Source of the DNA: a virus
Direction: 5' to 3' (one strand)
DNA: 64,000 nucleotides
IMG/VR virus record: IMGVR_UViG_3300035633_000651
Coordinates: 1-64,000 of that record
Position 1 is the first letter of the stretch; the number at the start of each line of letters is the position of its first letter. The notes under the pieces are model-generated. The model searched no databases, had not been told where the DNA came from, and saw only the letters and a list, made by a program, of their open reading frames with translations. Both the position numbers and the translations under genes were made by a program. Below are positions 1-64,000 of this stretch, piece by piece.

Positions 1-170
1 CGCCGGGGCCGCGGGTGCCGCCAGGAACGCCGCCTGGGCCGCCAGGAACGCCGCCTGCGCCGCCGGGGCCGCCGGGGGCCCCGCCTGGACCGCCGCCAGG
101 GCCGCCGGGAACGCGGCCCGGGCCGTAGGGAACGCCGCCAAGGACGCCGCCGAAGCCGCCCAAGCGGCCG
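1..170 (+). repeat. Ala-rich low-complexity repeat at the 3' part of a gene running in from the left edge
   Basis: Recurring gccgccagg/gccgcctgg/aacgccgcc units (AARNAAWAA-like). Confidence 0.6.
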
Positions 171-225
171 AGCTAGAGCGCATGGTGCTGGGCGCGATGC
201 ACGCGCAGCACTGGAACCCAGTCCC

Positions 226-834
226 ATGAACCTGCAGGAGTATCTAAGCAGCCTGAAGGAGGGCGACGTGGTCTACATCGACCCAGGCTACGCAACGAAC
301 CTGAGCTGCCCTTTCCAGGTCCACAAGGTCGTTCGGGCGACCAAGACTATGGTCCGCATCGACCGAGGTGAATCCTACCGGAGGACCGACGGCAGGGAGC
401 GCGGTTGGGACGGCGGGCACACCTTCAGCGTCTGTCCACGGGTCGTCGTCCCAACCCGTGAGGTCGTCAATGCCGTCCGCCGCTACAACCTGTCCGAGGA
501 GGTGGACGACCTGTACCAGGACCTCAACCGCCGCAAGCTCGACCTGGACGGCCTGCAGGCGCTGCAGCGACTCCTGAAGGACTTGCTCAACCCGATCCGT
601 CAGCAATTCCTGTGCATGGACTGTGGCTGCGACACGAGCGGGGGCTGCTCGTCCGTGCGCACGGGCAACGGGGACTACTACATGGTCCACGACGAGCTGT
701 GGGACAGCGTCGTGCCCGAAACCCGCGGGATGCTCTGTCTGGCCTGCTTGGGCAAGCGACTCGGCCGGCCGGTGATCAGGGCCGACCTGAAGAACCTGCC
801 CATCAACGACAAAATTAGGGAGAGACTACCATGA
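226..834 (+). CDS. Hypothetical phage protein with C-terminal Cys-rich (Zn-binding) domain
   Basis: CMDC...YYMVHDELW...LCLACL; overlaps next start. Confidence 0.6.
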   Translation: MNLQEYLSSLKEGDVVYIDPGYATNLSCPFQVHKVVRATKTMVRIDRGESYRRTDGRERGWDGGHTFSVCPRVVVPTREVVNAVRRYNLSEEVDDLYQDLNRRKLDLDGLQALQRLLKDLLNPIRQQFLCMDCGCDTSGGCSSVRTGNGDYYMVHDELWDSVVPETRGMLCLACLGKRLGRPVIRADLKNLPINDKIRERLP

Positions 835-1382
835 TGACGAACACGAAACTGCAGAGGGTCATGCGACCCGGTCGACCTCACTTCGAGGTGGTCCACAACA
901 TCGGCTACCACGGAGCAGTGGTGGCCCAGGCCGAGGGGTTGTGGGTGCCCTACTTCGCGGAGCCCGAGGAGCTGACGGAGCTGCAGACCGACCTGTGCCC
1001 GGCGGGTCTTCTCGACCTGAACTGGAAGGACGTGTCGAGCCATCCCTGCGTCGCGATCATCATGAGCTGGCTCGGGCTGAACAGCGTGCGCCTGACGGAA
1101 GACGCAGCTCGGTTCACCAGCACCCAGCTCGACACGCTCCTCTATCTCGGGATGAAGGACCTGCTCGATTCCGTCCCGGTGATGAGTGCGCTCATCTGCA
1201 TGGCCGCGCCGCAGAGCGACGACGTCATGACGATGGCCAAGGACTGGGCGCGCTGGAAGCGCTTTGGGTTCGAGTCGATGTCCGACTACGCGCACCTCAC
1301 CCTCATGTCCGACATGACCCCGCCGGCCCACACGTGGCTTGGGGCCCAACGAAAGAAAGAAACGGAAACACACCGATGCTGA
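831..1382 (+). CDS. Hypothetical protein
   Basis: ATGA-coupled ORF in operon. Confidence 0.55.
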   Translation: MMTNTKLQRVMRPGRPHFEVVHNIGYHGAVVAQAEGLWVPYFAEPEELTELQTDLCPAGLLDLNWKDVSSHPCVAIIMSWLGLNSVRLTEDAARFTSTQLDTLLYLGMKDLLDSVPVMSALICMAAPQSDDVMTMAKDWARWKRFGFESMSDYAHLTLMSDMTPPAHTWLGAQRKKETETHRC

Positions 1383-2145
1383 AATACACACTGACCCTAC
1401 GAATTGCTCTGGTCGACAAGACGCCTTTGCAAGAGCTGTTGCGCCACTACGAGCGGACGTTCGACTTCTTCACGGTCCCCCGTGTGGGAGACCGCGTGCT
1501 CGTGTCCGAGGACCTCGTCGTTCCGGTGCAGGACGTCTTTCATACGCCCAAAGCCGTCATCGTCCAACTAAGGGACGAAGTCGTGTCCGACGACACCGCA
1601 ACGGACGCGGTCATCGACCGTCTGGTCGAGCAGGGCTTCGCGGAGACGGGGCGCTTCGGGACGGGCTACCCGGAGAAGGACCCTGTCTACACGCAGCCCA
1701 CCTCGGACATCGAGACGAGGGCGTCGGCATGACACTGTACGAGACCACCGGCTTCGTCCGGATCCGAGACCGCATGTTCCGCCCAAGTGAAATCTTCACG
1801 ATGGAGCAAAGGAACGAGGACCTGCTTTGTCGGATGAGCGACGAGTTGATTGCCAAGGCGCCTTTCGTTTCGGTCACTCTGAAGGCCGACGATCCCCGGT
1901 CGCTCGGGGGACGCTACGACAGGCGAAGCATGGTCATCCGCATCGACAACTGCACGATCGAGGAGGTCGAGCAGGAGCTGGCCAAGCAGATGACGCGGGG
2001 GCGCCCAGTGAGCCCAGCGAGTCCTGGGGACCCTTCGCTGACGACGGGCCTCAGTTCGCAAGAGCAGACCGCCGCACAGACCAGGAGCGCCGCACCTCAA
2101 ACCGTCGCCGAGCGTCAGTTCTCGAAGGCCTACGCGGAGGGGAAA

Positions 2146-2789
2146 TGAACCAGACCTGCAAGATCATGTTCAGTGACTCCGAGGGCGGCTGGGCCGAAGC
2201 CCTCGGAGACGGAACCTACAAGCTGCTCAACTCGCCGCTCGAACCTGGGTTGTGTTGGGGCGACATCGTGACCGCGTTTGAGCGTTCGGACGGACGGATG
2301 CAGGTCAAGGACGTCGTGCGGAAGCACTTCGCCCTGCAGACCGGCGTCAAGTACACGGGAGGCAAGGGCACCTTTGGCCGTCTGGTCGACGCCGCCCGAA
2401 AGCTGGAGTGGCAGCTCGAAGGTATGGTCTCGGGGGCAGCGGTCCTGAACCATCCTGAAGGGACGGACCCGGCAAAGCTCGCCGAGCTGTCCGGTGTCGG
2501 AGTCACGTTCGAACCGTACGAGTCGATGCCTCCGGGAGCGGACGACCCGACCGTGGACGCCTTTCCTGCGCTGCCCGACGACCCGCCGACCGAGGTGCCC
2601 GAGGGCCGTGTCGTGTCCTCGTTGACCATCGACCCGCACGAGTACCGCATGCTCGTCGACGCTTTGACCGTGGTGATGGAGCTGACCCCGGAGAAAGCGC
2701 CCACCTACGCCAAGCTCCGCGAGAAGATCATCAACACGCTCTCGGACCCGTTCGAGAATTTCCTGACCACCCGTCCGGGTGTCCGCTGA
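2146..2789 (+). CDS. Hypothetical protein
   Basis: ATG after GGAGGGG; protein-like composition. Confidence 0.55.
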
Positions 2790-3434
2790 AAGCGCTCGCT
2801 CCGCTCCTCGGGTAACCACCACGCGCGCAACCGTAGCGCGCTCCGGGGGAGTCCGCTACGGTTGCGTCGTGGACTACGTCCAACGACACGCCTCCCTCCG
2901 ACACCGTGCTGAGACGCGCCTGGACGCGATGTCATGGGCTGTCGTCCACGCCGCGGCCCTCGGGCTCGACTGGGCACCGACCACGCAGATGGTGGACCTG
3001 GTGGCCTGGAACGGCCCCGGCAAGTCCGGCGTCGTGTTCTCGGTCGAGACCGCCAGCTTCCGCGTCGTGCTGCTGGACCACCAAGGCGCGACCCAGGAAA
3101 TCCTGGAGGTCCTCCTGACGGACCGAGACCGCATCTACACCACAGTTGAACAAGGGGTTGACTACCTGCTGACGCTGCACGTCTAGTGTCGGCCTATGCG
3201 CGTTTGGGTCTGGCACTCCGACACACGAACCTTCCGCGACGTCGAAGCCGAGATTACCAACGGCCGTGCCGTGGTCCGTGGACAGAACGCCGCGGACACG
3301 GGCGTCTACCAGTTCTGGGGGACTGAGCTGCAGGCGGCCAAGGACGCGACGCAGACCGGCATCCGACGTCGTCTGGCGGTCCTCCGCAAGGAAGTCCAAG
3401 AGCTGACCGCCATCGCGGCCGAGATCGACCGCGC

Positions 3435-4253
3435 ATGATTCCGGCACCGTTCAAATGCGCAGGCGGCAAGACGAAGCTCGTTGAGGCGCTGCGAGAGCAC
3501 GCCCCTGCGAACTGGACCGGCTACGCGGAGCCCTTCCTCGGGGGCGGGGCGCTGTTCCGCTCTCTTGCGTCCACAGGTGACCTCGACGGGCGTCCCGTTT
3601 GGCTGTCCGACGCTTCGGCAGGAACACACTGCGCCTGGAAGCAGATCCAGGTCGCACCCGACTTCGTCGAGGAGCAGCTCATGCGTTATGAGGACGTCTA
3701 CGCCAAGGCGGACGAAGAGGCGCGGCTGGCGCTCTTTTTGAAGGAGCGCGCGGTCTGGAACTCCGGCGGGCACACCGCGGCGCGGCACATCTTCCTCCGG
3801 AACACGGGCTTCAACGGCCTCTGGCGGGTCAACAAGCTCGGGCGCTACAACGTGCCCTGGGGGAAGTACAAGTCCTTCCGCGCGCCGGACATTCAGGCGC
3901 TCTCCAAGGCGTTGCAGGGCAACGTAGTCATCTCCCACACGCCCTACGCGCGTGTCCTGGAGAAGGTCGAGCCCGGCTGGTGGGTCTACCTCGACCCGCC
4001 CTACCTGCACGAATTCGACCAGTACACCCAACATCGCTTCCCCCTAGCCGCGCAGGTTGACCTGCTCAAAGCTTGCCAATCTGCGTCGGCACGCGGCGTG
4101 CATGTGCTCTACTCCAACCGCTGGTCCAGCGACACGCTGGCCCTGTTGGAGGAGCACTGGCCCAGCGCGACGGCCGACCGTCTCGTGCGTCCACAGACCG
4201 TGGCGGCCAGCTCTTCCAGCCGAGGTGCGGTGGAAGAGCTGGTGGCTTGGTGA
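3435..4253 (+). CDS. dam: DNA adenine methyltransferase (Dam/D12 class)
   Basis: GGKTKL, YAEPFLGGGA (motif I), FNGLWRVNxxGxYNVPWG, YLDPPY (motif IV). Confidence 0.9.
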   Translation: MIPAPFKCAGGKTKLVEALREHAPANWTGYAEPFLGGGALFRSLASTGDLDGRPVWLSDASAGTHCAWKQIQVAPDFVEEQLMRYEDVYAKADEEARLALFLKERAVWNSGGHTAARHIFLRNTGFNGLWRVNKLGRYNVPWGKYKSFRAPDIQALSKALQGNVVISHTPYARVLEKVEPGWWVYLDPPYLHEFDQYTQHRFPLAAQVDLLKACQSASARGVHVLYSNRWSSDTLALLEEHWPSATADRLVRPQTVAASSSSRGAVEELVAW

Positions 4254-4782
4254 CGCAACGAACGAAGTGGACCAAAACGAACGTCGAACATCTCTGGCAG
4301 GCCATGGGCGCCTTGGCCGACCAAAAGGACCGAGGCAACATGCAGGCCTGGTGGGCCCTGGTCGCGGCGCACGTCAACGACACGGCCGGGATCGGAGTGA
4401 CCGGACGCGCCTGCGCCAATAAGGCGTCTGAGGTCCGCCACCGCGGCCGGCCGTACCCCTGGGAGCTGGAAGAGCCGGCTCGCCCGCCAGCGCAGCCTGC
4501 GAACGTCACGGCCGTCCTGGGTGCGGTCCTCGACCGACTCGAACGCATCGAAGGACTGCTCGTCGACCGCCTGCCCTCGACGACCGGGGTGCAGCTGCAG
4601 GTCGGGCAGCTTTGGGTCACTCGCCGGCGTATGTCAGAGGACAAGCACCAACGTGTGCACTTCCGTGTGTCTCAGGTCGACGAAGACGGACAGGTCACCC
4701 TTGACGAACTTGGCGGGGACATGCAGTACTCTCTGCCGGTGCGTGTCGTGTACCGCGACTTCGCCCACGTGGGAGAGAGCGT

Positions 4783-5631
4783 ATGACAGCAATCCAAGAG
4801 TTTCTGGGACGACCCATCCTCCATCAGGAGGTCGATTATGACGTCGCGAACAACGCGCTCAAATTGACGCTTCATTTGAAGGGAGAGCCACCCGAGGAGC
4901 TTGGCAAGCCACACTGGAACCCTCGCTACTACGAGTCGCACTTGAAGGAACGACTCATGGGGCTGCAAGTCCGCTCGGCGGATTACAGCTCCACGGCAGA
5001 CGAGACCCGTGTGGTGCTCGAAGGTGACTACCAGGAGTTCATGGAGCACGGGAACCGTGAGCTGTTGAAGGACACGAAGACTCCCAACGTGGCCAAAACC
5101 ATCGAGGACGAGATCGCGCAACTAGACGAAGCCATGAAGAAGGAAACACTACCGATGAACAAAGACAACACGTTGGGACCTGCCAAGGACTCGACGCTCG
5201 CGACCGTACAAGACAACGCAGCGCTGGCGGCGCAGATCGCCGGATCGAACATCGCCCTGGAGAAGATGACCACCATCCTCCAGCAGCAGCTCGGGAAGCT
5301 CGACATCGACACGTCGTTCATGTCGACGCCGGCCGGGCGTGCCATGGTCAAGATGGCCCTGCCCACCCTGATCATGACGCTCCTCGACCTGCCGCCGGTA
5401 CAGAACCAGATGCCGGTCGGGGCGCGGAAGACCCTGAGGGACGTTGCGGACGCCGCACAGCTGGCCGCCATGTCGGAGGGCATGCAGACCCTGATGGTCC
5501 TCTGCTTGCCTCTCCTGGCCGAGTTCGCCAAGGTCCGCGGGTCTTTGACCGAAGGGACCGGGATCAACGTCGAGGAGCTGTTCAAGGACATCGCCGACAC
5601 GCCTGAACCTGTCCCGGCCGAAAACCGCTGA
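4783..5631 (+). CDS. Hypothetical protein
   Basis: 282-aa ORF coupled to upstream gene. Confidence 0.6.
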   Translation: MTAIQEFLGRPILHQEVDYDVANNALKLTLHLKGEPPEELGKPHWNPRYYESHLKERLMGLQVRSADYSSTADETRVVLEGDYQEFMEHGNRELLKDTKTPNVAKTIEDEIAQLDEAMKKETLPMNKDNTLGPAKDSTLATVQDNAALAAQIAGSNIALEKMTTILQQQLGKLDIDTSFMSTPAGRAMVKMALPTLIMTLLDLPPVQNQMPVGARKTLRDVADAAQLAAMSEGMQTLMVLCLPLLAEFAKVRGSLTEGTGINVEELFKDIADTPEPVPAENR

Positions 5632-6232
5632 CCTCGCACACCCTCAGTGACGTCGCCCTCTGGGAGGCGTAGGCTGAAGGTGTGCCTACTGACATCCTCG
5701 TGAGAGCGGCGGAGCTGTTGCGCTTGGGTCACTCGCGGGGGTGGCCCTTGGCGCGCACAGCCTCTGGTACGCCCTGTGACCCCAATGACGCTGACGCTGT
5801 CGCCTGGTCGCTGCACGGCGCCCTCCTCCGCGCCGCGACCGACCTCGACCTCCTGACCATGCTCTACACGGCCCGAGCCCACGCCGGGGACCGACTGTGG
5901 GGCAAGCTCCGCGTGCCCTTGGCGTGGGCAGAGTTGGACCCCCGCATGAACCAGAGCATCGCTCTGGCATGCTGCATGCACGCCCTGTGACCCGTGGCCG
6001 AGGTTGACGAGCACGACATCCGGTTCGGACAGCAGGTCCTGGACGAGATCAACGTCTACGCCCAGGGCGACTGGAAGCGCATCGGGACAGCTCTCTGCAT
6101 CGTCATCCAGCTCGGGATCCGCCGCATGGTCCCAATGCTCGGTCCGACCAAGACCCGTGAGGTGGTTGGTCAGTTCCTGGACGAGGCCGAGAAAGAATTC
6201 CAGCAGAATCAGAACTGAGCTAAGGTCTGAAG

Positions 6233-6775
6233 GTGCGGATCCTTGGCGTCGACCCTGGCCTGGCCCACATGGGCGTGTGCCTCTTGGAGGACCGCATCAG
6301 CGGCCCACCGATGCTGCTCGACGCCTACGTCGTGGCGACTAAGAAGACCTCGAACAAGTCGCGCCGGGTGACCGATGACGACGTGGACCGCATGAACCTA
6401 CTCTGGCTGAACATCCACGGAACCGTCGAAGAGTTCAAGCCGGACGCCGTGGGCGTCGAGACCTACACCGTCTTCAAGGCGGGGCAGGGCGGCCACGGCA
6501 TGGGGGCGGGCTGGAAAGCGGTCTTCGCTTACGCCATGACCTGCGCGGTTGCCTTTGAGCGCGGGCTGCCTGTGTATGCCTTCCGCCCGACCGACATGAA
6601 GCGGAAGGTCGCAGCGAACACCAGCGCAAGCAAAGTTGACGTCGAGCAGGCCGTTCGACGACAGGTTGGAAACCTAGATGAGTTCCTCGCACGAACCCCC
6701 GAAAACGCACATGAACACCTGGCGGACGCTGTGGGACACGCTCTTTGCGCGTGGGAAAAGCATCGAGCCCGCTGA
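6233..6775 (+). CDS. ruvC: RuvC-like Holliday junction resolvase
   Basis: RILGVDPG, VGVE, PTDMKRKV...ASKVDV, HLADAV. Confidence 0.85.
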   Translation: MRILGVDPGLAHMGVCLLEDRISGPPMLLDAYVVATKKTSNKSRRVTDDDVDRMNLLWLNIHGTVEEFKPDAVGVETYTVFKAGQGGHGMGAGWKAVFAYAMTCAVAFERGLPVYAFRPTDMKRKVAANTSASKVDVEQAVRRQVGNLDEFLARTPENAHEHLADAVGHALCAWEKHRAR

Positions 6776-7865
6776 GCTGCCCTGGTACGAGCGCGGCAAG
6801 GAGCGCACGAAGCTCGACGACTTCACGAGCTACATTGAAGCAGCTCAGCGCCTCTTCTTGTCGAACCCCAACCGCCCTGTCCTGCGCGGTGAGTGGAGCG
6901 GTACCTGCGACCTCCCCTGGAGCGTCCTGCAGACGGAGCTGAGTGACATGGTGGGACGGGGCGCGGCGATCATCGACCACGAGAACGACCCGAACGACTT
7001 CGACTGCGTCTACCTGACGCAGGACGGTCTGTTCCGACTCATCTACGACATCGACGGCAAGGACGCGACGCTGGCGGTGGTCACACAGAACGAGGACCTC
7101 TACTGGCAGGTCGAGTCGTGGTCCCGCGGACGATTTGCGGACGCGCCGCCTCAGGACGCCGTTTACACGATTGTGTCGGCCCGTAGCGGGTTCACCGCGA
7201 CCATGCTCGACTTTGCTGGGGCGCCCTTGGTCCGCGAAAACTACAACGAGGGCGTGCTGCAGAGGTACGACCGAGCCATCGCTGAACTGAACGCCGAAAC
7301 ACCGGCCGGGCGCATCGTCATCCTCGACGGTGTCCCGGGGGTCGGTAAGACCTATATGGTCCGTGCGATGGTCCACGACATCGAGAACGCGATGTTCATC
7401 GTGATGCCGCAGGGCATGGTCGAGTCGTTGGTCGGACCAGCGATGATCCCCGTGCTGATGAGGTTGAGGGACGACTTGAAGAAGACACGCGTCATCTTTG
7501 TGTTGGAGGACGCCGACGACGCGCTGGTGCCCCGAGACGGCGGTAATGTCCACCTCATCTCAGCGCTCCTGAACTTCGGCGATGGATTCCTCGGTGCCGC
7601 CTTGAACATCCGCGTCATCGCGACCACGAACCAACCGGCAGATAAGATCGACCCGGCGATGCGCCGTCCTGGACGTCTCATCGAGCACATTCACGTGGGC
7701 GCCTTCAGCGCAGAAGAAGCGCAACAGGTGTTGCACAACCTGAACCCGGACGCTACCTTGCCCAAGAAGCAGGTCCGCTCGATGGGATTCGACAACCAGA
7801 AGGCCGCCACCTACACCCTGGCGGAACTCTACGAGGCGGCGCGTGCCGACACCCGGCGCGACTGA
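6678..7865 (+). CDS. AAA+ ATPase
   Basis: Walker A GVPGVGKT, Walker B FVLEDAD, IATTN, DPAMRRPGR; start uncertain. Confidence 0.85.
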   Translation: MSSSHEPPKTHMNTWRTLWDTLFARGKSIEPAELPWYERGKERTKLDDFTSYIEAAQRLFLSNPNRPVLRGEWSGTCDLPWSVLQTELSDMVGRGAAIIDHENDPNDFDCVYLTQDGLFRLIYDIDGKDATLAVVTQNEDLYWQVESWSRGRFADAPPQDAVYTIVSARSGFTATMLDFAGAPLVRENYNEGVLQRYDRAIAELNAETPAGRIVILDGVPGVGKTYMVRAMVHDIENAMFIVMPQGMVESLVGPAMIPVLMRLRDDLKKTRVIFVLEDADDALVPRDGGNVHLISALLNFGDGFLGAALNIRVIATTNQPADKIDPAMRRPGRLIEHIHVGAFSAEEAQQVLHNLNPDATLPKKQVRSMGFDNQKAATYTLAELYEAARADTRRD

Positions 7866-8214
7866 CTGGGCGTACGTCGGCGGCCTCATCGACGGTGAGG
7901 GATCGATCTGCCTAGTGAACACCGGGGCGAAGAAGCGCTACCCTCGGGTCTACGTCAGCTCCACCAGCTACGAGCTGATCCAGTACATGCTCGACAACTT
8001 CGGTGGGCACTTCGTCGAGCAATCCCGACAGGGGCGTCAGGGCCAAAAGCACAAGCAGGCCTACTCTTGGCGCCTGAACGGAAAGGCCGCTTTGGAGTTC
8101 CTGCGGCAGGTCCTGCCTTTTCTCCGCGAAGCTCGCAAGAGGGAACGTGCACGGATGCTCTTGTTCGAGTACCCTGGAGATGACATGTTCGTGCAGAGGT
8201 TCCACGATGTCTGA
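7843..8214 (+). CDS. LAGLIDADG-family homing endonuclease-like protein
   Basis: WAYVGGLIDGEGSI motif. Confidence 0.8.
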   Translation: MPTPGATDWAYVGGLIDGEGSICLVNTGAKKRYPRVYVSSTSYELIQYMLDNFGGHFVEQSRQGRQGQKHKQAYSWRLNGKAALEFLRQVLPFLREARKRERARMLLFEYPGDDMFVQRFHDV

Positions 8215-8957
8215 GTGGCACATGGTCCAGCGGCAATTGCAGGGACCGACCGCTCCCTACTTCTCGAAGGAGCCTGGGACCGAGTTCGCCTTCATCGGAC
8301 AGCCCCTCCTGACCGAAGGCCGCTTCCTGGTGAACGTGTTCAACTTCATCTCGGGCCAGGTTGAGGTGCTCCGGGGCGACACGACCCTGGCCGTCCGGTG
8401 CGTCGGGGCTCGACTCCGCTACGGACCTTTGGCCGTGTTCTTGCTAGATAAGACCGGAGACTTGACTTTCCAGGACCACCTGAAGGCACCATTGATGGTC
8501 GCCGAGTGTGACCTGTCGGAGATTCCCCATGATGACCGCATTCTTGCTCCTACGAGCACGCCAGCTGATCGCAAAGCTCCAAAAGCGCCTCGCACGAGCC
8601 GAGGACGAGCGCGACAAGGCACAGCACGCCCTGAAGACGCGATTGGCTGAACTCGAAGAGGCCAAGCGCAAACTGTCTGAGACCGAAGCAGAGCGCGCCA
8701 TGATGCCGTACCTGTACCCGTACCCGGACCCGGTCGGTCTGGTGGATGCCCCGAACACGGTCGACCCGTACTGGGTGCCGCACTCGCCACAGCCCTGTAA
8801 GACCGTCGGAGTGCCGAACGGCCACGGCACCGGCGGGTTCACGCCTCCGGCGCAGACGGCCGACCCGTCGCCCATCACCTGGATCTCGGACCGCGTCAGC
8901 CTCAACGGTGGCGACTTCGAGACGCGGACTGGCGTGTTTCCTGCACGCAAGGACTGA

Positions 8958-9347
8958 GTGTCGACCGAAAAGGCCTCCGAGGTCGCCGAGCGCGCAACGT
9001 GCCCTACCCGACGCGCCGGCGCTGTCCTCCTGACCGCCCAAGGCGTCGAGTTTCACGGCTATGAGGGCGCGCCTCACGGCGTCATGCACTGTGACGTCCT
9101 GGGTTGCCATCTTGCCAACGGCAGTTGCCAACACGCCGTCCGGGCCGAGCTGAATGCCATCCTCCGCTGCGCACGTCGCGCAGAATCCTCTGTCCACGCG
9201 ACGCTTTTCGTCTCAGTGCCCCTTGACCCTTCCGCGGTAGGCGCTGTAATCAACGCCGGAATCAGTCGTGTCGTGTGCCCGGGACCCGTGGCACGCGCCG
9301 TGCAGGCCAACCTGGCCCTAGCCAACGTGGCCCTGGAGGAAACATGA
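8958..9347 (+). CDS. Degenerate dCMP/cytidine deaminase-like protein
   Basis: ATCPTRRAGAV, RAELNAI, INAGISRVV; Zn ligands lost. Confidence 0.65.
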   Translation: MSTEKASEVAERATCPTRRAGAVLLTAQGVEFHGYEGAPHGVMHCDVLGCHLANGSCQHAVRAELNAILRCARRAESSVHATLFVSVPLDPSAVGAVINAGISRVVCPGPVARAVQANLALANVALEET

Positions 9348-9652
9348 GCAACGAAGAATACAACTTGCCCCCCTGTCCCGAAGCCCTCGACCCCAAGCAG
9401 TGGGCGAAGCTGATCAGCCTGGTCGGTCCGGAGATCGTCGAAGAGATGGCGAAGATGGACCCCAACGGACTACAGCGTGTCACTGCGCAGTCTGAGCTGA
9501 ACATCCGCGAGCAAGAAGCCGCCATGCGCGCCGACGGCGAGCTGACGCAGGCGAAGATGCGCGTAAAAGACCTCGCCGACCCGTACAGAGACGCGATCAA
9601 GGCGCAGCGCTCCAAGCAGCGCATCGCGTCCTACCTCCTCGGAGAGTGACCT

Positions 9653-11014
9653 GTGGGGCACTTCAAAGACGAGAAACTCATGATCGCCCTGCGCGACGAC
9701 CGTAACGTCGCGCAGTTCCTCTCGTTCGCCCCTGACATGTCGTTTCGGCACTCGGCGGTGCGAGGCTTTGAGCTGGACAGCTATCTGCCGCCCACGTTCT
9801 CAGACCTGCTGAAGGTCTGCGGTTCGGTGAACGTGCGCTCCTTCGACCCCGAGGACCCCAAGTCCCGCGAGTTCGTCTACGGCCTCACGAACGCCGACGA
9901 GGTAGCCCAGCACGTTCGACGGCTGACCTCAGAGGGATTGCACGTCATCGTCAACGAGACCGTCGACGTCAACGACGGCGGCGTCTCGGGCGTTGTGTTC
10001 GCAGGTGTCGTCGAGTTCGCTCCTGGGGACACGCCTCGCTGTGTCGAAAAGCCTGGAGCTTGCCGCCTGCCTGTCTGGGCAGCCGTCGATATCTTGGGCA
10101 AGGTCTACGGCCGCGGACTCGGGCTTTGGCTCGAAGACCGTCCCACCTACGAGCGCACCGAGTTCTCGTTCCATCCGAATCGCGTGGGCTACTACCACGA
10201 CCGGGTGGTCATCTGGGAGACTGAGCGGTTCGCAGACGTCCCCGAGTCGGATGACACGATCGGCCCGTGGCCAAACCGCTTCAGCCAGCTGGTCGGCGAC
10301 AAGGCCTACGGGCTGCTCGTCGCAGACGCCATCGGCTGTCGTGTCCCGTCCACCGTCGCGCTGCCTCGGGCCGCGCAGGCATTCATCATCGGTGACCCGG
10401 GGGACGTCATCTCGGGCGAAGAGCTGTGGCTTCGCACGGCACCGAGCATCGCGCGTCCGGGACTCTACGAGACCGTCCGTGGATGGCAAGACCCCTTCAA
10501 GATGATGGAGCGCGCCGGCGACGAGGTCGCCTCGCTGCTTCTGCAGAACGGCGTCGATGCCGAATGCGCAGGCGCGGCCATGTCAGACGGCGACCAGATC
10601 CTCATCGAAGGTGTCTGGGGAGTCGGTGACGACTTCATGCTTGGCGAGACGCCAAACGAGCTGCCGCCACACGTTCGACGGGTCGTCACGGACCGGATGC
10701 TGTATCTGACGCAGCGCTTCGGTGCCGTCCGCATGGAGTGGGCGGTCGACTACTCGCACAAGCTGTGGACGCTGCAGCTGCACCCGAACGCGCCGAAGGT
10801 CAGCTCGACCGTCATCGTGGAAGGGGACCCGACCACCTGGGTCGATTTCGACGTGAACGAGGGGCTCGACGCCCTTCGTAAGCTCATTGGGGACGTTGGG
10901 CAGAACGAGCACGGAACGGTAGGCATCGCGCTCGTCGGACGGCAGGTCGGTGTCACGTCTCACTTCGGCGACGTGCTCCGCAAGGCGCGCATCCCCTCCC
11001 GCATCGGAGGCTGA
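9653..11014 (+). CDS. Hypothetical protein, possibly ATP-grasp/PEP-utiliser-like
   Basis: 453 aa; IEGVWGVGD, MEWA...LQL, GVTSH motifs. Confidence 0.5.
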   Translation: MGHFKDEKLMIALRDDRNVAQFLSFAPDMSFRHSAVRGFELDSYLPPTFSDLLKVCGSVNVRSFDPEDPKSREFVYGLTNADEVAQHVRRLTSEGLHVIVNETVDVNDGGVSGVVFAGVVEFAPGDTPRCVEKPGACRLPVWAAVDILGKVYGRGLGLWLEDRPTYERTEFSFHPNRVGYYHDRVVIWETERFADVPESDDTIGPWPNRFSQLVGDKAYGLLVADAIGCRVPSTVALPRAAQAFIIGDPGDVISGEELWLRTAPSIARPGLYETVRGWQDPFKMMERAGDEVASLLLQNGVDAECAGAAMSDGDQILIEGVWGVGDDFMLGETPNELPPHVRRVVTDRMLYLTQRFGAVRMEWAVDYSHKLWTLQLHPNAPKVSSTVIVEGDPTTWVDFDVNEGLDALRKLIGDVGQNEHGTVGIALVGRQVGVTSHFGDVLRKARIPSRIGG

Positions 11015-11312
11015 GCTGTGGGCTGGTGCTACGCCTGCCTGGCGTGGGTGTGGCCCACAGCCCTTCACACATGCCCGCGCTGCGGGAAGGAGATGAGAGA
11101 ATGAAGATCACAAGCGGCGCACAGCGCACGATCAAACATGGTGACTTGACAATCGTCGCCTCCCGCCTACAGGGTACGGTGACTGTCGGCAGCACGCCCT
11201 ACTCGACGTCGGACGTGCGGAAGCTGGCAGCTGAGCTGCCTCCGGACCTCGCCCACAAGGGCATGGCCGAGAAGCTCATCGAGCAGGCCGAGTGGGCCGA
11301 AGGAAGAGACCT

Positions 11313-11729
11313 GTGAGCAGCGAAGACGAAATTCAGGGCTGGAACGCCCTCGCCGAAACCATCCACAAGGAGACCATCGCCAACGGCTTCTACGACGCCT
11401 ATGGGGAGATGCGTCGGGTCATAAACCGCGACGGGCAGACCTCGCCCGGCGGCAAGAACCTGCACCTGTCAGCGCTGCACCTGATGGTCATCGGACAGAA
11501 GGCAGCGCTGGTGGGCTCGGAGCTGGGCGAGATGATCGACGCCTTTCGCAAGCCGAAGCCTTCCGAGAAGATCCCCGACTACGCAGAAGCAGAAGAGGAG
11601 ATGGCCGACACCATCATCCGTCTGCTTGACTTGGCAGCCTTCGCCGGCATGGACCTCGAAGGAGCCATGCGCGCGAAGCTCGCCTACAACCGAGGCCGCG
11701 CCTACCAGCACGGCGGAAAGGCATTCTGA
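11313..11729 (+). CDS. MazG-like NTP pyrophosphohydrolase
   Basis: SELGE...EEEMADTIIRLLDL...KLAYN. Confidence 0.75.
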   Translation: MSSEDEIQGWNALAETIHKETIANGFYDAYGEMRRVINRDGQTSPGGKNLHLSALHLMVIGQKAALVGSELGEMIDAFRKPKPSEKIPDYAEAEEEMADTIIRLLDLAAFAGMDLEGAMRAKLAYNRGRAYQHGGKAF

Positions 11730-12602
11730 CCCATGGAAAACTGGACCATTGTCCGCTGCGGAGAGCAGTGGCTCATCGGCATCAAAGGCGCGTCCTCGGA
11801 CGAGGACCTCGGGTACTTCAACCTGACCGACGTCTGGGGCATCTGGCACCAAGTCGGCGTGCAGCCCGGCCCGCAAGGACCTGGCTCCTTCAACATCATG
11901 CAGACCCCCGCGCTGGTCATTCCCCTGCTGAACTCGGGGAAGGGGGTCGAGTCGATGTGGGTCCGCCCCACCATCGAGTTCACGCCCGACGAGGCTGACC
12001 AAAAACAGTGGCGGGAGGGCATCGAGAACGCGCGGCGGGCGACCATCGAGCAGCGGACAGGTCTGAAGCTGGCCTCGTCCATGCCTCCGGGGAAGTCATG
12101 ACCCGGGTCCTGACGCTCTCAGACCCGCTGTACTGCTTCGCGGCCGACTCTGCACCAGGAGAGGTGCTGCCTTCGACCATCCGCTCAGGCCACCGTCCAG
12201 TGCCTCTGAACGGCGTTTTCGAGTGCTGCCACGTCGACACGAAGGACAACCCAAACGGGGTCTGGGTGAAGGTCTGGAACGTGTACCACACGACGATCGA
12301 CCAGCTGACGGACATCATGGCCCAGGACATCGGCTACGAGGACCTGGCAGACCTCTACGGGGACCTAGGCGTCTCCAAGGACGAGCCTGTCACCGTCCTC
12401 GGGCTGGAGCGAGCGGCGGCGCTGCCCCTGACTCACACGACCGGCCAGGAGCCCACGCCCCCGAGTATGCGCGCTCTCGAAGGCGAAGTGCATCCGGCCG
12501 ACCGAATGCCCTGACAGAAATTACACCGAACTGTGTAATTTCTGTCCCCGTGAAGGGCAATCCTATCTGAAATTGGCCTAGCGGCTGCGCTACCCTCGTG
12601 AT

Positions 12603-13361
12603 ATGCGCGTCTTGGCCGCCTCCGTTCTCCTCCTCGCAGGTTGTCAGGACGAGACTATCCTGGTCCCCTACACCCCTCCGGACCTTGGCCCTCTTCCGGA
12701 CGCCGGCCCGCCCGACCTTGGCCCGCCTTCGGACGCCTGTGAGCAGGCAGGGCGTGACGGCTTCTGCTACCCCCATCCTGAGGAGACCGCTGGAATCGGT
12801 ATCTGCAACCCTGGAGTCTACCGCGACTTCGCCGGGCAGTGCGTGTGCACGGCTCAGGGGCCGGCGCAGGAAGTCTGCGACGGGGTCGATAACGACTGCG
12901 ATGGAGAGCGTGACGAGGGCTTCGTACGGACGCAGTGCCTCGACGTCCTGCTCATGATCGACGTCTCCTGCTCGATGGACACCAGCGGTCACCTGGAGCG
13001 AGTCCGAGACGAGATCGACGACTGGCTGACCAGTGGTGCGGTCGGGCTCGACGACAACGTCGTCGCCCGTGATCTACACCGAGAGGAGCACGCTTGGCGT
13101 TGGATCATGCAGGAGGTGCCCCTCGTCCCGTGGCGCCTCGCCTGTGCGCGCTGGGCAGTGCTCTTCATCGACGAGACCCAAGAGGGGCAGCGGAACCAGA
13201 CCGAGACGCCGGCCGAGGCCTTCCAGGTCCTGCTCGACCACGACGTGGACCTACTGACCTACGCCATCGACCAGGCCGAATACTCTGTGATCGGCGACAC
13301 GCGGAGCCTCCGGGACCTCGACCTGCACCGCGACGTCGTGGGGCGCTGCGTTAGCCGATGA
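12603..13361 (+). CDS. Lipoprotein with Cys/Asp-rich metal-binding repeat and vWA-like domain
   Basis: Lipobox LLLAGC; EVCDGVDNDCDGERDEG; MIDAS-like DVSCS. Confidence 0.7.
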   Translation: MRVLAASVLLLAGCQDETILVPYTPPDLGPLPDAGPPDLGPPSDACEQAGRDGFCYPHPEETAGIGICNPGVYRDFAGQCVCTAQGPAQEVCDGVDNDCDGERDEGFVRTQCLDVLLMIDVSCSMDTSGHLERVRDEIDDWLTSGAVGLDDNVVARDLHREEHAWRWIMQEVPLVPWRLACARWAVLFIDETQEGQRNQTETPAEAFQVLLDHDVDLLTYAIDQAEYSVIGDTRSLRDLDLHRDVVGRCVSR

Positions 13362-13743
13362 GGTAGTACCAGCGTCCGCCATCGCCCGGACCCAAGGCCG
13401 CGCTGACAGACCCCTCTCGCTGGGCAGCCTCGTACGCCTCGGGCGTTTCGAACATCTCCATCTCGCGGAGGTCGCCAGACACGAACTGCAGAAGGAGCGC
13501 GTTGACCTCCTTGTCCGACATGGCGTCGACTTCCTTCTGGTCCCAAGCGCCCCAGTCCAGAAGCCACCGCCGGACGTACTCCAGCTCTTCGTCCTTCGTG
13601 ACGAGCGGGTGGTCGTTGGCCTCGGCCAGGGCGTTTTCCCAGGTGAATTTCGCAGCGTTCTGCCCTGACTCGGCGACGCTGGACGAATAGTCCATCAAGT
13701 CGTGGTCGTCCCCCAGATACCGCGTGACGTCGATCTCCAGCAT
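13351..13743 (-). CDS. Hypothetical acidic protein, leaderless
   Basis: Preceded by the palindromic promoter motif on the minus strand. Confidence 0.7.
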   Translation of the reverse strand: MLEIDVTRYLGDDHDLMDYSSSVAESGQNAAKFTWENALAEANDHPLVTKDEELEYVRRWLLDWGAWDQKEVDAMSDKEVNALLLQFVSGDLREMEMFETPEAYEAAQREGSVSAALGPGDGGRWYYLIG

Positions 13744-13749
13744 GCCCTC

Positions 13750-13778
13750 AGGCTACTACAAGGCCCGGCGCCTGTCAG
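13750..13778 (-). promoter_or_regulatory. Palindromic leaderless promoter
   Basis: CTGACA-GGCG-CCGG-GCCT-TGTAG-TAGCCT-N6-ATG. Confidence 0.65.
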
Positions 13779-13826
13779 TCAACTTCCCACTTGCGCTTTC
13801 GCGGAACGTCGGTCAAGGTAGCCCGC

Positions 13827-14568
13827 ATGACCCTGCGAGTCCAACTCCGGGCCGCCGAGGGCGGCGCCGACGCACGCGACCTTGTCCGTCTCCAGGCGGA
13901 CATCTACCGGAAGTACTGCGAGCGGAGGGGGCTTTGAGTGGGTTGAAGACCCAGCTTCGAGTCAACGGGATACCGACCGGTGCCGTGAGTATCTGGTCCT
14001 CGGGGACCCGGCTCGCGCCGAATCCGCTTTCGCCAACGAAGCCGGAGGGCACCGTTTTCAGCGCGTTCCGCCTTCTGAAAAACGTGGCCGAGTCCACACG
14101 TCCACGATCACCATTGCCGTCCTGGCAGGTGGAGGTCACAGTCGACGAGGACGACCCGACGCGGTACCACTTCAAAATAAAGAACCAAGGAACCTTGCAG
14201 CGACACAAGAGCAGCTGAAGCTAGAACGCTACAAAGGTGGCAAGGGCGGGCAGCACCAGAACAAGCACGCCAACAACGTCCGGCTCACCCACACGCCGAC
14301 CGGCACCACCGTCCAGGTCGAGGGTCGGTACTTCCACAAGAACCGCGACAAGGCCTACAAGCTCATGGAGGACAAGCTCGCAGCGGCCCAAGCCGCCCGC
14401 GCGCAGGCAGCAGAGGCGGCGGTCGTCGCGGACCAGGTGGGCTCAGGCATGCGCGGCGACAAGGTTATGACGGCGGCACTGCAACGTGACACTGTAGTGC
14501 ATCATGTCACCGGTAAGACGACGACCGCGAAGCGCTACCTCCGCGGCTACGTCGACGATCTTCATTGA
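13827..14568 (+). CDS. Class I peptide chain release factor homolog (no domain 1), expressed via +1 frameshift, about 246 aa
   Basis: Frame 0 MTLRVQLRAAEGG...YRKYCERRGL-TGA; +1 frame has EAGGHRFQRVPPSEKRGRVHTS and GGQ. Confidence 0.9.
13924..13938 (+). promoter_or_regulatory. prfB-type +1 programmed frameshift site
   Basis: GGAGG-GGG-CTT-TGA-G: internal SD 3 nt before CTT TGA. Confidence 0.85.
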
Positions 14569-14704
14569 TTGGCTCGACGGCATCTTGTGTTCGTGAAGGT
14601 GTTTCGGAGCACTCCTCACGACAAGCGTCGCACGATCGCTCTACAGCGAGACTCGGCCGTAGACCACATTGACAACTGGTCGACCACCGCGAAATGCTAC
14701 CTGC

Positions 14705-15715
14705 GTGGCGACTGGTAAGCTCCTCACGCGCGAACAGTTTCGGGAGGCGGTCTTCGCGCGGGACAAGCGTCGCTGCCTAGTCTGCGGGGAGCGCGCACTC
14801 GACGCTCACCACATCTTGGAGCGCAGGCTCTGGCCAGACGGAGGCTACTACCTCGACAACGGCGCCTCGGTCTGCGGCATTCACCACCTCGAAGCCGAGC
14901 GCACCACCATCTCATGTGAGTTCCTCCGAGAGCGCGCAGGTATCGAGCGCGTCGTGCTTCCGCCCCACTTCTACCCGGACACCCGCTACGACAAGTGGGG
15001 CAACCCGTTCGTCGAAGGAACCGAGCGTCGGTACAAAGGCGAACTGTACTACGACGCGTCGGTGCAGAAGATTCTCGACCCAGGCGCAGGCTTCGTTGAT
15101 TACGTGAAGTACCCGCGCACCTATCATCTGCCCACGTCGCCCGGCCTCAACGCTGACGACCGACGCATGGAGCATCTCGACCACCTCCTTGGCCACGAAG
15201 TCGTCGTCACCGAGAAGATGGACGGCGAGAACTGCAGCATGTACCGCGACCACATCCACGCGCGCTCGCTCGACTCGCGAGGCAGCGTGGACCGCGACTG
15301 GGTCAAGAACCTCTGGTCCGGCATCCGCCACGAGATCCCGGACCGCTACCGCATCTGCGGCGAGAACCTCTGGGCAAAGCACACCGTCGCCTACGACGAC
15401 CTGCCGAGCTACTTCCTGATGTTCAGCCTCTGGGACCAGAACACCTGCATGTCCTGGGATGATACCGAGCTGTGGGCTGGCCTGTTGGGTCTGCATCTGG
15501 TGTCGGTGTGCTACCGCGGCGTGTTCGAGGGGCAATCCTTCGAGGACCACCTGCCTCCAGGCGCCGAGGGCTACATCGTGCGCCGGGCTGACGCCTTCTC
15601 GTTGGCCCAGTTCCGCACGCATGTGGGCAAGTGGGTCCGGGCGGGCTTCGTGCCCGAGCACGGGCGTCACTGGCGCCGCGGCCCCTACGAACAGAACGGC
15701 CTTCGAAAAAATTGA
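14705..15715 (+). CDS. HNH domain fused to RNA ligase-family nucleotidyltransferase
   Basis: VFARD..CxxC..AHHI..NG..C..HH; KYPRTYHLP, TEKMDGEN, ICGEN, EGYIVR. Confidence 0.85.
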   Translation: MATGKLLTREQFREAVFARDKRRCLVCGERALDAHHILERRLWPDGGYYLDNGASVCGIHHLEAERTTISCEFLRERAGIERVVLPPHFYPDTRYDKWGNPFVEGTERRYKGELYYDASVQKILDPGAGFVDYVKYPRTYHLPTSPGLNADDRRMEHLDHLLGHEVVVTEKMDGENCSMYRDHIHARSLDSRGSVDRDWVKNLWSGIRHEIPDRYRICGENLWAKHTVAYDDLPSYFLMFSLWDQNTCMSWDDTELWAGLLGLHLVSVCYRGVFEGQSFEDHLPPGAEGYIVRRADAFSLAQFRTHVGKWVRAGFVPEHGRHWRRGPYEQNGLRKN

Positions 15716-15959
15716 CCTGAGGGGCTTGACAGCCTCGTTAGGCGCGCCTAGGCTTCACAGCACGATGTTCGTTCGATCAGCCAGCTTGCGCCTACGCGGC
15801 GTTGACACCGAAACGGTGTCTGGGCACAGCAAATCGCTCCTGTCCAAAGCGGGTCCGGACCAGGTCATCTGTGACAAGAATCCGTATCAGGTGCAGCCCC
15901 TTTGGAAGAGCAAGGAGCTGGTCTGAGGTAGCACCACGAATACAAGTGGAGAGCTGCTG

Positions 15960-15992
15960 AAGGCCGGGTCGACGAGAGTCCACCCGGCCTTT
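15960..15992 (+). terminator. Hairpin, possible intrinsic terminator
   Basis: aaggccggg...cccggccttt. Confidence 0.4.
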
Positions 15993-16001
15993 GTCGTTTC
16001 C

Positions 16002-16073
16002 GGAGCGTTAGTGTTAACGGTAGCACGCTGAGCTGTAACCTCACAGGTGGTGGTTCGAATCCATCACGCTCCA
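16002..16073 (+). tRNA. tRNA-Tyr(GTA), short variable loop
   Basis: GGAGCGT/ACGCTCC acceptor; loop CTGTAAC; TTCGAAT. Confidence 0.85.
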
Positions 16074-16202
16074 TACGCCGCGTTTGGTGGCGGAGCCGGA
16101 AGTGGTGTTGGCAACACGTTGCCAACGAGGTGGCCGGTCTTTGACAATCGAATACGATAAGCCAAACGCGGCCAGGCGTCGAGACGACGCTTGTGCCGCT
16201 CT

Positions 16203-16278
16203 AGGGTGAGCGCTCAGGCCGAGGGACGGCCACCGGATTCCAAACCCGGCGCAAGGGGTTCAACTCCTCCTCACCCTG
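16203..16278 (+). tRNA. tRNA-Trp(CCA)
   Basis: AGGGTGA/TCACCCT; loop TTCCAAA; atypical D arm. Confidence 0.75.
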
Positions 16279-16750
16279 TCTTGGCGCGCTTGCGGAGCTT
16301 CCTCTTCGCCATGTCCTGCTTCAGACGGGACAACCGGTCGATGAAGAGGACCCCTTCCAGGTGGTCGATCTCGTGCTGCAGGCAGACGCCGAGCAGCCCT
16401 TCGGCTTCCAGACGAAGCGGACGACCGTCCCGGTCGAGCCCGGTCACCACGACCTGTGCAGCGCGCATGACCTTGGCCTGGTAGCCCGGCACGGACAGGC
16501 AGCCTTCGAGCGACTCGATGGCGCCAAGCGCCTCCTCGATGACCGGGTTCACGACCGCCACGGGGTCCGCTCCGGTCACGTCTGCAACGATGACCCTGTC
16601 CAGCACGCCAACCTGCGGAGCGGCCAGGCCGACGCCATGACCGGCGTACATCGCTTCGAACATGTCGTCGATGAGCTGAGCATTGACGGTCTCGACTGCG
16701 GTCGAGGTTTCGGACAACACGGGATTCGGGTAGGTGAGGATCTCGCGCAT
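16271..16750 (-). CDS. def: Peptide deformylase
   Basis: GVGLAAPQVG, EGCLS, QHEIDHLEG. Confidence 0.97.
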   Translation of the reverse strand: MREILTYPNPVLSETSTAVETVNAQLIDDMFEAMYAGHGVGLAAPQVGVLDRVIVADVTGADPVAVVNPVIEEALGAIESLEGCLSVPGYQAKVMRAAQVVVTGLDRDGRPLRLEAEGLLGVCLQHEIDHLEGVLFIDRLSRLKQDMAKRKLRKRAKTG

Positions 16751-16764
16751 CTCAGCACCATAAC

Positions 16765-16838
16765 GGGTTCGTAGCTAAATGGCGACAGCAGCTGGCTCTT
16801 AACCAGAAGATATGGAGGTTCGAGTCCTCCCGGACCCA
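16765..16838 (+). tRNA. tRNA-Lys(CTT)
   Basis: Cloverleaf; loop CTCTTAA. Confidence 0.9.
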
Positions 16839-16840
16839 AC

Positions 16841-16912
16841 GCGAAGTTGGTGCAACAGGTAGCATCTCAGGTTTCCACCCTGAAGACGTCGGTTCGAACC
16901 CGTCACTTCGCT
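16841..16912 (+). tRNA. tRNA-Gly(TCC)
   Basis: Cloverleaf; loop TTTCCAC. Confidence 0.9.
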
Positions 16913-17120
16913 CTTGACACGCACCGGCACACAAAACAGCATGTGGGCATGGCCCCAGAAACACGCTTCGCCATCTGCTCCAAAGACGGTCTGCACTTCG
17001 TCGTCGAGAATGTGGGGAGCGGGGAGTTCGACTTCCGTTCGGACCACATCCCAGACAACGAGCCCACGCCTGACATCAACACGGCGTGCGCTCGGTGCCG
17101 CCAGCTGATCGAGGCCGCAC

Positions 17121-17429
17121 GTGGCACGCACTAAGATCCTCGGCACGGACGCCGAGATGAAAGAAGTGCGTCGGCGGTACGAAGCGGGCGCAACTGTTCG
17201 TGAGGTCGCAGACGGGTTAGGCGTTTCCGTCACGCCAGTGCGAAGAGCGTTGCAACAAGCTGGAGCGAAGATACGCAAGCGCGGACGGCGCTCAGGCCCG
17301 GTCGATCCGGCCCGTGTGAAGACCTTTCAAGGTCTCCGAAACCGCGGCTGGACCTTCAACGAGATCGCCGAAGAGTACGGCCTTTCGCGGCAGGCTGTGC
17401 AGCAGTATTTGGCACAGCACGTGCAGTAG
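17121..17429 (+). CDS. Double HTH DNA-binding protein
   Basis: GATVREVADGLGVS and GWTFNEIAEEYGLSRQAV. Confidence 0.75.
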   Translation: MARTKILGTDAEMKEVRRRYEAGATVREVADGLGVSVTPVRRALQQAGAKIRKRGRRSGPVDPARVKTFQGLRNRGWTFNEIAEEYGLSRQAVQQYLAQHVQ

Positions 17430-17532
17430 CCTGCTGCATGTCAAGCAGCGGCCTTGCCAAGACCATGCGCGAGCAACGCGCGGCAGTCCTTGGCCAAGAA
17501 CGACAGCACGCCGAGCCTCTCCGAGGTGAAGC

Positions 17533-18099
17533 GTGAGGCGCCTTGTCATCGTCGAGTCCCCGTTCTCGGCCGACACGCCCGAGCTGTTCGCTCGGAACCT
17601 CCAGTACCTGAAGGCGTGCGTCCTGGACTGCCTCCAGCGAGGTGAGTCGCCCTACGCGAGCCACGGCTTCTTCCCGAACTTCCTGCACGACGCCAACGCG
17701 GAGGAGCGAGAGCTGGGCATGGACTGCGGCTTCGACGTCGGACACGCTTTCGCTGCGGCGGCGCGTGCGCGGCTGGAGGACAAGTGGCTGGCGGACGACG
17801 AGGCCTACGCGGAACAAAACCTGTCCACGCGTGCTGCTCAGGTCGTCTACACAGACCTCGGCATCAGCAGCGGCATGCAGCGAGGCGTCGAGGCGCTCGA
17901 CGGCATCTTGCCGCGCGAAGACCGTCAGCTCGGTGAAGACTGGGCGCGCTTGATCGAGGGCCGCGAGACCATCCAGCACATCAAGCTGGAGGAGCCTCAG
18001 GTCGACGGCGAGCTGCTCGAAGAGCTTCGCCGCACCGAGCGGCACGTCGGCAACGACGCCGCACTCGGTGCGGCCGTTCGCAAGCTCCTGAACACGTGA
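17533..18099 (+). CDS. Hypothetical phage protein
   Basis: VIVESPF...GESPYASH...DLGISSGM. Confidence 0.6.
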   Translation: MRRLVIVESPFSADTPELFARNLQYLKACVLDCLQRGESPYASHGFFPNFLHDANAEERELGMDCGFDVGHAFAAAARARLEDKWLADDEAYAEQNLSTRAAQVVYTDLGISSGMQRGVEALDGILPREDRQLGEDWARLIEGRETIQHIKLEEPQVDGELLEELRRTERHVGNDAALGAAVRKLLNT

Positions 18100-18128
18100 A
18101 CCTGTCGGCCTAGGCTGGGCCGACCACT

Positions 18129-18200
18129 GGGACTGTAGCTCTGTGGAGAGCAGCGGGCTTTTAACCCGAACGGAGATGGGTTCGACTCCCTCCGGTCCCA
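18129..18200 (+). tRNA. tRNA-Lys(TTT)
   Basis: Loop CTTTTAA; cloverleaf. Confidence 0.85.
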
Positions 18201-18202
18201 TT

Positions 18203-18286
18203 GGATGGTGCCAGCGGATAGGTCCGCGACCGGTGTCGAATACCGGGGGACGCCGAGAGGCGGGGGTTCGAATCCTACACCATCCG
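18203..18286 (+). tRNA. tRNA-Ser(CGA)
   Basis: Loop GTCGAAT; long variable arm. Confidence 0.8.
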
Positions 18287-18289
18287 AGC

Positions 18290-18363
18290 TGGGGCGTAGC
18301 TCAACAGGTAGCAGCGCCGGGCTTTGAACCCGGAGGTTGAGGGTTCGAGCCCCTCCGCCCCAT
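18290..18363 (+). tRNA. tRNA-Gln(TTG)
   Basis: Loop CTTTGAA. Confidence 0.9.
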
Positions 18364-18397
18364 CAGTCCTCGTCTTCGTGCATTTCCACCGATCCAC

Positions 18398-18469
18398 AGA
18401 GGTGTAGCACAACGGTGGTGCTCCCGGCTCTGAACCGGGCGGTTGCAGGTTCGAATCCTGCCACCTCTT
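18398..18469 (+). tRNA. tRNA-Gln(CTG)
   Basis: Loop CTCTGAA. Confidence 0.9.
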
Positions 18470-18513
18470 AGCTTGACTCCGTCCTGCGCGTCGGCGTTGA
18501 TGCGACTCGTCCT

Positions 18514-18585
18514 GCCGGCTTCAGCTAGCGGCTAAGCTGCGTGCCTTGTAAGCACGTCACGCCGGTTCGAGTCCGGCAGTCGGCT
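18514..18585 (+). tRNA. tRNA-Thr(TGT)
   Basis: Loop CTTGTAA. Confidence 0.85.
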
Positions 18586-18872
18586 GTCATGGGAAGAGAC
18601 AAGATACCCTCGGCACCAACCATCTACTCGTCGCAAGACCTCACATCTCAGGACCTGCCCACGGCAGTGGACACCGTGAAGCTGCAGGAAGACCAAGTGC
18701 TGATCACGATCAGTCGCCCGCTCACGCCACGTGGCGTGCAGCTCAACGCCGTCGCGAAGCCCAGCAAGGTGGGCGCGACCACGGCGGCGCTCATCAAGCT
18801 GGCACGCGAGCTGAAAGCCAACTCGCTCATCCAGCATTATATTGAAGATGCACTGAACACCTGACACTCCTT

Positions 18873-18945
18873 GGCCTCATCGTCTAATGGTTAGGATGAC
18901 GGATTTTCACCCCGTCGATGCTGGGTTCAATTCCCGCTGAGGCCA
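18873..18945 (+). tRNA. tRNA-Glu(TTC)
   Basis: Loop TTTTCAC. Confidence 0.85.
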
Positions 18946-18973
18946 GGGTCCTCGTCTCGACGAGGGCACCAAC

Positions 18974-19047
18974 GGCGCTGTAGTATAATGGTCTAGTACG
19001 CCGGATTCTCAATCCGGAAATCGTGAGTTCGATCCTCCGCAGCGTCA
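18974..19047 (+). tRNA. tRNA-Glu(CTC)
   Basis: Loop TTCTCAA. Confidence 0.85.
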
Positions 19048-19119
19048 TCCTCTCTAGCTATTCTGGGAAAGCAATCGGCTGTTAACCGACGAAGCAGGGT
19101 TCGATTCCCTGGGGAGGAG
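19048..19119 (+). tRNA. tRNA-Asn(GTT)
   Basis: Loop CTGTTAA. Confidence 0.9.
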
Positions 19120-19124
19120 CCAAC

Positions 19125-19197
19125 GACTCTGTGGCAGAATGGCAAATGCGCGCGGCTGCAACCCGCGTTTACGTCGGTTCGATTCCGACCGGAGTCT
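19125..19197 (+). tRNA. tRNA-Cys(GCA)
   Basis: Loop CTGCAAC. Confidence 0.9.
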
Positions 19198-19201
19198 TTC
19201 A

Positions 19202-19276
19202 CGGGATGTGGCTCAGTCTGGCTAGAGCGCTCGTCTGGGGGGCGAGAGACCGTCGGTTCGAATCCGGCCATCCCGA
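19202..19276 (+). tRNA. tRNA-Pro(GGG)
   Basis: Loop CTGGGGG. Confidence 0.9.
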
Positions 19277-19280
19277 TTTC

Positions 19281-19354
19281 ACCTCGGTAGACCAACTGGT
19301 AGAGTCAGCAGGTTGAGGGCCTGTCCAGTGTCGGTTCGAATCCGACCCGAGGTA
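19281..19354 (+). tRNA. tRNA-Leu(GAG), short variable loop
   Basis: Loop TTGAGGG. Confidence 0.85.
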
Positions 19355-19366
19355 TGCAGCATTGAC

Positions 19367-19442
19367 GTCCCTGTGGGCAATTTGGTAAAGCCGCTCGTCT
19401 CAGAAGCGAGAGATTTTGTGGGTTCGACTCCCTCCAGGGACA
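19367..19442 (+). tRNA. tRNA-Leu(CAG), short variable loop
   Basis: Loop CTCAGAA. Confidence 0.85.
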
Positions 19443-19889
19443 TGGAAACGAGACCTTGACGGTGATGCTGATGTGGTTCAAAACGCGAGCGGGCGATGAC
19501 GCCCCACCAACGTTGGCCTGCACGGCCGAAGGAACGTACCACATGCCTGCACCTGCACTGGTCCTCACCCGAGGCAACATCACCTACACCGCCGACCCCG
19601 TCGAGAAGGACGGCTTCCGCATCAACGCGAGCCTCTCCAGCCCCGCCGAGGGCGCGAACTGGGCCCTCTCGGTCTCGACGCAGCTCGTGGACGCAGCGGT
19701 CGTCGACGACAACGATGAGGCCGCTCGCTTCACCGCTTCGTCGCTGACGGTTCCCTTCAACGAGGCTCCGGACCTGGCTTCGGCCACGGCCAAGCTTCAG
19801 GCGCTCGTGGATCTGGTCTTCGACCAGTTCATCCCGGCTCAGGCGTCGATCTGACGCCCACGCGTCGCCCCGTCCTGGGGTGACGCCCT

Positions 19890-19956
19890 GCCCGCACCGA
19901 TGGACGGCAGACGCCCTGGTATGGCGTCGACGGCAGTTCGATTCTGCCTGTGGGCT
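19890..19956 (+). tRNA. tRNA-Thr(GGT), reduced D arm
   Basis: GCCCGCA/TGTGGGC; loop CTGGTAT. Confidence 0.7.
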
Positions 19957-20048
19957 GCGAGTAGCACCGCATCCTCTGGACACACGCGACGAAGGAGGCG
20001 CTGCGGGGTCAAACTGAGGCGCTCGCGAGCCTTGGGCGCTCACCCAAT

Positions 20049-20116
20049 GGAGCGTACAACAGGGTTGAGACCTGGTTGCTAGTCAGGTTGACTGAGTTCG
20101 AATCTCAGGCGCTCCG
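20049..20116 (+). tRNA. tRNA-Ser(GCT), atypical
   Basis: GGAGCGT/GCGCTCC; loop TTGCTAG; weak D arm, no long variable arm. Confidence 0.7.
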
Positions 20117-20157
20117 ACCTCTTGACATTTGCCGGGCGAGCCGCGCACGCTGTCTGT

Positions 20158-20760
20158 ATGACCGAGTACGGCACCGACGCTTGGTGGGACGAGTACCGCG
20201 AGTTCGCCTGGGAGTCTCTTCAGCGTCACCGTGACGCGTTCGAGCGGCTCATGTACATGGCGCCCTGGCATCTGTGCACCTACAACACGACCTTCGACCT
20301 AGGCGCAGGGCGTGCGGGTATCGGCTTCAATGTGGTACGGGCGAGTCATACAGTCCACTACGTCTCCTACGACGCCGACCCGAATGCCAAAGCTGACCAC
20401 TGCGTAGACTATCGGACGCTGTCTCGGCTCGAACCGCTTGACTCGCAGCCGTCCCCGATCACGATGGTGACGTCGTTCTTCTCGACCGAACTCACGGCAG
20501 GGCCGCACGCGAACCAGTCCTTCTACAGGCACCTGTTCAAGTGCAACCCCGAGCTGCAGACGATCGTCGTGGCAGGCATGTACTACGCCGACAAGGCCGA
20601 CCATCCCTCCGTGACGGAGACCGGCGGCATCGTCTCGTGGCAGTCCATCGGTCCGGTGCGCACCAACGAGACGCGTCTGCTCATCCCGGCGCCGTCGAAG
20701 ATGTTCGGCGAGACCGTCGTCGAGGTCTGGCGCCGCCTGGACCGCCCGGAGGACTTGTGA
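20158..20760 (+). CDS. Possible SAM-dependent methyltransferase-like protein
   Basis: FDLGAG motif; leaderless start after TTGACA promoter. Confidence 0.5.
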   Translation: MTEYGTDAWWDEYREFAWESLQRHRDAFERLMYMAPWHLCTYNTTFDLGAGRAGIGFNVVRASHTVHYVSYDADPNAKADHCVDYRTLSRLEPLDSQPSPITMVTSFFSTELTAGPHANQSFYRHLFKCNPELQTIVVAGMYYADKADHPSVTETGGIVSWQSIGPVRTNETRLLIPAPSKMFGETVVEVWRRLDRPEDL

Positions 20761-20951
20761 ATCCTTGGCTGATCACGTTCGGGGTTGTCTTCGGAGTGCT
20801 GAGCACGTGCGCGGTCGTCGCATATCTGGCGGTCTGGCTTGATGAGGACGGCGATTGACCTGGTTCGGCGAGTACTGGACGGACTGCGACAGTCCGCTGA
20901 ACAACGTCCGACACGGCGGACTCTGCAAGGTATGTGATCCGTGATCAATCA

Positions 20952-21024
20952 CGAGGTGAAGGCCCGGGGTGGGCCGCCTGGTTTGGGACCAGGACATCGG
21001 CAGGTTCGACTCCTGTCACCTCGA
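20952..21024 (+). tRNA. tRNA-Pro(TGG)
   Basis: Loop TTTGGGA. Confidence 0.85.
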
Positions 21025-21028
21025 TTCC

Positions 21029-21102
21029 CTGGGTGTGGTTCAATTTGGTAGAGCGCCTGGTTCGGGGCCAGGAGACTGTCGGTTCGAATCCGGCCACCCA
21101 GA
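21029..21102 (+). tRNA. tRNA-Pro(CGG)
   Basis: Loop TTCGGGG. Confidence 0.9.
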
Positions 21103-21187
21103 TTTCAGACACTTGCGCGGAGCGCGCAGGGAGGTGCGGGTAGCTCGCCTGGTGCACCGTAGGTGGGGACCAAGCCGTCTGAATTCT

Positions 21188-21263
21188 GCGCGCGTAGCCC
21201 AATTTGGTAGGAGGCAGCGGCTTCAAATCCCGTCCAGTGCCAGTTCGAATCTGGCCGTGCGCA
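21188..21263 (+). tRNA. tRNA-Leu(CAA), short variable loop
   Basis: Loop TTCAAAT; D arm and variable loop like Leu(GAG). Confidence 0.8.
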
Positions 21264-21884
21264 TCCTGACAGACCCTGCTAGACTCCGGAGGTGCCGAAC
21301 CAGCCTCCCAAGAACCGTCCGTTCTGGCAGACGGTCGTGCTTACGCTGGCCACCGGCCTGGGCGGTGCGACGGCGGCCTACTTCGGCGCCACTCAGAACC
21401 AACCCTCAGCGCAGACTGTGGCCGCTGTGGACGCCAAGCAGGACAAGACCTGGGAGGTGACCCACCTGCTCCTCCAGAACATCCTGAGCGACCAGGAGCG
21501 CCTCCAACGGCAGGTGACACGCCTGAACGAACTCTGTACTGAGGGCGCGCAGGAGACGCCCTTCGACGAGGTGGAGGTCCCTCACCGTGACGTGCCGGAC
21601 CACATCGAGGTCGAGCCCGAGGCGGTCCAACGCAAGCTGGAGTCCTACTGATGGCCTTCTCGGTCGGCGACGAGGTGCTCCTCGACGTCACGGTGACCGC
21701 CGGGACCGAGATCCTCACGGACGGCGACACCCGCACCTGGGCCTTGCGGAACCACCGCACGCGTCCAGTGCGCATTCTCAGTTTCTCAGGGGATACGGTT
21801 GAGGTAGAGTTCCTCGACGCTTTGGGGCCAGCGTTCGGCCCGGACGGTTTCTACCCGACGCGGTTTTTGAGACCTCCCGTCTAA

Positions 21885-21955
21885 GCGGGTGCGGTGTGAT
21901 GGTCGCATCTCAGCTTGCCATGCTGAAGGTGAGGGTTCGATTCCCTTCACCCGCT
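21885..21955 (+). tRNA. tRNA-Gly(GCC)
   Basis: Loop TTGCCAT. Confidence 0.9.
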
Positions 21956-22117
21956 CACTGCCTGCTCTCATTCGGTCAGCCTCGGCTGGTCGCATGACCA
22001 GGACCCCGACGACCGGTCGGGTGTGGAGTTTGACTCCGAGGCGCCACGCGTACGGGGCGCTAGGCGAGACGAAGTGTTGGGGACGCCCGCACGGAGAATC
22101 TCACCACCGGTCCACAT

Positions 22118-22189
22118 GCTGGTCTAGCCGTCTGGGACGGCAGTGGTCTCATAAGCCACTAGAGCTGAGTTCGATTCTCAGGTCCAGCA
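22118..22189 (+). tRNA. tRNA-Met/Ile2(CAT)
   Basis: Loop CTCATAA. Confidence 0.85.
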
Positions 22190-22191
22190 AC

Positions 22192-22264
22192 GCAGGAGTG
22201 GCTCAGCGGCTAGAGCAGCGCTTTCACACGGCGACGACCGAGGGTTCGAGTCCCTCCTTCTGCA
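22192..22264 (+). tRNA. tRNA-Val(CAC)
   Basis: Loop TTCACAC. Confidence 0.85.
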
Positions 22265-22266
22265 AC

Positions 22267-22339
22267 CCACCGCGACGGCCTGGTCGGCCTGCGGCGCCTG
22301 ATAAGCGCGGTGTTCGAGGTTCGATTCCTCGGCGGTGGA
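22267..22339 (+). tRNA. tRNA-Ile(GAT)
   Basis: Loop CTGATAA. Confidence 0.8.
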
Positions 22340-22379
22340 CCACTTGACACATGCCGGAGCTAGCTCCACTGTCGGCGGG

Positions 22380-22943
22380 ATGAACCCGACGCACCTGCAG
22401 ATTCGCATCGAGCAGTGCTTGGCATTGGCCAAGGCGAGTCACTGCCCTCGCCGGAAGTTCGCAGCGCTCCTGCTTGACCCGGAGCGTAACGTCGTCCTGA
22501 TGGACGGCTACAACGGCCCGCCCCGCGGCAAACAGAAGCTCTGCGCGCGACTCTCGAACGGGGTCGAGTTCTGCGAGCGCGACGGCCTCGACCCACTGGC
22601 GTTCGAAGTCGAAGACACGACCGCGTATCGGTACGAGCTGCTGGAGCGGTACCCAGGTGTGCCGTCAGGGACGCACTACGAGCTGGGCTGCCACCACGCA
22701 GAGCAGAACGTCATCTGCAACGCGGCGGCGAACGGCGTCCGGACCCGAGGCGCCTGGATGATTATCAACGGCGAGCCGTGCATCATCTGTGCGAAGCTCA
22801 TTCACCACGCCGGCATCACCAAAGTCATCTGTGTGGGCGGCGGCTTCCGCGGACCCAACGGACTCGACTACCTCGAAGGTCACGACGTCGAGGTCGAGCT
22901 GGTGGACGGTCCGAAAGACCCCAGGTCAAGCCAGCTCGGCTAG
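22380..22943 (+). CDS. dCMP deaminase
   Basis: SHCPRR, GYNG, HAEQN, PCIIC. Confidence 0.9.
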   Translation: MNPTHLQIRIEQCLALAKASHCPRRKFAALLLDPERNVVLMDGYNGPPRGKQKLCARLSNGVEFCERDGLDPLAFEVEDTTAYRYELLERYPGVPSGTHYELGCHHAEQNVICNAAANGVRTRGAWMIINGEPCIICAKLIHHAGITKVICVGGGFRGPNGLDYLEGHDVEVELVDGPKDPRSSQLG

Positions 22944-23672
22944 CGGCTTGACGTACTTGCCGTTCTTCGGGGGTGGAGGTAGCGCAGCCTCGGCCGTTGC
23001 AGCGAACCTCAGGCAGACCCACTCACCGACCCGTCCGGTCCCGCGCTGCCACCACAAATCGACCACAGAGCCGTCGCGAGCGACGAAGCGCGTGTCGGAA
23101 GGAACGAGCCCCTCAGGCTGTACGCCGTTCACGACTTGCGAGAAGCGGCGCGTGGCGCTGGGCACGTCCTCGACGAAGACGAAGTCGGTGAACAGGCGCC
23201 CCTCGATGCGCTCTGGCGTCGTGCGAAGCCAGTCCGCGAAGCACTGGTTGGCTTCTACTACGCGGCCTTGCCAGTCCACGTAGAGCATCCCGGTCGGAGC
23301 GCCCTGGAAGGTGTGGTGGTCACGCGCTGCGATGGCGCGCTCCGCATCAGCCCTGCGCAGCTCGCGCAAGACTTGGAAGGCCTCGACGATGCCGTCGTGC
23401 AGATGAAACAGGAAGTAGAAGGCGGTCCCTGCAGCCCAAGCCGCGGTCACCGTCTTGGCGGTCACGTGCACGAGCATCAAGTCGGGCCAGACCTGACGTC
23501 CCGCTGCGACGAGCTGGGTGACGCCGAAGAGCAGGACCAAGACCGAGAAGGCGGACCATGCGTGTTGAACGCTTCGACTGCCTTCGGGCAGGTAGCTTCG
23601 GATCGAGAGCAGTGCCGGCCCCATCAGGAGGCAAGACACAGCGAGCAGTAGGTGGCTGTAGAACAAGATCAT
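22926..23672 (-). CDS. 3-TM sensor domain plus PAS domain, no output domain
   Basis: Three hydrophobic helices; PAS-like FQGAPTGMLYVDWQGRVVEAN...RDGS. Confidence 0.7.
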   Translation of the reverse strand: MILFYSHLLLAVSCLLMGPALLSIRSYLPEGSRSVQHAWSAFSVLVLLFGVTQLVAAGRQVWPDLMLVHVTAKTVTAAWAAGTAFYFLFHLHDGIVEAFQVLRELRRADAERAIAARDHHTFQGAPTGMLYVDWQGRVVEANQCFADWLRTTPERIEGRLFTDFVFVEDVPSATRRFSQVVNGVQPEGLVPSDTRFVARDGSVVDLWWQRGTGRVGEWVCLRFAATAEAALPPPPKNGKYVKPLAELA

Positions 23673-24046
23673 CTTTCGCGGCGGTTGACGCGGTCGGCCA
23701 GTCGACGACGCGCAACCCTCTCCTCTTTCAGTCCCTCTTCGAGCCCGCGGATGTCGCGCTCGACCACATCGAGACGGCGGTCGGCGTGCACTTCCTTCAG
23801 CTCTTGGAACTGACCTTTCAGTTCTCCAACCTCTAGCGTCAAAACCTGAATCTCGCCGCGCAGCGTGAACACGATCGCAGCGGCGCCCACGACCATGCTA
23901 GCGAACCAGCCCAGCCCCTGGGCGTACTCCAGGTACGTCTTGAAGACGGCCCCCGCTGAGGGAGGTGTAGGGGCGCCGGTAGAGGTCACGTCCCGTAGCG
24001 TATCACCGCGGCACGGGGTGTGCATAGGTCGATTCGGGGTTGACAC
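23669..24046 (-). CDS. Membrane-anchored coiled-coil protein
   Basis: One TM helix then heptad repeats. Confidence 0.55.
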   Translation of the reverse strand: MSTPNRPMHTPCRGDTLRDVTSTGAPTPPSAGAVFKTYLEYAQGLGWFASMVVGAAAIVFTLRGEIQVLTLEVGELKGQFQELKEVHADRRLDVVERDIRGLEEGLKEERVARRRLADRVNRRER

Positions 24047-24079
24047 GACCCTGCTTTCTGGGCATCCTGCCCAAACTTT

Positions 24080-24151
24080 GGTGCCTGGTGCTCCGTGGTG
24101 GAGCAGCCGGTTGTGGGCCGGCCAGGGCGAGTTCGATTCTCGTCAGGTACC
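24080..24151 (+). tRNA. tRNA-His(GTG)
   Basis: Loop TTGTGGG; G-1 and C73. Confidence 0.85.
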
Positions 24152-24226
24152 CTCGCTGGACCGAAGCACGACGGTTATCGCTCATGCCGACTCCCCCGTC
24201 ACTGCATCACCTTGTTCGGCAATTTT

Positions 24227-24299
24227 GGGACTGAAGTCTACTGGGTGGACGCTCCACTGTCTCTGGAGAATGAGGCGAGTTCGATTCTCGTCGGTCCCG
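24227..24299 (+). tRNA. tRNA-Asp(GTC)
   Basis: Loop CTGTCTC; G73. Confidence 0.85.
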
Positions 24300-24302
24300 T
24301 GT

Positions 24303-24377
24303 CGCGGAGTAGACTGGACGGGATCCAGCACCGGTCTCATAAGCCGGCCTATGCAGGTTCGAATCCTGCCTCCGCTA
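24303..24377 (+). tRNA. tRNA-fMet-like (CAT)
   Basis: C1 unpaired with position 72; loop CTCATAA. Confidence 0.85.
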
Positions 24378-24379
24378 AC

Positions 24380-24453
24380 GGCTGAGTAGCTCAGATGGTA
24401 GAAGCGGCGGTCTGAAGAATCGCGCGTCGGGGGTTCGAGTCCCTCCTCAGCCA
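24380..24453 (+). tRNA. tRNA-Phe(GAA)
   Basis: Loop CTGAAGA. Confidence 0.9.
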
Positions 24454-24917
24454 ACCTCCTCACGTCATGGACGACCTACAAGTCACGGCGCAGGCCAAAC
24501 ACAGCACCTCCTCAACGAAACGAGAAGAAGCGCCCGAGGTCGACGAGGGTGCCGCCAATGGGGTGCTTGACATGATGGCTGCAGCCGGCGCACGGGTAGA
24601 TGAAGAGCTTCGGACCGACGAGCGACTCGCCTGGGACAAGCTCGGCATCAAGCCGAAGAGGAGACGAAAGAATGCCCGCACATCTCGGTGATGGAACCTG
24701 CCTCGAAGAGACCCGCGATGCCATCCACGTTCACGTGTGGCCGAACGGGCGCACGCAGGCTGGCGACTACAAGACCTGGATCCCGAAGTCGGTCATCGCT
24801 GACGACTCGGACGTGGCAGCGAAGAACGACGTCGGCGACATCTTCGTCCGAACGTGGTTTGCTGAAAAAGAGGGCTTGCCACACACCTGAGCCTGTGCCA
24901 GGCTCACGACGCACGAC

Positions 24918-24990
24918 GCGCGACTGGCTGTACTGGAGTGCACGCTGTCTTGACACGGCAGAGGTCGAGGTTCGATTCCTCGGTTGCGCA
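24918..24990 (+). tRNA. tRNA-Val(GAC)
   Basis: Loop TTGACAC. Confidence 0.85.
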
Positions 24991-25000
24991 TGGGGAACCG

Positions 25001-25064
25001 AAGAGTACTTGGTTATCGCTTTTTTGGAACAAAAGGCCGGGCGGTTCGATTCCGTCATTCGTCG
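25001..25064 (+). tRNA. Atypical or degenerate tRNA-Ser(GGA)
   Basis: CTTTT-TTGGAAC-AAAAG; GGCGG-TTCGATT-CCGTC; no D stem. Confidence 0.5.
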
Positions 25065-25131
25065 CACCCGAAAGGGTAAAGATGGTTCTGGTCGCGACAA
25101 TCTCCGAGTCTCATAACTTGTTCTTCACTTT

Positions 25132-25203
25132 GGGCTGATGGTGAAACTGGGATCACACCTGCCTTGCAAGCAGGAATCCGGGGTTCGAATCCCCGTCGGT
25201 CCA
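25132..25203 (+). tRNA. tRNA-Ala(TGC)
   Basis: Loop CTTGCAA; G3:U70. Confidence 0.92.
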
Positions 25204-25205
25204 AC

Positions 25206-25336
25206 GCGAACCGAAGAAGATGGGTTACCGATGAACATCCGGGTGTCGCGAGGTGGAACTCCTCGCCAGCAGCTCAGGCTGCTGTAGCTCAGCACGAGAG
25301 CACCGGACCTGTGTTCCACTTCGTTCACTTGTTCGC
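25206..25336 (+). ncRNA. YrlA-like Y RNA (circularly permuted tRNA-like domain)
   Basis: Order is T arm, loop-closed acceptor hairpin, D arm, all within a closing stem. Confidence 0.75.
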
Positions 25337-25361
25337 TACTAATTCCCTGAACCGAAGACTT

Positions 25362-25433
25362 GCTCGGTTGGTGCAGTGGCTAGCATTCGCCTTTCGTAAG
25401 GGTGCGACGAGGGTTCGAGTCCCTCACCGAGCT
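25362..25433 (+). tRNA. tRNA-Thr(CGT)
   Basis: Loop TTCGTAA. Confidence 0.85.
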
Positions 25434-25480
25434 TCGAGGCTGCGCGCATCTTGTCTCGACCCGCGCGCAGCCTCGAATCT

Positions 25481-25553
25481 GCCCCTGTAGCATAATTGGA
25501 AGTGCACAGAGCTACGAACTCTGGTTGTGTCCGTTCGAGTCGGGCCGGGGGTG
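25481..25553 (+). tRNA. tRNA-Arg(ACG)
   Basis: Loop CTACGAA. Confidence 0.9.
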
Positions 25554-25606
25554 CAGGCTCGAACGCCCGAGCGTGGTAGGCGTGACAGTCGGAGAGACGA
25601 CACTTT

Positions 25607-25679
25607 GCCCGTGTAGCTCAGTGGAAGAGAGCGCAGGCCTCCGAAGCCTGGAGCGCTGGTTCGAGTCCAGCCACGGGTG
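25607..25679 (+). tRNA. tRNA-Arg(CCG)
   Basis: Loop CTCCGAA. Confidence 0.9.
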
Positions 25680-25683
25680 CTCT

Positions 25684-25755
25684 GCCCCTGGGGCGCACCG
25701 GAGCGCAGCCGGACTTCTAATCCGGTCCTAGCAGGTTCGAATCCTGTCGGGGGTG
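25684..25755 (+). tRNA. tRNA-Arg(TCT)
   Basis: Loop CTTCTAA. Confidence 0.85.
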
Positions 25756-25793
25756 CTTGACAAATTCCGTGGCTTGTCGTATTCGTCCCGCTC

Positions 25794-26153
25794 ATGGGAA
25801 ATCGCGCCAACGTCGAGCTGGTCTTCAACGACAACCAGTCCATCTTCATCTACGCCCACTGGGAAGGAAGTCGCATGGTGAACGTCCTGCACGACTCGCT
25901 GTCCAAGCGAGCCCGCTGGACGGACGACGAGTACCTGGCCCGCATCATCACGGGCGACATGATCAACAAGCTCGGCTACGCTGACGAGACCTCAGGCATG
26001 GGGTTGTCGCCGTCCCCGGTCGACGGTCGCATCGTCGCGCGGGTGCTGCTCGAAGAGCAACGCCTCACCGACGTCGAACTAGACGAGCACGGCATTTGGA
26101 GTGGCTCCTTCGAGGAGTTCGTATCTCGCCCCCGGCCGGAGAACGAGGGCTGA
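25794..26153 (+). CDS. Hypothetical phage protein
   Basis: MGNRA...IYAHWEG; follows TTGACA promoter at 25757. Confidence 0.7.
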   Translation: MGNRANVELVFNDNQSIFIYAHWEGSRMVNVLHDSLSKRARWTDDEYLARIITGDMINKLGYADETSGMGLSPSPVDGRIVARVLLEEQRLTDVELDEHGIWSGSFEEFVSRPRPENEG

Positions 26154-26402
26154 CATGACCAAGCAACGATCCCCCGCCGAAGTCCGCTTCTTGCAGCTCG
26201 CGACCGCCGTCGTGGAGACGCTCCACGAGGTAGGCGAGCCTGTTCCGAACGGGCACATCTACATGGCCCTGCAGCACAAGGGCGTCCAGCTGGACGAGCA
26301 CAATCAGCTGATGTCGACGCTCCAGCGCGCAGGGCTCGTCACGATCCAGTACGACTTCGTCCGCCTCACCGAGCGTGGGCAGGCGACCGCAGTGGCCGCT
26401 GG

Positions 26403-26918
26403 ATGATCCGGCTCCTCTTCCTCGACATCGACGGGCCGCTCACGACCGAGGAGTCGCGGACCGAGGCCGGCTATGAGGCGTTCGACTACCGTGCTGTCGA
26501 GGCGTTCAACTACCTGCTCTCGGCTGGCGACCCGCACCTGTGCGTCGTGCACAGCTCGTGGCGGAAGCTTCCCGAGCCGGGGCCAGGTGCCTGGGCCGAG
26601 GGTGGAGGCTACTTCTGGAGCCATCAACTCTGGCGGGAACTCTGCGCCAAGCAGGGGCTGAAGTGGAACCTCGCGCTAGAAGATGCGCCGTTCAAGTTCA
26701 GCTCGGACCGCGGTCATGAGATCGGCTTCTGGCTGGAAGCCAACCCGTGGGCCGAAGAGGGTGCGCGTCTCGTCATCGTGGACGACGACATGCACCTCAT
26801 CCGGCCGCACCCCTACGCGAGCTGGACGAACACGCTGCTCTTGGAGTGCGACGACGCGGGGGCCGGGTTCACGATGAGCCAAGCGCGGCAGGCGGTTGAC
26901 TTCTGGGAATCGCCCTAG
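26403..26918 (+). CDS. HAD-family phosphatase (RNA-repair type)
   Basis: LFLDIDGPL, HSSWR, IVDDD. Confidence 0.8.
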   Translation: MIRLLFLDIDGPLTTEESRTEAGYEAFDYRAVEAFNYLLSAGDPHLCVVHSSWRKLPEPGPGAWAEGGGYFWSHQLWRELCAKQGLKWNLALEDAPFKFSSDRGHEIGFWLEANPWAEEGARLVIVDDDMHLIRPHPYASWTNTLLLECDDAGAGFTMSQARQAVDFWESP

Positions 26919-27116
26919 GCATGTTAAAAGAGCCTGAACACCGCGCAGAGAATCAAGAGCACTACGGGACCCGCATCTCCCGCCTGTCCCCCTTCCGGGT
27001 GGGAGCCCGGACAGCCAGCGTCAGATGGCTTCGTGTTGCTTGGGACCGAGCACCAACGGTGAAGTGCCACCTGGGTTAGGCCGCCCCCAGCAGGTGAAAT
27101 GCGGCCAGCTGCGACC

Positions 27117-27365
27117 ATGAAGATGTCGAGACGCCGCCGGTTCCTCTACGCCAAGCACGGCGGCATCTGCCCTGCGTGCAACCGCTCGACCGTCCTGTTC
27201 GACACGAAACCCAGCGACCGAAAACGACTCGCCACCATCGACCACATCATCCCGCGGTCGAAGGGCGGCACCGACGCCTGGTCGAACCTTCAGTTCATGT
27301 GTCGCAAATGCAACTCGAAGAAGGGTGCTAGCCTACAACCGCCTGCACGACGCGCTTCTTCGTAA
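27117..27365 (+). CDS. HNH endonuclease
   Basis: CPAC...TIDHIIPRSKGG...NL..CRKCNSKK. Confidence 0.88.
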   Translation: MKMSRRRRFLYAKHGGICPACNRSTVLFDTKPSDRKRLATIDHIIPRSKGGTDAWSNLQFMCRKCNSKKGASLQPPARRASS

Positions 27366-27613
27366 CGTACAGCTGGATTCGGCAGGGGTCGTCCCCGTCG
27401 GGGGCTGGCCAGGTTTCGCGGTCGACCTGCCGAACGACGCAGTCACAACCGGCGGCGAAGATGGTGTACATCGCGGTCTCGTAGTCCTTCCCCACCACCT
27501 CAGCACCGAGCTGCTCCGTTGTGAAGTCGTCAGGCCACCAGGCCGGCCGAAGTCTCACGATTCTGAGTCTAGCACCCCTTGACCTCCCGTGTGCAGGTGT
27601 TGTCCCTTGGGGC

Positions 27614-28363
27614 GTGCGAATTCGGATCCTGTCTGACCTCCACTTTGAGTTCGAGCCGCCCGAGGTAACGGCCGACTTCAACGCGGCGCTCGCGTTGGAG
27701 GACACACCGGTCTGCATCTTGGCCGGCGATATCGCGACGGTGTCTTGCTTCGACCGCGTGGGTTGGCTCGCGCAGCGGTGGCCAGACACCGAGTTCCTGT
27801 GGACCTTCGGCAACCATGAGCTGTACGGCTCCTCCTTCGCCTCCGCGACGACAGCTGCCGAGGAGGTCATGGAGGACCTTCCGAACCTCCAGCTGTTCAA
27901 CCGCGCCGAGTTCGACCACCCGGAGGGCCCCGGTGCGATCATCGGGGCGACGCTCTGGTACCCGCCCGATGACATCCGAGGCTGGGTGAACTGGGCGGAC
28001 CGCCACCACATCCACAATCCCATTGAGCTGTTCTACGAGGCGGGGCGTGACTACGAGTACCTGAAGAGCAAGGTGCACGGGGACCATGTCGTCGTGACCC
28101 ACATGCTCCCGCACGAGCAGTGCGTCCAGCCGCCTTGGAAGGGCGAACGGTCCAACGCCTTCTTCGTCCACGATTGCTCAGACCTGCTCCTCCAGACCAA
28201 CTCTCACAATCGACCACCGCTGTGGATCCACGGGCACACGCACGAGTCAGTGAACGAGCGCGTCGGTGACACCTGGATCGTGTGCAACCCGCGCGGCTAC
28301 TACCCGGACAAGCGCAACCCCAACTTCGACCCGCTCTTCGAGATCGACACCGATGAACTGTAA
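27614..28363 (+). CDS. Calcineurin-like metallophosphoesterase
   Basis: SDLH, LAGD, GNHE, THMLP, HGHTH. Confidence 0.9.
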   Translation: MRIRILSDLHFEFEPPEVTADFNAALALEDTPVCILAGDIATVSCFDRVGWLAQRWPDTEFLWTFGNHELYGSSFASATTAAEEVMEDLPNLQLFNRAEFDHPEGPGAIIGATLWYPPDDIRGWVNWADRHHIHNPIELFYEAGRDYEYLKSKVHGDHVVVTHMLPHEQCVQPPWKGERSNAFFVHDCSDLLLQTNSHNRPPLWIHGHTHESVNERVGDTWIVCNPRGYYPDKRNPNFDPLFEIDTDEL

Positions 28364-29351
28364 GGCCTGCGCCCATCCACGGTGCGGGTGCCCGAACGAC
28401 CACAAGGACCCGCTCGGGGTCTGGGTCACCCGCCGCGAGACCAAACTGGCATCCTACTTGCTTCCATGAAGGCCATGCCAAAGCTGACCCTTGCGGACGA
28501 CACGCAGTGCGGCAATCCAGAGCACCCTCTGGGGGCTTGGCACCGAGCGTCACCCTTGCCGGGTCCGGGGCTCCGAGGGCTCCTGGAGAGCTTCAGGCAG
28601 CGTCTCCGGCGATGGGCGTGGGGCTGTGGGTGCGCACCGTGACCTGCAAGCCGCCCCTCGCCCCGCCCGAGCGAGACCCGGACGCCGAACCGGACGACTG
28701 CGAAGGCTGCCAGTACCACAGTTGGGGTGCGGGTTTCGACTCGTGGTGCGAGTACTACGAAGCCTACCTCGACGAGTACGAGCGACTCCCAAAGTGCATC
28801 AAGGAGCACGGACCGTGAGCTGGGTGGAGTGGCGCAACCCGCGCTCGGAGACGGACGACCTGCGCATGCTCACCCTCGAAGACGAGGACCTGGGATGCAT
28901 CACCGCAGAACTGGCGCGCATGCCAAACGGCGCCTGGCGACTCGAAGTCGTGCTCTACAGCGACGACGTCAAATTTCACCTGAACCAGATGAAGCTGGTC
29001 GGCGAACGCGTGTCCAAGGTCATGGTCGAGGAGACCAACCGTCTCGCGAGCGAGACGCCGGCCGTGCAGGTGGCCCGTAAGCTGGGCTTTGACCCTGCAG
29101 CCGCGCGACACACGCTCAGCGAGGGAGACATGCTGAAGGAGGAACTAGACCATGCCGACCCCGAATAGAGGCGTCCAAGTTGGCGCAGGTGTGGCTTGGG
29201 CGGGCGGCATGATCGGAACGTGGGTGAGGTCTGCGGTCTGGAGCGCCGTGGGTTTCGTCGTCGCCTTTCTCGGGCTCGGTCTCTTGTGGTACTCCGCTCG
29301 GCGAGGTCTAAGCGCGCTGGAGGATGACAAGTTCCCGACGCCGGAGGACCG

Positions 29352-30002
29352 ATGACACCCTGGCTACAGAACCACGCGCTGGCCGAGGCCGAGTGCCGGC
29401 TCGGCTGGACCTTCGAAGACTACGTGGCTGAAGTGCTGCGGGCTCGCGGGCTCGACGTCGAGCAGCCGCCGAAGTCATGGCGGGCCACGGTGAGTGACCG
29501 GCACAAGTATGCCAACGAGCTGGACCTCCTCGTCAACGGGCTGCGCTTCAGCGTGAAGTCTCGGCGGGTCGAGTTCACCGGGGACCCGGCCTCGATCCCG
29601 GACAACCGAAACCCACTCTTCGTCGACACGGTCCGAAAGTGGGACCAGCGGACGCCCGAGCCGGCGGCTGTGGTCTGCATCAGTCAGTTCACGAAGGGCA
29701 TCATCTGGACGCCGGTCGCGGACAAGCAGTATTGGCGGACCCGCTTCCGGTTCGACAACGTGCGGGGATTCTCCCAGGACTTCCTCGTGGCTGACCGCCA
29801 GCTCTGGCGGCCTCTGGACGACCTCGTGCACCAGACGCACCACGTCTGGGACGGGCACTGGAAGGTCAAAACAGGCGTTTTGGGGGTTGCCAGGAACCGC
29901 GTCGTGAGGGAAGATACAGACCCGAAGCTGCGGCATCTGGTGGGCACTCCGTTCCACCTGGTGATTCGTCACGCTTCGGCGAAACCGGAGAGGGCAGCAT
30001 GA
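29352..30002 (+). CDS. Possible PD-(D/E)xK nuclease-like protein
   Basis: FEDYVA...DLLV...SVKS. Confidence 0.45.
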   Translation: MTPWLQNHALAEAECRLGWTFEDYVAEVLRARGLDVEQPPKSWRATVSDRHKYANELDLLVNGLRFSVKSRRVEFTGDPASIPDNRNPLFVDTVRKWDQRTPEPAAVVCISQFTKGIIWTPVADKQYWRTRFRFDNVRGFSQDFLVADRQLWRPLDDLVHQTHHVWDGHWKVKTGVLGVARNRVVREDTDPKLRHLVGTPFHLVIRHASAKPERAA

Positions 30003-30457
30003 CGCTGTACTACATGATCGGCACGCAGCTCGACGAGCAGGAGTATTGCACCTCCTTCGCCGAGCCGCTGAATTCATCCTCTCTGGAAGACGCCATCAGC
30101 GAAGGCCACCACGCACTCGTCGAGGCGGCCTTTGATGACGAGTCGCCGTTCCCCTCGTTCCAGGACGTCGACGAGGCGCAGGTTGTCGCCATTGGCGAGC
30201 GCGCCGAACTCAACCTCGACCAGTGTCGGTCGATGTATGAGGTCCACAAGGCGCGACGCGCCGACTCTCAGGGAGAGTGGGAGCAGCGCTACGAGGAGCT
30301 TCGGGACGAAGTGGGGCACTGGCGGACCCTTCACCGCCGAGGCCAGGCACCGGCCGCTCAGGTGTCGTTGCTGGAGGACCGCCTTCACGCACACATCGCA
30401 GCGAAGCCTTGACACTCGTCTGAGTGTCAGGCTTTCTGACACTGCACGGGAGATGTC

Positions 30458-31015
30458 ATGGAAACGCTAGTTCTCGACCATTCCTACCTGCCTATCGACC
30501 GTGTTCGGTGGCAAGACGCCATGGTGAACTGGGCCTGCGAGAAGGTCGAGATCCTCGCGTCCTACTCGGACAGGATAATCCACCACGGGCTGGAGCTGTA
30601 CATGCCAGCCGTCGTGCGCTTTTTGAAGCCGACGCGGAAGCGCAAGAGAGTGATTCGGTTCAGCCGGGACAACATCTACCTGCGCGACAAGGGCCAGTGC
30701 CAGTACTGCGCTGTGAAGGTTCCGCGGTCCGAGTTCCAGTACGACCACGTGATCCCGCGAGCGCAGGGCGGCAAGACCTGGTGGACCAACATCGTCGTGG
30801 CCTGCCACGGCTGCAACCAGAAGAAGGGCCGCCGGACTCCCGCAGAGGCACGCATGCGCCTCATCCAGGAGCCGGTCGTGCCGAAGTCCCTGCCGGAACG
30901 GCGCAACCCGAAGCTCGTCTGGAGCCACGGTCTGCCTGAGGAGTGGAAGTTCTGGATGCCGACCCGTGACCAGGCAGCCTCGAAGCTGTACTGGGAGCAG
31001 GAGCTGGAGTCATGA
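30458..31015 (+). CDS. HNH endonuclease (McrA-like)
   Basis: SRDNIYLRD..CQYC..DHVIPR.QGG..W.N.V.AC..CN.KK. Confidence 0.9.
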   Translation: METLVLDHSYLPIDRVRWQDAMVNWACEKVEILASYSDRIIHHGLELYMPAVVRFLKPTRKRKRVIRFSRDNIYLRDKGQCQYCAVKVPRSEFQYDHVIPRAQGGKTWWTNIVVACHGCNQKKGRRTPAEARMRLIQEPVVPKSLPERRNPKLVWSHGLPEEWKFWMPTRDQAASKLYWEQELES

Positions 31016-31465
31016 TCGTCGCCTACCGCCGCTTCCAACGCATGCACCCCTCGACGGAGGCGCTCGGGCTGTGAGAGAGCGACTCGTCCGGTACCGGCGC
31101 TACGAGCAGGGCTCGCTGACAGGCAAGCCTGCGGCCCCGTCCATCTTCGTGTTGACGGTCAAGTCGTGGAACACGGGGATGGCGTCGAGGCTCGCCGTGG
31201 TCGTTCCGCGCGCGGACGCGACGCTTCACCACCACGAGTGCCCTTGGCGCCGTGAAGCTTGGCTGGACGCGAACAACTACGTCTGCTGCGTCTGGTACGA
31301 GCGCGTGCCAGACGAGTCCGGAGAAGGCACGGGCTTCCTGCTGACGGACGCGGACGGCAAGCCTTTCGGGCCAGGCCACACGCGTCAGCTCGTAAAGGCA
31401 TTGCGGCGTCAGGGCTTCATCGAAGGGCCCAAGATCAAGGTGGCCCGCAAAAAGGACCTGCGCAA

Positions 31466-31873
31466 ATGAGTGACATTCGGCCCGAGAACCAGCCTGACAT
31501 CCGTCCGGTCCCCGCGCCCCTGTACAAGCCCACGTGCTACCGGCTGCACAAGGACTACACTTTCGACCTGAAGACACCCAAGGCGAATCAGGTCCGCCGC
31601 ATCACCATTCCGGCCGGCTTCACTTACGACGGCAGCTCGGAATGGGTGATGAGCATCTTCCCAGGCTTCTTGCTCTGGATCTTCGCCATCGGACAGGACG
31701 GACCGCACCGGGCCGCTGCGCTCGTGCACGACTATCTCTACGTGGAGCAGCTCGTGCCGCGAAAGCGCGCCGACGACATCTTCTACGAGATGATGGTCGC
31801 GGCGAAGGTGCCGAAGTGGCGGGCGGGTGTGCGTTGGCTCGCCGTGCGTGCGTTGGGCTGGGTCGTCTACTGA
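31466..31873 (+). CDS. DUF1353-like phage protein
   Basis: IPAGFTYDGSS, AALVHDYLY, ADDIF. Confidence 0.75.
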   Translation: MSDIRPENQPDIRPVPAPLYKPTCYRLHKDYTFDLKTPKANQVRRITIPAGFTYDGSSEWVMSIFPGFLLWIFAIGQDGPHRAAALVHDYLYVEQLVPRKRADDIFYEMMVAAKVPKWRAGVRWLAVRALGWVVY

Positions 31874-32541
31874 TCCCGCTTTGCCCAGTCGGCGCCGTAC
31901 TTCTTCTCGAAGTGCTTCACGGTCCAGCTGGGTGGGACGGTGAAGAAGTAGTCTCGCCACAGCGCCTGGGCCACGCGCTCAGCGCGCAGGCGGCCCCACA
32001 GCGCCACAGACTCTCCGAAGGCATCCCACTCGTCCAGAGCGCGGAAGATGGCCAGACCGACCGTCAGAGGCGCCAGGACGACCGTAGCGACGCCTGCCCA
32101 GAGGAGGGGCCACCAGCTCACGCCGGCGATGCCGAGGACCAGGGTGACGAGCAGGGCCGGAAGACCCAGCGTGACGCTCGGTCCGAGGTAGCCCGTGGCG
32201 TACAGGGGCAGGGTGTACTTCTGGGCACGACGCGCGTGCCGCGCCTCGTGACGCATTGTGATGATCCGGCGCTGGACCCACGACGGCTCGCCGAAGTCTT
32301 CCTCGGAAGCCGCGCTCGTGGGCACGCCGATGGTCGAGCCGATGGTCGTGTAGTAGCCGGTCAGATAGCTGCGGGCGACGACGGGAAGCTTCGCGATGGT
32401 GCGGTGGAGCCAGGACTCATCCTTCGGGATGAGGTGCAGCTTCATCTTCGTGCCGTCGAGGCTCAGGGTGATCGTCTTCTTCATGGCGTAGCGACTCCTC
32501 CAGCTGGCGCTGAACGAGTGCAGCATACGCCTCATGCTCAT
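31867..32541 (-). CDS. Membrane protein with HExxH motif
   Basis: RHEARH plus TM helices; start uncertain. Confidence 0.55.
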   Translation of the reverse strand: MSMRRMLHSFSASWRSRYAMKKTITLSLDGTKMKLHLIPKDESWLHRTIAKLPVVARSYLTGYYTTIGSTIGVPTSAASEEDFGEPSWVQRRIITMRHEARHARRAQKYTLPLYATGYLGPSVTLGLPALLVTLVLGIAGVSWWPLLWAGVATVVLAPLTVGLAIFRALDEWDAFGESVALWGRLRAERVAQALWRDYFFTVPPSWTVKHFEKKYGADWAKRDQ

Positions 32542-33223
32542 CGGTTGCTTGGATTTCGGCCTCCAGAAAAGCCTTTAGCCGGAGCAGCTCTTGGCCCATC
32601 CGGGCTCGCCACTCCGCGGGCGTCTCCATCTTCGGCTCGGACAAGTCATGGGGGTTGACCATGTTCAGCGTCTTGGCGTGGGCAGACCTGAAGCCGGAGA
32701 GCGCCACGAAGCGGATCTCCTGAAGCTCGTCCGCGTCGGCCGCGATCTGCCACGCCTCGGCCCGCTGGATGAGCGTCTCGATGACCTGGAGCTTTTCGGC
32801 CCGGGCGTCCTCGAACTGACTGAAGTCGCGCAGGCGGTCCGCGTGCTCGTGCCGGATACGCTTCTCGCACTCCTCGTCGCTCATCTGAGGCAGCTTCGCC
32901 AGCTGGACGAAGACCTCCCGCAGCTGCTGGGCGGTCTCCGCCTTTGAGGGCGGAGCGACATTCGAGAGGGCGTCGAGCACGATGGAGCGGGCCACCTTCT
33001 CGGTGGTCAGGTCAGAGTCGGTCACTCGGGTTTCCTACCTTGACATGCCGGCATGTGTCAAGTAGAGTGCGAGACATGGGAAGTGCGCAGCGGCTCGCGA
33101 CGGGTCAGGACATGGCGAAGTTCTTCGCGCGACGGGCGAACAAGCACGCCCACCGCTCGATGAAGCGGACGAAGACCCGAGCTGCCCAGAAGCGGCAGGC
33201 CCTGAAGCACCAGGAGTCGTGAC

Positions 33224-34000
33224 GTGGGCACCTGCAAGGACTGCGAAAAGCCTGCCCCTCGGCGCTGCCCCCTATGCACGGGTCGCCTCGAAGAGGTCGG
33301 CTACAACATCGACAACCAGCAATTCCTCGACCCGCGGGACCAGTGCACCCCGTTCATGGGCGACCCGCCCTGCGGAAGTTGTGGTTCGTGTCTACTTCAG
33401 CAGGCGATCTACGCGGGGGTGCCGTTCTGGCCTGAGCCTGTGGGTGAGGTCTTCTGGCAGTGCCGAGACTGCCACGCGCCGATGACGATCGACGAGGCCG
33501 CCGCGCGGTTCGCGGCCTGGTGGCACTACGGGCAGAAGTACGGCGAACGTCCCTACATGTACCACGTCCGCATGGTCGTCTCGATGCTGCGCTTCCACTA
33601 CCCCTCCGCCCGCGAGCACGTGGTCGCCGCGGCCTGGCTGCACGACACGGTGGAAGACACACCGCTGACGCTGACCCACGTCCACAACAGCTTCGGACCC
33701 TCGGTCGCGCAGATGGTCGAGCTGGTCTCGAACGGCGCTAAGGGAACGCGCCGCGAAAAGCATGACGGGCTCCTCGCCCGTCTGGCCGACCCGCGACACC
33801 CGTGGCGCAAGGCGGCAACCTCTGTGAAGCTTGCCGACCGACTGGCCAACATGACGGCTTGTAAGGCGGGGCGCAAGACCAAGCTCTTTCAGATGTATGC
33901 GGACGAGTGGCCGAGTCTGCGAGAGGTCGCCATCGCCAACGGCGCCTACGCCCAGTCAAGTCTGGGCCGAACCCTCGACGAACTGGTGGCGGACGCATGA
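33224..34000 (+). CDS. HD-domain RelA/SpoT-like (small alarmone) hydrolase with Cys-rich N-terminus
   Basis: H.GQ.Y...PY..H, LHDTVEDT, VKLADRLAN. Confidence 0.8.
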   Translation: MGTCKDCEKPAPRRCPLCTGRLEEVGYNIDNQQFLDPRDQCTPFMGDPPCGSCGSCLLQQAIYAGVPFWPEPVGEVFWQCRDCHAPMTIDEAAARFAAWWHYGQKYGERPYMYHVRMVVSMLRFHYPSAREHVVAAAWLHDTVEDTPLTLTHVHNSFGPSVAQMVELVSNGAKGTRREKHDGLLARLADPRHPWRKAATSVKLADRLANMTACKAGRKTKLFQMYADEWPSLREVAIANGAYAQSSLGRTLDELVADA

Positions 34001-34646
34001 CGCCTTTCCTCTGGTTTGGGGTGCTCCTGTGGGCCAGTGGCTACTGCTGGCCTGCCTACCCAGCCCTGGTGCTGCTCTACCTAGGCTGGCGAAAGACTTC
34101 ATTGGTTTACACCTTGGGACTCTCCGCGCTGTTGCTGGCCCCCAACGTGTGGCAGGATCCGAGCAGTGGCCCACCGGACCCACAACTTGCAAGCGCTCCT
34201 GGAAGCGCTGTTTCAGCTGGAATTCCTGCCGAACGAGCTATGGGCGGTGAAGGTGGTGGTGCGTGCCTTGCGACACCCGGACCCGGAGCTGAGGGAGCTG
34301 GCGGTGGCCGTGGCTGCGACCGGGGAGCACCGCGTCTGGGCCCAGGTCCTGTTTGCCTTCGTTCACCGGGAGACGGAACCCTACCTCAGCCGATTCGCCC
34401 GGTTGGTCCTTGACGAACACCGGACACTGTCTGTAGCCTTGTGACATGGACGGACTCATAGGCTTTCTGGCAGTCTTCTTCTTCATGTGCGTCTCTGGGC
34501 TCACGGCCCACCACTGGTTCGACGTGCCTCCGATGGTAGCAGGCGGTATCAGCTGCGGGATGTGGCCGGTCGTCGAGCGCCAGGAGTGGGGGCTGGGTGC
34601 TCTTTGGTACATCATGATGGTCGTCGTCTTCTCGGGGTGGTGAGCG

Positions 34647-35429
34647 ATGATCCACAACCACGACGAGTTTCGCCGGTTCGTCCAGTTCCTGCCCACACTC
34701 AAAGACGACGAGGTGTGGTTCCTGAGCCTGAGCGCCCGGAACAAGTACCTGACCGAGAAGGAGCGGGCGCACTACGGCCTTGGACGTACGGAGATGTTCT
34801 CCCGCTTCACGGCACGAGACACTGATCCAGGCATCGAGTACGTCTGCCAGAAGCTGCAAGCCACGCTGGCCTATCGGCGAACCAAGGGCGGCAAAGAGAT
34901 CCCTGAGAAGGCGCTCGTCACCTACATGAACGTGAACCCGTCGTCGACGGTGAACGGCTACTACCTCTTCAAGCAGGAGATGGACAGCGGGATCCGCGAG
35001 AACTTGCAGGCGTACATGAACGGCAACCAGCCGCGCATGGACGCCTTCCGGACGATGGAGCGCAAGCTCATGAACGCGATCCAGCGCTCGACGTCCCGCA
35101 AAGAGCTGGTCGACATCGACGTGGACACGAAGAGTCCCGAGGTCATGGAGTACGTCCACCGTCGGCTGGCGAAGTGCCAGCGGGCCACGGTCGAGACGGT
35201 GGGCGGCTACCACGTGCTCGTCCGTCGCGAGGACCTGCGAGCGCACAGCGTCAACCTGGGAGAGGTCGTGGGACACGCTCAGGCGCTGGCGGGGACCGAG
35301 GTTGCGATCAACAAGAACGGCATGGTGCCGCTTCCAGGGACGCTCCAGGCGGGACACCTGGTTCAGTTCCAGGTGCACGTCCGCGTGGTTGACATACGCC
35401 GGACAGACCCGCCAACGTCTCAGGCATGA
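34647..35429 (+). CDS. Hypothetical protein, possibly primase-polymerase-like
   Basis: DIDVD and ETVGGYH motifs. Confidence 0.5.
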   Translation: MIHNHDEFRRFVQFLPTLKDDEVWFLSLSARNKYLTEKERAHYGLGRTEMFSRFTARDTDPGIEYVCQKLQATLAYRRTKGGKEIPEKALVTYMNVNPSSTVNGYYLFKQEMDSGIRENLQAYMNGNQPRMDAFRTMERKLMNAIQRSTSRKELVDIDVDTKSPEVMEYVHRRLAKCQRATVETVGGYHVLVRREDLRAHSVNLGEVVGHAQALAGTEVAINKNGMVPLPGTLQAGHLVQFQVHVRVVDIRRTDPPTSQA

Positions 35430-35863
35430 TCTACGTGGCGTCGTCCTGGCGCAATACCCTGCAACAGGGACTGGTCAAGTCCCTCCGTGACCTTGGCTGT
35501 TGGGTCTACGACTTCAAGAACCCAGCCCCGGGCGTGGGCGGCTTTCAGTGGTCCGCGATCGACCCGGACTGGGAGAACTGGGGTCCGGACCAGCTCATCG
35601 AGGCGCTCGACCATCCTCTGTCTGAGCAGGGATTCGGCCTCGACTTCGACGCGATGCACCGGGCCAACCGCTGCGCGCTCCTGCTCCCCTGCGGACGCTC
35701 GGCCCACATCGAGGGTGGTTGGATGAAGGGCGCCGGCAAGCAGCTCGACGTCATCCTGGCCGAAGGCTGCGAGCCCGAACTCATGATCAAGATGGCGGAC
35801 ACCATCCACCCGAACCCCGAGGCGTACCTGGCCTACATCGAGAGGCTGAAGATCCTACGTTGA
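35426..35863 (+). CDS. Nucleoside 2-deoxyribosyltransferase-like protein
   Basis: IYVASSWRN, GRSAHIE.G. Confidence 0.55.
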   Translation: MIYVASSWRNTLQQGLVKSLRDLGCWVYDFKNPAPGVGGFQWSAIDPDWENWGPDQLIEALDHPLSEQGFGLDFDAMHRANRCALLLPCGRSAHIEGGWMKGAGKQLDVILAEGCEPELMIKMADTIHPNPEAYLAYIERLKILR

Positions 35864-36944
35864 CTTCCGCTGTCCGCCTCTAGCAGGGTCAAACCATGGA
35901 AATCGGGGGCATCATCACGCTCACTGCCGTGGGACTGAGCATCCTCGGCACTGCCATCTGGGCCCTCGTCGATTGGTTCAAGAAGGCGCCGGACTTCAAG
36001 GTCGGTGCTGTCGGCGTGAAGTACGTCGACGGCGCATCCGAAGTGCCCGGCATCCGAGAGTACATTCAAGCGATGACCGACGTTCACATCGCCGAAGGGA
36101 CCGACCCCGGCGACTACCACGTTTGGGTCTTTCCACTGGACGCCGAAAACGGCGACCTCAACGCTCGACTCGCCAATGACTCCCGCACCATCACTGGGAC
36201 GGTAGTCCAACTCAGCCTCATTGGAGGCCTCACCTCGCGTCGCACCGTGCGCATTCGAAACCTCGAACGACCGAGTGGTGTACTGGGCACTGCTCTCGGC
36301 CATGAACTGGCTTGGCACGTCGTGCCGTTCGAGACCGGGAAGGGATGGAACCAAGACCATTCCTTGGACGGCGACCCTCTGGAGAACAAGTACGATGCAC
36401 GCTATCGCGAACTCATTGGAGCAAGCGGCTGATTGGCTGGAGAACCACAAATGGCACCAACACGGCTACGCTCCGAAGGACTGGTACCCCGGTTCCCGCC
36501 CCCAACCCACCGCGTGCTGCGTGGTGGGAGCACTGGCGACGGCCAACAGTCTGACGCTCGAAGACGACGGTCTGGTTTGGGCGACCCGTGCTCTGGCCGC
36601 CCATCTGGGGATCGCGCCCGAGGAGGACCCAGACCTGCCTTTCGATACCCTCGAACTCTGGGAGCGAGTGCTGGTGAACGTTGCGAGCTGGAACGATGCC
36701 AGCGACCGAACCAAAGAGGAGGTCATCCTGGAGCTGAGAGCTGCGGCACGTGGATTGCATACCCAAGCCGCATGCCAGACGACGCGCTGAAGGCCCAGGT
36801 CGTCGCGGTTCCCGGCGGCTTCCGTGCCCGAATTATCGGGTCCCGCTACTTCTTCGAGTCCATGACCATGTCACGCGATGGAGCATTCTTGATGCGTGAC
36901 CAGTTCGTGGACGCCATTCAGCGCCTCCGACACAAGGACCAACC

Positions 36945-37154
36945 ATGCCCCGATACAGCTACACCTGCCCTTGCGGCGAGCAGCTCGAACTGAGCGTTCC
37001 GATCGCGGACCGCGACAACCAGCACTGCGGAGGGCAGCACGACAAGTGCCCCCGCGCCCGGGAGGCCGGTGCCTTCGCCGAGAAGCTGACCCGCGAAGAG
37101 ATCCCCCTCCAAGGGGCGCCCGCTTCCTACTCCTGGAGCAAGTGGCAGCGATGA
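36945..37154 (+). CDS. FmdB-like zinc-ribbon protein
   Basis: MPRYSYTCPCG. Confidence 0.6.
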   Translation: MPRYSYTCPCGEQLELSVPIADRDNQHCGGQHDKCPRAREAGAFAEKLTREEIPLQGAPASYSWSKWQR

Positions 37155-37451
37155 TTCACGAAAGGGTGTCACTCGGCGCGGTTTTCGATTCGGACAAGGC
37201 GCGCACACTTCTCCGGGTCGCCCTCCTTCCAGAGGACAAGCGTTCCATTCTGCGACAGCTCGTGCATACGGTCGAGCTGCCAGACGGACCCTACATCGCC
37301 GTGAACGTGGTGAACGTGTTGTCCTGGACCGCGGAGCAGTGGCAAGCTTGCGACGCCTGGCTGAACGCTCTTACAGAGAACGGGGACTCGCCACCGCCTG
37401 ACGTCTGTTTCCAGGAGCGCGACTATCATCCCCGCGTAACGCGTCGGGCCC

Positions 37452-37480
37452 TTGACAAGACCCGGTGACTGTCATATAGT
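37452..37480 (+). promoter_or_regulatory. Palindromic leaderless promoter
   Basis: TTGACA-AGAC-CCGG-TGAC-TGTCA-TATAGT-N6-ATG(37487). Confidence 0.85.
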
Positions 37481-37486
37481 CGCTGC

Positions 37487-37879
37487 ATGACGACGACTGA
37501 CCTCATCCGCACCAAGCACGCCCGCCTGCTCGACCTGAGCACGAGCTTCCGGACCAACGTCTGGTCGACCAAGCTCGACGAGCTGCGTAAGGCGCCCGAA
37601 GACGCCCGCCGCGCCGAGATCGCCCAGCTCCTCCCCGAGTTGGCCAAGCTCGTGAACGACCAGGGCGGTGTCGAGGCGACCCAGCACATTGGGTCTGACA
37701 GCTACGCCGTGCGCGTGAACCGCATGACGCCCTCGGGCAAGACGGTCTTCGTGACCGCGCGGGGCGAGCGCGAGCAGAAGTACACCTGGCGCGAGAAGGG
37801 CGGCTTCCGCTCCGTGGGCGGCGGTTCCTCGTCACTCGGCCTCGGGTACGCCGAGGACTACCTCGACCCCTCCTTCTGA
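37487..37879 (+). CDS. Hypothetical leaderless early protein
   Basis: ATG follows the -10 after a 6-nt gap; ends YLDPSF. Confidence 0.75.
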   Translation: MTTTDLIRTKHARLLDLSTSFRTNVWSTKLDELRKAPEDARRAEIAQLLPELAKLVNDQGGVEATQHIGSDSYAVRVNRMTPSGKTVFVTARGEREQKYTWREKGGFRSVGGGSSSLGLGYAEDYLDPSF

Positions 37880-37925
37880 GCCCCGCGGCCCCTTTTCGCC
37901 TTCAGGGCTTGACGGCTCCCTCAGC

Positions 37926-38297
37926 GTGAGTAGACTGGGGGAGTCATGCAGCGACCTTGCCCTTGCGCCTGAACCTGACCCCGTCACGCACTACTGCGTA
38001 GTCGACGGCACCCTGCCTCACGGAGTGCAGGCCGCGCAGCTCATCCACGCCGCCGGCGAGTCCGGCCCTGCTGAACCCGGTACCTACGCCGTCGCGCTCG
38101 CTGCGACCCCACGACAACTCGACGCCCTGCGCGCCCGTCTCTTCGAGGAGGAGGTGCCCTGCGTCTGTATCTGCGAAGCGGACCCTCCCTGGGACGGCGC
38201 CCTGATGGCCATCGGCCTGAAGCCCGCTCCAAAGAGCCAGGTGCGCCGTTTCGTGTCCCAGCTTCCTCTGGTAGGCAAGGAGGTGGCCCCAACCTAG
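37926..38297 (+). CDS. Pth2-family peptidyl-tRNA hydrolase-like protein
   Basis: GVQAAQLIHA, E.D......AIGLKP, LPL; start uncertain. Confidence 0.65.
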   Translation: MSRLGESCSDLALAPEPDPVTHYCVVDGTLPHGVQAAQLIHAAGESGPAEPGTYAVALAATPRQLDALRARLFEEEVPCVCICEADPPWDGALMAIGLKPAPKSQVRRFVSQLPLVGKEVAPT

Positions 38298-38306
38298 TTC
38301 GTCCAC

Positions 38307-38355
38307 GTGGCGGGCTGTTGGGGCCGTCAGGGAGGTTCGACTCCTCCCCGCCGCA
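38307..38355 (+). ncRNA. Minimal tRNA-like element (acceptor stem plus T arm)
   Basis: GTGGCGG/CCGCCGC-A; GGAGG-TTCGACT-CCTCC; only 17 nt between. Confidence 0.5.
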
Positions 38356-38407
38356 TTCGGGATCCGGTCAGCCCGGTCAGAGAGCTGCAGACTCTCCCCG
38401 AAACCAA

Positions 38408-38482
38408 GCGTCGGTAGCTCAGTGGTAGAGCGCCGTGGACTAAGGCCCCCGGAGGTCGCAGGTTCAAACCCTGCCCGACGCA
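38408..38482 (+). tRNA. tRNA-like RNA with abnormal 20-nt anticodon arm
   Basis: Canonical acceptor, D and T arms; arm CCGTGGACTAAGGCCCCCGG. Confidence 0.7.
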
Positions 38483-38529
38483 AACCAACCCCTTGACGGT
38501 CGGCCGACATCTGCCGAACGCTGTCGGGC

Positions 38530-38709
38530 GTGGCTCCCAAGCTCTGGCCTCACCAGCAGGCCGCCGTTGACGCGGTCAAGAAGACCCTTCGCCGTGCCGA
38601 CAGGTGCTGCGTGTTCTCTGCAACCGGCACCGGCAAGACCCGCACTGAACTCGAAGTCATGTCGCCGCGCAATCGGCGCAAGGTCATCGTCTTGGATGCC
38701 CAGCAATAA
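38530..38709 (+). pseudogene. Truncated SF2 helicase N-terminus (59 aa)
   Basis: LWPHQQAAVDA (Q motif), ATGTGKT (Walker A), then stop. Confidence 0.7.
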
Positions 38710-38760
38710 ATTCTGAAAGTTCTGAGTTCTGACACTTGACAACCACCCAACGTTGTCAGG

Positions 38761-40770
38761 ATGATACTCGAAGTCGGGTGGGAACCCGGCGCGTGGAGCT
38801 GCTGCGTAGGCAGGGAGCGGAAGCGCAAGGTCTACGGACCGAAGCAGATGGATATGATTGAATGCGTTTCGAGTGCGGCTGACCCGGCGTCTGAGGACGG
38901 ACGCCGGGTCAGCTACCTACCTTGCACTGCCTGCGGCACGAAGCAGCACCCCAAGCGACTGCGTAACGACGTGTGCCAGCAGTGCCGGACCCGTACAGGA
39001 GGACAGGTCGTCCGGGCCTACCGATACCGACTGTATCCGACACCCGCACAAGCCGCGCAGCTCGCTCGGGCGGGCGAGATGTCACGCCAGCTCTGGAATT
39101 ACCTCGTGCGAGATGCGGTCGACGTCGCGCGCACGGAGTCGCGCGTGGCGCGCAAGCACTACGCCCGATGGCACGCACGTCACCCCGACGTGGAAAAGAT
39201 GCCGAAAAAGGTCAAGTCTTCGATCTCTGAGCGGGCGAAGAAGGTATGCATCCGTGTGCATGGGCACGACTGGCGGGAGCCTCTGCGGAACCTGCCGCCT
39301 ATGGGCGAGATCACCTCGGCGCTGAGGGCACAGCGTCCCTGGTGGGGGCTGCCTGGCAACATGTCCAACGCGGTGCTTCAAACTGCCCAAGACGCGGTCA
39401 AGAAGAGCCGCCCACCGCGCATGAAGCGTCGAGGTCGGTTCGGGGAGCTGACTCTGCCTGGTCCTACGAACGGTGCGAAGGACTTGGTGCTCGACGAGCG
39501 CGACCCGCGGACTGCCTGGCTCACGGTGCCGAACGCACACCTCAAACTCAAAAAAGGTAAGCGTGTAGAGGACCAGGCGGTCACTGGGAACGTGCGGGCG
39601 AAGCGGCATCGTCCGCGCGTAGAGGACCAGGCGGTCGCCGGGAACGTGCGAGTGCTGCTGCATCGTCCGCTACCGCCTGATATCATTCACGACGAGGGCA
39701 AGCCGGCGGTGCGTCGTGTGGCGTTGGTGCACGAGGCGGGGGCTTGGTACGTCAGCGTGACGTACGAGTATGTCGCGCCTGGACGCGATGTCGCGCCCGA
39801 CCGCGCGTTGATTTGCGGCGTCGACCGCAACATGGCCACTAATCTGTGCACCTTCAGCTGTCCCGTCGGGCCTGTCGTGTACCAGGACGGTACACAGCCG
39901 GAGTCGCTCAGCGCCCCCTGGACGGACCCCTATATGGTGCCGTACCTTGTCTACACCGCAGAAGAGCGGAAGGCGGCGGCGCGCCGTGACGCGCACGCTC
40001 GCCGCATCGCGCGTCTTGTTGCGCGCACGCACCTGGACAAGGCGGCACGCGCGAGCGCGATCAACACCCACAAGTGGGGCCGCCGGTCGCGCGGCGAAGA
40101 CGACCCCGGGCAGCCGAAGTCGAAGCGTTGGGCCGCATCCGACAAAGCTGCAACCAAAGCTGCCGACCGTGGCGCGCGCAACCGCAAAGAAGTTCGGCGC
40201 CTGGTGGCCGACCGGTTGACGTACCACTGCCGCATCGTAGTCTTCGAGGCGCTCGACGCGCGGCAAATGATGGCGCGGACTCCAGGTGCGGGCGCAGGCG
40301 GGCGTGGACGGAACCGGAAGCAGGCGACCCAAGGCTGGGGTGACCTGCGCCTGCAGACGGAGTCTTCTGCCCAATTGCGTGACACGTTGGTCATCGAGGT
40401 GCCGTCTGCTTACACGTCGCAGACGTGCGCTGAGTGCGGGCACCCCGACTCGGCGTCGCGGCAGGACCAAGCCACATACGTGTGCACCGCCTGCGGACAC
40501 ACCGACAACGCGGACCGCAACGCCGCTCGGAACATCGAGCACCGCGGAGCGGCACTGCTCTCTGCGCCTATCGAGCTGGTGCGCGCCGCGCAAAGCCCGA
40601 AGAAAACCAAGACGGGGGCGGCCAAGGACCTGCAGACGCTGCTGTACGCTTGCGAGCGGCTCAGTGCCGCCGAAAAGGCCGACCTCGCTCGCGCCCCAAA
40701 GTGGGCGCAATCCTGGGCACTTAGCTACTTGAAGCGCGTCGCAGCTGACCACAAGGCCCGCAGCAACTAG
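38761..40770 (+). CDS. TnpB-derived type V (Cas12-like) RNA-guided nuclease; true start probably 38848/38854 or 38971
   Basis: RAYRYRLYPT; RuvC-I GVD, RuvC-II VFE, TSQTCxxCG..CxxCG Zn ribbon, RuvC-III NADRNAARNI; adjacent array. Confidence 0.9.
   Translation: MILEVGWEPGAWSCCVGRERKRKVYGPKQMDMIECVSSAADPASEDGRRVSYLPCTACGTKQHPKRLRNDVCQQCRTRTGGQVVRAYRYRLYPTPAQAAQLARAGEMSRQLWNYLVRDAVDVARTESRVARKHYARWHARHPDVEKMPKKVKSSISERAKKVCIRVHGHDWREPLRNLPPMGEITSALRAQRPWWGLPGNMSNAVLQTAQDAVKKSRPPRMKRRGRFGELTLPGPTNGAKDLVLDERDPRTAWLTVPNAHLKLKKGKRVEDQAVTGNVRAKRHRPRVEDQAVAGNVRVLLHRPLPPDIIHDEGKPAVRRVALVHEAGAWYVSVTYEYVAPGRDVAPDRALICGVDRNMATNLCTFSCPVGPVVYQDGTQPESLSAPWTDPYMVPYLVYTAEERKAAARRDAHARRIARLVARTHLDKAARASAINTHKWGRRSRGEDDPGQPKSKRWAASDKAATKAADRGARNRKEVRRLVADRLTYHCRIVVFEALDARQMMARTPGAGAGGRGRNRKQATQGWGDLRLQTESSAQLRDTLVIEVPSAYTSQTCAECGHPDSASRQDQATYVCTACGHTDNADRNAARNIEHRGAALLSAPIELVRAAQSPKKTKTGAAKDLQTLLYACERLSAAEKADLARAPKWAQSWALSYLKRVAADHKARSN
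38845..38913 (+). ncRNA. Anti-repeat plus 14-bp hairpin (3' part of candidate tracrRNA)
   Basis: 26/29 match to reverse complement of CRISPR repeat; stem 38878-38891/38900-38913. Confidence 0.75.
39562..39669 (+). repeat. 54-bp in-frame tandem duplication inside the nuclease
   Basis: RVEDQAVTGNVRAKRHRP / RVEDQAVAGNVRVLLHRP. Confidence 0.9.
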
Positions 40771-40827
40771 GCCCGCGCGCAATCGAAGAAAAAAGACCCA
40801 TGACATCCAACACTTACACCCCCGCCT

Positions 40828-41309
40828 CCCGAAACGCACTCACTCATATCCATCTGTTGCCACATCGGAAGGATAGTACGGACAGCCTGCCCTCCGGGGC
40901 CGCCCGAAACGCACTCACTCATATCCATCTGTTGCCACAAACCGTCGCCAAAGAACTTCTTCATCCGGGGCGCGAAGACCCGAAACGCACTAACTCATGT
41001 CCATCTGTTGCCACCACCCTGCGAGCACCAGAGCCGCCCGGCGCGGGTCCGTCCCGAAACGCACTCGCTCATATCCATCTGTTGCCACAAGACAGCGCGG
41101 GCGACACGCTTTCACATACGACCCACCCCGAAACGCACTCACTCATATCCATCTGTTGCCACCCAATAGTGGAGCGCGCTCCACGTGAGGTCCTCGACCC
41201 CGAAACGCACTCACTCATGTCCATCTGTTGCCACCCCGTCCAGGCTAACGGAGCTGAGATGCTCCGAATCGCCCCCGAAACGCCCTCAGTCGGGTCTATC
41301 TGGAGCCAC
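40828..41309 (+). CRISPR. CRISPR array, 7 x 36-nt repeats and 6 spacers (39, 40, 38, 38, 36, 39 nt)
   Basis: CCCGAAACGCACTCACTCATATCCATCTGTTGCCAC at 40828, 40903, 40979, 41053, 41127, 41199; degenerate copy at 41274. Confidence 0.97.
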
Positions 41310-41727
41310 TCGTAGTGCGCCGGCGGGACTTCATCGCCCTCGGGCTGGAGTTCTGCCGGCCGCGAGAGGCTGTCCTGATGTGGGTCGGAGGGCTTCAGGG
41401 CTGGCGCCCTCGCAGGACCCTGACCGACGGCGACCTCATCCGGCCGGCCGGCGTCCTCCGCGCACGCGTCGTGACGGCCCACGGCTGGCACGGCTTCTTG
41501 AACGGCTGCTTGACCCACCATGAGGACTGGGGGCAATACTGCATGCGGACGTTTCGCGGGGACGGCTGGGTGATGCCGTCCACGTCGAAGGCGGGCCGCG
41601 CGACCATCGACGTGGTCGGGGACGTGCAGAACGCGCATCGGTTCCCTGGACGCGTTCGCTATCTGCGGGTGCCCAAGAAGGAGTGGACCTCCTTCCAGTG
41701 CGCTCCCTACGCCGTGAGGATTCTTCG

Positions 41728-42309
41728 ATGACTGGCAACGTCTGGTTCACGTCCGACATCCACTTCGGACACAAGCGGATCCTGGAGCTGACCGACCGAG
41801 GCAAGCGGTGGAGCCACGTCGAGGACATGGACGAGGACCTCATCCGCACGTTCAACGAGCTGGTCCGTCCCGGCGACCGGGTCTACCACCTGGGCGACTT
41901 CAGCTTCGCCTCGAATGAGCGGACGAAGAAGATCAAGCGGCGTCTGATGGGCGAGTGGCACTGGGTGCTCGGGAACCACGACAACAGCAAGGACAGGGAC
42001 CTCTACGCCATGTTCCAGTGGGTGGGCGACTATCGTCGTGTCAAGCTCGACGCCCAGGCGATCGTCCTCTTCCACTACCCCATCATGAGCTGGCACGGGA
42101 TGCACAAAGGCGCCTGGCACCTGCACGGGCACTGCCACGGAAACCTCACCGAGGCCTGCCGTGCCTGCGGGACGCCGTTCAAGGCGCTGCGCCTCGACGT
42201 CGGCATCGACAATCATCCCTACGACTTCCGCCCCTTCAGCTACGAGGAAGTTCGCCAGCACATGCGAACGGTGGGCACGTCGACCACCACGGCGCCTAGG
42301 CTCGGGTGA
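41728..42309 (+). CDS. Phage metallophosphoesterase
   Basis: FTSDIHFGH, HLGD, GNHD, HYP, HGHCH, DVGID. Confidence 0.9.
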   Translation: MTGNVWFTSDIHFGHKRILELTDRGKRWSHVEDMDEDLIRTFNELVRPGDRVYHLGDFSFASNERTKKIKRRLMGEWHWVLGNHDNSKDRDLYAMFQWVGDYRRVKLDAQAIVLFHYPIMSWHGMHKGAWHLHGHCHGNLTEACRACGTPFKALRLDVGIDNHPYDFRPFSYEEVRQHMRTVGTSTTTAPRLG

Positions 42310-42452
42310 GTAGGTAGGCATGGTACGCCGCTGAGACGAACAGCGGCCAGCCCTGCGGGTCGGTCTCGACCCGAAGGACGCGGTCGAAGATGAGCCACAG
42401 GACCGCGGTGACGATGGCGACGCTCAGCAGGATGAAGAGCGCGAAGCCCAGG

Positions 42453-43145
42453 TCAGCCAGTGAACCATCGGGTGACCGTCTGTTCGAGGTCATCGAGGCT
42501 CCCGTCGTTCACGTAGTGGTGCGTCCGCAGCTCGCGGAGGACTGGTCCGTACATGTCCTGCTCCGACCGATGCTGGCCTGCCTCACCTTCTAGCCCGGCG
42601 CCAGGACGCTCCAGGTGCCACAGTTCCCAGTCGTAGCCACGGGCTGCCTGGAACTCGTTGTTGAACCGCCCATCGGTGATCGTGGCGATGGACCCGTCGA
42701 ACAGAGCGTTCGTGCGGGACCGGGCGGCCTTCACCCAGACGTTGAAGTCGAGGCGGTCTCGCGTGAACTCAGTGCCCAGCGTCTGCAGTGCGAGGCGCGG
42801 GCTCAGCTCATGTGAGCGGTCTGTCATGAACTGAAACCAGTCGTAGAGCGCGAGTGCGCACCGGTCGTAGCTCTTCTCCGTCCAGGCGGCCAGGTCGAGC
42901 GCGAAGCCCTCGACGGCGCCCCGGAAGCGGCGCACGGACTGAGAACTCCACGGGATGACGTGGTTTCGCATCTCGGTCGGGCCGTACAGCTGCTCCTGCG
43001 AGAACGCGAACACCTCCCCACAGAAGTGCTTCAGCGGGTCGGCGAACGCCCACTCGTTGACCTCCGGGTTCAGTCGCCGCAGAACCTGGGAGGCCGTGTT
43101 CTTACCGGACCCCGCTGCTCCTGCGATCACAATCACTCTGGTCAT
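42453..43145 (-). CDS. Deoxynucleoside monophosphate kinase
   Basis: GAAGSGKNT, FADPLK, LQTLGTE, TDGRFNNE, HRSE. Confidence 0.88.
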   Translation of the reverse strand: MTRVIVIAGAAGSGKNTASQVLRRLNPEVNEWAFADPLKHFCGEVFAFSQEQLYGPTEMRNHVIPWSSQSVRRFRGAVEGFALDLAAWTEKSYDRCALALYDWFQFMTDRSHELSPRLALQTLGTEFTRDRLDFNVWVKAARSRTNALFDGSIATITDGRFNNEFQAARGYDWELWHLERPGAGLEGEAGQHRSEQDMYGPVLRELRTHHYVNDGSLDDLEQTVTRWFTG

Positions 43146-43699
43146 CTTCTTGTTCCTTCCTCCGAGCCTGCCGCCGCTCGCGTCGGTAGTCGGTGTTGGC
43201 CTTGCTGCACCAGCTGCAGCGGCATTGAAAGCGTGGCGAGTTGTAGCGGGACTGTGTCCCGTGGGACGGAGCGTCAGTGGGGTCTTCGAAGTCGATGCAG
43301 CCGGGCTGAGGGTTGTCGGGGTCGCACCGCCTGATGTCAGGCTCGACCGTCACCTCGTCCACGACGACCGCGTCCTGCGCCACTTCCACGCCGCCACGGA
43401 GCGTCTGGACCATCGCGGACCACTCCGCCGGCGTCTTGCGGTCAGCTTCCCGCATCAGAAGCAGGATGGCGTTCACGACGCGACGGTCGCTGTCTGGGAT
43501 GTGGAAGTCGAGTTCAACGTCGAGCTGTTGCCCGAGGGCGACACGCCAATGGGCGGGGTTGGTCTCGTCGAACTCTAGAAGGTCTCGCTCCTGAAAGGCG
43601 CGGTCCAACTGCTCGACCAGCTCCTGGACACTAGGGAATTTGCCCAGGGCGCGCGGCTCCTGCATTGCAGCTGGGTATAGATTCGCAGCACTTGGGCTG

Positions 43700-44533
43700 T
43701 CAAGCAGCCCTTTGGTCCTCGCTGTGAAGCATCAGGGCCACGAGGCCGGCCGGCACGGGAAGCGCATGTCGCTTCACCTCGATGCCCTCAGCGGTCTTGC
43801 TCGTGCCGGTGACCTCCACCTCCAACATGCCGGAGCCCGCTGCGACGGCGCGCACGCGGCCCAGCTCTCCGGCGTCGACGCGCGGCCAGCCTGGGCGCTC
43901 GAAGGCCGACAGGAACTTGACCCGGTCGCCCGCCTTTGCCTCCTCGACTTCGCACTCGCCCTGACGGTTCATGTCGGTGATGTAGGCCATGCGGACCGCC
44001 TTGCGACACGAGCCCGGCTCGTACGCTTTCGTTCCAGGGACGCGCTCGTACTCGTCCCAGCACTCGTCGTCGGACTCCTTGGTGAGCTTGTCCCACTGCT
44101 CCTGGTCTGGGTAGTCTTCATCGCCGGGCTTGGCGGGCGCCTCGCCGCGCTCCTTCTTCTTGTTGATGTTGTCCCATAGACCGTCTTCGGCCCGCTTCGG
44201 CATCAGGCTCACAGAGCCCTTCTTGTTCGAGCTGGCGCGCTCGGCTGCCCACGACTTGCCGGAGTCGCCGCCCCACAAAAGCCAGGCCACGTAGCCCGCG
44301 TCCTCGTGAGGCTTCTTGCCCTCCTTGACCTTCTGGTTGCCGTCGTGGCGTGAGAAGAACGAGTGCATCTTGTTGACTTCGGCCTGAGTCAGCTCGGTGC
44401 CGTTGATGAGCTTGGTAGCCATGCCCATCCCAACGGACGTGCCGCCCTTGCCGCCGTTCTTCTCGCGGTACTCCTTGCCGCGCTTGGCGTTGTTGCCCAT
44501 CGACTTGGTGGGCTTGTATCCTGATTCGCTCAT
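43700..44533 (-). CDS. Putative virion/head-associated protein
   Basis: MHSFFSRH...AWLLWGGD and CWDEYE motifs resembling large-phage head proteins. Confidence 0.55.
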   Translation of the reverse strand: MSESGYKPTKSMGNNAKRGKEYREKNGGKGGTSVGMGMATKLINGTELTQAEVNKMHSFFSRHDGNQKVKEGKKPHEDAGYVAWLLWGGDSGKSWAAERASSNKKGSVSLMPKRAEDGLWDNINKKKERGEAPAKPGDEDYPDQEQWDKLTKESDDECWDEYERVPGTKAYEPGSCRKAVRMAYITDMNRQGECEVEEAKAGDRVKFLSAFERPGWPRVDAGELGRVRAVAAGSGMLEVEVTGTSKTAEGIEVKRHALPVPAGLVALMLHSEDQRAA

Positions 44534-45093
44534 CGTGAAAGGTGCTCCAAAAACAATTCTACCAAGAAGCGGTCCGGAATGGCGAACAGAATGTCGAGGT
44601 CGGTCTCCTTGGCGGCCTGGACCAGCTCCTCCGCGACGGTGCACGGGTCGTTACGAAAGTGTCCGCAACCCCAAGCTCCAAGAATGAGGGGGTTCTGTAA
44701 AGCCTCGGCAACCGCAATGATGTTTCGGATCCGCCGACTGAACGCAGCTCGGATGACAGACCGGTCAGGGTAGTAGTGCGCGGCCTGTGGGGCCGCACAC
44801 AGGAGTGCGTGGAAGATATGCCCTGTCCTGTGAAGACGAACGCCCGCCATGAGAAGGGCAAGGTCGGTGTTCAAAGGCCCTGCCCGCTCGCCCGCCTCAT
44901 AGAAGGCGGCAGACTCTGCGTCCGTCTCCAGTCGATGCCCTAGGTCAGAGGCGCGGCATAGGTCTTCTTCCTGACCTGCCACACCGCTGCGCCAACCGCC
45001 GCCAGGTACGCGGGCGGACGCGAAGACGTGGACCAAAGGGCTCTTGAAGCGGGTCACTGCGTCCTGCGCGGTGACATGCTCAATCCTCACCAT
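44530..45093 (-). CDS. Microbial PARG-like macrodomain protein (TIGR02452/DUF2263)
   Basis: FASARVPGGG..G..GQEEDLCRAS, ILGAWGCG.F.ND. Confidence 0.85.
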   Translation of the reverse strand: MVRIEHVTAQDAVTRFKSPLVHVFASARVPGGGWRSGVAGQEEDLCRASDLGHRLETDAESAAFYEAGERAGPLNTDLALLMAGVRLHRTGHIFHALLCAAPQAAHYYPDRSVIRAAFSRRIRNIIAVAEALQNPLILGAWGCGHFRNDPCTVAEELVQAAKETDLDILFAIPDRFLVELFLEHLSR

Positions 45094-47539
45094 GCAGCGC
45101 CTCCTCGACGGGTCCGACGACGGCGTCCTCCATTTGGGACTCACTCAGAATGCGATCAGCAAGGATGGAGCGCCGCCACTTCAGCTTGGCCTGCACCTGA
45201 GGTGGCACTTCTTCGGGCTGAGGCTGAGGCGCGAATGGGTTGTCTTTCGACATAGATGTGGCCTCCACGTTCACGGGGTAGAAGACGAGCACGGCGTTCG
45301 GCAGGTCGGACTCCGAGTTGTAAAACCCGAAGTACCCCAGGTCTTTGATGGCCTGGTACATGCCTCCACGTCCGTCTCGTCGAAGACCCTCTCGTACTTC
45401 GTCCGGAAGATTCCGACCAATGTCAAGTAGTCGGTCTGGAATGGTGCCCTCGTAGCGCGCCTTCGCTGATTGGACGACCAGCTGCTCGGGCTCGGTTCCT
45501 GCCATGTAGAAGAACGTGACCGGGACCCGGGTGTCTTGCCGCTCCCGCCGGGACAGCGAACCGCCCCCGATGTAGCTCGGGTCGAGGCGCTTCAGGTCGG
45601 GTGCGCGGGAGTAGTGGACGACACGCATGGCCGTTCGACGTTGAAGTGTGACACGTCCGCGCCCAGCAGCCTTCTGGGCCGGCCGGCGCTTGCGTCCCTG
45701 GTTGTCCATGGCGGAGCGCCACACGACCCAAGCCACAGCGTGAGCTTGTTGGGGGGTGAGTCCGTACTCAGGGGCGACTTCGCGGAACCCATCCACGATG
45801 TCCTGTCGTTCGTTCTCGGTGACGGTCTTCAGCTTGCTGAGGACCTCACGTCCGTTGCGCCACAGGTTGGCCATGTGCCCGTCGACCGTTGGCGTGTCCG
45901 CCATCGAGTCCGGGTCGAGGATCGAGCGGTAGAACACGCCAACTTTTGGTCCAATGGCTTCGCGCTCGCCGTCGAGGATCTCCTTGGCCTTGTAGAAGTT
46001 GCTGCTGTAGAAGGCGCCGCCCGGAACCCGCATGTACTTGTAGGCCTGCTCGCGCAGGACGCCCTTCACGTACTTGGCTTCCGCCTGCAGCTCCTTCTTC
46101 TGTTCGGGGTCTTCGGCTTCCTTGGCTGCTGCGTTCAGGTCGGAGAGACGATCCCGCAGTGGGCGCATGATCCGGTCACGCTCGCGGTACAACTCTTCGT
46201 AGCGCTCAGGGTCGCCGATGATGCTGTCGGCTGCGCGCAGGTTCGACAGCCACGGCATGTTCGGACTGATGGCCGCAATGACGCCGACCACCGTCTCCAG
46301 CGGCACGCCGTGACGCTCGGCGATCTGCCGAGCGGCTGCGTTGGCGTCCTTGTACCAATCCTTGTAGTCGTTGATGACGTCTTCGCCCGCCACGTCGAGG
46401 ACCGCGCGGATGTTGTCGGCGCTGTTCGGCTGCAGCCGGTCCTCGAAGTCTGCGAAGGTGTGGTCCGACAGCTGAGACTTTGCCGTCAGGTCTGAGCCGA
46501 AGCCGACCTCCTCCTCGAAGATGGGCGCTGTGGCGCGCAGATTCTCTTCGAGGTCCTGCGCTTCAGGGATGAACACGCTCGGATTGAGCGCGAACTCGGG
46601 GTCGGGCGGAGACTGCTCGACACCGCCCAGCTCGTAGCTCGGGTCGAACGGCGCCTCTTCCTCCGAGAGGTCGAGGGCGGGGTCGATGTCGTCCGGCTCG
46701 GGGAGGGGCGTGTGGACGGTGTGCTCGTATTGGGCGTCCCGGATCAGTCTGATCCGGCCTCGCCGCTTCGGAGCCGGCGCAGCGCCTCCGCGATCGCCTT
46801 CTTCCGCCGATGGATGACTTCCATCGTGCGATGCCACGACCTGCGGGGCTTCCCGCGCCGGACCAGGTCCGCGTCCGGGCTCGGCGGCCGGGGCGGGCTT
46901 TTCCTGGAAGTGCTCACTCACCTCGACCTTAGACACTGGGCGGGCCATGTCAAGGGGGATGTTGCGCTTCGCGTCATCCCAGTCGTAGCGGAACTCGAAG
47001 GTGTTCGAGCGGGTGCCCGTGAACAGCTCCTCGGGCGGCTCCTTCGGCTGGTCGCGCTTCTTGTCCTTTGGCTTGCGAGGCTGGACCGTCAAGGCCTCTG
47101 AACCGAAGAGGGGCTCTCCGGCCTGGCTCGGGACCGTGACCGACGGCCCGCCCTCGTCCGACTCGCGATAGCCCTCGTACATGCCGATGACGCCGTCCTC
47201 GCCTTTGAAGATGAAGGCGTCCTGCTCGTACTTCTGGGCCAGGGCGAGTGCGCGTCCGAAGTCGAGCCCCTTGATCACCAGGCTGGGCTCGGGACGCATG
47301 CGGTTCTCGGAGTCCGACCACCACTGTCCTCGGGTCTGCCGGATGTCCGAGTCGGCAACGCCCATCTCTTGCAGGTCGCGCCGGAGCATCTGCATGCGTC
47401 GCTTGTCGTTCCTGCCCGAGATCCCGCGGGCCGCCGACATGACGACGGCGGTCTCGTTGCCGGACAGGAGCTTGTTCAGCTCCTTGGGTCCAAGGGGGTC
47501 GCGTTTGGCTGCGCTTCGCGTGGGGGTGTAGGTAGTCAT
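45080..47539 (-). CDS. Large multidomain protein with glycosylase-like central domain
   Basis: 819 aa; WY...IAAISP...W..N, GPKV..FY, TVDGHM, QAHAVAW. Confidence 0.6.
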   Translation of the reverse strand: MTTYTPTRSAAKRDPLGPKELNKLLSGNETAVVMSAARGISGRNDKRRMQMLRRDLQEMGVADSDIRQTRGQWWSDSENRMRPEPSLVIKGLDFGRALALAQKYEQDAFIFKGEDGVIGMYEGYRESDEGGPSVTVPSQAGEPLFGSEALTVQPRKPKDKKRDQPKEPPEELFTGTRSNTFEFRYDWDDAKRNIPLDMARPVSKVEVSEHFQEKPAPAAEPGRGPGPAREAPQVVASHDGSHPSAEEGDRGGAAPAPKRRGRIRLIRDAQYEHTVHTPLPEPDDIDPALDLSEEEAPFDPSYELGGVEQSPPDPEFALNPSVFIPEAQDLEENLRATAPIFEEEVGFGSDLTAKSQLSDHTFADFEDRLQPNSADNIRAVLDVAGEDVINDYKDWYKDANAAARQIAERHGVPLETVVGVIAAISPNMPWLSNLRAADSIIGDPERYEELYRERDRIMRPLRDRLSDLNAAAKEAEDPEQKKELQAEAKYVKGVLREQAYKYMRVPGGAFYSSNFYKAKEILDGEREAIGPKVGVFYRSILDPDSMADTPTVDGHMANLWRNGREVLSKLKTVTENERQDIVDGFREVAPEYGLTPQQAHAVAWVVWRSAMDNQGRKRRPAQKAAGRGRVTLQRRTAMRVVHYSRAPDLKRLDPSYIGGGSLSRRERQDTRVPVTFFYMAGTEPEQLVVQSAKARYEGTIPDRLLDIGRNLPDEVREGLRRDGRGGMYQAIKDLGYFGFYNSESDLPNAVLVFYPVNVEATSMSKDNPFAPQPQPEEVPPQVQAKLKWRRSILADRILSESQMEDAVVGPVEEALHGED

Positions 47540-47549
47540 TGCATTCGGC

Positions 47550-48824
47550 TCACGGCACGTCGCTGACGAAGTTGGCCACGGACATGTTGTTCATTGTGAA
47601 GTCTTCCGACCCAACATTGTCGCTGATCGTGGGGAAGGTGTCGCCGTCGCCCATGCGGTACCAGGAGTAGGGACTGGGCGTGAACCCGCTCAGGTCGTCA
47701 GGGGTACCCGAGTTGTAGAGGTTGGTCACTTGGGTCTGGTTCAGCTCGCTCGCGTAGTAGCTCAGCTCGTCCACGCGACAGTCTTCACGCATGTAGCGTC
47801 CGCCATTGTCTCGGCCCACGCGGTGAAGAACTGCGGGCAGGTCTTCTGTACTGCCGCCTCCGCCAGACGACTGCGAGCTGAACGCAGTGGCTACACCGTC
47901 GATGTAGAACGTGAAGGCGTCAAAGCCGTTGGCCGCTGTCGTCGTTGCGGTGCCGTCGTAGGTGACGACGATATGCGTCCACGAGCCTGGCGTGACGACG
48001 GAGCCCACTGAGTTCATGCGGAGGAAGTTCGTGTTCCGACGGCCGTACTGGAAGGAAAGGCCGCTGCCGTTGTACCACAGACGCGCGGCTGCCTGGCCGC
48101 TTCCGTCTCCGAAGAAGGTGATGGTTTGCTCGCCGTGGTTGCTCGTCCCCGGCTTGAACCAAAGGGACATGGACCAAGCGTCAGCGGCACCTGCACCGCC
48201 GCCCGTACGCACCATCGGGTGTCCGGAGGTAGCTGTGGCTTCCAGGAACTCGAAGCGGTCGAAGTTGGTCGACAGAGCATTCGTGAAGCCGACGCCGTCC
48301 ACGGTGATGACCAGCGTGTCTGTCACCGACCCTGCCAAGTTGGCGACCGTCACCGGAATGTTCGCAGTCGCAGAGAGCGTTCCGATGATCCGGTTGACCT
48401 GGCCTGCGCTTAGCGCCAGGGTGGCGGGAAGGCTGTCGAAGCGGAAGGCAGTGGCGGTATCTGCTTCGAGCACGTAGTTGATGACGTCCGTCGGGGCTAC
48501 AGTGAGAGCGAGCGCCGAGGTGATCGTCGGGACGGTGTCCTGTTCTAGGACACCGTCCACGAAGAGTGAGTTCAAACGTGTGATTGTCTCCAGTTCGGTC
48601 GACCCGACCTGCTGGTGGTTGCCGTTGACGAACTCGGCGAACGGGACGTTCTGAACTTCGAAGAAGGCGTCTCCGTTGGTGTACTCTCGCCCCACGTCGC
48701 GGACGCCGAGGGTGCCGTCGCCGTTGCCAACCGCCTGAAGCGACCGCACCGGAAACACGCCGGTCGCGCCTGCGTCGAGGAAGATGTTGCGGAGGTTGTT
48801 GCTTCTGAAAACTCGGACAGTCAT
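47550..48824 (-). CDS. LamG/concanavalin A-like virion protein
   Basis: SMSLWFK, WTHIVVTYDG, FYIDG, VDEL. Confidence 0.75.
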   Translation of the reverse strand: MTVRVFRSNNLRNIFLDAGATGVFPVRSLQAVGNGDGTLGVRDVGREYTNGDAFFEVQNVPFAEFVNGNHQQVGSTELETITRLNSLFVDGVLEQDTVPTITSALALTVAPTDVINYVLEADTATAFRFDSLPATLALSAGQVNRIIGTLSATANIPVTVANLAGSVTDTLVITVDGVGFTNALSTNFDRFEFLEATATSGHPMVRTGGGAGAADAWSMSLWFKPGTSNHGEQTITFFGDGSGQAAARLWYNGSGLSFQYGRRNTNFLRMNSVGSVVTPGSWTHIVVTYDGTATTTAANGFDAFTFYIDGVATAFSSQSSGGGGSTEDLPAVLHRVGRDNGGRYMREDCRVDELSYYASELNQTQVTNLYNSGTPDDLSGFTPSPYSWYRMGDGDTFPTISDNVGSEDFTMNNMSVANFVSDVP

Positions 48825-48827
48825 GAC

Positions 48828-49520
48828 TTATCTCCGCTGGATGTCGAACACGACGCCTGCGGAGCGCAGCGTCCCCGCACGACTCAGGAGAATCTGCGGG
48901 ATGACAGGATTTTCTCGCGTGGCGTCGCCTTCAATGAACAGAAGGTCTGTGAACTGGATTCGGTACTCGATGCCCGCTCCGTTGTTCAAGACACCGATGG
49001 AACGCTGCAGAGCAAACTGCGAGCCAGGCTCACCGACGAGAAACCGGAACGTAGCCAAGGACTGATTGACCTGCGGCGTGATGAAAAAGTCGTAGCGGTA
49101 AATGACTGTGTCACCGACGCCAAGCGAGCTGAAATCGTAAGACCCTCCAGCAAGCAAAAAGGTGGTCGACCCTGGCGGCGCGTACGTGTCGCCCAGCAAC
49201 GACGCTGAACCGTCGTTCGGGATCGCAGTCCAGGTCTCCTCCGGAACGTTGACGACCGTTCCCGAGTCCGCGTACTGCGACATACCTTGCGACGAACTTC
49301 CGGCCACGTCACCGACCTGACCGACGATGTCGACGCGCAGCTGACCAGCGTTCACCGCACTGCGCAGCTCGGGGTCGGTCCCCAACTGGTACGGGTCGAT
49401 GTCGTCGACCGTGACCGGGACGTTCGGCTGCAGTGTCAGGCGGACCTGCTCGATCCCGTCGCGGTTGACGTCGAGGGCGTACTGCTGGCCTGTTCCCAGG
49501 TATGTGAATCTAGCGTGCAT
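48828..49520 (-). CDS. Putative structural protein
   Basis: Beta-rich ORF in minus-strand operon. Confidence 0.55.
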   Translation of the reverse strand: MHARFTYLGTGQQYALDVNRDGIEQVRLTLQPNVPVTVDDIDPYQLGTDPELRSAVNAGQLRVDIVGQVGDVAGSSSQGMSQYADSGTVVNVPEETWTAIPNDGSASLLGDTYAPPGSTTFLLAGGSYDFSSLGVGDTVIYRYDFFITPQVNQSLATFRFLVGEPGSQFALQRSIGVLNNGAGIEYRIQFTDLLFIEGDATRENPVIPQILLSRAGTLRSAGVVFDIQRR

Positions 49521-50727
49521 CGTCGCCCTCTCGCACTTCGGGAATCTCGTTTAGCTCAGGAAGCCAGGCGTCTCGGAACTCGGACGCGTTGCAGGACTCC
49601 ATCTCCCCGAGCATGCGCTCAGGCCACAGCTCCAGGAAGGCCTCGCGGGCTGCGTCTTCGTCGTCCCATCCGATGAGCGTCTTGTACTGGTGGACGGTCT
49701 CGTTGCCTTCAGGGTCGAGTTGCTCGATGACCCAGACGCTGGGGTCCTTGTCCTTCCAGTTCGGTCCGAGCATGACGTCGATGGAGTCGCCGTCGACAGC
49801 GCGTGTGTCGTCGAAGTAGCCGTAGTGTCCAGGGCAGGTGCGTCCGTAGTGGGGCCGCTCTTCGCCGGAGAAGAACTCGATGGAGACCGGAAGGCCGAGC
49901 ACGTCCAAGCTGGCGCGTGCCGGGTCGTCGCCAGGGTTTCGGTCGGCTTGTCGGTTGGCCTGAATCCAGCGCTTGCGTGCAGGCATCTCGTCCTCGACCG
50001 CGTTCATGTTCAGAACGACCAGCTGGCTGCCGAGGTTGATGGCATCGACTTCCATGTTCGCGAGACGTTGGTTTCCACTGATCGTCATGGCGGACGACTT
50101 CAGAACGACAGGCCGTCCGGGTGGACGGTTGTTGGCGACCTGGGAGTTGTCGGGCAGGTACCAGACCTGTCGCGCGATACGGCGACGCTTCTTCTTGCGG
50201 TGGCGTGCCTCCTTGCCCCAGCGACGCAGGTCCGGCTCACGCCGGTTCCACCAGTCCTCTTTGGGAAACTGTAGCATGAGTTGGACGCGCAGCGTGTCGC
50301 CGAGGTCGTCGAGGACGTTCACGACGTGTCCGTGCGGGATGGTGCCCCAGGCCGTGTCGACGTCGCCTACCGCCTTCAAACGGTCGCCGGTTTGAAAGTC
50401 TGGCCCCTCGTCTGCGCGACTGTGACGCCACGGCGAGCGAGGAACTTCAATAGGGAAGGCCACGAAGATGTTGTCGAGGTCGACGCCCTTGACCGTTCCG
50501 TAGGTGCCGTCGGGTACGGTGAACCCGCCAGGCAGCGGTCGGCGGATGCCGTCAGCTACGGCCACAGCCCCTGACTGTGCGGTGCCGCGCGCCTCGACGG
50601 TGTCGCGCACGTTGAACTGCGAAGGGTCAGGGTCCTGTGCTCCGCGCTCCGGCGGCGAGTACAGACCCTCCGGCTCAGTCTCCGGCTCGCGCTTTTGGCG
50701 CCACAACTTATCCCACAGACCCGGCAC
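49510..50727 (-). CDS. Protein with C-terminal inorganic pyrophosphatase-like domain
   Basis: HYGY...DGDSIDV. Confidence 0.65.
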   Translation of the reverse strand: MPGLWDKLWRQKREPETEPEGLYSPPERGAQDPDPSQFNVRDTVEARGTAQSGAVAVADGIRRPLPGGFTVPDGTYGTVKGVDLDNIFVAFPIEVPRSPWRHSRADEGPDFQTGDRLKAVGDVDTAWGTIPHGHVVNVLDDLGDTLRVQLMLQFPKEDWWNRREPDLRRWGKEARHRKKKRRRIARQVWYLPDNSQVANNRPPGRPVVLKSSAMTISGNQRLANMEVDAINLGSQLVVLNMNAVEDEMPARKRWIQANRQADRNPGDDPARASLDVLGLPVSIEFFSGEERPHYGRTCPGHYGYFDDTRAVDGDSIDVMLGPNWKDKDPSVWVIEQLDPEGNETVHQYKTLIGWDDEDAAREAFLELWPERMLGEMESCNASEFRDAWLPELNEIPEVREGDDAR

Positions 50728-50741
50728 GCGCAGTCCTCACT

Positions 50742-51767
50742 TCAGACCGCTTGTGGGCGCACCGGCACGGTGTCGTCGCGGTTGGGCGGCGCCTGTCCCA
50801 CATCCATGGTGGGCATGGTGCCGATGTCGGGAACGTCAGAGTCAGGTCCGATACTGGGCTTGGGCTGCTTGGGCTTGCTTCGGTGCGGCACCGGCTCGCG
50901 GGGGAAGCTGCCGTGGGCGTCGAAGAAGCGCTCGAACTCCAGCGGCAGGACGGAGATGATGACGCCAGACTCGTCGTCTTGCAGCCGGATGCGGACGTAG
51001 TCGCCGGGGTTGTCACCCTCGGAGGGGTCGGGGTAGAGCGGGTTGGAGATCCCCGGGTCGCCGATGGCGTCGGCTTCCGGCGACGGAGGGTGCTGACCTT
51101 CGAGGGTGAACGAGCGGTCCGCTGGGATGACCAGCTCTCCGCCGTAGAGGAAGGGCGAGAAGGACTGCTTGGTCTCGACCCAGGTACCGAGGTCGGTCTC
51201 GTGCTTCATCTGCGTGGGCACGTTGGCGTAGTCCTGTGCCTCCCCGCCGCCGTCGGGGGCGTACTGTCCAGGGCCGACGTCCGGGCCGCGCTGGGCGACG
51301 ACCACAACCTCGGCGTCGTCCCGGGGCAGCGGGGCTTGCCCACCCGGTCCCAGGTCAGCCGTGTCGGGCAGCTCCAGCTCGGGGAGCGGTGCCAGGATAA
51401 GCATCTCCTCGGGCTCGGGTTCCGGCTCCACGGTCACCGTGACGGACACGGACTGCCCGGTGCGGCCCCCGGCCCGCCGGGCAGTCCGGGGCTCGATGCC
51501 CGGAGCTGGCTCGGCGCGGAGGCGGACGATCACGTAGCCGTTGCCGTCCTCCGCGGTCTTGATGGCCCAGATGGCGTGCGCCTTCCGATAGAGCCCTGGC
51601 TGGTCGGGGACCGGGTCGAAGCCCTGCGCCATGGCCTGGCTCAGGCTGGCCACGCGCGGGAGTCGCGCCTCCTGCATCCGGCGGGCCAATCGGTCGCTGT
51701 TGACGCGTGACGGAAGACCTGCTCCGTGGAGTCGGTCGCGCTCGAACCAGTCAGTCATCGTCCCCAT
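50742..51767 (-). CDS. Hypothetical Pro/acidic-rich protein
   Basis: First gene of minus-strand block. Confidence 0.55.
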   Translation of the reverse strand: MGTMTDWFERDRLHGAGLPSRVNSDRLARRMQEARLPRVASLSQAMAQGFDPVPDQPGLYRKAHAIWAIKTAEDGNGYVIVRLRAEPAPGIEPRTARRAGGRTGQSVSVTVTVEPEPEPEEMLILAPLPELELPDTADLGPGGQAPLPRDDAEVVVVAQRGPDVGPGQYAPDGGGEAQDYANVPTQMKHETDLGTWVETKQSFSPFLYGGELVIPADRSFTLEGQHPPSPEADAIGDPGISNPLYPDPSEGDNPGDYVRIRLQDDESGVIISVLPLEFERFFDAHGSFPREPVPHRSKPKQPKPSIGPDSDVPDIGTMPTMDVGQAPPNRDDTVPVRPQAV

Positions 51768-51839
51768 AGTACGGTTTGGCGCCTCTCCGGGGCACTACAA
51801 AAGTTTGACGATGTCAACGTGAGGATGTCAACAAGCTTC

Positions 51840-51868
51840 TTGACAGACACCGGACAATGTCGTAAGCT
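51840..51868 (+). promoter_or_regulatory. Palindromic leaderless promoter
   Basis: TTGACA-GACA-CCGG-ACAA-TGTCG-TAAGCT-N6-ATG. Confidence 0.85.
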
Positions 51869-51874
51869 GCCTGC

Positions 51875-52642
51875 ATGTTGACGGACGACATCCGAGACAA
51901 ACTGCGCAAACTCAACGCCCTCGCGGAGGGCGCGGGCACGCCTGAGGAGGCCGCAGCCGCCCGAGGTCGGATGGCCCGACTCTGCTTCAAGTTCGGCGTC
52001 ACGATGGACGACGTCGAGCTGGAGGAGCCCCTCGTCGACGACGAGGAGATCGTCCACGAGGACGACCCCCTCTTCGTCCAGGCGAAGGTGATGAGCTGGA
52101 AATGGCGTCTGGCCGAGGGAATCGCGGTGGTCAATGGCGTCTTTCTCTATCAGCAGCAGGTCCCGTACAAGGTGTTCGACCCTAACCGAGGGTATTACCG
52201 GTACAAACGCAAGGGCGCCCTCATGATGGTCGGCAAGCCGACCGGCGTGCGCATGACGCGCTACCTCTTCCAGATGCTGCTCAACGACATCGAACGCCTG
52301 GCCAAGGTCTACTGCCGTGGGAAGTCGCGGAACTGGGGCGGCAACTGGCGCCACGGCTGCGTGGACACGGTCGCGAAGAAGGTCAAGGAAGCGTACGGGG
52401 AGGCCATCAAAGAGCTGCAGGCGGAGGGTGGCGGCAAGGCGCTGATCCGATTGCAGGACGCCATGGTCACTCTGAAGGACGCCGAGCGCTTCGCCCGGGC
52501 GCGCATGAACCTGACCAAGGGCACGTCGGGTGGCGTCTCGGCCGAGGCCGAGGCGCGAGCGGCAGGCCGCGCTGCGGGACACGGGATCAAGGTGTCAGGA
52601 GGGACGGCCATTTCTGCCGGTCGCCGGCAGTTGACGGGGTGA
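51875..52642 (+). CDS. DUF2786-like protein
   Basis: DKLRKLNALAE...PEEAAAA. Confidence 0.75.
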   Translation: MLTDDIRDKLRKLNALAEGAGTPEEAAAARGRMARLCFKFGVTMDDVELEEPLVDDEEIVHEDDPLFVQAKVMSWKWRLAEGIAVVNGVFLYQQQVPYKVFDPNRGYYRYKRKGALMMVGKPTGVRMTRYLFQMLLNDIERLAKVYCRGKSRNWGGNWRHGCVDTVAKKVKEAYGEAIKELQAEGGGKALIRLQDAMVTLKDAERFARARMNLTKGTSGGVSAEAEARAAGRAAGHGIKVSGGTAISAGRRQLTG

Positions 52643-52998
52643 CACAGCCCGACTATGGTCAGGTGATGCCTGATGATCACGCACGTGTAGAGGTACGATG
52701 CACCCCTGCAGAGAAGGAAACGATGAAGTCGCGCGCAGCTAAGGCCGGGTTTCCCGGACGCGGCTTCGCGACCTGGGCCCGAGCCGTGTTGCTCGGGCAA
52801 AAGCCCAAGACGGACCGACCACCGCCGAACACGAAGCTGCTCTCAGCAGCGGAAGCCGCAGACTACTGTGGCGTGTCCCGGCAGCAGATTTACGTCTGGG
52901 TCCAACAAGGAGAAGTGACGGGCTACGAACTGCCCGAGGGTCTTCGATTGGCGAAGACCGAACTGAAACACCGGCGAGCGGCAGCGCGCGCCAAGTAG
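52639..52998 (+). CDS. RHH plus excisionase-type HTH DNA-binding protein
   Basis: VEVRCTPAEK..A; LLSAAEAADYCGVSRQQIY.W. Confidence 0.7.
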   Translation: MTQPDYGQVMPDDHARVEVRCTPAEKETMKSRAAKAGFPGRGFATWARAVLLGQKPKTDRPPPNTKLLSAAEAADYCGVSRQQIYVWVQQGEVTGYELPEGLRLAKTELKHRRAAARAK

Positions 52999-55119
52999 GA
53001 GAAGATGGCTATGACTGGGGAAGAAGGCACCAACACGACGAGAGTCTTCGCGCTCTTCGACACCGACGACGAAGTCGCTCCGCGAGAGCTACTGGACCGG
53101 AAGGATGTCGAAGACGCGAAGGCGCTCATCATGCGCTACATCGACAACGACGGTGTGACCAACATCGACACGGTCTACAGCGACCCAAGCAGTCCTGGAG
53201 ACCTGGACCTCTATCAGGCTGTCCAGGAGCTGCTCGACGAGGGGCTGATCGAAGGACCGGCGCTGGCGTCGTGCAGGACGCACGAGGAGATGGAGTACCG
53301 TGGCACGGACAAGACGACAGCCGGCGTGGGCTGAGGGGCTCCGCAGCTTGATGGGTCCGCTCGACGACGCGGCCATCGAACGCATCCAGGCATTCCTCGA
53401 TGACCCGTCAGAGGAGACGTGGAACGGCTGCTACAGCCTCTGCGTCGGCGGCATGACCACCGTCTGGAAGGCGGTGTGCCGGGTCGACCCGGGCTTCCCG
53501 CGCTCGAAGAGCATCGGACCTGAGCCGTCGGGCTACGGCTGGCCACGCGTACCGGACCCGTTCACGGTCCGGCGAGCGCTGAAGGCGTGTCAGACCCAGG
53601 CCGCGTAGCTCGGCGTGGACGACTCTGGCGCGAGGCAGACGGCACCCGGACGCCGGTCAAGGAGCTGCACGACCGGCACCTGAAGCACATCGTGTGGATG
53701 TTCAAGAGTCGTGCCAACGATGAGCTGCAACAGTCCCTTGACGGACTCCGTACGCTGTGGGGACAACCGGGCATCGAGGCGCGCTACAGGCAACTGGAGC
53801 GCACGCCGTGGACGGCGGTGGCGAACCTGCTCGGAAAGGCCGAGCACCCGTACGCCTCGTTCGAGGACATCTACACCGAGGCCGTAGAGCGAGGCCTCGT
53901 CGAGGAGAGACCACGGAAGAGTTCAGATTGACTGAGGACCACATCAAGCTGCTTCGGCACATGTATGTTGGGTGGGACGAGTGCGAGTTCGGTGCACCTT
54001 GCATCGACCCCAAACGCCCCTACGGCAACGGCGACGGTGTACAAGATATCGCCGAGATCCTGGGCATCGAGACGCCGAAGAGCTTCGAGCAGATGGACGA
54101 GGACGGCACCCTCGACACCTGGTACGAAGAGATGCACCCCAAGCTGTACACGCTGCACCGCCAGACGCTGCAGGCGCTGCAGATCGTGCTGTGTACGGGG
54201 TCGTTCGAGCCGGGGCTCTACCGGAGAGCGCGTCGCTACGACGCCCGCTCGTGGGAGCGCGTCGATGCGTAGCCTGCGCAGGAGCATCGACGGGATGCTG
54301 TCCGACTTGCGTCGGAAGTGGCTCCATGTGCATCATGGGGACGGAGCGCTCGATAACCTGAAGTCGCACCTGGCTTCATGGATCCAGCGCCTGGAGGAAC
54401 TCAATGCGGGAAAAGCTGATTCACCTGACCCTGACGCTGGCCTTGACGCCCGTGGTCCTGACGATGGTGACGGGACTGGCGGTGATCCTCTGGGTCGCGG
54501 AGACCCGCGAGCACGCGTCTTCCTAGTCCGCGAGAACACCAGTCGCGACATGCCGACGCACCCCTTTCTCATCCCGGCCGTGACGACCGAGGGCGCGTTC
54601 TGGAACTACGCCGAGCGTGTGGCGCGCAGCTGGACGGAGCTGGAGGAGACCACGGACCAGCTCGACGTCATGGCCTGGGACGGCGAGCGCTGGCACTTCG
54701 CCGAGGTCTACTTCGACGTAGACACGTGGGACCGTCAGCTCGACGTCTTGGTGGACGGCGTGAAGTACGACCCGTCCGAAGACGTGGACGACGCGAGGCC
54801 AGGTGTCAGCCTACAGCTCGCGTTCATCAACCGCGAGACCTCCGAAGAGCGGCACTGCGCCAAGTGCCGCTTCAACGCATGGAGCGGGAATTTCGCGAAC
54901 GACCATCACTACTGCCACCTCTACCGAGGCTTCATCCGCATGACGGACGACGGTAAGCACCTCCGCCTTCCCGCATGCAAAGAGAGCGAGCACACATCAT
55001 GAAAATCGGAGGCCGCGTCCGCTGGACGTCCCGAGCCGGACGCCATCTACTGGCCGCGTGTGTCTGCCCTGGAGGTCGTCTCGCATCTGACTTTTTTCGA
55101 AAATAGTTGACGTCTGCTC

Positions 55120-55148
55120 TTGACAGACGCCGGGCCCTGTTATATAGT
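55120..55148 (+). promoter_or_regulatory. Palindromic leaderless promoter
   Basis: TTGACA-GACG-CCGG-GCCC-TGTTA-TATAGT-N6-ATG. Confidence 0.85.
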
Positions 55149-55154
55149 AACAGC

Positions 55155-55682
55155 ATGACGACGACGCAGCAGGCTCCCCGGACTCAGACCAACCGCCTCA
55201 CCGCCCGCGCGGTGCACGACAACTTCGACCCCCGGATCGAGGCCATCGAGGCGGCCCTGTCCCGAGGCGCCCAGCCTAACTCCCTCTTCGCCAACGTGAT
55301 GACCGTCTCCCTCGGCGTGTTCATCCCCGCCATCTCGCTGACCATGTCATCGCAGGCGGCCAACATGTTTCAGGCCGGTAACGTGGTCCTCGGCGGCGCC
55401 TTCGCGGCCCTGGTTTTCGTGGTCTTGGCGGTGTCCCTGACGCACCTCGCCGAGGCCGTCGAGGACTTGACAGGCTCCACTCGGTTCATCAGCTGGGCGA
55501 CCGCCATCGCCTTCGACGCCTGCCTCGTGGCCTTCGAGGTCGCGCACAAGACGGTGGCCAAGGACGACTGGACCGTGACCCTGATGATCGCCGTCGTGGC
55601 TATCATCTCGGCTGCGCTCAACGTCCACGCTTTCCGCCTCGGGCAGGCGCACCGCGTCGCTGGCGTGGGCCAGGCCGACTGA
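55155..55682 (+). CDS. 4-TM membrane protein, leaderless
   Basis: Four hydrophobic segments. Confidence 0.7.
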   Translation: MTTTQQAPRTQTNRLTARAVHDNFDPRIEAIEAALSRGAQPNSLFANVMTVSLGVFIPAISLTMSSQAANMFQAGNVVLGGAFAALVFVVLAVSLTHLAEAVEDLTGSTRFISWATAIAFDACLVAFEVAHKTVAKDDWTVTLMIAVVAIISAALNVHAFRLGQAHRVAGVGQAD

Positions 55683-56075
55683 GCCCTGACCCCTGAGGGG
55701 CCCCTTGCCCAAGGAGGTGACCATGACTCAGGCGATTGACATGTGCCGGGACGACACTCAGGGTGAGGCGGCGATGTACGAAGCAAGGCTTCACATGTCG
55801 AACGCGGACGGCACCGTGGCCTTCACGAAGGCGGTGGAGCTGGACGAACCGCCGCGCCCGGGTGCTCGTCTGCGGGGACACTTCGCGAACGCGACGCTGG
55901 AGGTGACGCGCGTCGTGCTCGATGGCTCTGGCTTCTACGAGGTCTTCGTCGCCGTGTGCGTCCTCGACTTCATCCCTGCGGCCGAGCTGGAGCCCTACTA
56001 CACGCGCTCGGGCTGGACCTCCGTCGACCCCTTCGACGAGGACACCGACGTCAACTTTACATTGGAGAGACTCGA

Positions 56076-56531
56076 ATGACACACCCTCAGATTCACATCC
56101 TGCGCGGCCTTCCAGGCTCGGGCAAGTCCACCTGGGTCACGAACGGCGTGAGGTCCGGCGAGCTGTCCGGCATCGCGGTTGTGTGCTCCGCTGACGACTT
56201 CCGCTTCGACGACGAAGGCCGCTACGTCTTCAACCCCAAGGCGAACGCTGAGGTTCACGCGCGCTGCTTTGAGCGCTTCATCGACGCCCTGCGAGAGCGC
56301 CGCGCGAACCACATCGTCGTGGACAACACCAACGTCCGTCGCTTCGAGTACGCCAACTACGTGCGCGTTGCGCTCCTCGCAGGAGTGCCGCCCGCGAATA
56401 TTCACGAGATTTCAATGCACACGGACCCGCGCCAACTGCCGGTCCGGACTTTGATGAAGTGGGCCGAGCGCAACGTCCACAACGTTCCGCTTGACGCGAT
56501 CGAGCAGATGGCGATGCGGTGGGAGGTATGA
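56076..56531 (+). CDS. P-loop kinase (polynucleotide kinase-like)
   Basis: GLPGSGKST, SADD, VVDNTN, RNVHNVP. Confidence 0.85.
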   Translation: MTHPQIHILRGLPGSGKSTWVTNGVRSGELSGIAVVCSADDFRFDDEGRYVFNPKANAEVHARCFERFIDALRERRANHIVVDNTNVRRFEYANYVRVALLAGVPPANIHEISMHTDPRQLPVRTLMKWAERNVHNVPLDAIEQMAMRWEV

Positions 56532-57574
56532 CGGTGTACATCGAATCGACTGCGCCCATCTGCATCGAGGCAGAGCTGAGCGAAGACAGCGAGTCTTGGG
56601 ACGTGCGTGTCGGAGACGACCTACACGACGGCATCTGCCCTCCGGCGAGCCTGACCGAGGACGAAGTCAAGGCCGGCTTCGAGAAGGCGCTGGCGAAGGC
56701 GCGCGAGCGCAACGACCCCTACTGGGACAGCTACCTGCCAGGAGGATGGACATGACGAAGAAAGCACAAGTTCTCAAACCCGACCCAAACTTCAAGTGGC
56801 CCGAGAAGGCCTCGGCGCGCCTGCGCATGGCGGTCGATGACGCCATCGCTGCCAAGCGTGCTGGTCATGGCCTCGACATGCGCAGCTGGTTCGACATCGA
56901 CCCCAGAGGCATCCGCTGCACAGTGTGCTTGGCAGGAGCCGTCATGCTTCACGTGTTCGGCACGCCGCCACCGCCCGACCCACGCGCCAACGTGTACACG
57001 GAGCGTCGTGACAGTCTTGACCCGGCCGACCTGGACGACCGTGACCACGAGTACTTGATACAGATCGATGAGATCAGGCGCGGGCACTTCTACATGTACG
57101 AGGGCTGGCCGGGGCAACAGCTGACGGAGCTGTACGACGCGCTGGGTCTCGACGAGCACGCCACCACGATTCCGGCGCTGAAGAAGTTCTACAAGCTGGC
57201 GGACTACATGGAGGAGCTGGGACTGTGAACAACTGGTACCGAACCTGGGTTCACATCTACAGCAACGACGGGCTGGTGGCCAAGCCAGGCGACTACGTTT
57301 GGATCAAGGACCGCGAACTCGCTACCCTGGAGGACGTGCTCCAGCACGCCCTCAAAGCTGACGCGCAGGGACGCCCGCGGACTGTGACGTTCTCCCTGAA
57401 CACAGGTAGCCTGGTGGACCAGAGTCGATTGTCCCACGTCTCTGCCCTGGAGATGGTGGACAGGGCGCGCAACTATCATCCGGGGGCCGAAGCTCGCACC
57501 CTGGCCCACGCGCTGGGCATGGAGAACGAGCAGTTTTGGAGATGCCTGCGGTTGATGGTTGATGCGATTGATGC

Positions 57575-57603
57575 TTGACAAGAGCCGGGGAGTGTCATAA
57601 GGT
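57575..57603 (+). promoter_or_regulatory. Palindromic leaderless promoter
   Basis: TTGACA-AGAG-CCGG-GGAG-TGTCA-TAAGGT-N6-ATG. Confidence 0.85.
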
Positions 57604-57609
57604 CTGGGC

Positions 57610-58905
57610 ATGGCGACGATCGAACTCACCATCAACACCAACTACGTTCCGTCCTGGGGCACCTGGGAAGCCGTCCGCGAGATCCTGCAGAACGCGAAGG
57701 ACGCCGACGACCTGGGTCACAAGATGGAAGTCAAGTACCATCCCAAGACCGAGCGCCTCGTCATCAAGAGCGAGGGCGCAGACCTGACGCGCGAGACACT
57801 TCTCCTCGGCGCCACCAGCAAGGCCGGCCGGTCGGACCAGCGCGGGCAGTTCGGCGAGGGCTACAAGCTCGCTCTTCTCGTCCTGGCGCGTCAGGGCGCC
57901 GAAGTCACCATTCACACGCCGCGGGAGACCTGGGTCCCTACGCTCACGGACTCGACCACCTTCGACGGTGCCGAAGTCCTCACCATCCGCACGCGGCCTC
58001 GGAAGTCCCGAACCCAATCGGTGGAGTTCGTCGTCAAAGGGATCACCGAGGCCGCGTGGCGGTCTGTCCAGGCCAACTGCCTGTTCCTGCAGACCGCCAT
58101 GCCGCACATCAAGACGCACGCGGGCTCGGTCCTCACGGACCCCGAGCTGGCCAATAAGCTCTTCGTGGGCGGCCTGTTCGTTTCGGACCTGCCAGACCGC
58201 TACCGCTACGGCTACGACCTCCAGAACGTGCACCTGGACCGTGACCGCAAGATGGCCGAGCCCTGGTCCCTGCGCTGGGAGATCAGCAAGGTGCTCAATG
58301 AGGCGGTCGCCGATGACCAGCTCGACCTCGACAAGGTCCTACGCATGGACTCGGGCGAGATGAAGGCCATGGCGGAGAACACCGAGTACATCAAGCAGGT
58401 GGCCGCCAAGGTCGTGCAGGAGTTCGAGGCCGAGAACGGCGAGGACGCCGTGGCCGTCGACGACATGGCTCAGGCGCAGCGCGCGGGACAGCACGGTATG
58501 AAGGCCGTCGTCGTCAGCCGAGAGAAGCGCCTCGTCATCGAGGCCTGCAAGGGCAAGCTCGACGACCGGATCCAGGACCGCGACACCGACACCAAGGTGC
58601 TCGTTCAGCCGGACGACCTCGGCGCCGACGAGTGTGCCAACCTCGTCTGGGCCACCGAGCTGGTGGAAGTGTTCGCAGGACTCACGGAGGCGGTGCAGGT
58701 CGTCGAGTTCTACGGGGAGCGCATCGACGGCTGCACGGACGGCAAGACCATTCGCCTGGCCCGCCGCATCCTCACGAACCGGGCTCAGCTCATCGCGACC
58801 TTCGTCCATGAGGTGGCCCACCGTCACGGTCCGGACGGTTCTGCGGAGCATCGGGCGGCCATCGAAGACATCTTCGCGAAGATCGTGGTAGGACAGGCGG
58901 CATGA
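57610..58905 (+). CDS. GHKL-type ATPase with C-terminal HExxH
   Basis: REILQNAKDA, GQFGEGYK, HEVAH. Confidence 0.75.
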   Translation: MATIELTINTNYVPSWGTWEAVREILQNAKDADDLGHKMEVKYHPKTERLVIKSEGADLTRETLLLGATSKAGRSDQRGQFGEGYKLALLVLARQGAEVTIHTPRETWVPTLTDSTTFDGAEVLTIRTRPRKSRTQSVEFVVKGITEAAWRSVQANCLFLQTAMPHIKTHAGSVLTDPELANKLFVGGLFVSDLPDRYRYGYDLQNVHLDRDRKMAEPWSLRWEISKVLNEAVADDQLDLDKVLRMDSGEMKAMAENTEYIKQVAAKVVQEFEAENGEDAVAVDDMAQAQRAGQHGMKAVVVSREKRLVIEACKGKLDDRIQDRDTDTKVLVQPDDLGADECANLVWATELVEVFAGLTEAVQVVEFYGERIDGCTDGKTIRLARRILTNRAQLIATFVHEVAHRHGPDGSAEHRAAIEDIFAKIVVGQAA

Positions 58906-59181
58906 AAGCTGTCGTCGTCATCGAGGTTCAAAACCCGGACACGCCGTTCGTGCCTGCCCTGAGCTACTACCGGGAAATGGACCTCGGGCTGCCCTTCCCC
59001 GGCGTCGGCTGGGAGCTGTACCTGCATGGGTTCTCGGCTCCGGCCGTCATCCGCAAGGCCATCCGGCTGGAGTCTGGCCGGACCTACCTGGTCTGCACGC
59101 TGCCAAGCACACGACCGAAGCCCCCCAAGGGCGACTGGAAGCCCGTCGACTTCGAGGCGCCGTGGCTCGTCTGATTTCTCC

Positions 59182-59210
59182 TTGACAGACGCCGGGCTCT
59201 GTCGTATGGT
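59182..59210 (+). promoter_or_regulatory. Palindromic leaderless promoter
   Basis: TTGACA-GACG-CCGG-GCTC-TGTCG-TATGGT-N6-ATG. Confidence 0.85.
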
Positions 59211-59216
59211 CTGAGC

Positions 59217-59567
59217 ATGACGACGACGGACATCGCCCCCACCAACACCGACGCCACCCGTATGGGCGGCAAGAAGGTCTTCTACAACAGCTGGGGCTAC
59301 GGCCAGACAAACATCGACTTCTACGTGGTCGAGCGGGAGAGCGCCTCGAACGTGTGGCTGCGCCGGATCACCTCGCGACACACTGAGAACGTCGGCTACA
59401 TGCAAGACCGCGTGGTGGCCGGCGACAGCTACAGCGACCTGGACACCAAGGTGTACCGCCGCAAGAAGTTCACCTGCGACGACCGTCAGTACTGCAACAG
59501 CCCCAGCGGCTTCGGCGCCTGCTGCCTTTGGGGTGGCGAGCCTCTCACGGAAACGAGCTACGCATGA
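59217..59567 (+). CDS. Hypothetical leaderless protein
   Basis: SWGYGQTNIDFYVV. Confidence 0.7.
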   Translation: MTTTDIAPTNTDATRMGGKKVFYNSWGYGQTNIDFYVVERESASNVWLRRITSRHTENVGYMQDRVVAGDSYSDLDTKVYRRKKFTCDDRQYCNSPSGFGACCLWGGEPLTETSYA

Positions 59568-60066
59568 AGTTCGTCATCGAGTACCGATGTGCTCTGAGCC
59601 GTGACGCGTCGCCCGTCTTCCAGACGACGGTCACGGCGCCGAGCAAGGCAGCCGCACAGGAGCGCTTCTACGACACGGACGACCAGGACTGGGAGGTCCT
59701 CAGCATCAGGCGAGAAGCGAGCGCGTTGAGAGACTACATCCCGCTGCCCTTCTGGGACGACGGCCCTGGGATGATGCGCCTGTGGGGTGAGATGCGTCAG
59801 GGGCCGGTGAAGCTGGCGCGCAGGCTCTTCCCTGAGCGGCATTCGGGCTACGTGCGGGACACCGAGAACTTGGTGAACCTGGGTGTGAACCGAAGCTGCG
59901 AGCTGTCCTGTGCCGCCCGCGGCGAGAAGCGAGGCGCGGAGGTCTACCGCGAAGCGCAGATCATATGCGCAGCGCGCATAAGTAATGAGTGCCGCGCATT
60001 TCTGCAGGCCAAAGGCTGGGACTTTCCCACTTGACAAACTCCGGAGACTGTACCAAGGTGACCACC

Positions 60067-60555
60067 ATGACGACGACAGCCGATAAGATCCGCAAAGTCA
60101 TCGCCGAGGCCCGCGAGGACCTCGACTTCCCAGAAGAGGTCCGCGAGGCGGTCCGCTCCCTCGAAGGGCGCAAGATCGACAAGCGCTTCTACAACGCGGT
60201 CGTCCGCGCGCTGGGTGACCGTCTGGAGAGTCACATGTACAGCAACCTCGGCGGCGCGAAGCGCATGGAGTTGACCCCCGTGGACGGGACGTGCCACCGC
60301 TTCCTCATGGGCTGGGACAACGACCGTGACTTCAACCTCACCGAGTTCATCGACCAGAACAGTCCCTACTTCTCGGGCGCCCGCCAGCGTGAGGACCAGC
60401 GCGACGCCCGCACGGACGAGGACATCGAGGTGCTCGCCGCGAAGATCGATGCCTTCAAGGAGGCCAGGGCTGCCCTGAAGGCGGACCTGGAGAAGCACGG
60501 CCGCTGGGCCGACTACATCGACATTGAGGCTCAGGTCATCGGAGAGACGCTATGA
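60067..60555 (+). CDS. Hypothetical leaderless protein
   Basis: Follows promoter at 60031-60059. Confidence 0.7.
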   Translation: MTTTADKIRKVIAEAREDLDFPEEVREAVRSLEGRKIDKRFYNAVVRALGDRLESHMYSNLGGAKRMELTPVDGTCHRFLMGWDNDRDFNLTEFIDQNSPYFSGARQREDQRDARTDEDIEVLAAKIDAFKEARAALKADLEKHGRWADYIDIEAQVIGETL

Positions 60556-61177
60556 ACGCACGTCAGGAAGCACTGGCCGAACTGAAGGCCAAGCAGGACA
60601 AAGAGCGCGCCAAGTTGGAGCGCGAGTACAACATTCGGGAGCAGCTGCCCGAGGGCGCAGAGCCGCGCTTCGTGACGACGGTCAGCGGCCGGGTCTTCGT
60701 GACCTACGAGGTCGACACCTTCGAGGAGGCCTGGCAGGTCCTAGACCTCTACGAGCTGCTCGACTGCGAGGCACGCGAGTCTGGATGCCTGAGCATCGCA
60801 CCGCCCGAGGCGCAGGACCCGAGCTACCAGAACGGTCGCCTTCGCTGGAAGCTGCCTGAGATGGTCGAGCTGTGCTCCCACGGCGGCTCGGGCTACAGCC
60901 CGACCTTCGAGGTGGGCGGCTACGGCAAGCACGGCGACCTGGTGGTCAACCTCACGGTCAAGGTCGCGAAGGCGGCCTACGGGCTGCACGCGTACCAGCC
61001 GATGCGTCACACGCTGTGGGGTCCAGAGAACGACGGTCCGGTCCGTCACAGCCCGCTGAAAAGCACAACGACCTACCACGTCAAGTGGGGCGGAGGGACG
61101 CCAGGGTCGCACCGCTGCAGCTACTACGTCTCGGGGACGCAGCAGGCGCAGGAAGCCGTCGAGGCGGCCCTGAAGCT

Positions 61178-62107
61178 ATGAACAAGTGGCCAGGCATCGA
61201 GTCGTTGAAGCACGTCACCAAGTACGTGCGTAAGTGCACGCCCTACGCGCGGGTGCACTACTACGCGAAGGTGAAACTGCACGGCACCAACGCGGGTGTT
61301 GCCCGCCTGCAAGATGGCACGTTGCAGGCTCAGTCGCGGTCCCGCGTCATCACGCCCGAAGACGACAACCAGGGCTTCGCGGCCTGGCTTCGCGACAACA
61401 CCGGCCGCTTCTTGAAGTGCCCGAGCGGCGTTACTGTGTTCGGTGAGTGGTACGGTCAAGGGATCATGAAAGGCACTGCAGCGTCACAGGTCGAAGGTAG
61501 GCACTTCGCCCCCTTCGCGGTCATGGGCGCAGGTCGCATCGACCCAAGTCCGGCTTTGTGCCGTGCGTGGTCGGGCTGCGACAGCCTACCCTGGGCCGCT
61601 TCGCTAGCCGTCGACTTCAATGACGTCGAGGCGTCTCGTGGGACATTGGAGAGGCTGCTTCAAAAGGTCGAAGCAGAAGACCCGTTTATCCTGGCACTGC
61701 ACGGCGTCAAGGGCCTGGGCGAGGGGCTCGTGTTCTACCCGCAGCTTGCAGACTCGGGCGACGTGCCTGCGCCAGAACATTACGCGAACATGATCTTCAA
61801 GCTGAAGGGCGACAAGCACAAGGTGAAGGCGACCAAACAGAAGGTCGAGCTGGCACCCGAGGCGATTGCGAGTCGGAAGGCGTTCGCCGAGGCCTTCGTC
61901 ACCGACGCACGCCTCGACCAGTGCCTCGGTGAGCTGGGCGTGAGTCGTGACACGTTCGAGATGCACCAGACGGGTGATGTCATGCGCTGGATGTCGACGG
62001 ACATCCAGAAAGAGTCGGTGCAGGAGCTGGAAGAGTCCGGCATGACCTGGAAGGATGTGGTGTCCGAAACGCAACGCGCTGTGCGTGAGAAGTTGAGAGG
62101 ACTCTGA
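61178..62107 (+). CDS. RNA ligase 2-like protein
   Basis: KLHGTN, QSR, FGEWYG, GEGLV, FKLK. Confidence 0.85.
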   Translation: MNKWPGIESLKHVTKYVRKCTPYARVHYYAKVKLHGTNAGVARLQDGTLQAQSRSRVITPEDDNQGFAAWLRDNTGRFLKCPSGVTVFGEWYGQGIMKGTAASQVEGRHFAPFAVMGAGRIDPSPALCRAWSGCDSLPWAASLAVDFNDVEASRGTLERLLQKVEAEDPFILALHGVKGLGEGLVFYPQLADSGDVPAPEHYANMIFKLKGDKHKVKATKQKVELAPEAIASRKAFAEAFVTDARLDQCLGELGVSRDTFEMHQTGDVMRWMSTDIQKESVQELEESGMTWKDVVSETQRAVREKLRGL

Positions 62108-62605
62108 TGACCGCCGAGGACATCACTGGGTCGCGCCTGCAGACGCCCGAGCAGCGTTACAAGCAGGCGCTGGCCGAGGCTCAGATCGAGGGCGAGATGC
62201 GCGCGATGCGCATCATGTCCGACGTCCTCACTGAGGCGGGGGTGCCCTACACGGATATCTCGGCGATCATCCTGGAGACCGTTCGCCGCATCGGCGACGA
62301 GAAGGCAGCAGCTGCGAAGTGAAGCGCCGGTGGCTAGACGGAGACAAGTGGGCTCAGGTCCGAGCGATGGTCGAAGGCCTGCTCCGTGAGTACGAGGTGC
62401 CTCCGGAAGAGACGGGTGGATACGTTGTGTGGCTCAACCCTGAAGAGTGGCCGCCCAACGAGCTGAGCGCCCAACTTGGGATCTCCGTCTTCGGGAAGTA
62501 CCGCATCACGCTGCGTCACACACGACGTTGGAACGAGGCGGTAGGTGCGGCGCGCCACCAGATCCTCCGAGGACGGGAGAGCCTGCAGACACTGGGGGCG
62601 ATGGA

Positions 62606-62941
62606 GTGAAGCCGCCGTGCGCTAAGCCGTGTGCGGCGTGCCCGTTTCGGCGCGACTCGCTGCCCGGGTGGCTCGGAGAGTCGACTCCGTTGGAATTCAT
62701 GTGGGAGCAGACGATGCACGATGTGCCCATGCCTTGCCACCTGACCGTGAACTACAGCGACCCCGATTGGGAGTCGAAGCTCGACCGGGCCAAGTACTGC
62801 GCAGGCGCGTTGGTGTTCTTTCGGAACATCTCGAAGCTCAGTCGAGACCCCGACCGGCCGCGCATGGAGGCGGACAAGGAGACGGTGTTCGCGTCACCCG
62901 ACGAGTTCGTGCTGCACCACATGAAAGGGAAGAAGCCATGA
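62606..62941 (+). CDS. Cys-rich Zn-binding protein
   Basis: PCAACPFRRD, PCH, CAG. Confidence 0.6.
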   Translation: MKPPCAKPCAACPFRRDSLPGWLGESTPLEFMWEQTMHDVPMPCHLTVNYSDPDWESKLDRAKYCAGALVFFRNISKLSRDPDRPRMEADKETVFASPDEFVLHHMKGKKP

Positions 62942-63164
62942 ATGAGATACTATGGCCGGTGTTTTGGTTCGGCTGCAGTGGATTCACGCTGGCCATTCTA
63001 TACCACCGAAGCACGCCGGCTGACCGAAAGAGCAGTGGGATGGCCCCGTCCACGTACGAGGTAACGTCAATTGTGGCGCTTTTGGCTGGGCCGCTCGGGC
63101 TCGCCACAACCCTCTGCTTCGCCTCGGCCTCGTGGGTCTTCGGAAAGTTCAGGTGACGCCGTGC

Positions 63165-63193
63165 TTGACATCGTCCGGGTTCTGTCGTATGCT
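63165..63193 (+). promoter_or_regulatory. Palindromic leaderless promoter
   Basis: TTGACA-TCGT-CCGG-GTTC-TGTCG-TATGCT-N6-ATG. Confidence 0.85.
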
Positions 63194-63199
63194 CAGCTC

Positions 63200-63649
63200 A
63201 TGACCGACGGACACCGCATCCAGAACCGGCGCGACGCCTTTTACTACATCTTCGGCGGCAAGGCGCTGTTCACGCTCGTGAGTCAGAAGTCGGGTCAGCG
63301 CTTCACCTACAGGGTGAACGTGGGGCGCGCAGGCTCCAAGTGGGAGGGCTGCTACTTCATCGACGTGCTGACCGGCTCGGACAACACCTCCGACTACGCC
63401 GCGCTCGGCATGATCAAGTCCAAGGGCGGCTTCATCAAGACCAGCCGCTCGCGCATCGACACCGACGCCCCGTCGCACCGGGCGTTCCGTTGGCTCGTCG
63501 AGCAGGCGCTCATGAGCGACGCGGGGTTCGAGCAGTGCGAGGTCTGGCACCATGGGCACTGCAGCGCGTGCGGCCGTCGGCTCACCGATCCGGACTCCAT
63601 CGCACGCGGCTTGGGTCCCGTTTGCGCCGAGAAGATGGTGCCGGTATGA
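63200..63649 (+). CDS. DUF6011-like protein
   Basis: CSACGRRLTDPDSIARGLGPVCA. Confidence 0.8.
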   Translation: MTDGHRIQNRRDAFYYIFGGKALFTLVSQKSGQRFTYRVNVGRAGSKWEGCYFIDVLTGSDNTSDYAALGMIKSKGGFIKTSRSRIDTDAPSHRAFRWLVEQALMSDAGFEQCEVWHHGHCSACGRRLTDPDSIARGLGPVCAEKMVPV

Positions 63650-64000
63650 GGACCTTCAACGTCTGGACGTTCGAGGACGTCGGCCGGATCATGTGCCGCG
63701 ACCATCTGGACGTGGTGGAGGCCTCGTCGCCCGAGGACGCGGCCCTGGAGTACACGCGACGTCGTCCGAAAGTTCTCGACGTGGTGGTCGAGGACATCGT
63801 GTCTGGCGACGTGAAGAGCTACGAGGTGCGTAGATGACATTCGACCATCCAGTCTTCTTGGCACTCCCTATGGCTTCGCCGGTCATCCTCTTGTTTGTCG
63901 TTTGGGTTGTGCATAGGGTCAAAGAGGACCCAGAAGACTTTCTGACCACATGCATGGCGATGGCGATGGCAGCGACTGCTGGTCTCAGCCTCATTCTTTT

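Follow-up and report, generated by a model that had tools for sequence, protein, structure and literature searches.

Organization of the Locus

The window analyzed here, i.e., the whole stretch of DNA under study, is the first 64 kb (64,000 nucleotides) of a 109.7-kb IMG/VR virus record (IMGVR_UViG_3300035633_000651) that is estimated to be 66% complete; its G+C content is 64%. A release factor (RF) gene is located on the plus strand in two parts that lie in different reading frames. The frame-0 part (13827..13937, plus strand) starts with ATG at 13827 and consists of 36 sense codons followed by a gate stop codon, TGA. Its product, MTLRVQLRAAEGG...YRKYCERRGL, corresponds to the start of RF domain 2 and contains the helix-alpha5 motif RAAEGG, and the alignments with the Pfam PCRF and RF1 profiles run across it. 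The +1-frame part (13936..14568, plus strand) completes domain 2/4 and then encodes the linker, domain 3 with its GGQ, and the C-terminal strand. This frame is open from GAG at 13936 to the stop codon TGA at 14566-14568, and reads ...GGHRFQRVPPSEKRGRVHTS... before reaching GGQ.

The two parts meet at a frameshift cassette (13924..13938, plus strand), in which an SD-like GGAGG (13924-13928) is followed by the 3-nt spacer GGG (13929-13931), the slippery codon CTT (13932-13934) and, directly after it and in frame, the gate stop codon TGA (13935-13937). The next base is G (13938) and not C, which means that the weak-termination context provided by C is absent from the window gene. When CTT is read and one base is skipped, the two parts give a joined product of 246 residues (P0001), in which the peptide spanning the frame junction is ...GLEWVEDPASSQR. 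The shift site falls within domain 2, where a Gly-Trp is found in canonical RFs. A preliminary description of this DNA, made from the letters alone, had reported a 36-codon open reading frame that resembles the start of RF domain 2 and ends in GGAGG-GGG-CTT-TGA, a +1 frame continuing to GGQ, and a shift site within domain 2, and each of these elements lies exactly where it had been placed.

Two other readings of the split were considered and rejected. TGA is not a sense codon here (code 4), because frame 0 past the TGA is full of stop codons; this reading is also ruled out by the lack of a suppressor tRNA in the window and by the stop codon usage of its 84 likely genes (TGA for 69, or 82%, TAG for 9, and TAA for 6), in keeping with the earlier remark that many genes of the window end in TGA. 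A second frameshift in the linker was suggested by the +2 frame at approximately 14130-14218, which gives a plausible-looking 'VEVTVDEDD', but the in-frame reading aligns to relatives with variable insertions and no second event is therefore needed.

Right after the TGA of the RF gene, and in the same frame, there is an open frame of 49 codons (14569-14718, plus strand), the last 32 codons of which repeat the RF C-terminus (DKRRTIALQRD...YLRGDW). The repeat shares 72% identity with the C-terminus of P0010, which represents another allele, and 60% with that of the window gene itself. It is probably a recombination scar, left over from allele replacement. Readthrough of the terminal TGA of the RF gene would add this frame to the product.

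The next gene (14669-15715, plus strand) encodes a fusion of an N-terminal HNH nuclease motif with an Rnl-type RNA ligase (PF09414, phrog_24030), and its DNA shares 67-74% identity with genes found in Caulobacter jumbo phages such as CcrSC and CcrBL9. Past the ligase gene, an array of 32 tRNA genes occupies 16.0-25.8 kb of the window. No second gene with an RF domain was found in the phage record, and scanning 13600-14900 for promoters and terminators yielded no signal above the shuffled expectation.

Domain Structure and Motifs of the Joined Protein

In the joined protein, Pfam assigns PCRF to residues 5-96 and RF-1 to residues 128-223. P0001 aligns with the RF1 profile in one stretch that crosses the junction and covers positions 108-333 of 347 (1.2e-35), although its scores do not come close to the RF1 cut-offs (123 bits vs. 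400 for NF001859 and 116 vs. 423 for TIGR00019). The match to the RF2 profile TIGR00020 (2.5e-21; 76 bits vs. a cut-off of 370) lacks SPF, and that to the PrfH profile TIGR03072 is confined to the GGQ domain (3.6e-11; 43 bits vs. a cut-off of 166.65). Among PDB chains, E. coli RF1 is the best match (~1e-22), with RF2 behind it (~1e-13). The PDB alignment is unbroken through the junction, where E. coli RF1 reads ...YAEARRW-RVE....

P0001 consists of domains 2, 3, and 4 of an RF1-like factor; domain 1 (approximately 110 residues) is missing, as had been noted before. The AlphaFold model of P0001, built on alignment A1, has a mean pLDDT of 86.6 and a pTM of 0.76, and the block around the junction reaches 96. 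In a Foldseek search with this model, ribosome-bound RF1 is the top match with a TM of 0.77, and the free, closed form of RF1 or RF2 gives only approximately 0.5. The sole disordered part of the model (residues 103-119, pLDDT <50) falls in an insertion of approximately 20 residues in the linker between domains 2 and 3 (14128..14193, plus strand), which alignment A1 shows to be absent from most relatives, and which is partly A+T-rich in this 64% G+C genome. The linker of P0010 also has a long insertion at this place, but a different one.

The residues expected of a class-I RF are present. The GGQ motif for peptidyl-tRNA hydrolysis (14245..14253, plus strand; residues 140-142) is invariant in alignment A1. 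The recognition loop is known to carry PxT in RF1 and SPF in RF2; at this site, the window gene encodes the tripeptide Pro-Pro-Ser (14068..14076, plus strand), in which the first residue is Pro and the third is Ser replacing the Thr of RF1. The RF1-type residues Gln78, His90, and Thr91, which flank the loop, are conserved in alignment A1 and in the PDB alignments. The loop is thus RF1-like, as previously proposed. RF1 without domain 1 has been reported still to release peptides (PMC1586002).

Conservation of the +1 Gate

A search with the single protein retrieved seven related viral loci, and all seven have the same split. A profile scan then gave 407 stretches in IMG/VR and 421 in a set of one bacterial genome per species, and the best 80 of each were examined. 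The resulting set comprised 168 related loci, which belong to phages or to bacterial genomes, and splits in them were resolved by a script. A +1 shift is needed in 77 of the 168 loci, which encode 75 distinct proteins, and in all 77 the shift site is a CTT directly before a stop codon, at the same codon of the gene—a pattern far beyond chance. Three additional loci that the script left unresolved (L053, L071, and L158) have the same +1 split by eye, the split alone having been inspected there.

The window gene itself comes from a single metagenomic contig, and an assembly indel or a decaying pseudogene was considered as an explanation of the split. However, the same split, codon, and hexamer are found in 75 distinct genes with 35-50% protein identity, from independent samples as well as complete genomes; both parts are open and conserved, the N-terminal segment being conserved in frame 0 in all relatives; and the structural model is confident across the junction. 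An artifact or a dying gene is hence hardly credible, and the recurrence of the split and of the CTT-stop hexamer in 77 loci excludes it for practical purposes. That the two parts form one protein follows from the existence of naturally uninterrupted relatives (P0058, P0097, L020, L094, and others).

The surroundings of CTT are conserved to different degrees. An SD-like 5-mer is present within 12 nt 5' of CTT in 41 of the 75 distinct shifted genes and in none of 52 in-frame relatives; as a background, such a 5-mer occurs in 3.4% of random 12-mers drawn from these loci. The element is GGAGG, exactly 3 nt 5' of CTT, in 35 of the 75. The base after the gate stop codon is C in 64 of the 75, G in 10, A in 1, and T in none, vs. 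an overall C content of 32%. Because the encoded residue varies (Asp, Ser, Glu, or Asn), it is the nucleotide after the stop codon that is constrained.

The stop codon itself is not fixed, being TGA in 52 of the 75 distinct genes, TAG in 21, and TAA in 2. In the phylogenetic tree described below, there are sister pairs with different gate codons, for example, L100/L105, L097/L101, and L107/L160. The CTTTGA hexamer, the conservation of which the preliminary description had proposed to check in homologs, is therefore retained as CTT plus a stop codon at one position rather than as CTT plus TGA, and its proposal of an RF2-style +1 gate at UGA holds as regards a conserved shift without an indel, but not as regards specificity for UGA or RF2 across the family. 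Overall, the conservation of the sequence argues that the prfB-style +1 frameshift gate in this RF1-like factor without domain 1 is real. The position of the gate is not homologous to that of the prfB site.

Other Putative Gates at or near the Same Position

Most of the remaining relatives are interrupted in other ways. Approximately 65 of them are in frame and are interrupted by one TGA only, at the site of the conserved Trp codon (GGY TGA A); examples are L012, L014, L024, L064, and L089, in each of which the TGA is located at approximately 3090-3100 of the locus. These relatives are mostly from huge phages of 35-48% G+C, and their other Trp codons are TGG. The TGA at the Trp site occupies the protein position of the slippery CTT, and is thus one codon upstream of the stop codon of the shifted group. 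It is a putative gate that would work by readthrough where the shifted group has its frameshift gate. Only approximately 11 of the 168 loci are uninterrupted.

A few loci deviate further. L044 and L062 have an in-frame stop codon right after Leu (CTA TGA) or Tyr (TAT TAG) at the gate site, and L050, L103, L140, and L152, one of which is on a Cupriavidus plasmid, have an in-frame TGA approximately 12 codons further on. Two low-GC loci, L109 and L135, contain two in-frame TGAs each and may come from recoded genomes.

These variants bear on a reading in which the frameshift serves as an attenuator of fixed ratio, which keeps a potentially toxic RF at a low and roughly constant level and senses nothing. 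Overexpressed RFs are indeed toxic (PMC12421855), any stop codon serves as the gate within the family, and in approximately one-quarter of the shifted relatives not even an SD-like element of 4 nt is present, all of which would fit a simple attenuator. However, expression could be reduced more simply by a weak start site. Moreover, three stop-dependent devices, namely, the +1 shift, TGA at the Trp codon, and a stop codon after Leu or Tyr, recur at this one spot, which suggests that the stop codon itself is the selected feature, and the weak-termination context (C after the stop codon, never T) is kept. We therefore regard a mere attenuator as unlikely.

Phylogeny and Distribution

In an IQ-TREE phylogeny of 85 representatives with RF2 as the root, all short factors group in a single clade (SH-aLRT 97), the sister of canonical RF1. 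Uninterrupted members are basal, shifted genes make up most of the tree, and the group with TGA at the Trp codon is one nested clade (98). The window protein is on a long branch, which makes its exact place unsure.

The short RF gene is frequent in large phages and sporadic in chromosomes of Myxococcota. Among GenBank phages, it is found only in two uncultured huge phages, LR745206 and LR745208, where it is unannotated, and PHROGs contains no matching short family. Chromosomal copies are present in the complete genomes of three Myxococcota, namely, Archangium gephyra SDU49, Minicystis rosea DSM 24000, and a member of the Nannocystaceae, where they adjoin ordinary cellular genes (for a glycosyltransferase, DUF1569, a GDSL lipase, and a TPR protein). 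The gene had been described as a phage gene, which is correct as to its presence in phages, but it is not confined to them. A profile search of 151 Myxococcota genomes gave mostly canonical RF1, with an extra copy in only one or two genomes.

The canonical prfB genes of Nannocystaceae ST9 (L179), Archangium gephyra (L180), and Minicystis rosea (L181) all carry the cassette SD-CAT-CTT-TGA-C, and the likely host lineage therefore performs such shifts. These prfB sites are located at approximately 1509-1518 in each of the three loci, and the 6 nt after the prfB stop codon (CCTCGA in Archangium) are those found at many of the short-RF gates. The window also encodes, at 12603-13361 on the plus strand, a predicted lipoprotein-like protein with a Cys-rich metal-binding motif of the MopE type (PF11617, below the cut-off). 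Such motifs are typical of Myxococcota, and this one fits a myxobacterial host for the window phage.

Genomic Neighborhood and Relation to PrfH

The neighborhood of the gene varies among the relatives. When the flanking open reading frames of the 168 loci were clustered, no conserved neighbor emerged around the shifted genes except for overlapping spurious open reading frames. The presence of tRNA genes no more than 3 kb away in 51 of 87 viral loci points to a tendency of the short RF gene to lie in or near the phage translation module.

The neighborhood in the window invites comparison with PrfH (RFH), an accessory factor that likewise has no domain 1 and that acts with RtcB2 on ribosomes damaged by ribotoxins. 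By analogy, the short RF could be a stop-independent rescue or repair factor working with the HNH-RNA ligase, the gene for which comes next to it, the tRNA array following. Several features speak against this. The PrfH profile matches the GGQ domain only, the decoding loop and its residues are of the RF1 type rather than the PrfH type, and the ligase is of the Rnl type and lies within 3 kb of the RF gene in only 3 of the 168 loci. In particular, because the ligase is not a conserved neighbor, a repair pair resembling PrfH/RtcB is unlikely, and we consider the rescue reading as a whole very improbable. No PrfH gene is known to be gated by a frameshift.

Proposed Mechanism and Function

The reading that we favor, and consider probable, is that the two parts constitute one short RF1-type release factor gene, gated by a +1 frameshift, for an accessory factor that terminates translation at UAA and UAG. 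In this mechanism, the ribosome would pause with peptidyl-tRNA-Leu on CUU (13932-13934) and UGA in the A site, while the SD-like GGAGG, 3 nt to the 5' side, would pair with 16S rRNA. The tRNA would then re-pair on UUU, and decoding would pick up at GAG (13936) to give the 246-residue factor; termination at the gate UGA would instead release a useless peptide of 36 residues. The yield of the factor would thus be inversely tied to the speed of termination at the gate. Because the gate in the window is UGA, the relevant activity would be that of host RF2. The product would act as an accessory RF1-type factor reading UAA and UAG, within a phage translation module beside the 32-tRNA array. The split gene, its cassette, the conservation of both, and the RF1-like fold and motifs are features of the genes and of the predicted protein, whereas the occurrence of frameshifting, its response to RF2, the stop codons that are read, and the benefit to the phage are what we infer from them.

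Certain points do not sit easily with this reading. One is the G after the gate stop codon of the window gene, where 85% of the relatives have C. Another is the free variation of the gate codon among TGA, TAG, and TAA, which suggests that selection may not be for the sensing of RF2 specifically. The earlier proposal that the phage senses low UGA termination is plausible for the window, in which UGA is by far the most frequent stop codon, but on the evidence of the related genes it may not be what selection keeps. Furthermore, a factor specific to the RF1 codons could serve only approximately 18% of the genes of the phage, which makes its benefit hard to see, and the loop sequence PPS instead of PxT makes its codon specificity uncertain.

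In an alternative reading, the factor recognizes every stop codon, or in any case UGA, and the gene would show true autoregulation of the prfB kind and would top up UGA termination, the route by which most genes of this phage end. The third loop residue, an invariant Thr in RF1, varies in the family, the loop tripeptide of the shifted group being PPT, PPN, PPS (as in the window), or PPG, i.e., Thr, Asn, Ser, or Gly at this residue. In addition, the drift of the gate among TGA, TAG, and TAA between close relatives is as expected if the product reads any stop codon. On the other hand, the loop starts with Pro and the pocket of Gln, His, and Thr is of the RF1 type. The loop variant is also unlinked to the gate codon, with 24 TGA to 12 TAG among PPT genes and 17 to 6 among PPN genes, and a factor that accepts G at position 2 together with a purine at position 3 would risk reading UGG. 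On balance, the reading of UGA by this factor seems rather unlikely, though its chance is not negligible.

A wider form of this idea, to which we give a similarly small but appreciable chance, is that the short factors represent a third lineage, a mobile one, of bacterial-type class-I RFs, which read any stop codon by virtue of a relaxed recognition loop, are controlled by interchangeable recoding gates, and act as emergency terminators. If so, phages and some Myxococcota would use the factor when the host is short of working RF1 or RF2 or has either of them disabled, and its synthesis would be wired to the failure of termination, via either the shift at CUU-stop or the readthrough of UGA at the Trp codon. 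For the gene in the window, an accessory UAA/UAG factor under a +1 gate remains our preferred reading.

Comparison with Known Systems

The +1 frameshift at CUU-UGA is a textbook case of translational autoregulation, and to our knowledge this switch has so far been described only for bacterial RF2, to which it is regarded as unique. The window gene shares with prfB the order of GGAGG, 3 nt, CTT, and TGA, the +1 direction, the class of the gene (class-I RF), and the use of a stop codon as the gate. Unlike prfB, it is an RF1-type paralogue with the site in domain 2, at codons 36-37, and not in domain 1, and its base after the stop codon is G and not C. The family as a whole also differs from prfB in that the gate is not restricted to UGA (TAG in 21 of 75), an SD-like element is found in only approximately half of the genes, and the members gated by TGA probably do not read their own gate. 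In a 2025 survey, none of 8,164 frameshifted prfB genes had a TAG gate, and no programmed frameshift was found in prfA (PMC12421855). According to the 2016 recoding review by Atkins et al., RF genes had at one time been expected to use an in-frame stop codon as a gate, but no such case is known for either RF2 or RF1 (PMC5009743).

Canonical RF1 (prfA) is the closest relative, giving the best profile, sequence, and fold match and sharing GGQ, the Gln/His/Thr pocket, a loop resembling Pro-x-(Thr), and the position as the sister clade. Unlike RF1, the short factor lacks domain 1, scores below the cut-off (123 vs. 400 bits), and has a PPS loop in the window; it is also recoded, accessory, sporadic, and often borne by phages. 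For prfA, programmed frameshifting has been reported never to be used (PMC12421855, PMC5009743). Our search of the literature found no paper describing frameshift-gated or stop-gated genes of the RF1 type.

Termination factors encoded by viruses are known from the Lak, Agate, and Jade phages and, as eRF1, from giant viruses. The RFs described for the recoded phages have no interruption, retain their full length, and are linked to a change of code (bioRxiv 10.1101/2021.08.26.457843), unlike the window, which has no suppressor tRNA and predominantly TGA-terminated genes. The RF gene of Megavirus and Mimivirus needs both a frameshift and readthrough (PMC3521657), but it is of the eukaryotic eRF1 type.

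A large and diverged family of short RF1-type genes thus uses the prfB cassette at a different place, which adds a new item to the ways in which large phages take control of host translation. The free choice of UGA, UAG, or UAA as the gate codon, together with the sister group having an in-frame UGA, provides a natural experiment on what stop gates sense. In addition, a compact RF without domain 1 is expected to be of use for structural and synthetic-biology work.

Unusual tRNAs in the Window

Outside the array, a further tRNA gene is found at 38408-38482 on the plus strand, with a strong score in Rfam (57.7 bits). Its anticodon arm of 20 nt has a stem of 6 bp, in which one pair is a U-C mismatch, and a loop of 8 nt, ACUAAGGC, which holds AAG/UAAG, complementary to the slippery CUU(A). 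Expanded-loop tRNAs are classic suppressors of +1 frameshifts, and this tRNA was considered as a part that promotes the shift. It is close to none of the other tRNAs of the window, and no counterpart was found at the eight tRNA-bearing loci that BLAST with the arms of this tRNA hit in five related complete phages, for which reason the candidate was dropped.

Within the array, three tRNAs with Leu anticodons (GAG, CAG, and CAA), located on the plus strand at 19281-19354, 19367-19442, and 21187-21266, are 74-80 nt in length and are without the long variable arm of bacterial tRNA-Leu, whereas those of the related phage G002 are normal, at 82-84 nt.

Follow-up and report, generated by a model that had tools for sequence, protein, structure and literature searches.

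A large, high-GC tailed phage probably carries an adaptation-less, tracrRNA-dependent type V-like CRISPR system, in which a TnpB-family nuclease is followed by its own repeat array and would draw its helper RNA from the start of its own transcript. We examined this locus in a 64-kb window (the whole stretch of DNA analysed, positions 1 to 64,000 of the virus record IMGVR_UViG_3300035633_000651), and extended searches for accessory genes to the rest of the record. A type V assignment calls for a RuvC effector of TnpB descent and an adjoining array with unique spacers, and both are present. Systems of such a kind are already known; what stands out here is the rare protein lineage and the unusual position of the helper RNA. 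The features of the locus are collected in Table 1.

Table 1. Features of the nuclease and array locus (positions in the window; residue numbers counted from the ATG at 38848)
Feature	Position	Strand	Basis
Promoter-like site (TTGACA, 18 nt, GATGAT)	38736-38765	+	consensus match only, 10/12 positions
Putative tracrRNA, also 5' part of effector mRNA	38771-38913	+	folding signal; inferred RNA ends
Anti-repeat, 25/27 complementary to repeat positions 3-29	38845-38871	+	shuffles, duplex energy
Effector gene, TnpB-family RuvC nuclease, ~640 aa	38848-40770	+	Pfam, NCBIfam and PADLOC matches; AlphaFold model
Extra N-terminal zinc-ribbon motif, CTAC-x14-CQQC	38923-38985	+	before first WED strand; aligned relatives
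In-frame tandem duplication, 54 nt/18 aa, RVEDQAV.GNVR....HRP	39561-39668	+	two copies, 85% identity
RuvC-I Asp D326 (GVDRN)	39823-39825	+	invariant, 103-sequence alignment
RuvC-II Glu E467 (VVFE)	40246-40248	+	invariant, 103-sequence alignment
TNB zinc ribbon (CAEC...CTAC)	40426-40494	+	Pfam Cas12f1-like_TNB; cysteine conservation
RuvC-III Asp D556 (NADRNAA)	40513-40515	+	invariant, 103-sequence alignment
C-terminal tail, ~66 aa, predicted helical	40570-40767	+	motif ERLSA.E.A.LARA in relatives
Leader, 57 bp, stop codon to first repeat	40771-40827	+	read from sequence
CRISPR array, 7 repeats of 36 nt and 6 unique spacers of 36-40 nt	40828-41309	+	sequence

A TnpB-family nuclease gene on a myovirus record

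The record spans 109,677 bp, is ~66% complete and belongs to a myovirus, with genes for a tail sheath, a baseplate wedge and a dNMP kinase and 33 tRNA-type genes detected by ARAGORN, one of them atypical. The sheath, the baseplate and the tRNA-type genes back the initial reading of the element as a phage. Over the whole of this partial record we found no match to Cas1, Cas2 or Cas4, nor to the Y1 transposase TnpA (Y1_Tnp) or Resolvase, so that the absence of cas1, cas2, cas4 and TnpA first reported for the window holds and extends to the resolvase, with the proviso that adaptation genes could sit on the missing part. The effector gene is present in a single copy and its GC3 of 0.77 lies inside the range of the other phage genes, on which ground recent horizontal acquisition was rejected. 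Insertion into a helicase gene was rejected as well: a 59-aa helicase fragment lies upstream, with no matching remainder downstream. Searching with the neighbouring phosphoesterase turned up no related phage.

The protein features read from the letters of the sequence were all verified with Pfam, NCBIfam and an alignment of 103 sequences, namely the open reading frame (the + strand is open for 669 aa from 38761 to 40770), the IS605 OrfB-type N-terminus (Pfam HTH_OrfB_IS605 at residues 85-117, spanning RAYRYRLYPT), the D/E/D catalytic triad and the zinc ribbon. The last of these scores 65.4 bits against Pfam Cas12f1-like_TNB, and C527, C530 and C546 are invariant in the alignment while C549 is kept in at least 90% of the sequences. 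The NCBIfam guided_TnpB model (NF040570) is passed at 122.8 bits against a cut-off of 100. Two additions to the TnpB plan, an N-terminal CxxC motif and a C-terminal tail, had also been proposed, and both are real and conserved in the few relatives of the protein. The N-terminal zinc ribbon is common to two of the three relatives, aligning with CQTC...CQTC of P0005 and C..C...CQQC of P0056, and C43 and C46 are invariant across all four family members. The tail keeps its motif in P0003, P0005 and P0056, and helices are predicted at residues 575-639 (pLDDT 45-68). The tandem duplication falls in the WED region, where P0003 has one copy; the model has low pLDDT over this part (residues 231-263).

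The position of the start codon bears directly on how the helper RNA is to be read. The most likely start, judged from the sequence, is the ATG at 38848 or that at 38854, with 38761 as a further alternative. The database gene call (P0001, 563 aa, start at 39079) begins, by the measure of conservation, too late, as the conserved N-terminus is lost from it. Since P0005 and P0056 keep the CxxC...CxxC motif, and in-frame ATG, GTG and TTG codons are absent between 38857 and 38923, translation would begin at or before 38854, inside the anti-repeat. P0003 starts past the first CxxC; the equivalent effector start, the GTG at 38971, would leave the anti-repeat outside the coding sequence, and the choice of start codon is to be read with this alternative.

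The array, the anti-repeat and a putative guide scaffold

As originally described, a seven-repeat array with unique spacers of 36-40 nt begins 57 bp past the stop codon. Three repeats are identical and three more of the first six carry one or two substitutions (0-1 mismatches in five repeats, two in one), and the last, at 41274-41309, is degenerate with eight mismatches, which places the leader on the cas side of the array. No promoter or terminator of its own was detected in the leader. Spacers were compared with the record itself, with phages, plasmids and fetched loci, and with 401 Actinomycetota genomes. Matches stayed at chance level, no convincing protospacer emerged, and consequently no PAM was derived; the 3' 19-mer of the repeat had two chance matches in IMG/VR, both inside coding DNA. 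With no spacer target found, the sequence-only reading's proposal that the system is used against competing mobile elements is without support. Rival mobile elements and host genes are both possible targets.

The anti-repeat that had been seen upstream is confirmed, its 25/27 complementarity having a chance expectation of zero (0.00 matches of this quality in dinucleotide shuffles of the 64-kb window). Its duplex with the repeat has an energy of -42.7 kcal/mol, compared with a background of -16.7 +/- 4.3 kcal/mol in 60-nt windows, and no other site in 38300-40840 comes near it in complementarity to the repeat, with ~-42 kcal/mol in the three scan windows containing the entire anti-repeat against -29.2 kcal/mol for the next best site. 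Both in-frame ATGs, 38848 and 38854, fall within the anti-repeat. The 5' end of the anti-repeat meets the portion of the repeat nearest the spacer, giving the order of scaffold, anti-repeat, repeat and guide found in omegaRNA and type V sgRNAs. The surrounding DNA carries a strong RNA folding signal: the + strand of 38766-38925 folds at -81.5 kcal/mol (z = -5.9), and none of 200 shuffles did as well. The putative tracrRNA would run from three 5' hairpins through the anti-repeat to a 17-bp terminal hairpin at 38877-38913, which is without a U-tract, and in a co-fold with repeat and spacer the hairpins are kept while the anti-repeat is paired to the repeat. No Rfam family matches the tracr region. 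The promoter-like site, from which transcription is predicted to start at ~38771-38773, is the only sigma-70-type match on either strand of 38300-41800, where shuffles give 0.3 matches on average.

The other end of the gene was searched in the same way. Between the RuvC-III codon and the array (40513-40827) no anti-repeat was found, the best duplex of -18.2 kcal/mol lying close to the background given above, and the tail coding DNA plus leader (40560-40830) has no excess RNA structure (z = +0.78). The repeat alone is unstructured (-0.1 kcal/mol). The apparent tracr dependence proposed at the outset is thus backed by three features: the repeat is unstructured, only one strong anti-repeat exists, and on the + strand its topology is the expected one. 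The position of the putative helper RNA over the gene start is unusual.

In the arrangement that we favour, a promoter near 38736 would drive a + strand transcript whose first ~140 nt form the scaffold, anti-repeat included, and the same sequence would hold the start codon and the first ~22 effector codons. A short RNA ending at the terminal hairpin would serve as the tracrRNA, while read-through would yield the effector mRNA and, beyond the stop, the pre-crRNA. The anti-repeat would pair with its complement in every 36-nt repeat, and after processing the protein would load a tracrRNA:crRNA with the guide at its 3' end and cut matching DNA with its RuvC site. The phage alone would be unable to acquire new spacers.

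Other uses of the same elements can be imagined. The 27-nt complementarity spans both candidate ATGs, the duplex is very stable and the anti-repeat segment is most likely translated, all of which would suit an anti-repeat that is mainly cis-regulatory, with repeats of the crRNA or pre-crRNA throttling effector translation and the nuclease using crRNA without a tracrRNA. We consider this improbable, however: the repeat cannot fold into a hairpin or pseudoknot, the element gripped by tracr-independent type V effectors, so TnpB-like a protein is expected to require a long RNA scaffold, and the only structured RNA candidate of the locus includes the anti-repeat, the 3' end of the gene having none. 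Moreover, a tracr function and regulation by the anti-repeat can coexist. Equally little probability attaches to an inactive relic, that is, a domesticated or decaying TnpB beside a fossil array that guides nothing. Decay could account for the missing adaptation module, the recent internal duplication, the substitutions in the repeats and the failure to find spacer targets in the sets searched, but active arrays, too, normally have a degenerate distal repeat and spacers without a match, and the effector retains 640 uninterrupted codons and every catalytic and zinc-binding residue. The GC3 within the phage-gene range, the three identical repeats and the preserved complementarity of the anti-repeat argue in the same direction.

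It is very improbable that array and helper RNA are expressed as - strand transcripts, with reverse-complement guides and a helper RNA antisense to the effector 5' end. Complementarity is symmetric and the - strand of the 5' region also folds well (-65.7 kcal/mol, z = -5.0), but the fold of the + strand is stronger by 16 kcal/mol, and on the - strand a single hairpin stands alone 5' of the anti-repeat, unlike the arrangement of type V scaffolds. The one promoter-like site lies upstream on the + strand, and the degenerate repeat at the far end implies that the leader adjoins the gene.

TnpB gave rise to type V effectors on many occasions, a transition thought to hinge on the split of the omegaRNA into tracrRNA and crRNA. 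To this the locus adds a very TnpB-like yet enlarged nuclease from a high-GC myovirus, with a putative helper-RNA segment lying over the gene's start codon, whereas in TnpB, Cas12n, Cas12f and TranC it lies behind the gene. If functional, the tracrRNA-dependent system outlined above would represent a second way for guide scaffold and coding sequence to share DNA, possibly with a simple feedback from guide RNAs to nuclease synthesis. It would also offer another compact candidate RNA-guided nuclease from a GC-rich background and another example of a phage with an adaptation-less CRISPR module.

Relatives and standing among TnpB-derived lineages

The effector lineage is very rare among sequenced proteins, with only three relatives (P0003, P0005 and P0056) among 1.84 billion representative proteins. 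Further family members were found neither in IMG/VR scans with the family alignment or with P0005 and P0056 as queries, nor in a scan of genome contigs and word-based protein searches, nor among 401 sampled Actinomycetota genomes searched with the N-terminal half of the effector, and two metagenome scans and a viral scan with P0003 found nothing. The wider searches brought up nothing beyond ordinary TnpBs and unrelated TnpB-like genes linked to arrays (L017, L057 and others), and matches in the ESM Atlas were generic long TnpB clusters only. A FastTree phylogeny of 120 TnpB-like sequences groups the effector with P0003 (support 99) and then with P0005 and P0056 (96), apart from array-linked and V-U4-like rows; this set contains no named Cas12 references and hence says nothing for an independent origin.

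The AlphaFold model of the effector (pLDDT 74, pTM 0.72) is nearest to ISDra2 TnpB (Z 19.4, rmsd 3.1 A, 327 of 341 residues aligned), consistent with the view that the predicted fold is very TnpB-like. Cas12m, Cas12p, Cas12f and TranC match the model at Z 14-17, and matches covering most of the model start at about its residue 50. In the HMM searches and structure prediction called for by the sequence-only reading, the effector falls outside every Cas12 subtype compared by HMM or solved structure.

Whether the lineage is new is a separate matter. The locus had been put forward as a possible independent, undescribed TnpB-to-Cas12 transition, and this is not supported in view of what is already published: ~50 independent origins mined from JGI and NCBI sequences, most of them systems of effector and array only, in which the array follows the gene (PMC10691335), forty V-U branches from V-U6 to V-U45 (Altae-Tran et al. 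2023; PMC10691335) and more than 20 TranC clades. That the locus works as described and belongs to one of these catalogued lineages (V-U6 to V-U45 or a TranC clade of Jin et al. 2025), being neither undescribed nor a separate transition, is a substantial possibility, if short of an even chance. Its array-only layout with the array downstream of the gene matches most systems of PMC10691335, and among solved structures the family profile matches RdCas12n best. TranC clades 11 and 20 have an expanded REC/WED and a structured, elongated C-terminal domain that resemble the effector, likewise repeats of 36-38 bp at 3-17 per array, and some of the TranC systems in that preprint stem from phage genomes (10.64898/2026.03.27.714800). 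Against such membership stand the paucity of relatives and the distance of the only solved TranC, LaTranC (PDB 9JFO/9JFQ; Z 14.6, 16% identity, profile E 7e-16); an upstream anti-repeat overlapping the start codon is also unlike the published layouts, which have the tracrRNA between the last RuvC residue and the array. Given this scarcity, a singleton lineage could fall below the published surveys' minimum of two CRISPR-linked clusters. If the effector does belong to a listed V-U branch or TranC clade, the value of the locus drops to that of one further instance.

More tentatively, and with the odds rather against it, the locus may represent a distinct unnamed type V lineage, marked by the N-terminal zinc ribbon, the helical C-terminal tail and a tracrRNA taken from the 5' end of the effector mRNA, in which repeats pairing over the start codon would regulate the effector. 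If so, the anti-repeat would couple guide supply to nuclease translation as built-in autoregulation.

Comparison with named systems

Cas12j (CasPhi) and CasLambda are likewise phage-borne, adaptation-less type V systems, but they are tracr-independent, larger and structurally more distant from the effector (Z 11-12). Cas12f shares miniature size and tracr dependence, works as a dimer and has its tracrRNA beside the array. Among solved chains it is the best match to the single sequence (E 3.7e-12), and it also heads the Foldseek list; the sequence matches, however, span only ~70 residues of the TNB and RuvC-III. The Cas12f2 model NF049972 gives 38.7 bits over just 54 residues against a cut-off of 450, and PADLOC Cas12f profiles score at most 78 bits, non-specifically, so that Cas12f membership was rejected. 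Cas12p, which carries a thioredoxin-binding domain, is similar to the locus in being phage-encoded, in size, in tracr dependence and in lacking adaptation genes, with a structural Z of 16.4 (PDB 9JFS). This "Cas12 hacker" is described as a phage-encoded, tracr-dependent, adaptation-less protein of 500-700 aa and an early intermediate between TnpB and Cas12 (bioRxiv 10.1101/2025.01.20.633832). Sequence similarity to the effector is nevertheless limited to the RuvC/TNB part (phmmer E 7.5e-4, residues 430-598 only; family profile E 2.9e-17 over the RuvC half), and with full-length similarity absent the effector was not assigned to Cas12p.

TranC is the same in concept, a TnpB-like nuclease with a short array and a split tracrRNA/crRNA guide, and some are phage-borne (Jin et al., Cell 2025; PMC13565253; 10.64898/2026.03.27.714800). 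In the accounts cited, TranC tracrRNAs lie between effector and array, whereas the putative one here lies over the effector start.

With IS200/IS605 TnpB (ISDra2, PDB 8EXA/8H1J) the effector shares the WED-REC-RuvC-TNB order, the catalytic triad and the passed guided_TnpB model. It is, however, ~230 aa longer, with its N-terminal zinc ribbon, a larger REC, insertions in WED and RuvC and the helical tail. The locus also differs from TnpB elements in having no TnpA (on the ~66% complete record), a single copy, a 3' end without omegaRNA-like structure and an array of six different spacers in place of a single fixed guide. The plain transposon (OMEGA) reading was therefore rejected: the family model fits, while TnpA or multiple copies and a 3' omegaRNA were not found.

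Cas12n (formerly V-U4/C2c9) acts as a monomer with a 5'-AAN PAM and is likewise TnpB-like, tracr-dependent, of actinobacterial-type high GC and adaptation-less, its tracrRNA sharing sequence with the effector ORF. RdCas12n (PDB 9J09) is matched by the family profile at E 2.5e-27 and 99 bits in one stretch (profile 39-508, chain residues 12-499), a small margin over the 78-93 bits for plain TnpB, and the structural Z is 11.3 on 257 resolved residues. PADLOC Cas12u4 is the top or near-top match for all four family members, at 75 bits for the effector and 78-130 bits for its relatives; ordinary multi-copy TnpBs of one Actinomadura genome reach 211-252 bits over most of this profile, and two shorter TnpB pieces from it 131-133 bits. 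Membership of Cas12n (V-N/V-U4) by sequence was rejected on this comparison. The N-terminal zinc ribbon, too, lies outside the part of the model matched by solved structures, the resolved part of 9J09 included. Cas12n encodes its tracrRNA at the 3' terminus of the ORF, where the protein tail is disordered (PMC12216341). Here the 3' region is without anti-repeat or structure, and the tail, conserved in the relatives, is predicted to be helical; it is the 5' end of the ORF that holds the anti-repeat, over the start codon. Such a 5' tracrRNA layout would mirror the placement, inside the 3' part of the ORF, of the omegaRNA in TnpB and the tracrRNA in Cas12n.

A TnpB-like effector beside a CRISPR array

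The locus (see table) is probably a working, tracrRNA-dependent, TnpB-like mini type V system carried by a myovirus. Its effector frame is open for 669 codons and encodes the Pfam domains HTH_OrfB_IS605 and Cas12f1-like_TNB; the protein scores 122.8 bits on the NCBIfam guided_TnpB model, above its cut-off of 100, and falls far below the cut-off of every subtype-specific NCBIfam Cas12 model. The sequence-only reading gave coordinates and counts for the frame and array that were all correct, and the three RuvC residues it picked out (nucleotides 39823, 40246 and 40513) are invariant in a 103-sequence alignment, as are three of the four TNB cysteines, the fourth being conserved in at least 90%. 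The AlphaFold model (pLDDT 74, pTM 0.72) matches ISDra2 TnpB best (Z 19.4, rmsd 3.1 Å, 327 of 341 residues aligned), so the effector core has a TnpB fold. Next come Fanzor2, ISFba1 TnpB, Cas12m, Cas12p, Cas12f and LaTranC, a solved TranC (Z 14-18), then CasLambda, CasPhi and RdCas12n, a solved Cas12n compared over its resolved half only (Z ~11-12).

Beyond the TnpB core the effector carries ~230 extra residues. The additional N-terminal zinc ribbon reported earlier is confirmed and recurs in two full-length relatives, P0005 and P0056; the C-terminal tail is likewise present, conserved in the relatives and predicted to be helical. The tandem duplication in the WED insertion is recent, and the closest relative, P0003, has one copy of the unit.

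The effector stop codon lies 57 bp before the first repeat. Three of the repeats are identical; of the others, two differ at one position, one at two positions, and the last, degenerate one at eight. Spacer GC (55-79%) is similar to the phage's 64%, and no spacer matches beyond chance were found in the phage itself, the phage collection, the plasmid collection or 401 Actinomycetota genomes; rival elements and host genes are both candidate targets. The absence of cas1, cas2, cas4 and TnpA (Y1 transposase) from the window extends to the whole 109,677-bp record, which also yielded no resolvase. The locus therefore appears to lack an adaptation module and not to be an active IS element, although the record may be short of a third of the genome.

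Features of the window and extra parts of the effector
Feature	Position	Strand	Description
RNA-ligase gene	14669-15715	+	phrog_24030, 385 bits
tRNA cluster	16002-25756	+	32 tRNA genes in 10 kb, most amino acids covered
PTH2-like ORF	37926-38297		
59-aa ORF	38530-38709	+	covers just the Walker-A portion at the N-terminus of a ResIII/DEAD-type helicase; 29.9 bits to Pfam ResIII; PHROG DNA helicase
Effector frame	38761-40770	+	TnpB-family RuvC nuclease
Putative helper RNA	38771-38913	+	contains the anti-repeat
Anti-repeat	38845-38871	+	complementary to the CRISPR repeat
Effector, N-terminal zinc ribbon			CxxC-x14-CxxC
Effector, REC			enlarged, helical
Effector, tandem duplication in WED insertion	39561-39668	+	54-nt unit repeated in tandem and in frame; the two copies share 85% identity; 18 aa added to WED strand region
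Effector, RuvC			two insertions, low confidence
Effector, C-terminal tail			~66 aa, predicted helical
CRISPR array	40828-41309	+	seven 36-nt direct repeats, six unique spacers of 36-40 nt
138-aa ORF	41315-41731	+	GC3 0.87 (very high); starts 6 bp past the degenerate last repeat
RNA-ligase gene	60872-62107	+	phrog_548, 148 bits

The putative helper RNA and the effector start

On its own the repeat is unstructured (-0.1 kcal/mol), which argues against a tracr-independent system. The upstream anti-repeat already noted from the sequence holds up well: it is complementary to repeat positions 3-29 at 25 of 27 nucleotides, dinucleotide shuffles of the window gave zero such matches, and its duplex energy (-42.7 kcal/mol) is far outside the local background. 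The surrounding stretch (38766-38925) folds far better than shuffles (z = -5.9), into three small hairpins, the anti-repeat and then a 17-bp hairpin (38877-38913), and directly upstream lies the only sigma-70-like match in the locus, the consensus match TTGACA-18-GATGAT at 38736-38765. Scaffold, anti-repeat, and repeat plus guide follow one another on the + strand, an order shared with omegaRNA and with the single-guide RNAs of type V systems. Helper RNA and array might instead be read from the - strand; there, however, the 5' region folds more weakly and has no promoter match, and the degenerate repeat at the distal end favours transcription of the + strand that enters the array from the gene.

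Relatives of only 30% identity retain the zinc-ribbon segment (CTACGTKQHP...CQQC) in their protein sequences, and no in-frame ATG, GTG or TTG occurs between 38857 and 38923. The most likely translation start is therefore ATG 38848 or ATG 38854, each of them within the anti-repeat. P0003 as called starts after the first CxxC, which would correspond to GTG 38971 here; ATG 38761 falls within the promoter-like site. P0001, the gene call in the database (563 aa), starts at residue 107 and is too short, because it lacks the conserved first WED strand.

The host phage and the surroundings of the locus

The element carrying the locus is a tailed phage, a myovirus, with genes for a tail sheath, a baseplate wedge protein, a tail-terminator-like protein and a minor-head-like protein. 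Its IMG/VR record, which the window covers from the start up to 64 kb, has an estimated completeness of 66% (CheckV), and no close relative was found in the phage collection or IMG/VR. The record also holds dNMP kinase and phosphoesterase genes and a translation-related load of 33 tRNA-type genes and two RNA ligases; the tRNA cluster, RNA ligases and PTH2-like ORF form a sizeable toolkit for translation and tRNA repair.

Just upstream of the CRISPR locus, an atypical 'tRNA-???' (38408-38482) with an anticodon loop of 8 nt is enclosed by a long-range stem (~38322-38334 with 38489-38501), and there is a weak, partial Rfam match to YrlA, a Y RNA-like family (38331-38431, E 0.13). The phage encodes a Ro60 orthologue at record positions 67075-68706 (G000:C1, equal to L252:3075-4709; Pfam TROVE 143 bits, vWA_Ro60 191 bits), and together with it the region 38322-38501 (+) resembles a Y RNA of phage origin that bears a tRNA-like module. 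The helicase piece, whose stop codon is 26 bp upstream of the promoter-like site, may be a gene fragment from a rearrangement at this site; the rest of the helicase was not found downstream of the array. The 138-aa ORF has no match in Pfam or PHROG.

A rare lineage and its place among type V systems

HMMER, run exhaustively against 1.84 billion representative proteins, returned thousands of TnpB matches, confined to the C-terminal third of the effector, and only three whole-length relatives, P0003 (45% identity), P0005 and P0056 (both about 30%), which share the C-terminal motif ERLSA.E.A.LARA with the window protein. These four form a supported clade in a limited tree (99 for the window protein with P0003, 96 for all four), separate from those V-U4-like sequences and array-linked ones that the tree includes. 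No family members were found in IMG/VR, scanned genome contigs or 401 sampled Actinomycetota genomes; the lineage is rare.

Among solved structures, a profile of the four sequences matches RdCas12n best (9J09, E 2.5e-27, 99 bits, essentially full length), and the PADLOC V-U4 profile, Cas12u4, is top or near top for the effector. TnpB (78-93 bits) and Cas12f are, however, only slightly behind, and Cas12u4 gives the window protein only 75 bits, against 211-252 bits for ordinary TnpBs that one Actinomadura genome carries in multiple copies, matched over most of the profile. Cas12n is distinguished by a tracrRNA that its ORF contains at the 3' end, in a tail that is disordered (PMC12216341). This is absent from the locus described here, where repeat complementarity between the RuvC-III codon and the array (40513-40827) is at background level, 40560-40830 shows no excess RNA structure (z = +0.78), and the relatives share the tail, for which helices are predicted. 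The low Cas12u4 score and the missing embedded tracrRNA argue against membership in Cas12n. Cas12p, a phage 'hacker' nuclease (bioRxiv 10.1101/2025.01.20.633832), Cas12f, Cas12m, LaTranC, CasPhi and CasLambda are all more distant in sequence.

Two low-GC viral contigs unrelated to the window, L017 (IMGVR_UViG_3300001533_002564, 5941-8129) and L057 (IMGVR_UViG_3300005265_000303, 565-2541), also carry mini type V loci of phages; in each, a TnpB/Cas12f-like gene of about 440-460 aa is followed within 200-300 bp by an array of nine and seven repeats respectively.

The sequence-only reading proposed an undescribed TnpB-to-Cas12 transition. Its picture of a TnpB-like, apparently tracr-dependent, adaptation-less effector is supported, but the general kind had already been published. 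The effector lies outside every subtype tested, though it may belong to one of the published V-U* branches or TranC clades. Altae-Tran et al. described about 50 independent TnpB-to-Cas12 origins and forty V-U* branches; most of these systems consist of effector and array only, and the array follows the gene (PMC10691335). TranC clades were defined by Jin et al. (Cell 2025), as outlined in PMC13565253 and in a 2026 preprint (bioRxiv 10.64898/2026.03.27.714800); some are carried by phages and have enlarged REC and WED domains, a structured C-terminal domain and repeats of 36-38 bp. This kind of system is thus now well documented; what looks unusual here is an anti-repeat over the probable start codon of the effector, combined with a zinc ribbon at the N-terminus, in a phage lineage that is high in GC and very rare.

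Follow-up and report, generated by a model that had tools for sequence, protein, structure and literature searches.

Does the mRNA of a phage-borne nuclease carry, at its own 5' end, the tracrRNA that serves the nuclease? The question is raised by a segment at positions 38845-38913 of the window, that is, of the first 64 kb of a virus record of 109,677 bp in total. The first-pass annotation had described this segment as an anti-repeat followed by a hairpin, lying across the apparent start of a nuclease gene, and had offered two readings: a tracrRNA carved from the 5' end of the cas mRNA, or a site where crRNA pairing occludes the start codon as a form of autoregulation. The window has a G+C content of 64% and carries 33 tRNA genes. 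The genes that flank the locus between 33.2 and 42.3 kb all lie on the + strand. Directly 5' of the nuclease cassette lies a truncated N-terminal fragment of a ResIII-type helicase (38497-38709, + strand), limited to the motif I region according to its translation and its Pfam match (ResIII, E 1.1e-6, profile positions 3-58 of 164). This neighbouring fragment suggests that the cas12-array module was inserted at this place.

The effector gene (38848-40770, + strand) was recognised as that of a TnpB-derived type V nuclease from Pfam and NCBIfam matches, invariant alignment columns, an AlphaFold model and Foldseek. It is contained in a + strand open frame extending from 38740 to 40770, whose product, P0001, has 669 amino acids when read from the ATG at 38761. 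This protein displays the Pfam domains HTH_OrfB_IS605 (residues 85-117) and Cas12f1-like_TNB, and scores 122.8 bits against the NCBIfam TnpB family NF040570 (cut-off 100), while no Cas12n family model appears among the matches of the NCBIfam scan. The protein retains the three RuvC acidic residues (D355, E496 and D585) and an intact TNB zinc finger, all of them invariant in an alignment of 103 relatives. Foldseek places the effector fold nearest to Cas12f and TnpB structures (E 6e-14).

When 1.84 billion representatives were searched exhaustively with HMMER, full-length matches were limited to three, P0004 (45%) and P0006 and P0057 (both ~30%); the nuclease family has four members among ~15 billion predicted proteins, and all four share a C-terminal tail whose protein sequence is conserved. 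With a profile built on the four members, the best solved structure is RdCas12n (PDB 9J09, E 2.7e-27), matched over nearly its full length; P0001 alone does not reach it. Word-indexed protein searches returned the window's own protein and weak matches only, the ESM Atlas gave generic TnpB clusters only, and GenBank phage matches to the effector were confined to IS-type TnpBs. Matches in the genome scan were ordinary TnpBs, aligned to the C-terminal half only. Queries with the four proteins and the repeat retrieved neither second copies of the locus nor DNA of the relatives from viral contigs, and no related locus emerged from either of the two metagenome scans. The nuclease, borne by a large uncultured phage, is rare and very small.

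A gap of 57 bp, richer in A+T (40771-40827, + strand), separates the stop codon from a CRISPR array (40828-41310, + strand) in which seven repeats, each of 36-37 nt, alternate with six unique spacers, each of 35-39 nt. The gap holds no promoter-like site, hence the array is probably co-transcribed with the nuclease gene. The seventh, right-hand repeat is degenerate (71%), and since this repeat lies at the far end of the array and the flanking genes are all on the + strand, the crRNA should be a + strand RNA. None of the spacers matches the phage's own genome or GenBank phages. The repeat is unstructured on both strands, with a self-folding energy of -0.1 kcal/mol on the + strand and -2.6 kcal/mol on the - strand. 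Type V repeats that lack a structure of their own go with a helper RNA, and this repeat, having no fold, therefore needs a partner.

We found one such partner. A pattern search allowing up to three mismatches returned, beside the six good repeats of the array, a single match in the window outside the array: positions 38845-38873 on the + strand correspond to the reverse complement of repeat bases 1-29 and pair with them at 26 of 29 positions. This is the complementarity that the first-pass annotation had noticed, confirmed here and unique outside the array; the pairing can be extended by two pairs, to 38843, and no match of this kind occurred in 100 shuffles. We also scanned the 109,677-bp genome, on both strands, for RNA duplexes with the repeat. 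Array copies aside, no other segment bound as strongly: 38845-38873 reached -42 kcal/mol, the mean being -15.6 (standard deviation 4.7). When the crRNA was co-folded with sliding windows of the locus, binding of -26 to -39 kcal/mol was obtained only for windows containing 38845-38873, compared with -4 to -17 kcal/mol elsewhere. The 3' tail of the open reading frame and the gap before the array (40500-40827) contain no anti-repeat (-4 to -11 kcal/mol). A tracrRNA in the 3' tail, as in Cas12n, was ruled out for this lack of complementarity, and an opposite-strand tracrRNA because neither a promoter-like site nor a repeat-sense copy is present for it.

Four bases past the end of the anti-repeat begins a G+C-rich hairpin (38878-38913, + strand; -33.9 kcal/mol), with a perfect stem of 14 bp as initially described, 16 bp once a U-G wobble pair and a further G-C pair are counted, closed by an AGGA loop. 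Perfect stems of at least 14 bp occur twice in the entire genome and were absent from 12 shuffles. No Rfam family matches the stretch formed by the anti-repeat and the hairpin. In the frame of the nuclease, the hairpin encodes residues 40-51. It likely constitutes the 3' end, or an attenuator, of a short RNA; no U tract follows it on the 3' side, however, so that termination at this point is uncertain.

On the 5' side, the sequence TTGACA-18 nt-GATGAT (38736-38765, + strand) resembles a promoter. It is the sole site of this type on either strand between 38300 and 41500, where 0.2 would be expected, and it is located ~80 bp 5' of the anti-repeat. The TGA within TTGACA closes the upstream reading frame, the frame being open from 38740, and the second hexamer overlaps the ATG at 38761. 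From the position of the two hexamers we infer a transcription start at about 38772-38777. RNA folded from 38772 to 38925 reaches -78 kcal/mol, with a z-score of -5.1 relative to 200 shuffles. The predicted structure opens with a 5' scaffold of three stem-loops (38772-38844, + strand), and co-folding with the crRNA preserves the three stem-loops, forms a duplex of ~30 bp (net -37 kcal/mol) with the anti-repeat, and retains the terminal hairpin.

Could this element be an inert relic, either an orphan inverted copy of the repeat or the left-end hairpin of an IS200/IS605-type element, deprived of any present function? The ends of IS605-family elements carry subterminal hairpins, and the cassette, with its adjoining helicase fragment, has the look of an insertion. 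However, a perfect 14-bp stem and a match of 26 in 29 are unlike decay, and the element sits exactly between the sole promoter-like site and the gene. The repeats also argue against a relic. The good repeats vary at three positions, for four occurrences in total, and when we paired them by hand with the anti-repeat, the change at two of the three positions (three of the four occurrences) replaced by G an A that faces a U in the anti-repeat, so that a G-U pair is kept. Variation that maintains pairing in this way lends mild support to a tracrRNA. A relic is, to us, very improbable.

Four sequence properties of a type V tracrRNA are found together: a segment complementary to the repeat within the cas locus, on the strand required for pairing, a repeat devoid of hairpin and a structured 5' scaffold. 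As the complementarity is strong and unique, and as the strand, the promoter-like site, the fold, the unstructured repeat and the lack of a rival site all point the same way, 38845-38913 is probably the anti-repeat and terminal hairpin of a tracrRNA, in a reading drawn from the sequence of one locus in one phage genome. The orientation proposed at the outset, that is, pairing with a + strand crRNA, agrees with the array ending in a degenerate repeat, with the shared direction of the genes and with the promoter-like site.

The other proposal made at the outset was autoregulation, and in its pure form the element would be only a cis-regulatory leader: the crRNA or pre-crRNA would pair at the start codons and repress translation, and the nuclease would use the crRNA alone or an unrecognised helper RNA. 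Guide-type RNAs that autoregulate cas genes are known for Cas9, which provides a precedent. The first-pass annotation had placed two in-frame ATGs, at 38848 and 38854, inside the anti-repeat, and this is indeed where they are; the corresponding AUGs are looped in the free RNA and paired in the crRNA duplex, as an occlusion mechanism would have it. On the other hand, a type V effector working with crRNA only would need a hairpin that this repeat lacks, no other anti-repeat exists in the genome to supply another helper, and an occlusion site would not call for the promoter, the scaffold 5' of the pairing segment and the strong hairpin 3' of it, all of which suit a stand-alone small RNA. We consider a purely regulatory leader improbable, although a regulatory role would be compatible, as a second function, with the explanation that we prefer, in which the element is a tracrRNA.

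Is this candidate tracrRNA also translated? The answer depends on where the nuclease begins, and the main evidence comes from a zinc ribbon of the form CTAC-x13-CQQC (C55, C58, C72 and C75) encoded at 38923-38985 on the + strand. The ribbon just precedes the TnpB-type RAYRYRLYPT strand (YRYRLYPT at residue 87), and is delineated from four-Cys N-termini in relatives, a shared motif and the structural model. It is previously undescribed. Two of the three relatives, P0057 and P0006, have a four-Cys N-terminus in the same place, with called starts 4-6 residues before the first Cys pair. A motif [MV]-[DE]-x-G-x-C-x-x-C is common to P0004, P0057 and P0006. P0004 is called as starting with it (MEEGLCRGC), and this start aligns with sequence inside P0057 (MDLGMCQQC) and inside P0006 (VDLGQCQTC). 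In view of this alignment with internal motifs, the P0004 start call is probably too short. Since that called start corresponds to residue 67 of P0001, a shorter nuclease that lacks the first Cys pair is conceivable.

If the nuclease includes the ribbon, translation has to start at 38848, 38854 or 38761, the only canonical in-frame starts ahead of it, and the anti-repeat and hairpin are then coding. No in-frame ATG, GTG or TTG occurs between 38857 and 38970. The next canonical start, GTG 38971 (residue 71), comes after the first CxxC pair (C55/C58) and before the second (C72/C75), which bears out the earlier remark that any start 3' of the ATGs of the anti-repeat would cut the ribbon. The ATG at 38761, for its part, overlaps the -10 hexamer and would therefore be absent from the transcript of this promoter. 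The database gene call for the effector starts at M107 (ATG 39079); we rejected it, for it would remove the conserved HTH_OrfB domain and first WED strand. Gene callers are evidently unreliable at the N-terminus of this effector. The start most likely used is ATG 38848 or 38854, with ATG 38761 (giving the 669-residue form) and GTG 38971 as alternatives. Shine-Dalgarno analysis found no match at any candidate start, the value for 38848 being -3.2 kcal/mol against a background of -2.9.

A start at GTG 38971 would dissociate the two elements altogether. An ordinary tracrRNA gene would then lie upstream of a separate nuclease gene, and the open frame upstream of the GTG, including its first CxxC, would be due to chance. 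This GTG fits the usual TnpB pattern: in most TnpB relatives the YRYRL strand is preceded by 4-10 residues, and GTG 38971 is only about five codons earlier than many of them. The P0004 call at residue 67 goes in the same direction. So does the composition of the N-terminal region, as codons 30-54 have a low GC3 (0.60, against 0.81 for codons 55-70) and include rare codons; the GC3 contrast also speaks for an overlap, as if a role in the RNA had shaped codons 30-54. Residues 1-44 are predicted to be disordered (pLDDT below 50 in an AlphaFold2 model based on 103 sequences). However, residues 51-80 of the same model form short strands at pLDDT 65-75, a range that covers residues 51-70, upstream of the GTG. 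P0057 and P0006 both have the four-Cys ribbon, with the first-Met motif of P0004 in an internal position, and we estimate from base composition a chance of ~0.004 for a run of 70 open codons that also carries a correctly spaced CxxC. Moreover, GTG 38971 lacks a Shine-Dalgarno match (-1.1 kcal/mol), and gene calls are unreliable for this protein, the database call at M107 cutting HTH_OrfB. Separate genes therefore seem unlikely to us.

Coding statistics of the N-terminal region give an intermediate picture. Frame 0 is the best of the three frames in each N-terminal segment, codon-usage scores of codons 1-54 are intermediate between the distributions for coding and non-coding sequence, and BLAST similarity of N-terminal segments taken alone is weak. 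On balance, the overlap between the tracrRNA and the 5' end of the nuclease coding sequence, as initially suggested, is probable, given that the ribbon is conserved and that no other start codon precedes it, with initiation at GTG 38971 as the alternative that would undo it. The overlapping part of the protein would be a leader of 25 residues that seems peculiar to this phage, considering that P0057 and P0006 start 4-6 residues before their first Cys.

How would such an overlapping element operate? We lean, with slightly better than even confidence, towards a tracrRNA located at the 5' end of the nuclease mRNA and overlapping its start codon, so that guide production and translation are coupled. 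The promoter at 38736-38765 would start an RNA near 38772 comprising, in order, the three 5' stem-loops, the 29-nt anti-repeat and the very stable hairpin. The first 100-140 nt of this transcript would be the tracrRNA, and the same 5' end would be that of the nuclease mRNA, whose first start codons, AUG 38848 and 38854, would lie inside the anti-repeat; the next ~20 codons, including those of the hairpin, would specify a disordered leader ahead of the zinc ribbon. Transcripts stopped or cut at the hairpin or at the duplex would give the tracrRNA, whereas those reading through would be the mRNA and, probably, the pre-crRNA as well. A crRNA repeat paired with the anti-repeat would create a duplex of ~30 bp, of the RNase III type, which would at once mature the guide and hide or remove the start codon, and it is through this double action that guide production and nuclease translation would be coupled. 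As the duplex covers both AUGs, guide maturation would compete with nuclease translation. The two initial proposals, excision of the tracrRNA from the mRNA and occlusion of the start codon, may thus both be true.

A stronger form of this scheme, which we put forward tentatively and would not yet bet on, makes the locus a single transcription unit. The 5' end of the mRNA would double as the tracrRNA, with the start codon in the anti-repeat and the scaffold translated as a disordered leader, and repeat pairing, with subsequent cleavage by RNase III or the effector, would convert message into guide and stop translation.

The closest analogy is with Cas12n (type V-N, formerly V-U4/c2c9), a miniature TnpB-like effector whose tracrRNA is contained in its own mRNA and open reading frame, in the part encoding an unstructured C-terminal tail (PMC12216341; PMC11641405; bioRxiv 10.64898/2026.03.27.714800). 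This tail lies 3' of the last RuvC residue and is reported to be dispensable. The phage locus would share with Cas12n the miniature TnpB-like effector and, by prediction, a tracrRNA held within the effector mRNA and open reading frame, over an unstructured and probably dispensable peptide. However, the candidate here covers the start codon, on the 5' side of the gene, and the 3' tail has no anti-repeat. A long anti-repeat of 29 nt, which takes up three quarters of the repeat from its 5' end, is a further difference, and the N-terminal zinc ribbon has no counterpart described for Cas12n. Cas12n has a 5'-AAN PAM; for the phage nuclease, the spacers led to no protospacer in GenBank phages or in the phage itself. 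Since the 3'-tail tracrRNA that defines Cas12n is absent, we do not class the locus as Cas12n; from its sequence it would rather be a tracrRNA-dependent miniature type V system. With the Cas12n tracrRNA residing in an unstructured 3' tail, the arrangement would be mirrored by a tracrRNA within a disordered leader at the N-terminus, and this sharpens the comparison with TnpB.

Like the omega RNA of TnpB (IS200/IS605) and the TranC intermediates, the candidate scaffold overlaps the nuclease open reading frame, and the protein passes the cut-off of the TnpB family and has its RuvC/TNB core. The omega RNA, however, overlaps the 3' end of the gene and runs into a single guide within transposon ends, whereas here the scaffold is 5', the guide would be split into tracrRNA and crRNA, and a seven-repeat CRISPR array follows the gene. 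Both TnpB and Cas12n cut the guide scaffold from their own mRNA (bioRxiv 10.64898/2026.03.27.714800), and a similar excision could occur here from the other end.

The order of elements in the RNA, with stem-loops first and the anti-repeat last, is that of the Cas12f, Cas12n and Cas12p guide scaffolds; in Cas12n and Cas12f, three to four stem-loops precede the anti-repeat (bioRxiv 10.64898/2026.03.27.714800). The effector fold is likewise near that of Cas12f, but the Cas12f tracrRNA is found between the effector gene and the array, the interval in which tracrRNAs of compact systems are also looked for (bioRxiv 10.64898/2026.03.27.714800), not over the start codon like the candidate here. In Cas12p, the phage 'Cas12 hacker', a pseudoknot joins the last four bases of the repeat to bases 7-10 of the tracrRNA. 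Bases 7-10 from our predicted start are GUGG (38778-38781) and could pair in the same way with the CCAC that terminates the repeat, a four-base coincidence. In the full-text literature searched, we found no report of a type V tracrRNA placed over the start codon of its effector.

The guide scaffolds of TnpB and Cas12n lie in the 3' end of the nuclease gene, a position read as a trace of transposon origin. If our interpretation of the phage locus is true, an overlap between guide RNA and protein can also arise anew at the 5' end, on the start codon itself, as the 5' mirror of TnpB and Cas12n. The locus offers a complete and compact system, with a nuclease of ~640 amino acids, a candidate tracrRNA of ~100-140 nt and a repeat of 36 nt, and the overlap would endow it with a built-in balance between nuclease and guide. 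Tying guide maturation to nuclease translation would make it a self-limiting circuit, which would suit a phage that carries a minimal CRISPR weapon.

The nuclease gene and its seven-repeat CRISPR array lie directly downstream of what remains of another gene. A fragment of a ResIII-type helicase (70 amino acids, 38497-38709, plus strand), comprising only the N-terminal motif I region, stops just 5' of the cas12 promoter. The missing remainder of the helicase is absent from the 3' side of the array, since the ORF found there (41315-41731) has no Pfam match. The nuclease-array cassette looks like an insertion, with flanking sequence lost in the process. The cassette also scores as less phage-like in codon usage (0.13 versus 0.37 bits per codon).

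Within the nuclease gene, a 54-bp stretch is duplicated in tandem without a shift in frame (39561-39668, plus strand; copies 85% identical), so that an 18-residue segment, RVEDQAV.GNVR...HRP, is encoded twice. One copy is lacking in P0004, a whole-length relative, and pLDDT is below 50 across the duplicated region in the predicted model. The perfect 14-bp hairpin at 38878-38913 has a single counterpart in the phage genome, which is A+T-rich and intergenic (12513-12546).

Upstream of the helicase fragment, ARAGORN reports a tRNA-like gene (38408-38482, plus strand; Rfam tRNA, 57.7 bits) with an anticodon loop of 8 bases and a four-base anticodon, 'taag', to which it assigns no amino acid. A weak match to Y RNA-like (YrlA) RNAs (38331-38431, plus strand; E = 0.12) adjoins this gene. 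Elsewhere, the phage encodes a 544-amino-acid protein (genome positions 67075-68709, equal to L082:1076-2710; plus strand) matching PHROG 850, 'RNA-binding protein' (E = 3.6e-72). Should this protein be Ro60-like, these elements could together constitute a phage Ro/Y-RNA module.

Several plus-strand genes are preceded by TGTC-(A/G)TA..GT-N6-ATG and no Shine-Dalgarno sequence (37462-37489, 25769-25796 and 57585-57612). In this they resemble leaderless mRNAs of the actinobacterial type; a Shine-Dalgarno match is also absent at many other starts. The publicly available annotation of the nuclease (P0002, 563 amino acids, 39079-40770, plus strand) places the start at M107, which is preceded by the Shine-Dalgarno-like GGGCGGGCGAG. 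A protein beginning there lacks the HTH_OrfB domain as well as the first, conserved strand, and surveys that rely on annotation would therefore miss the effector and its N-terminal features.
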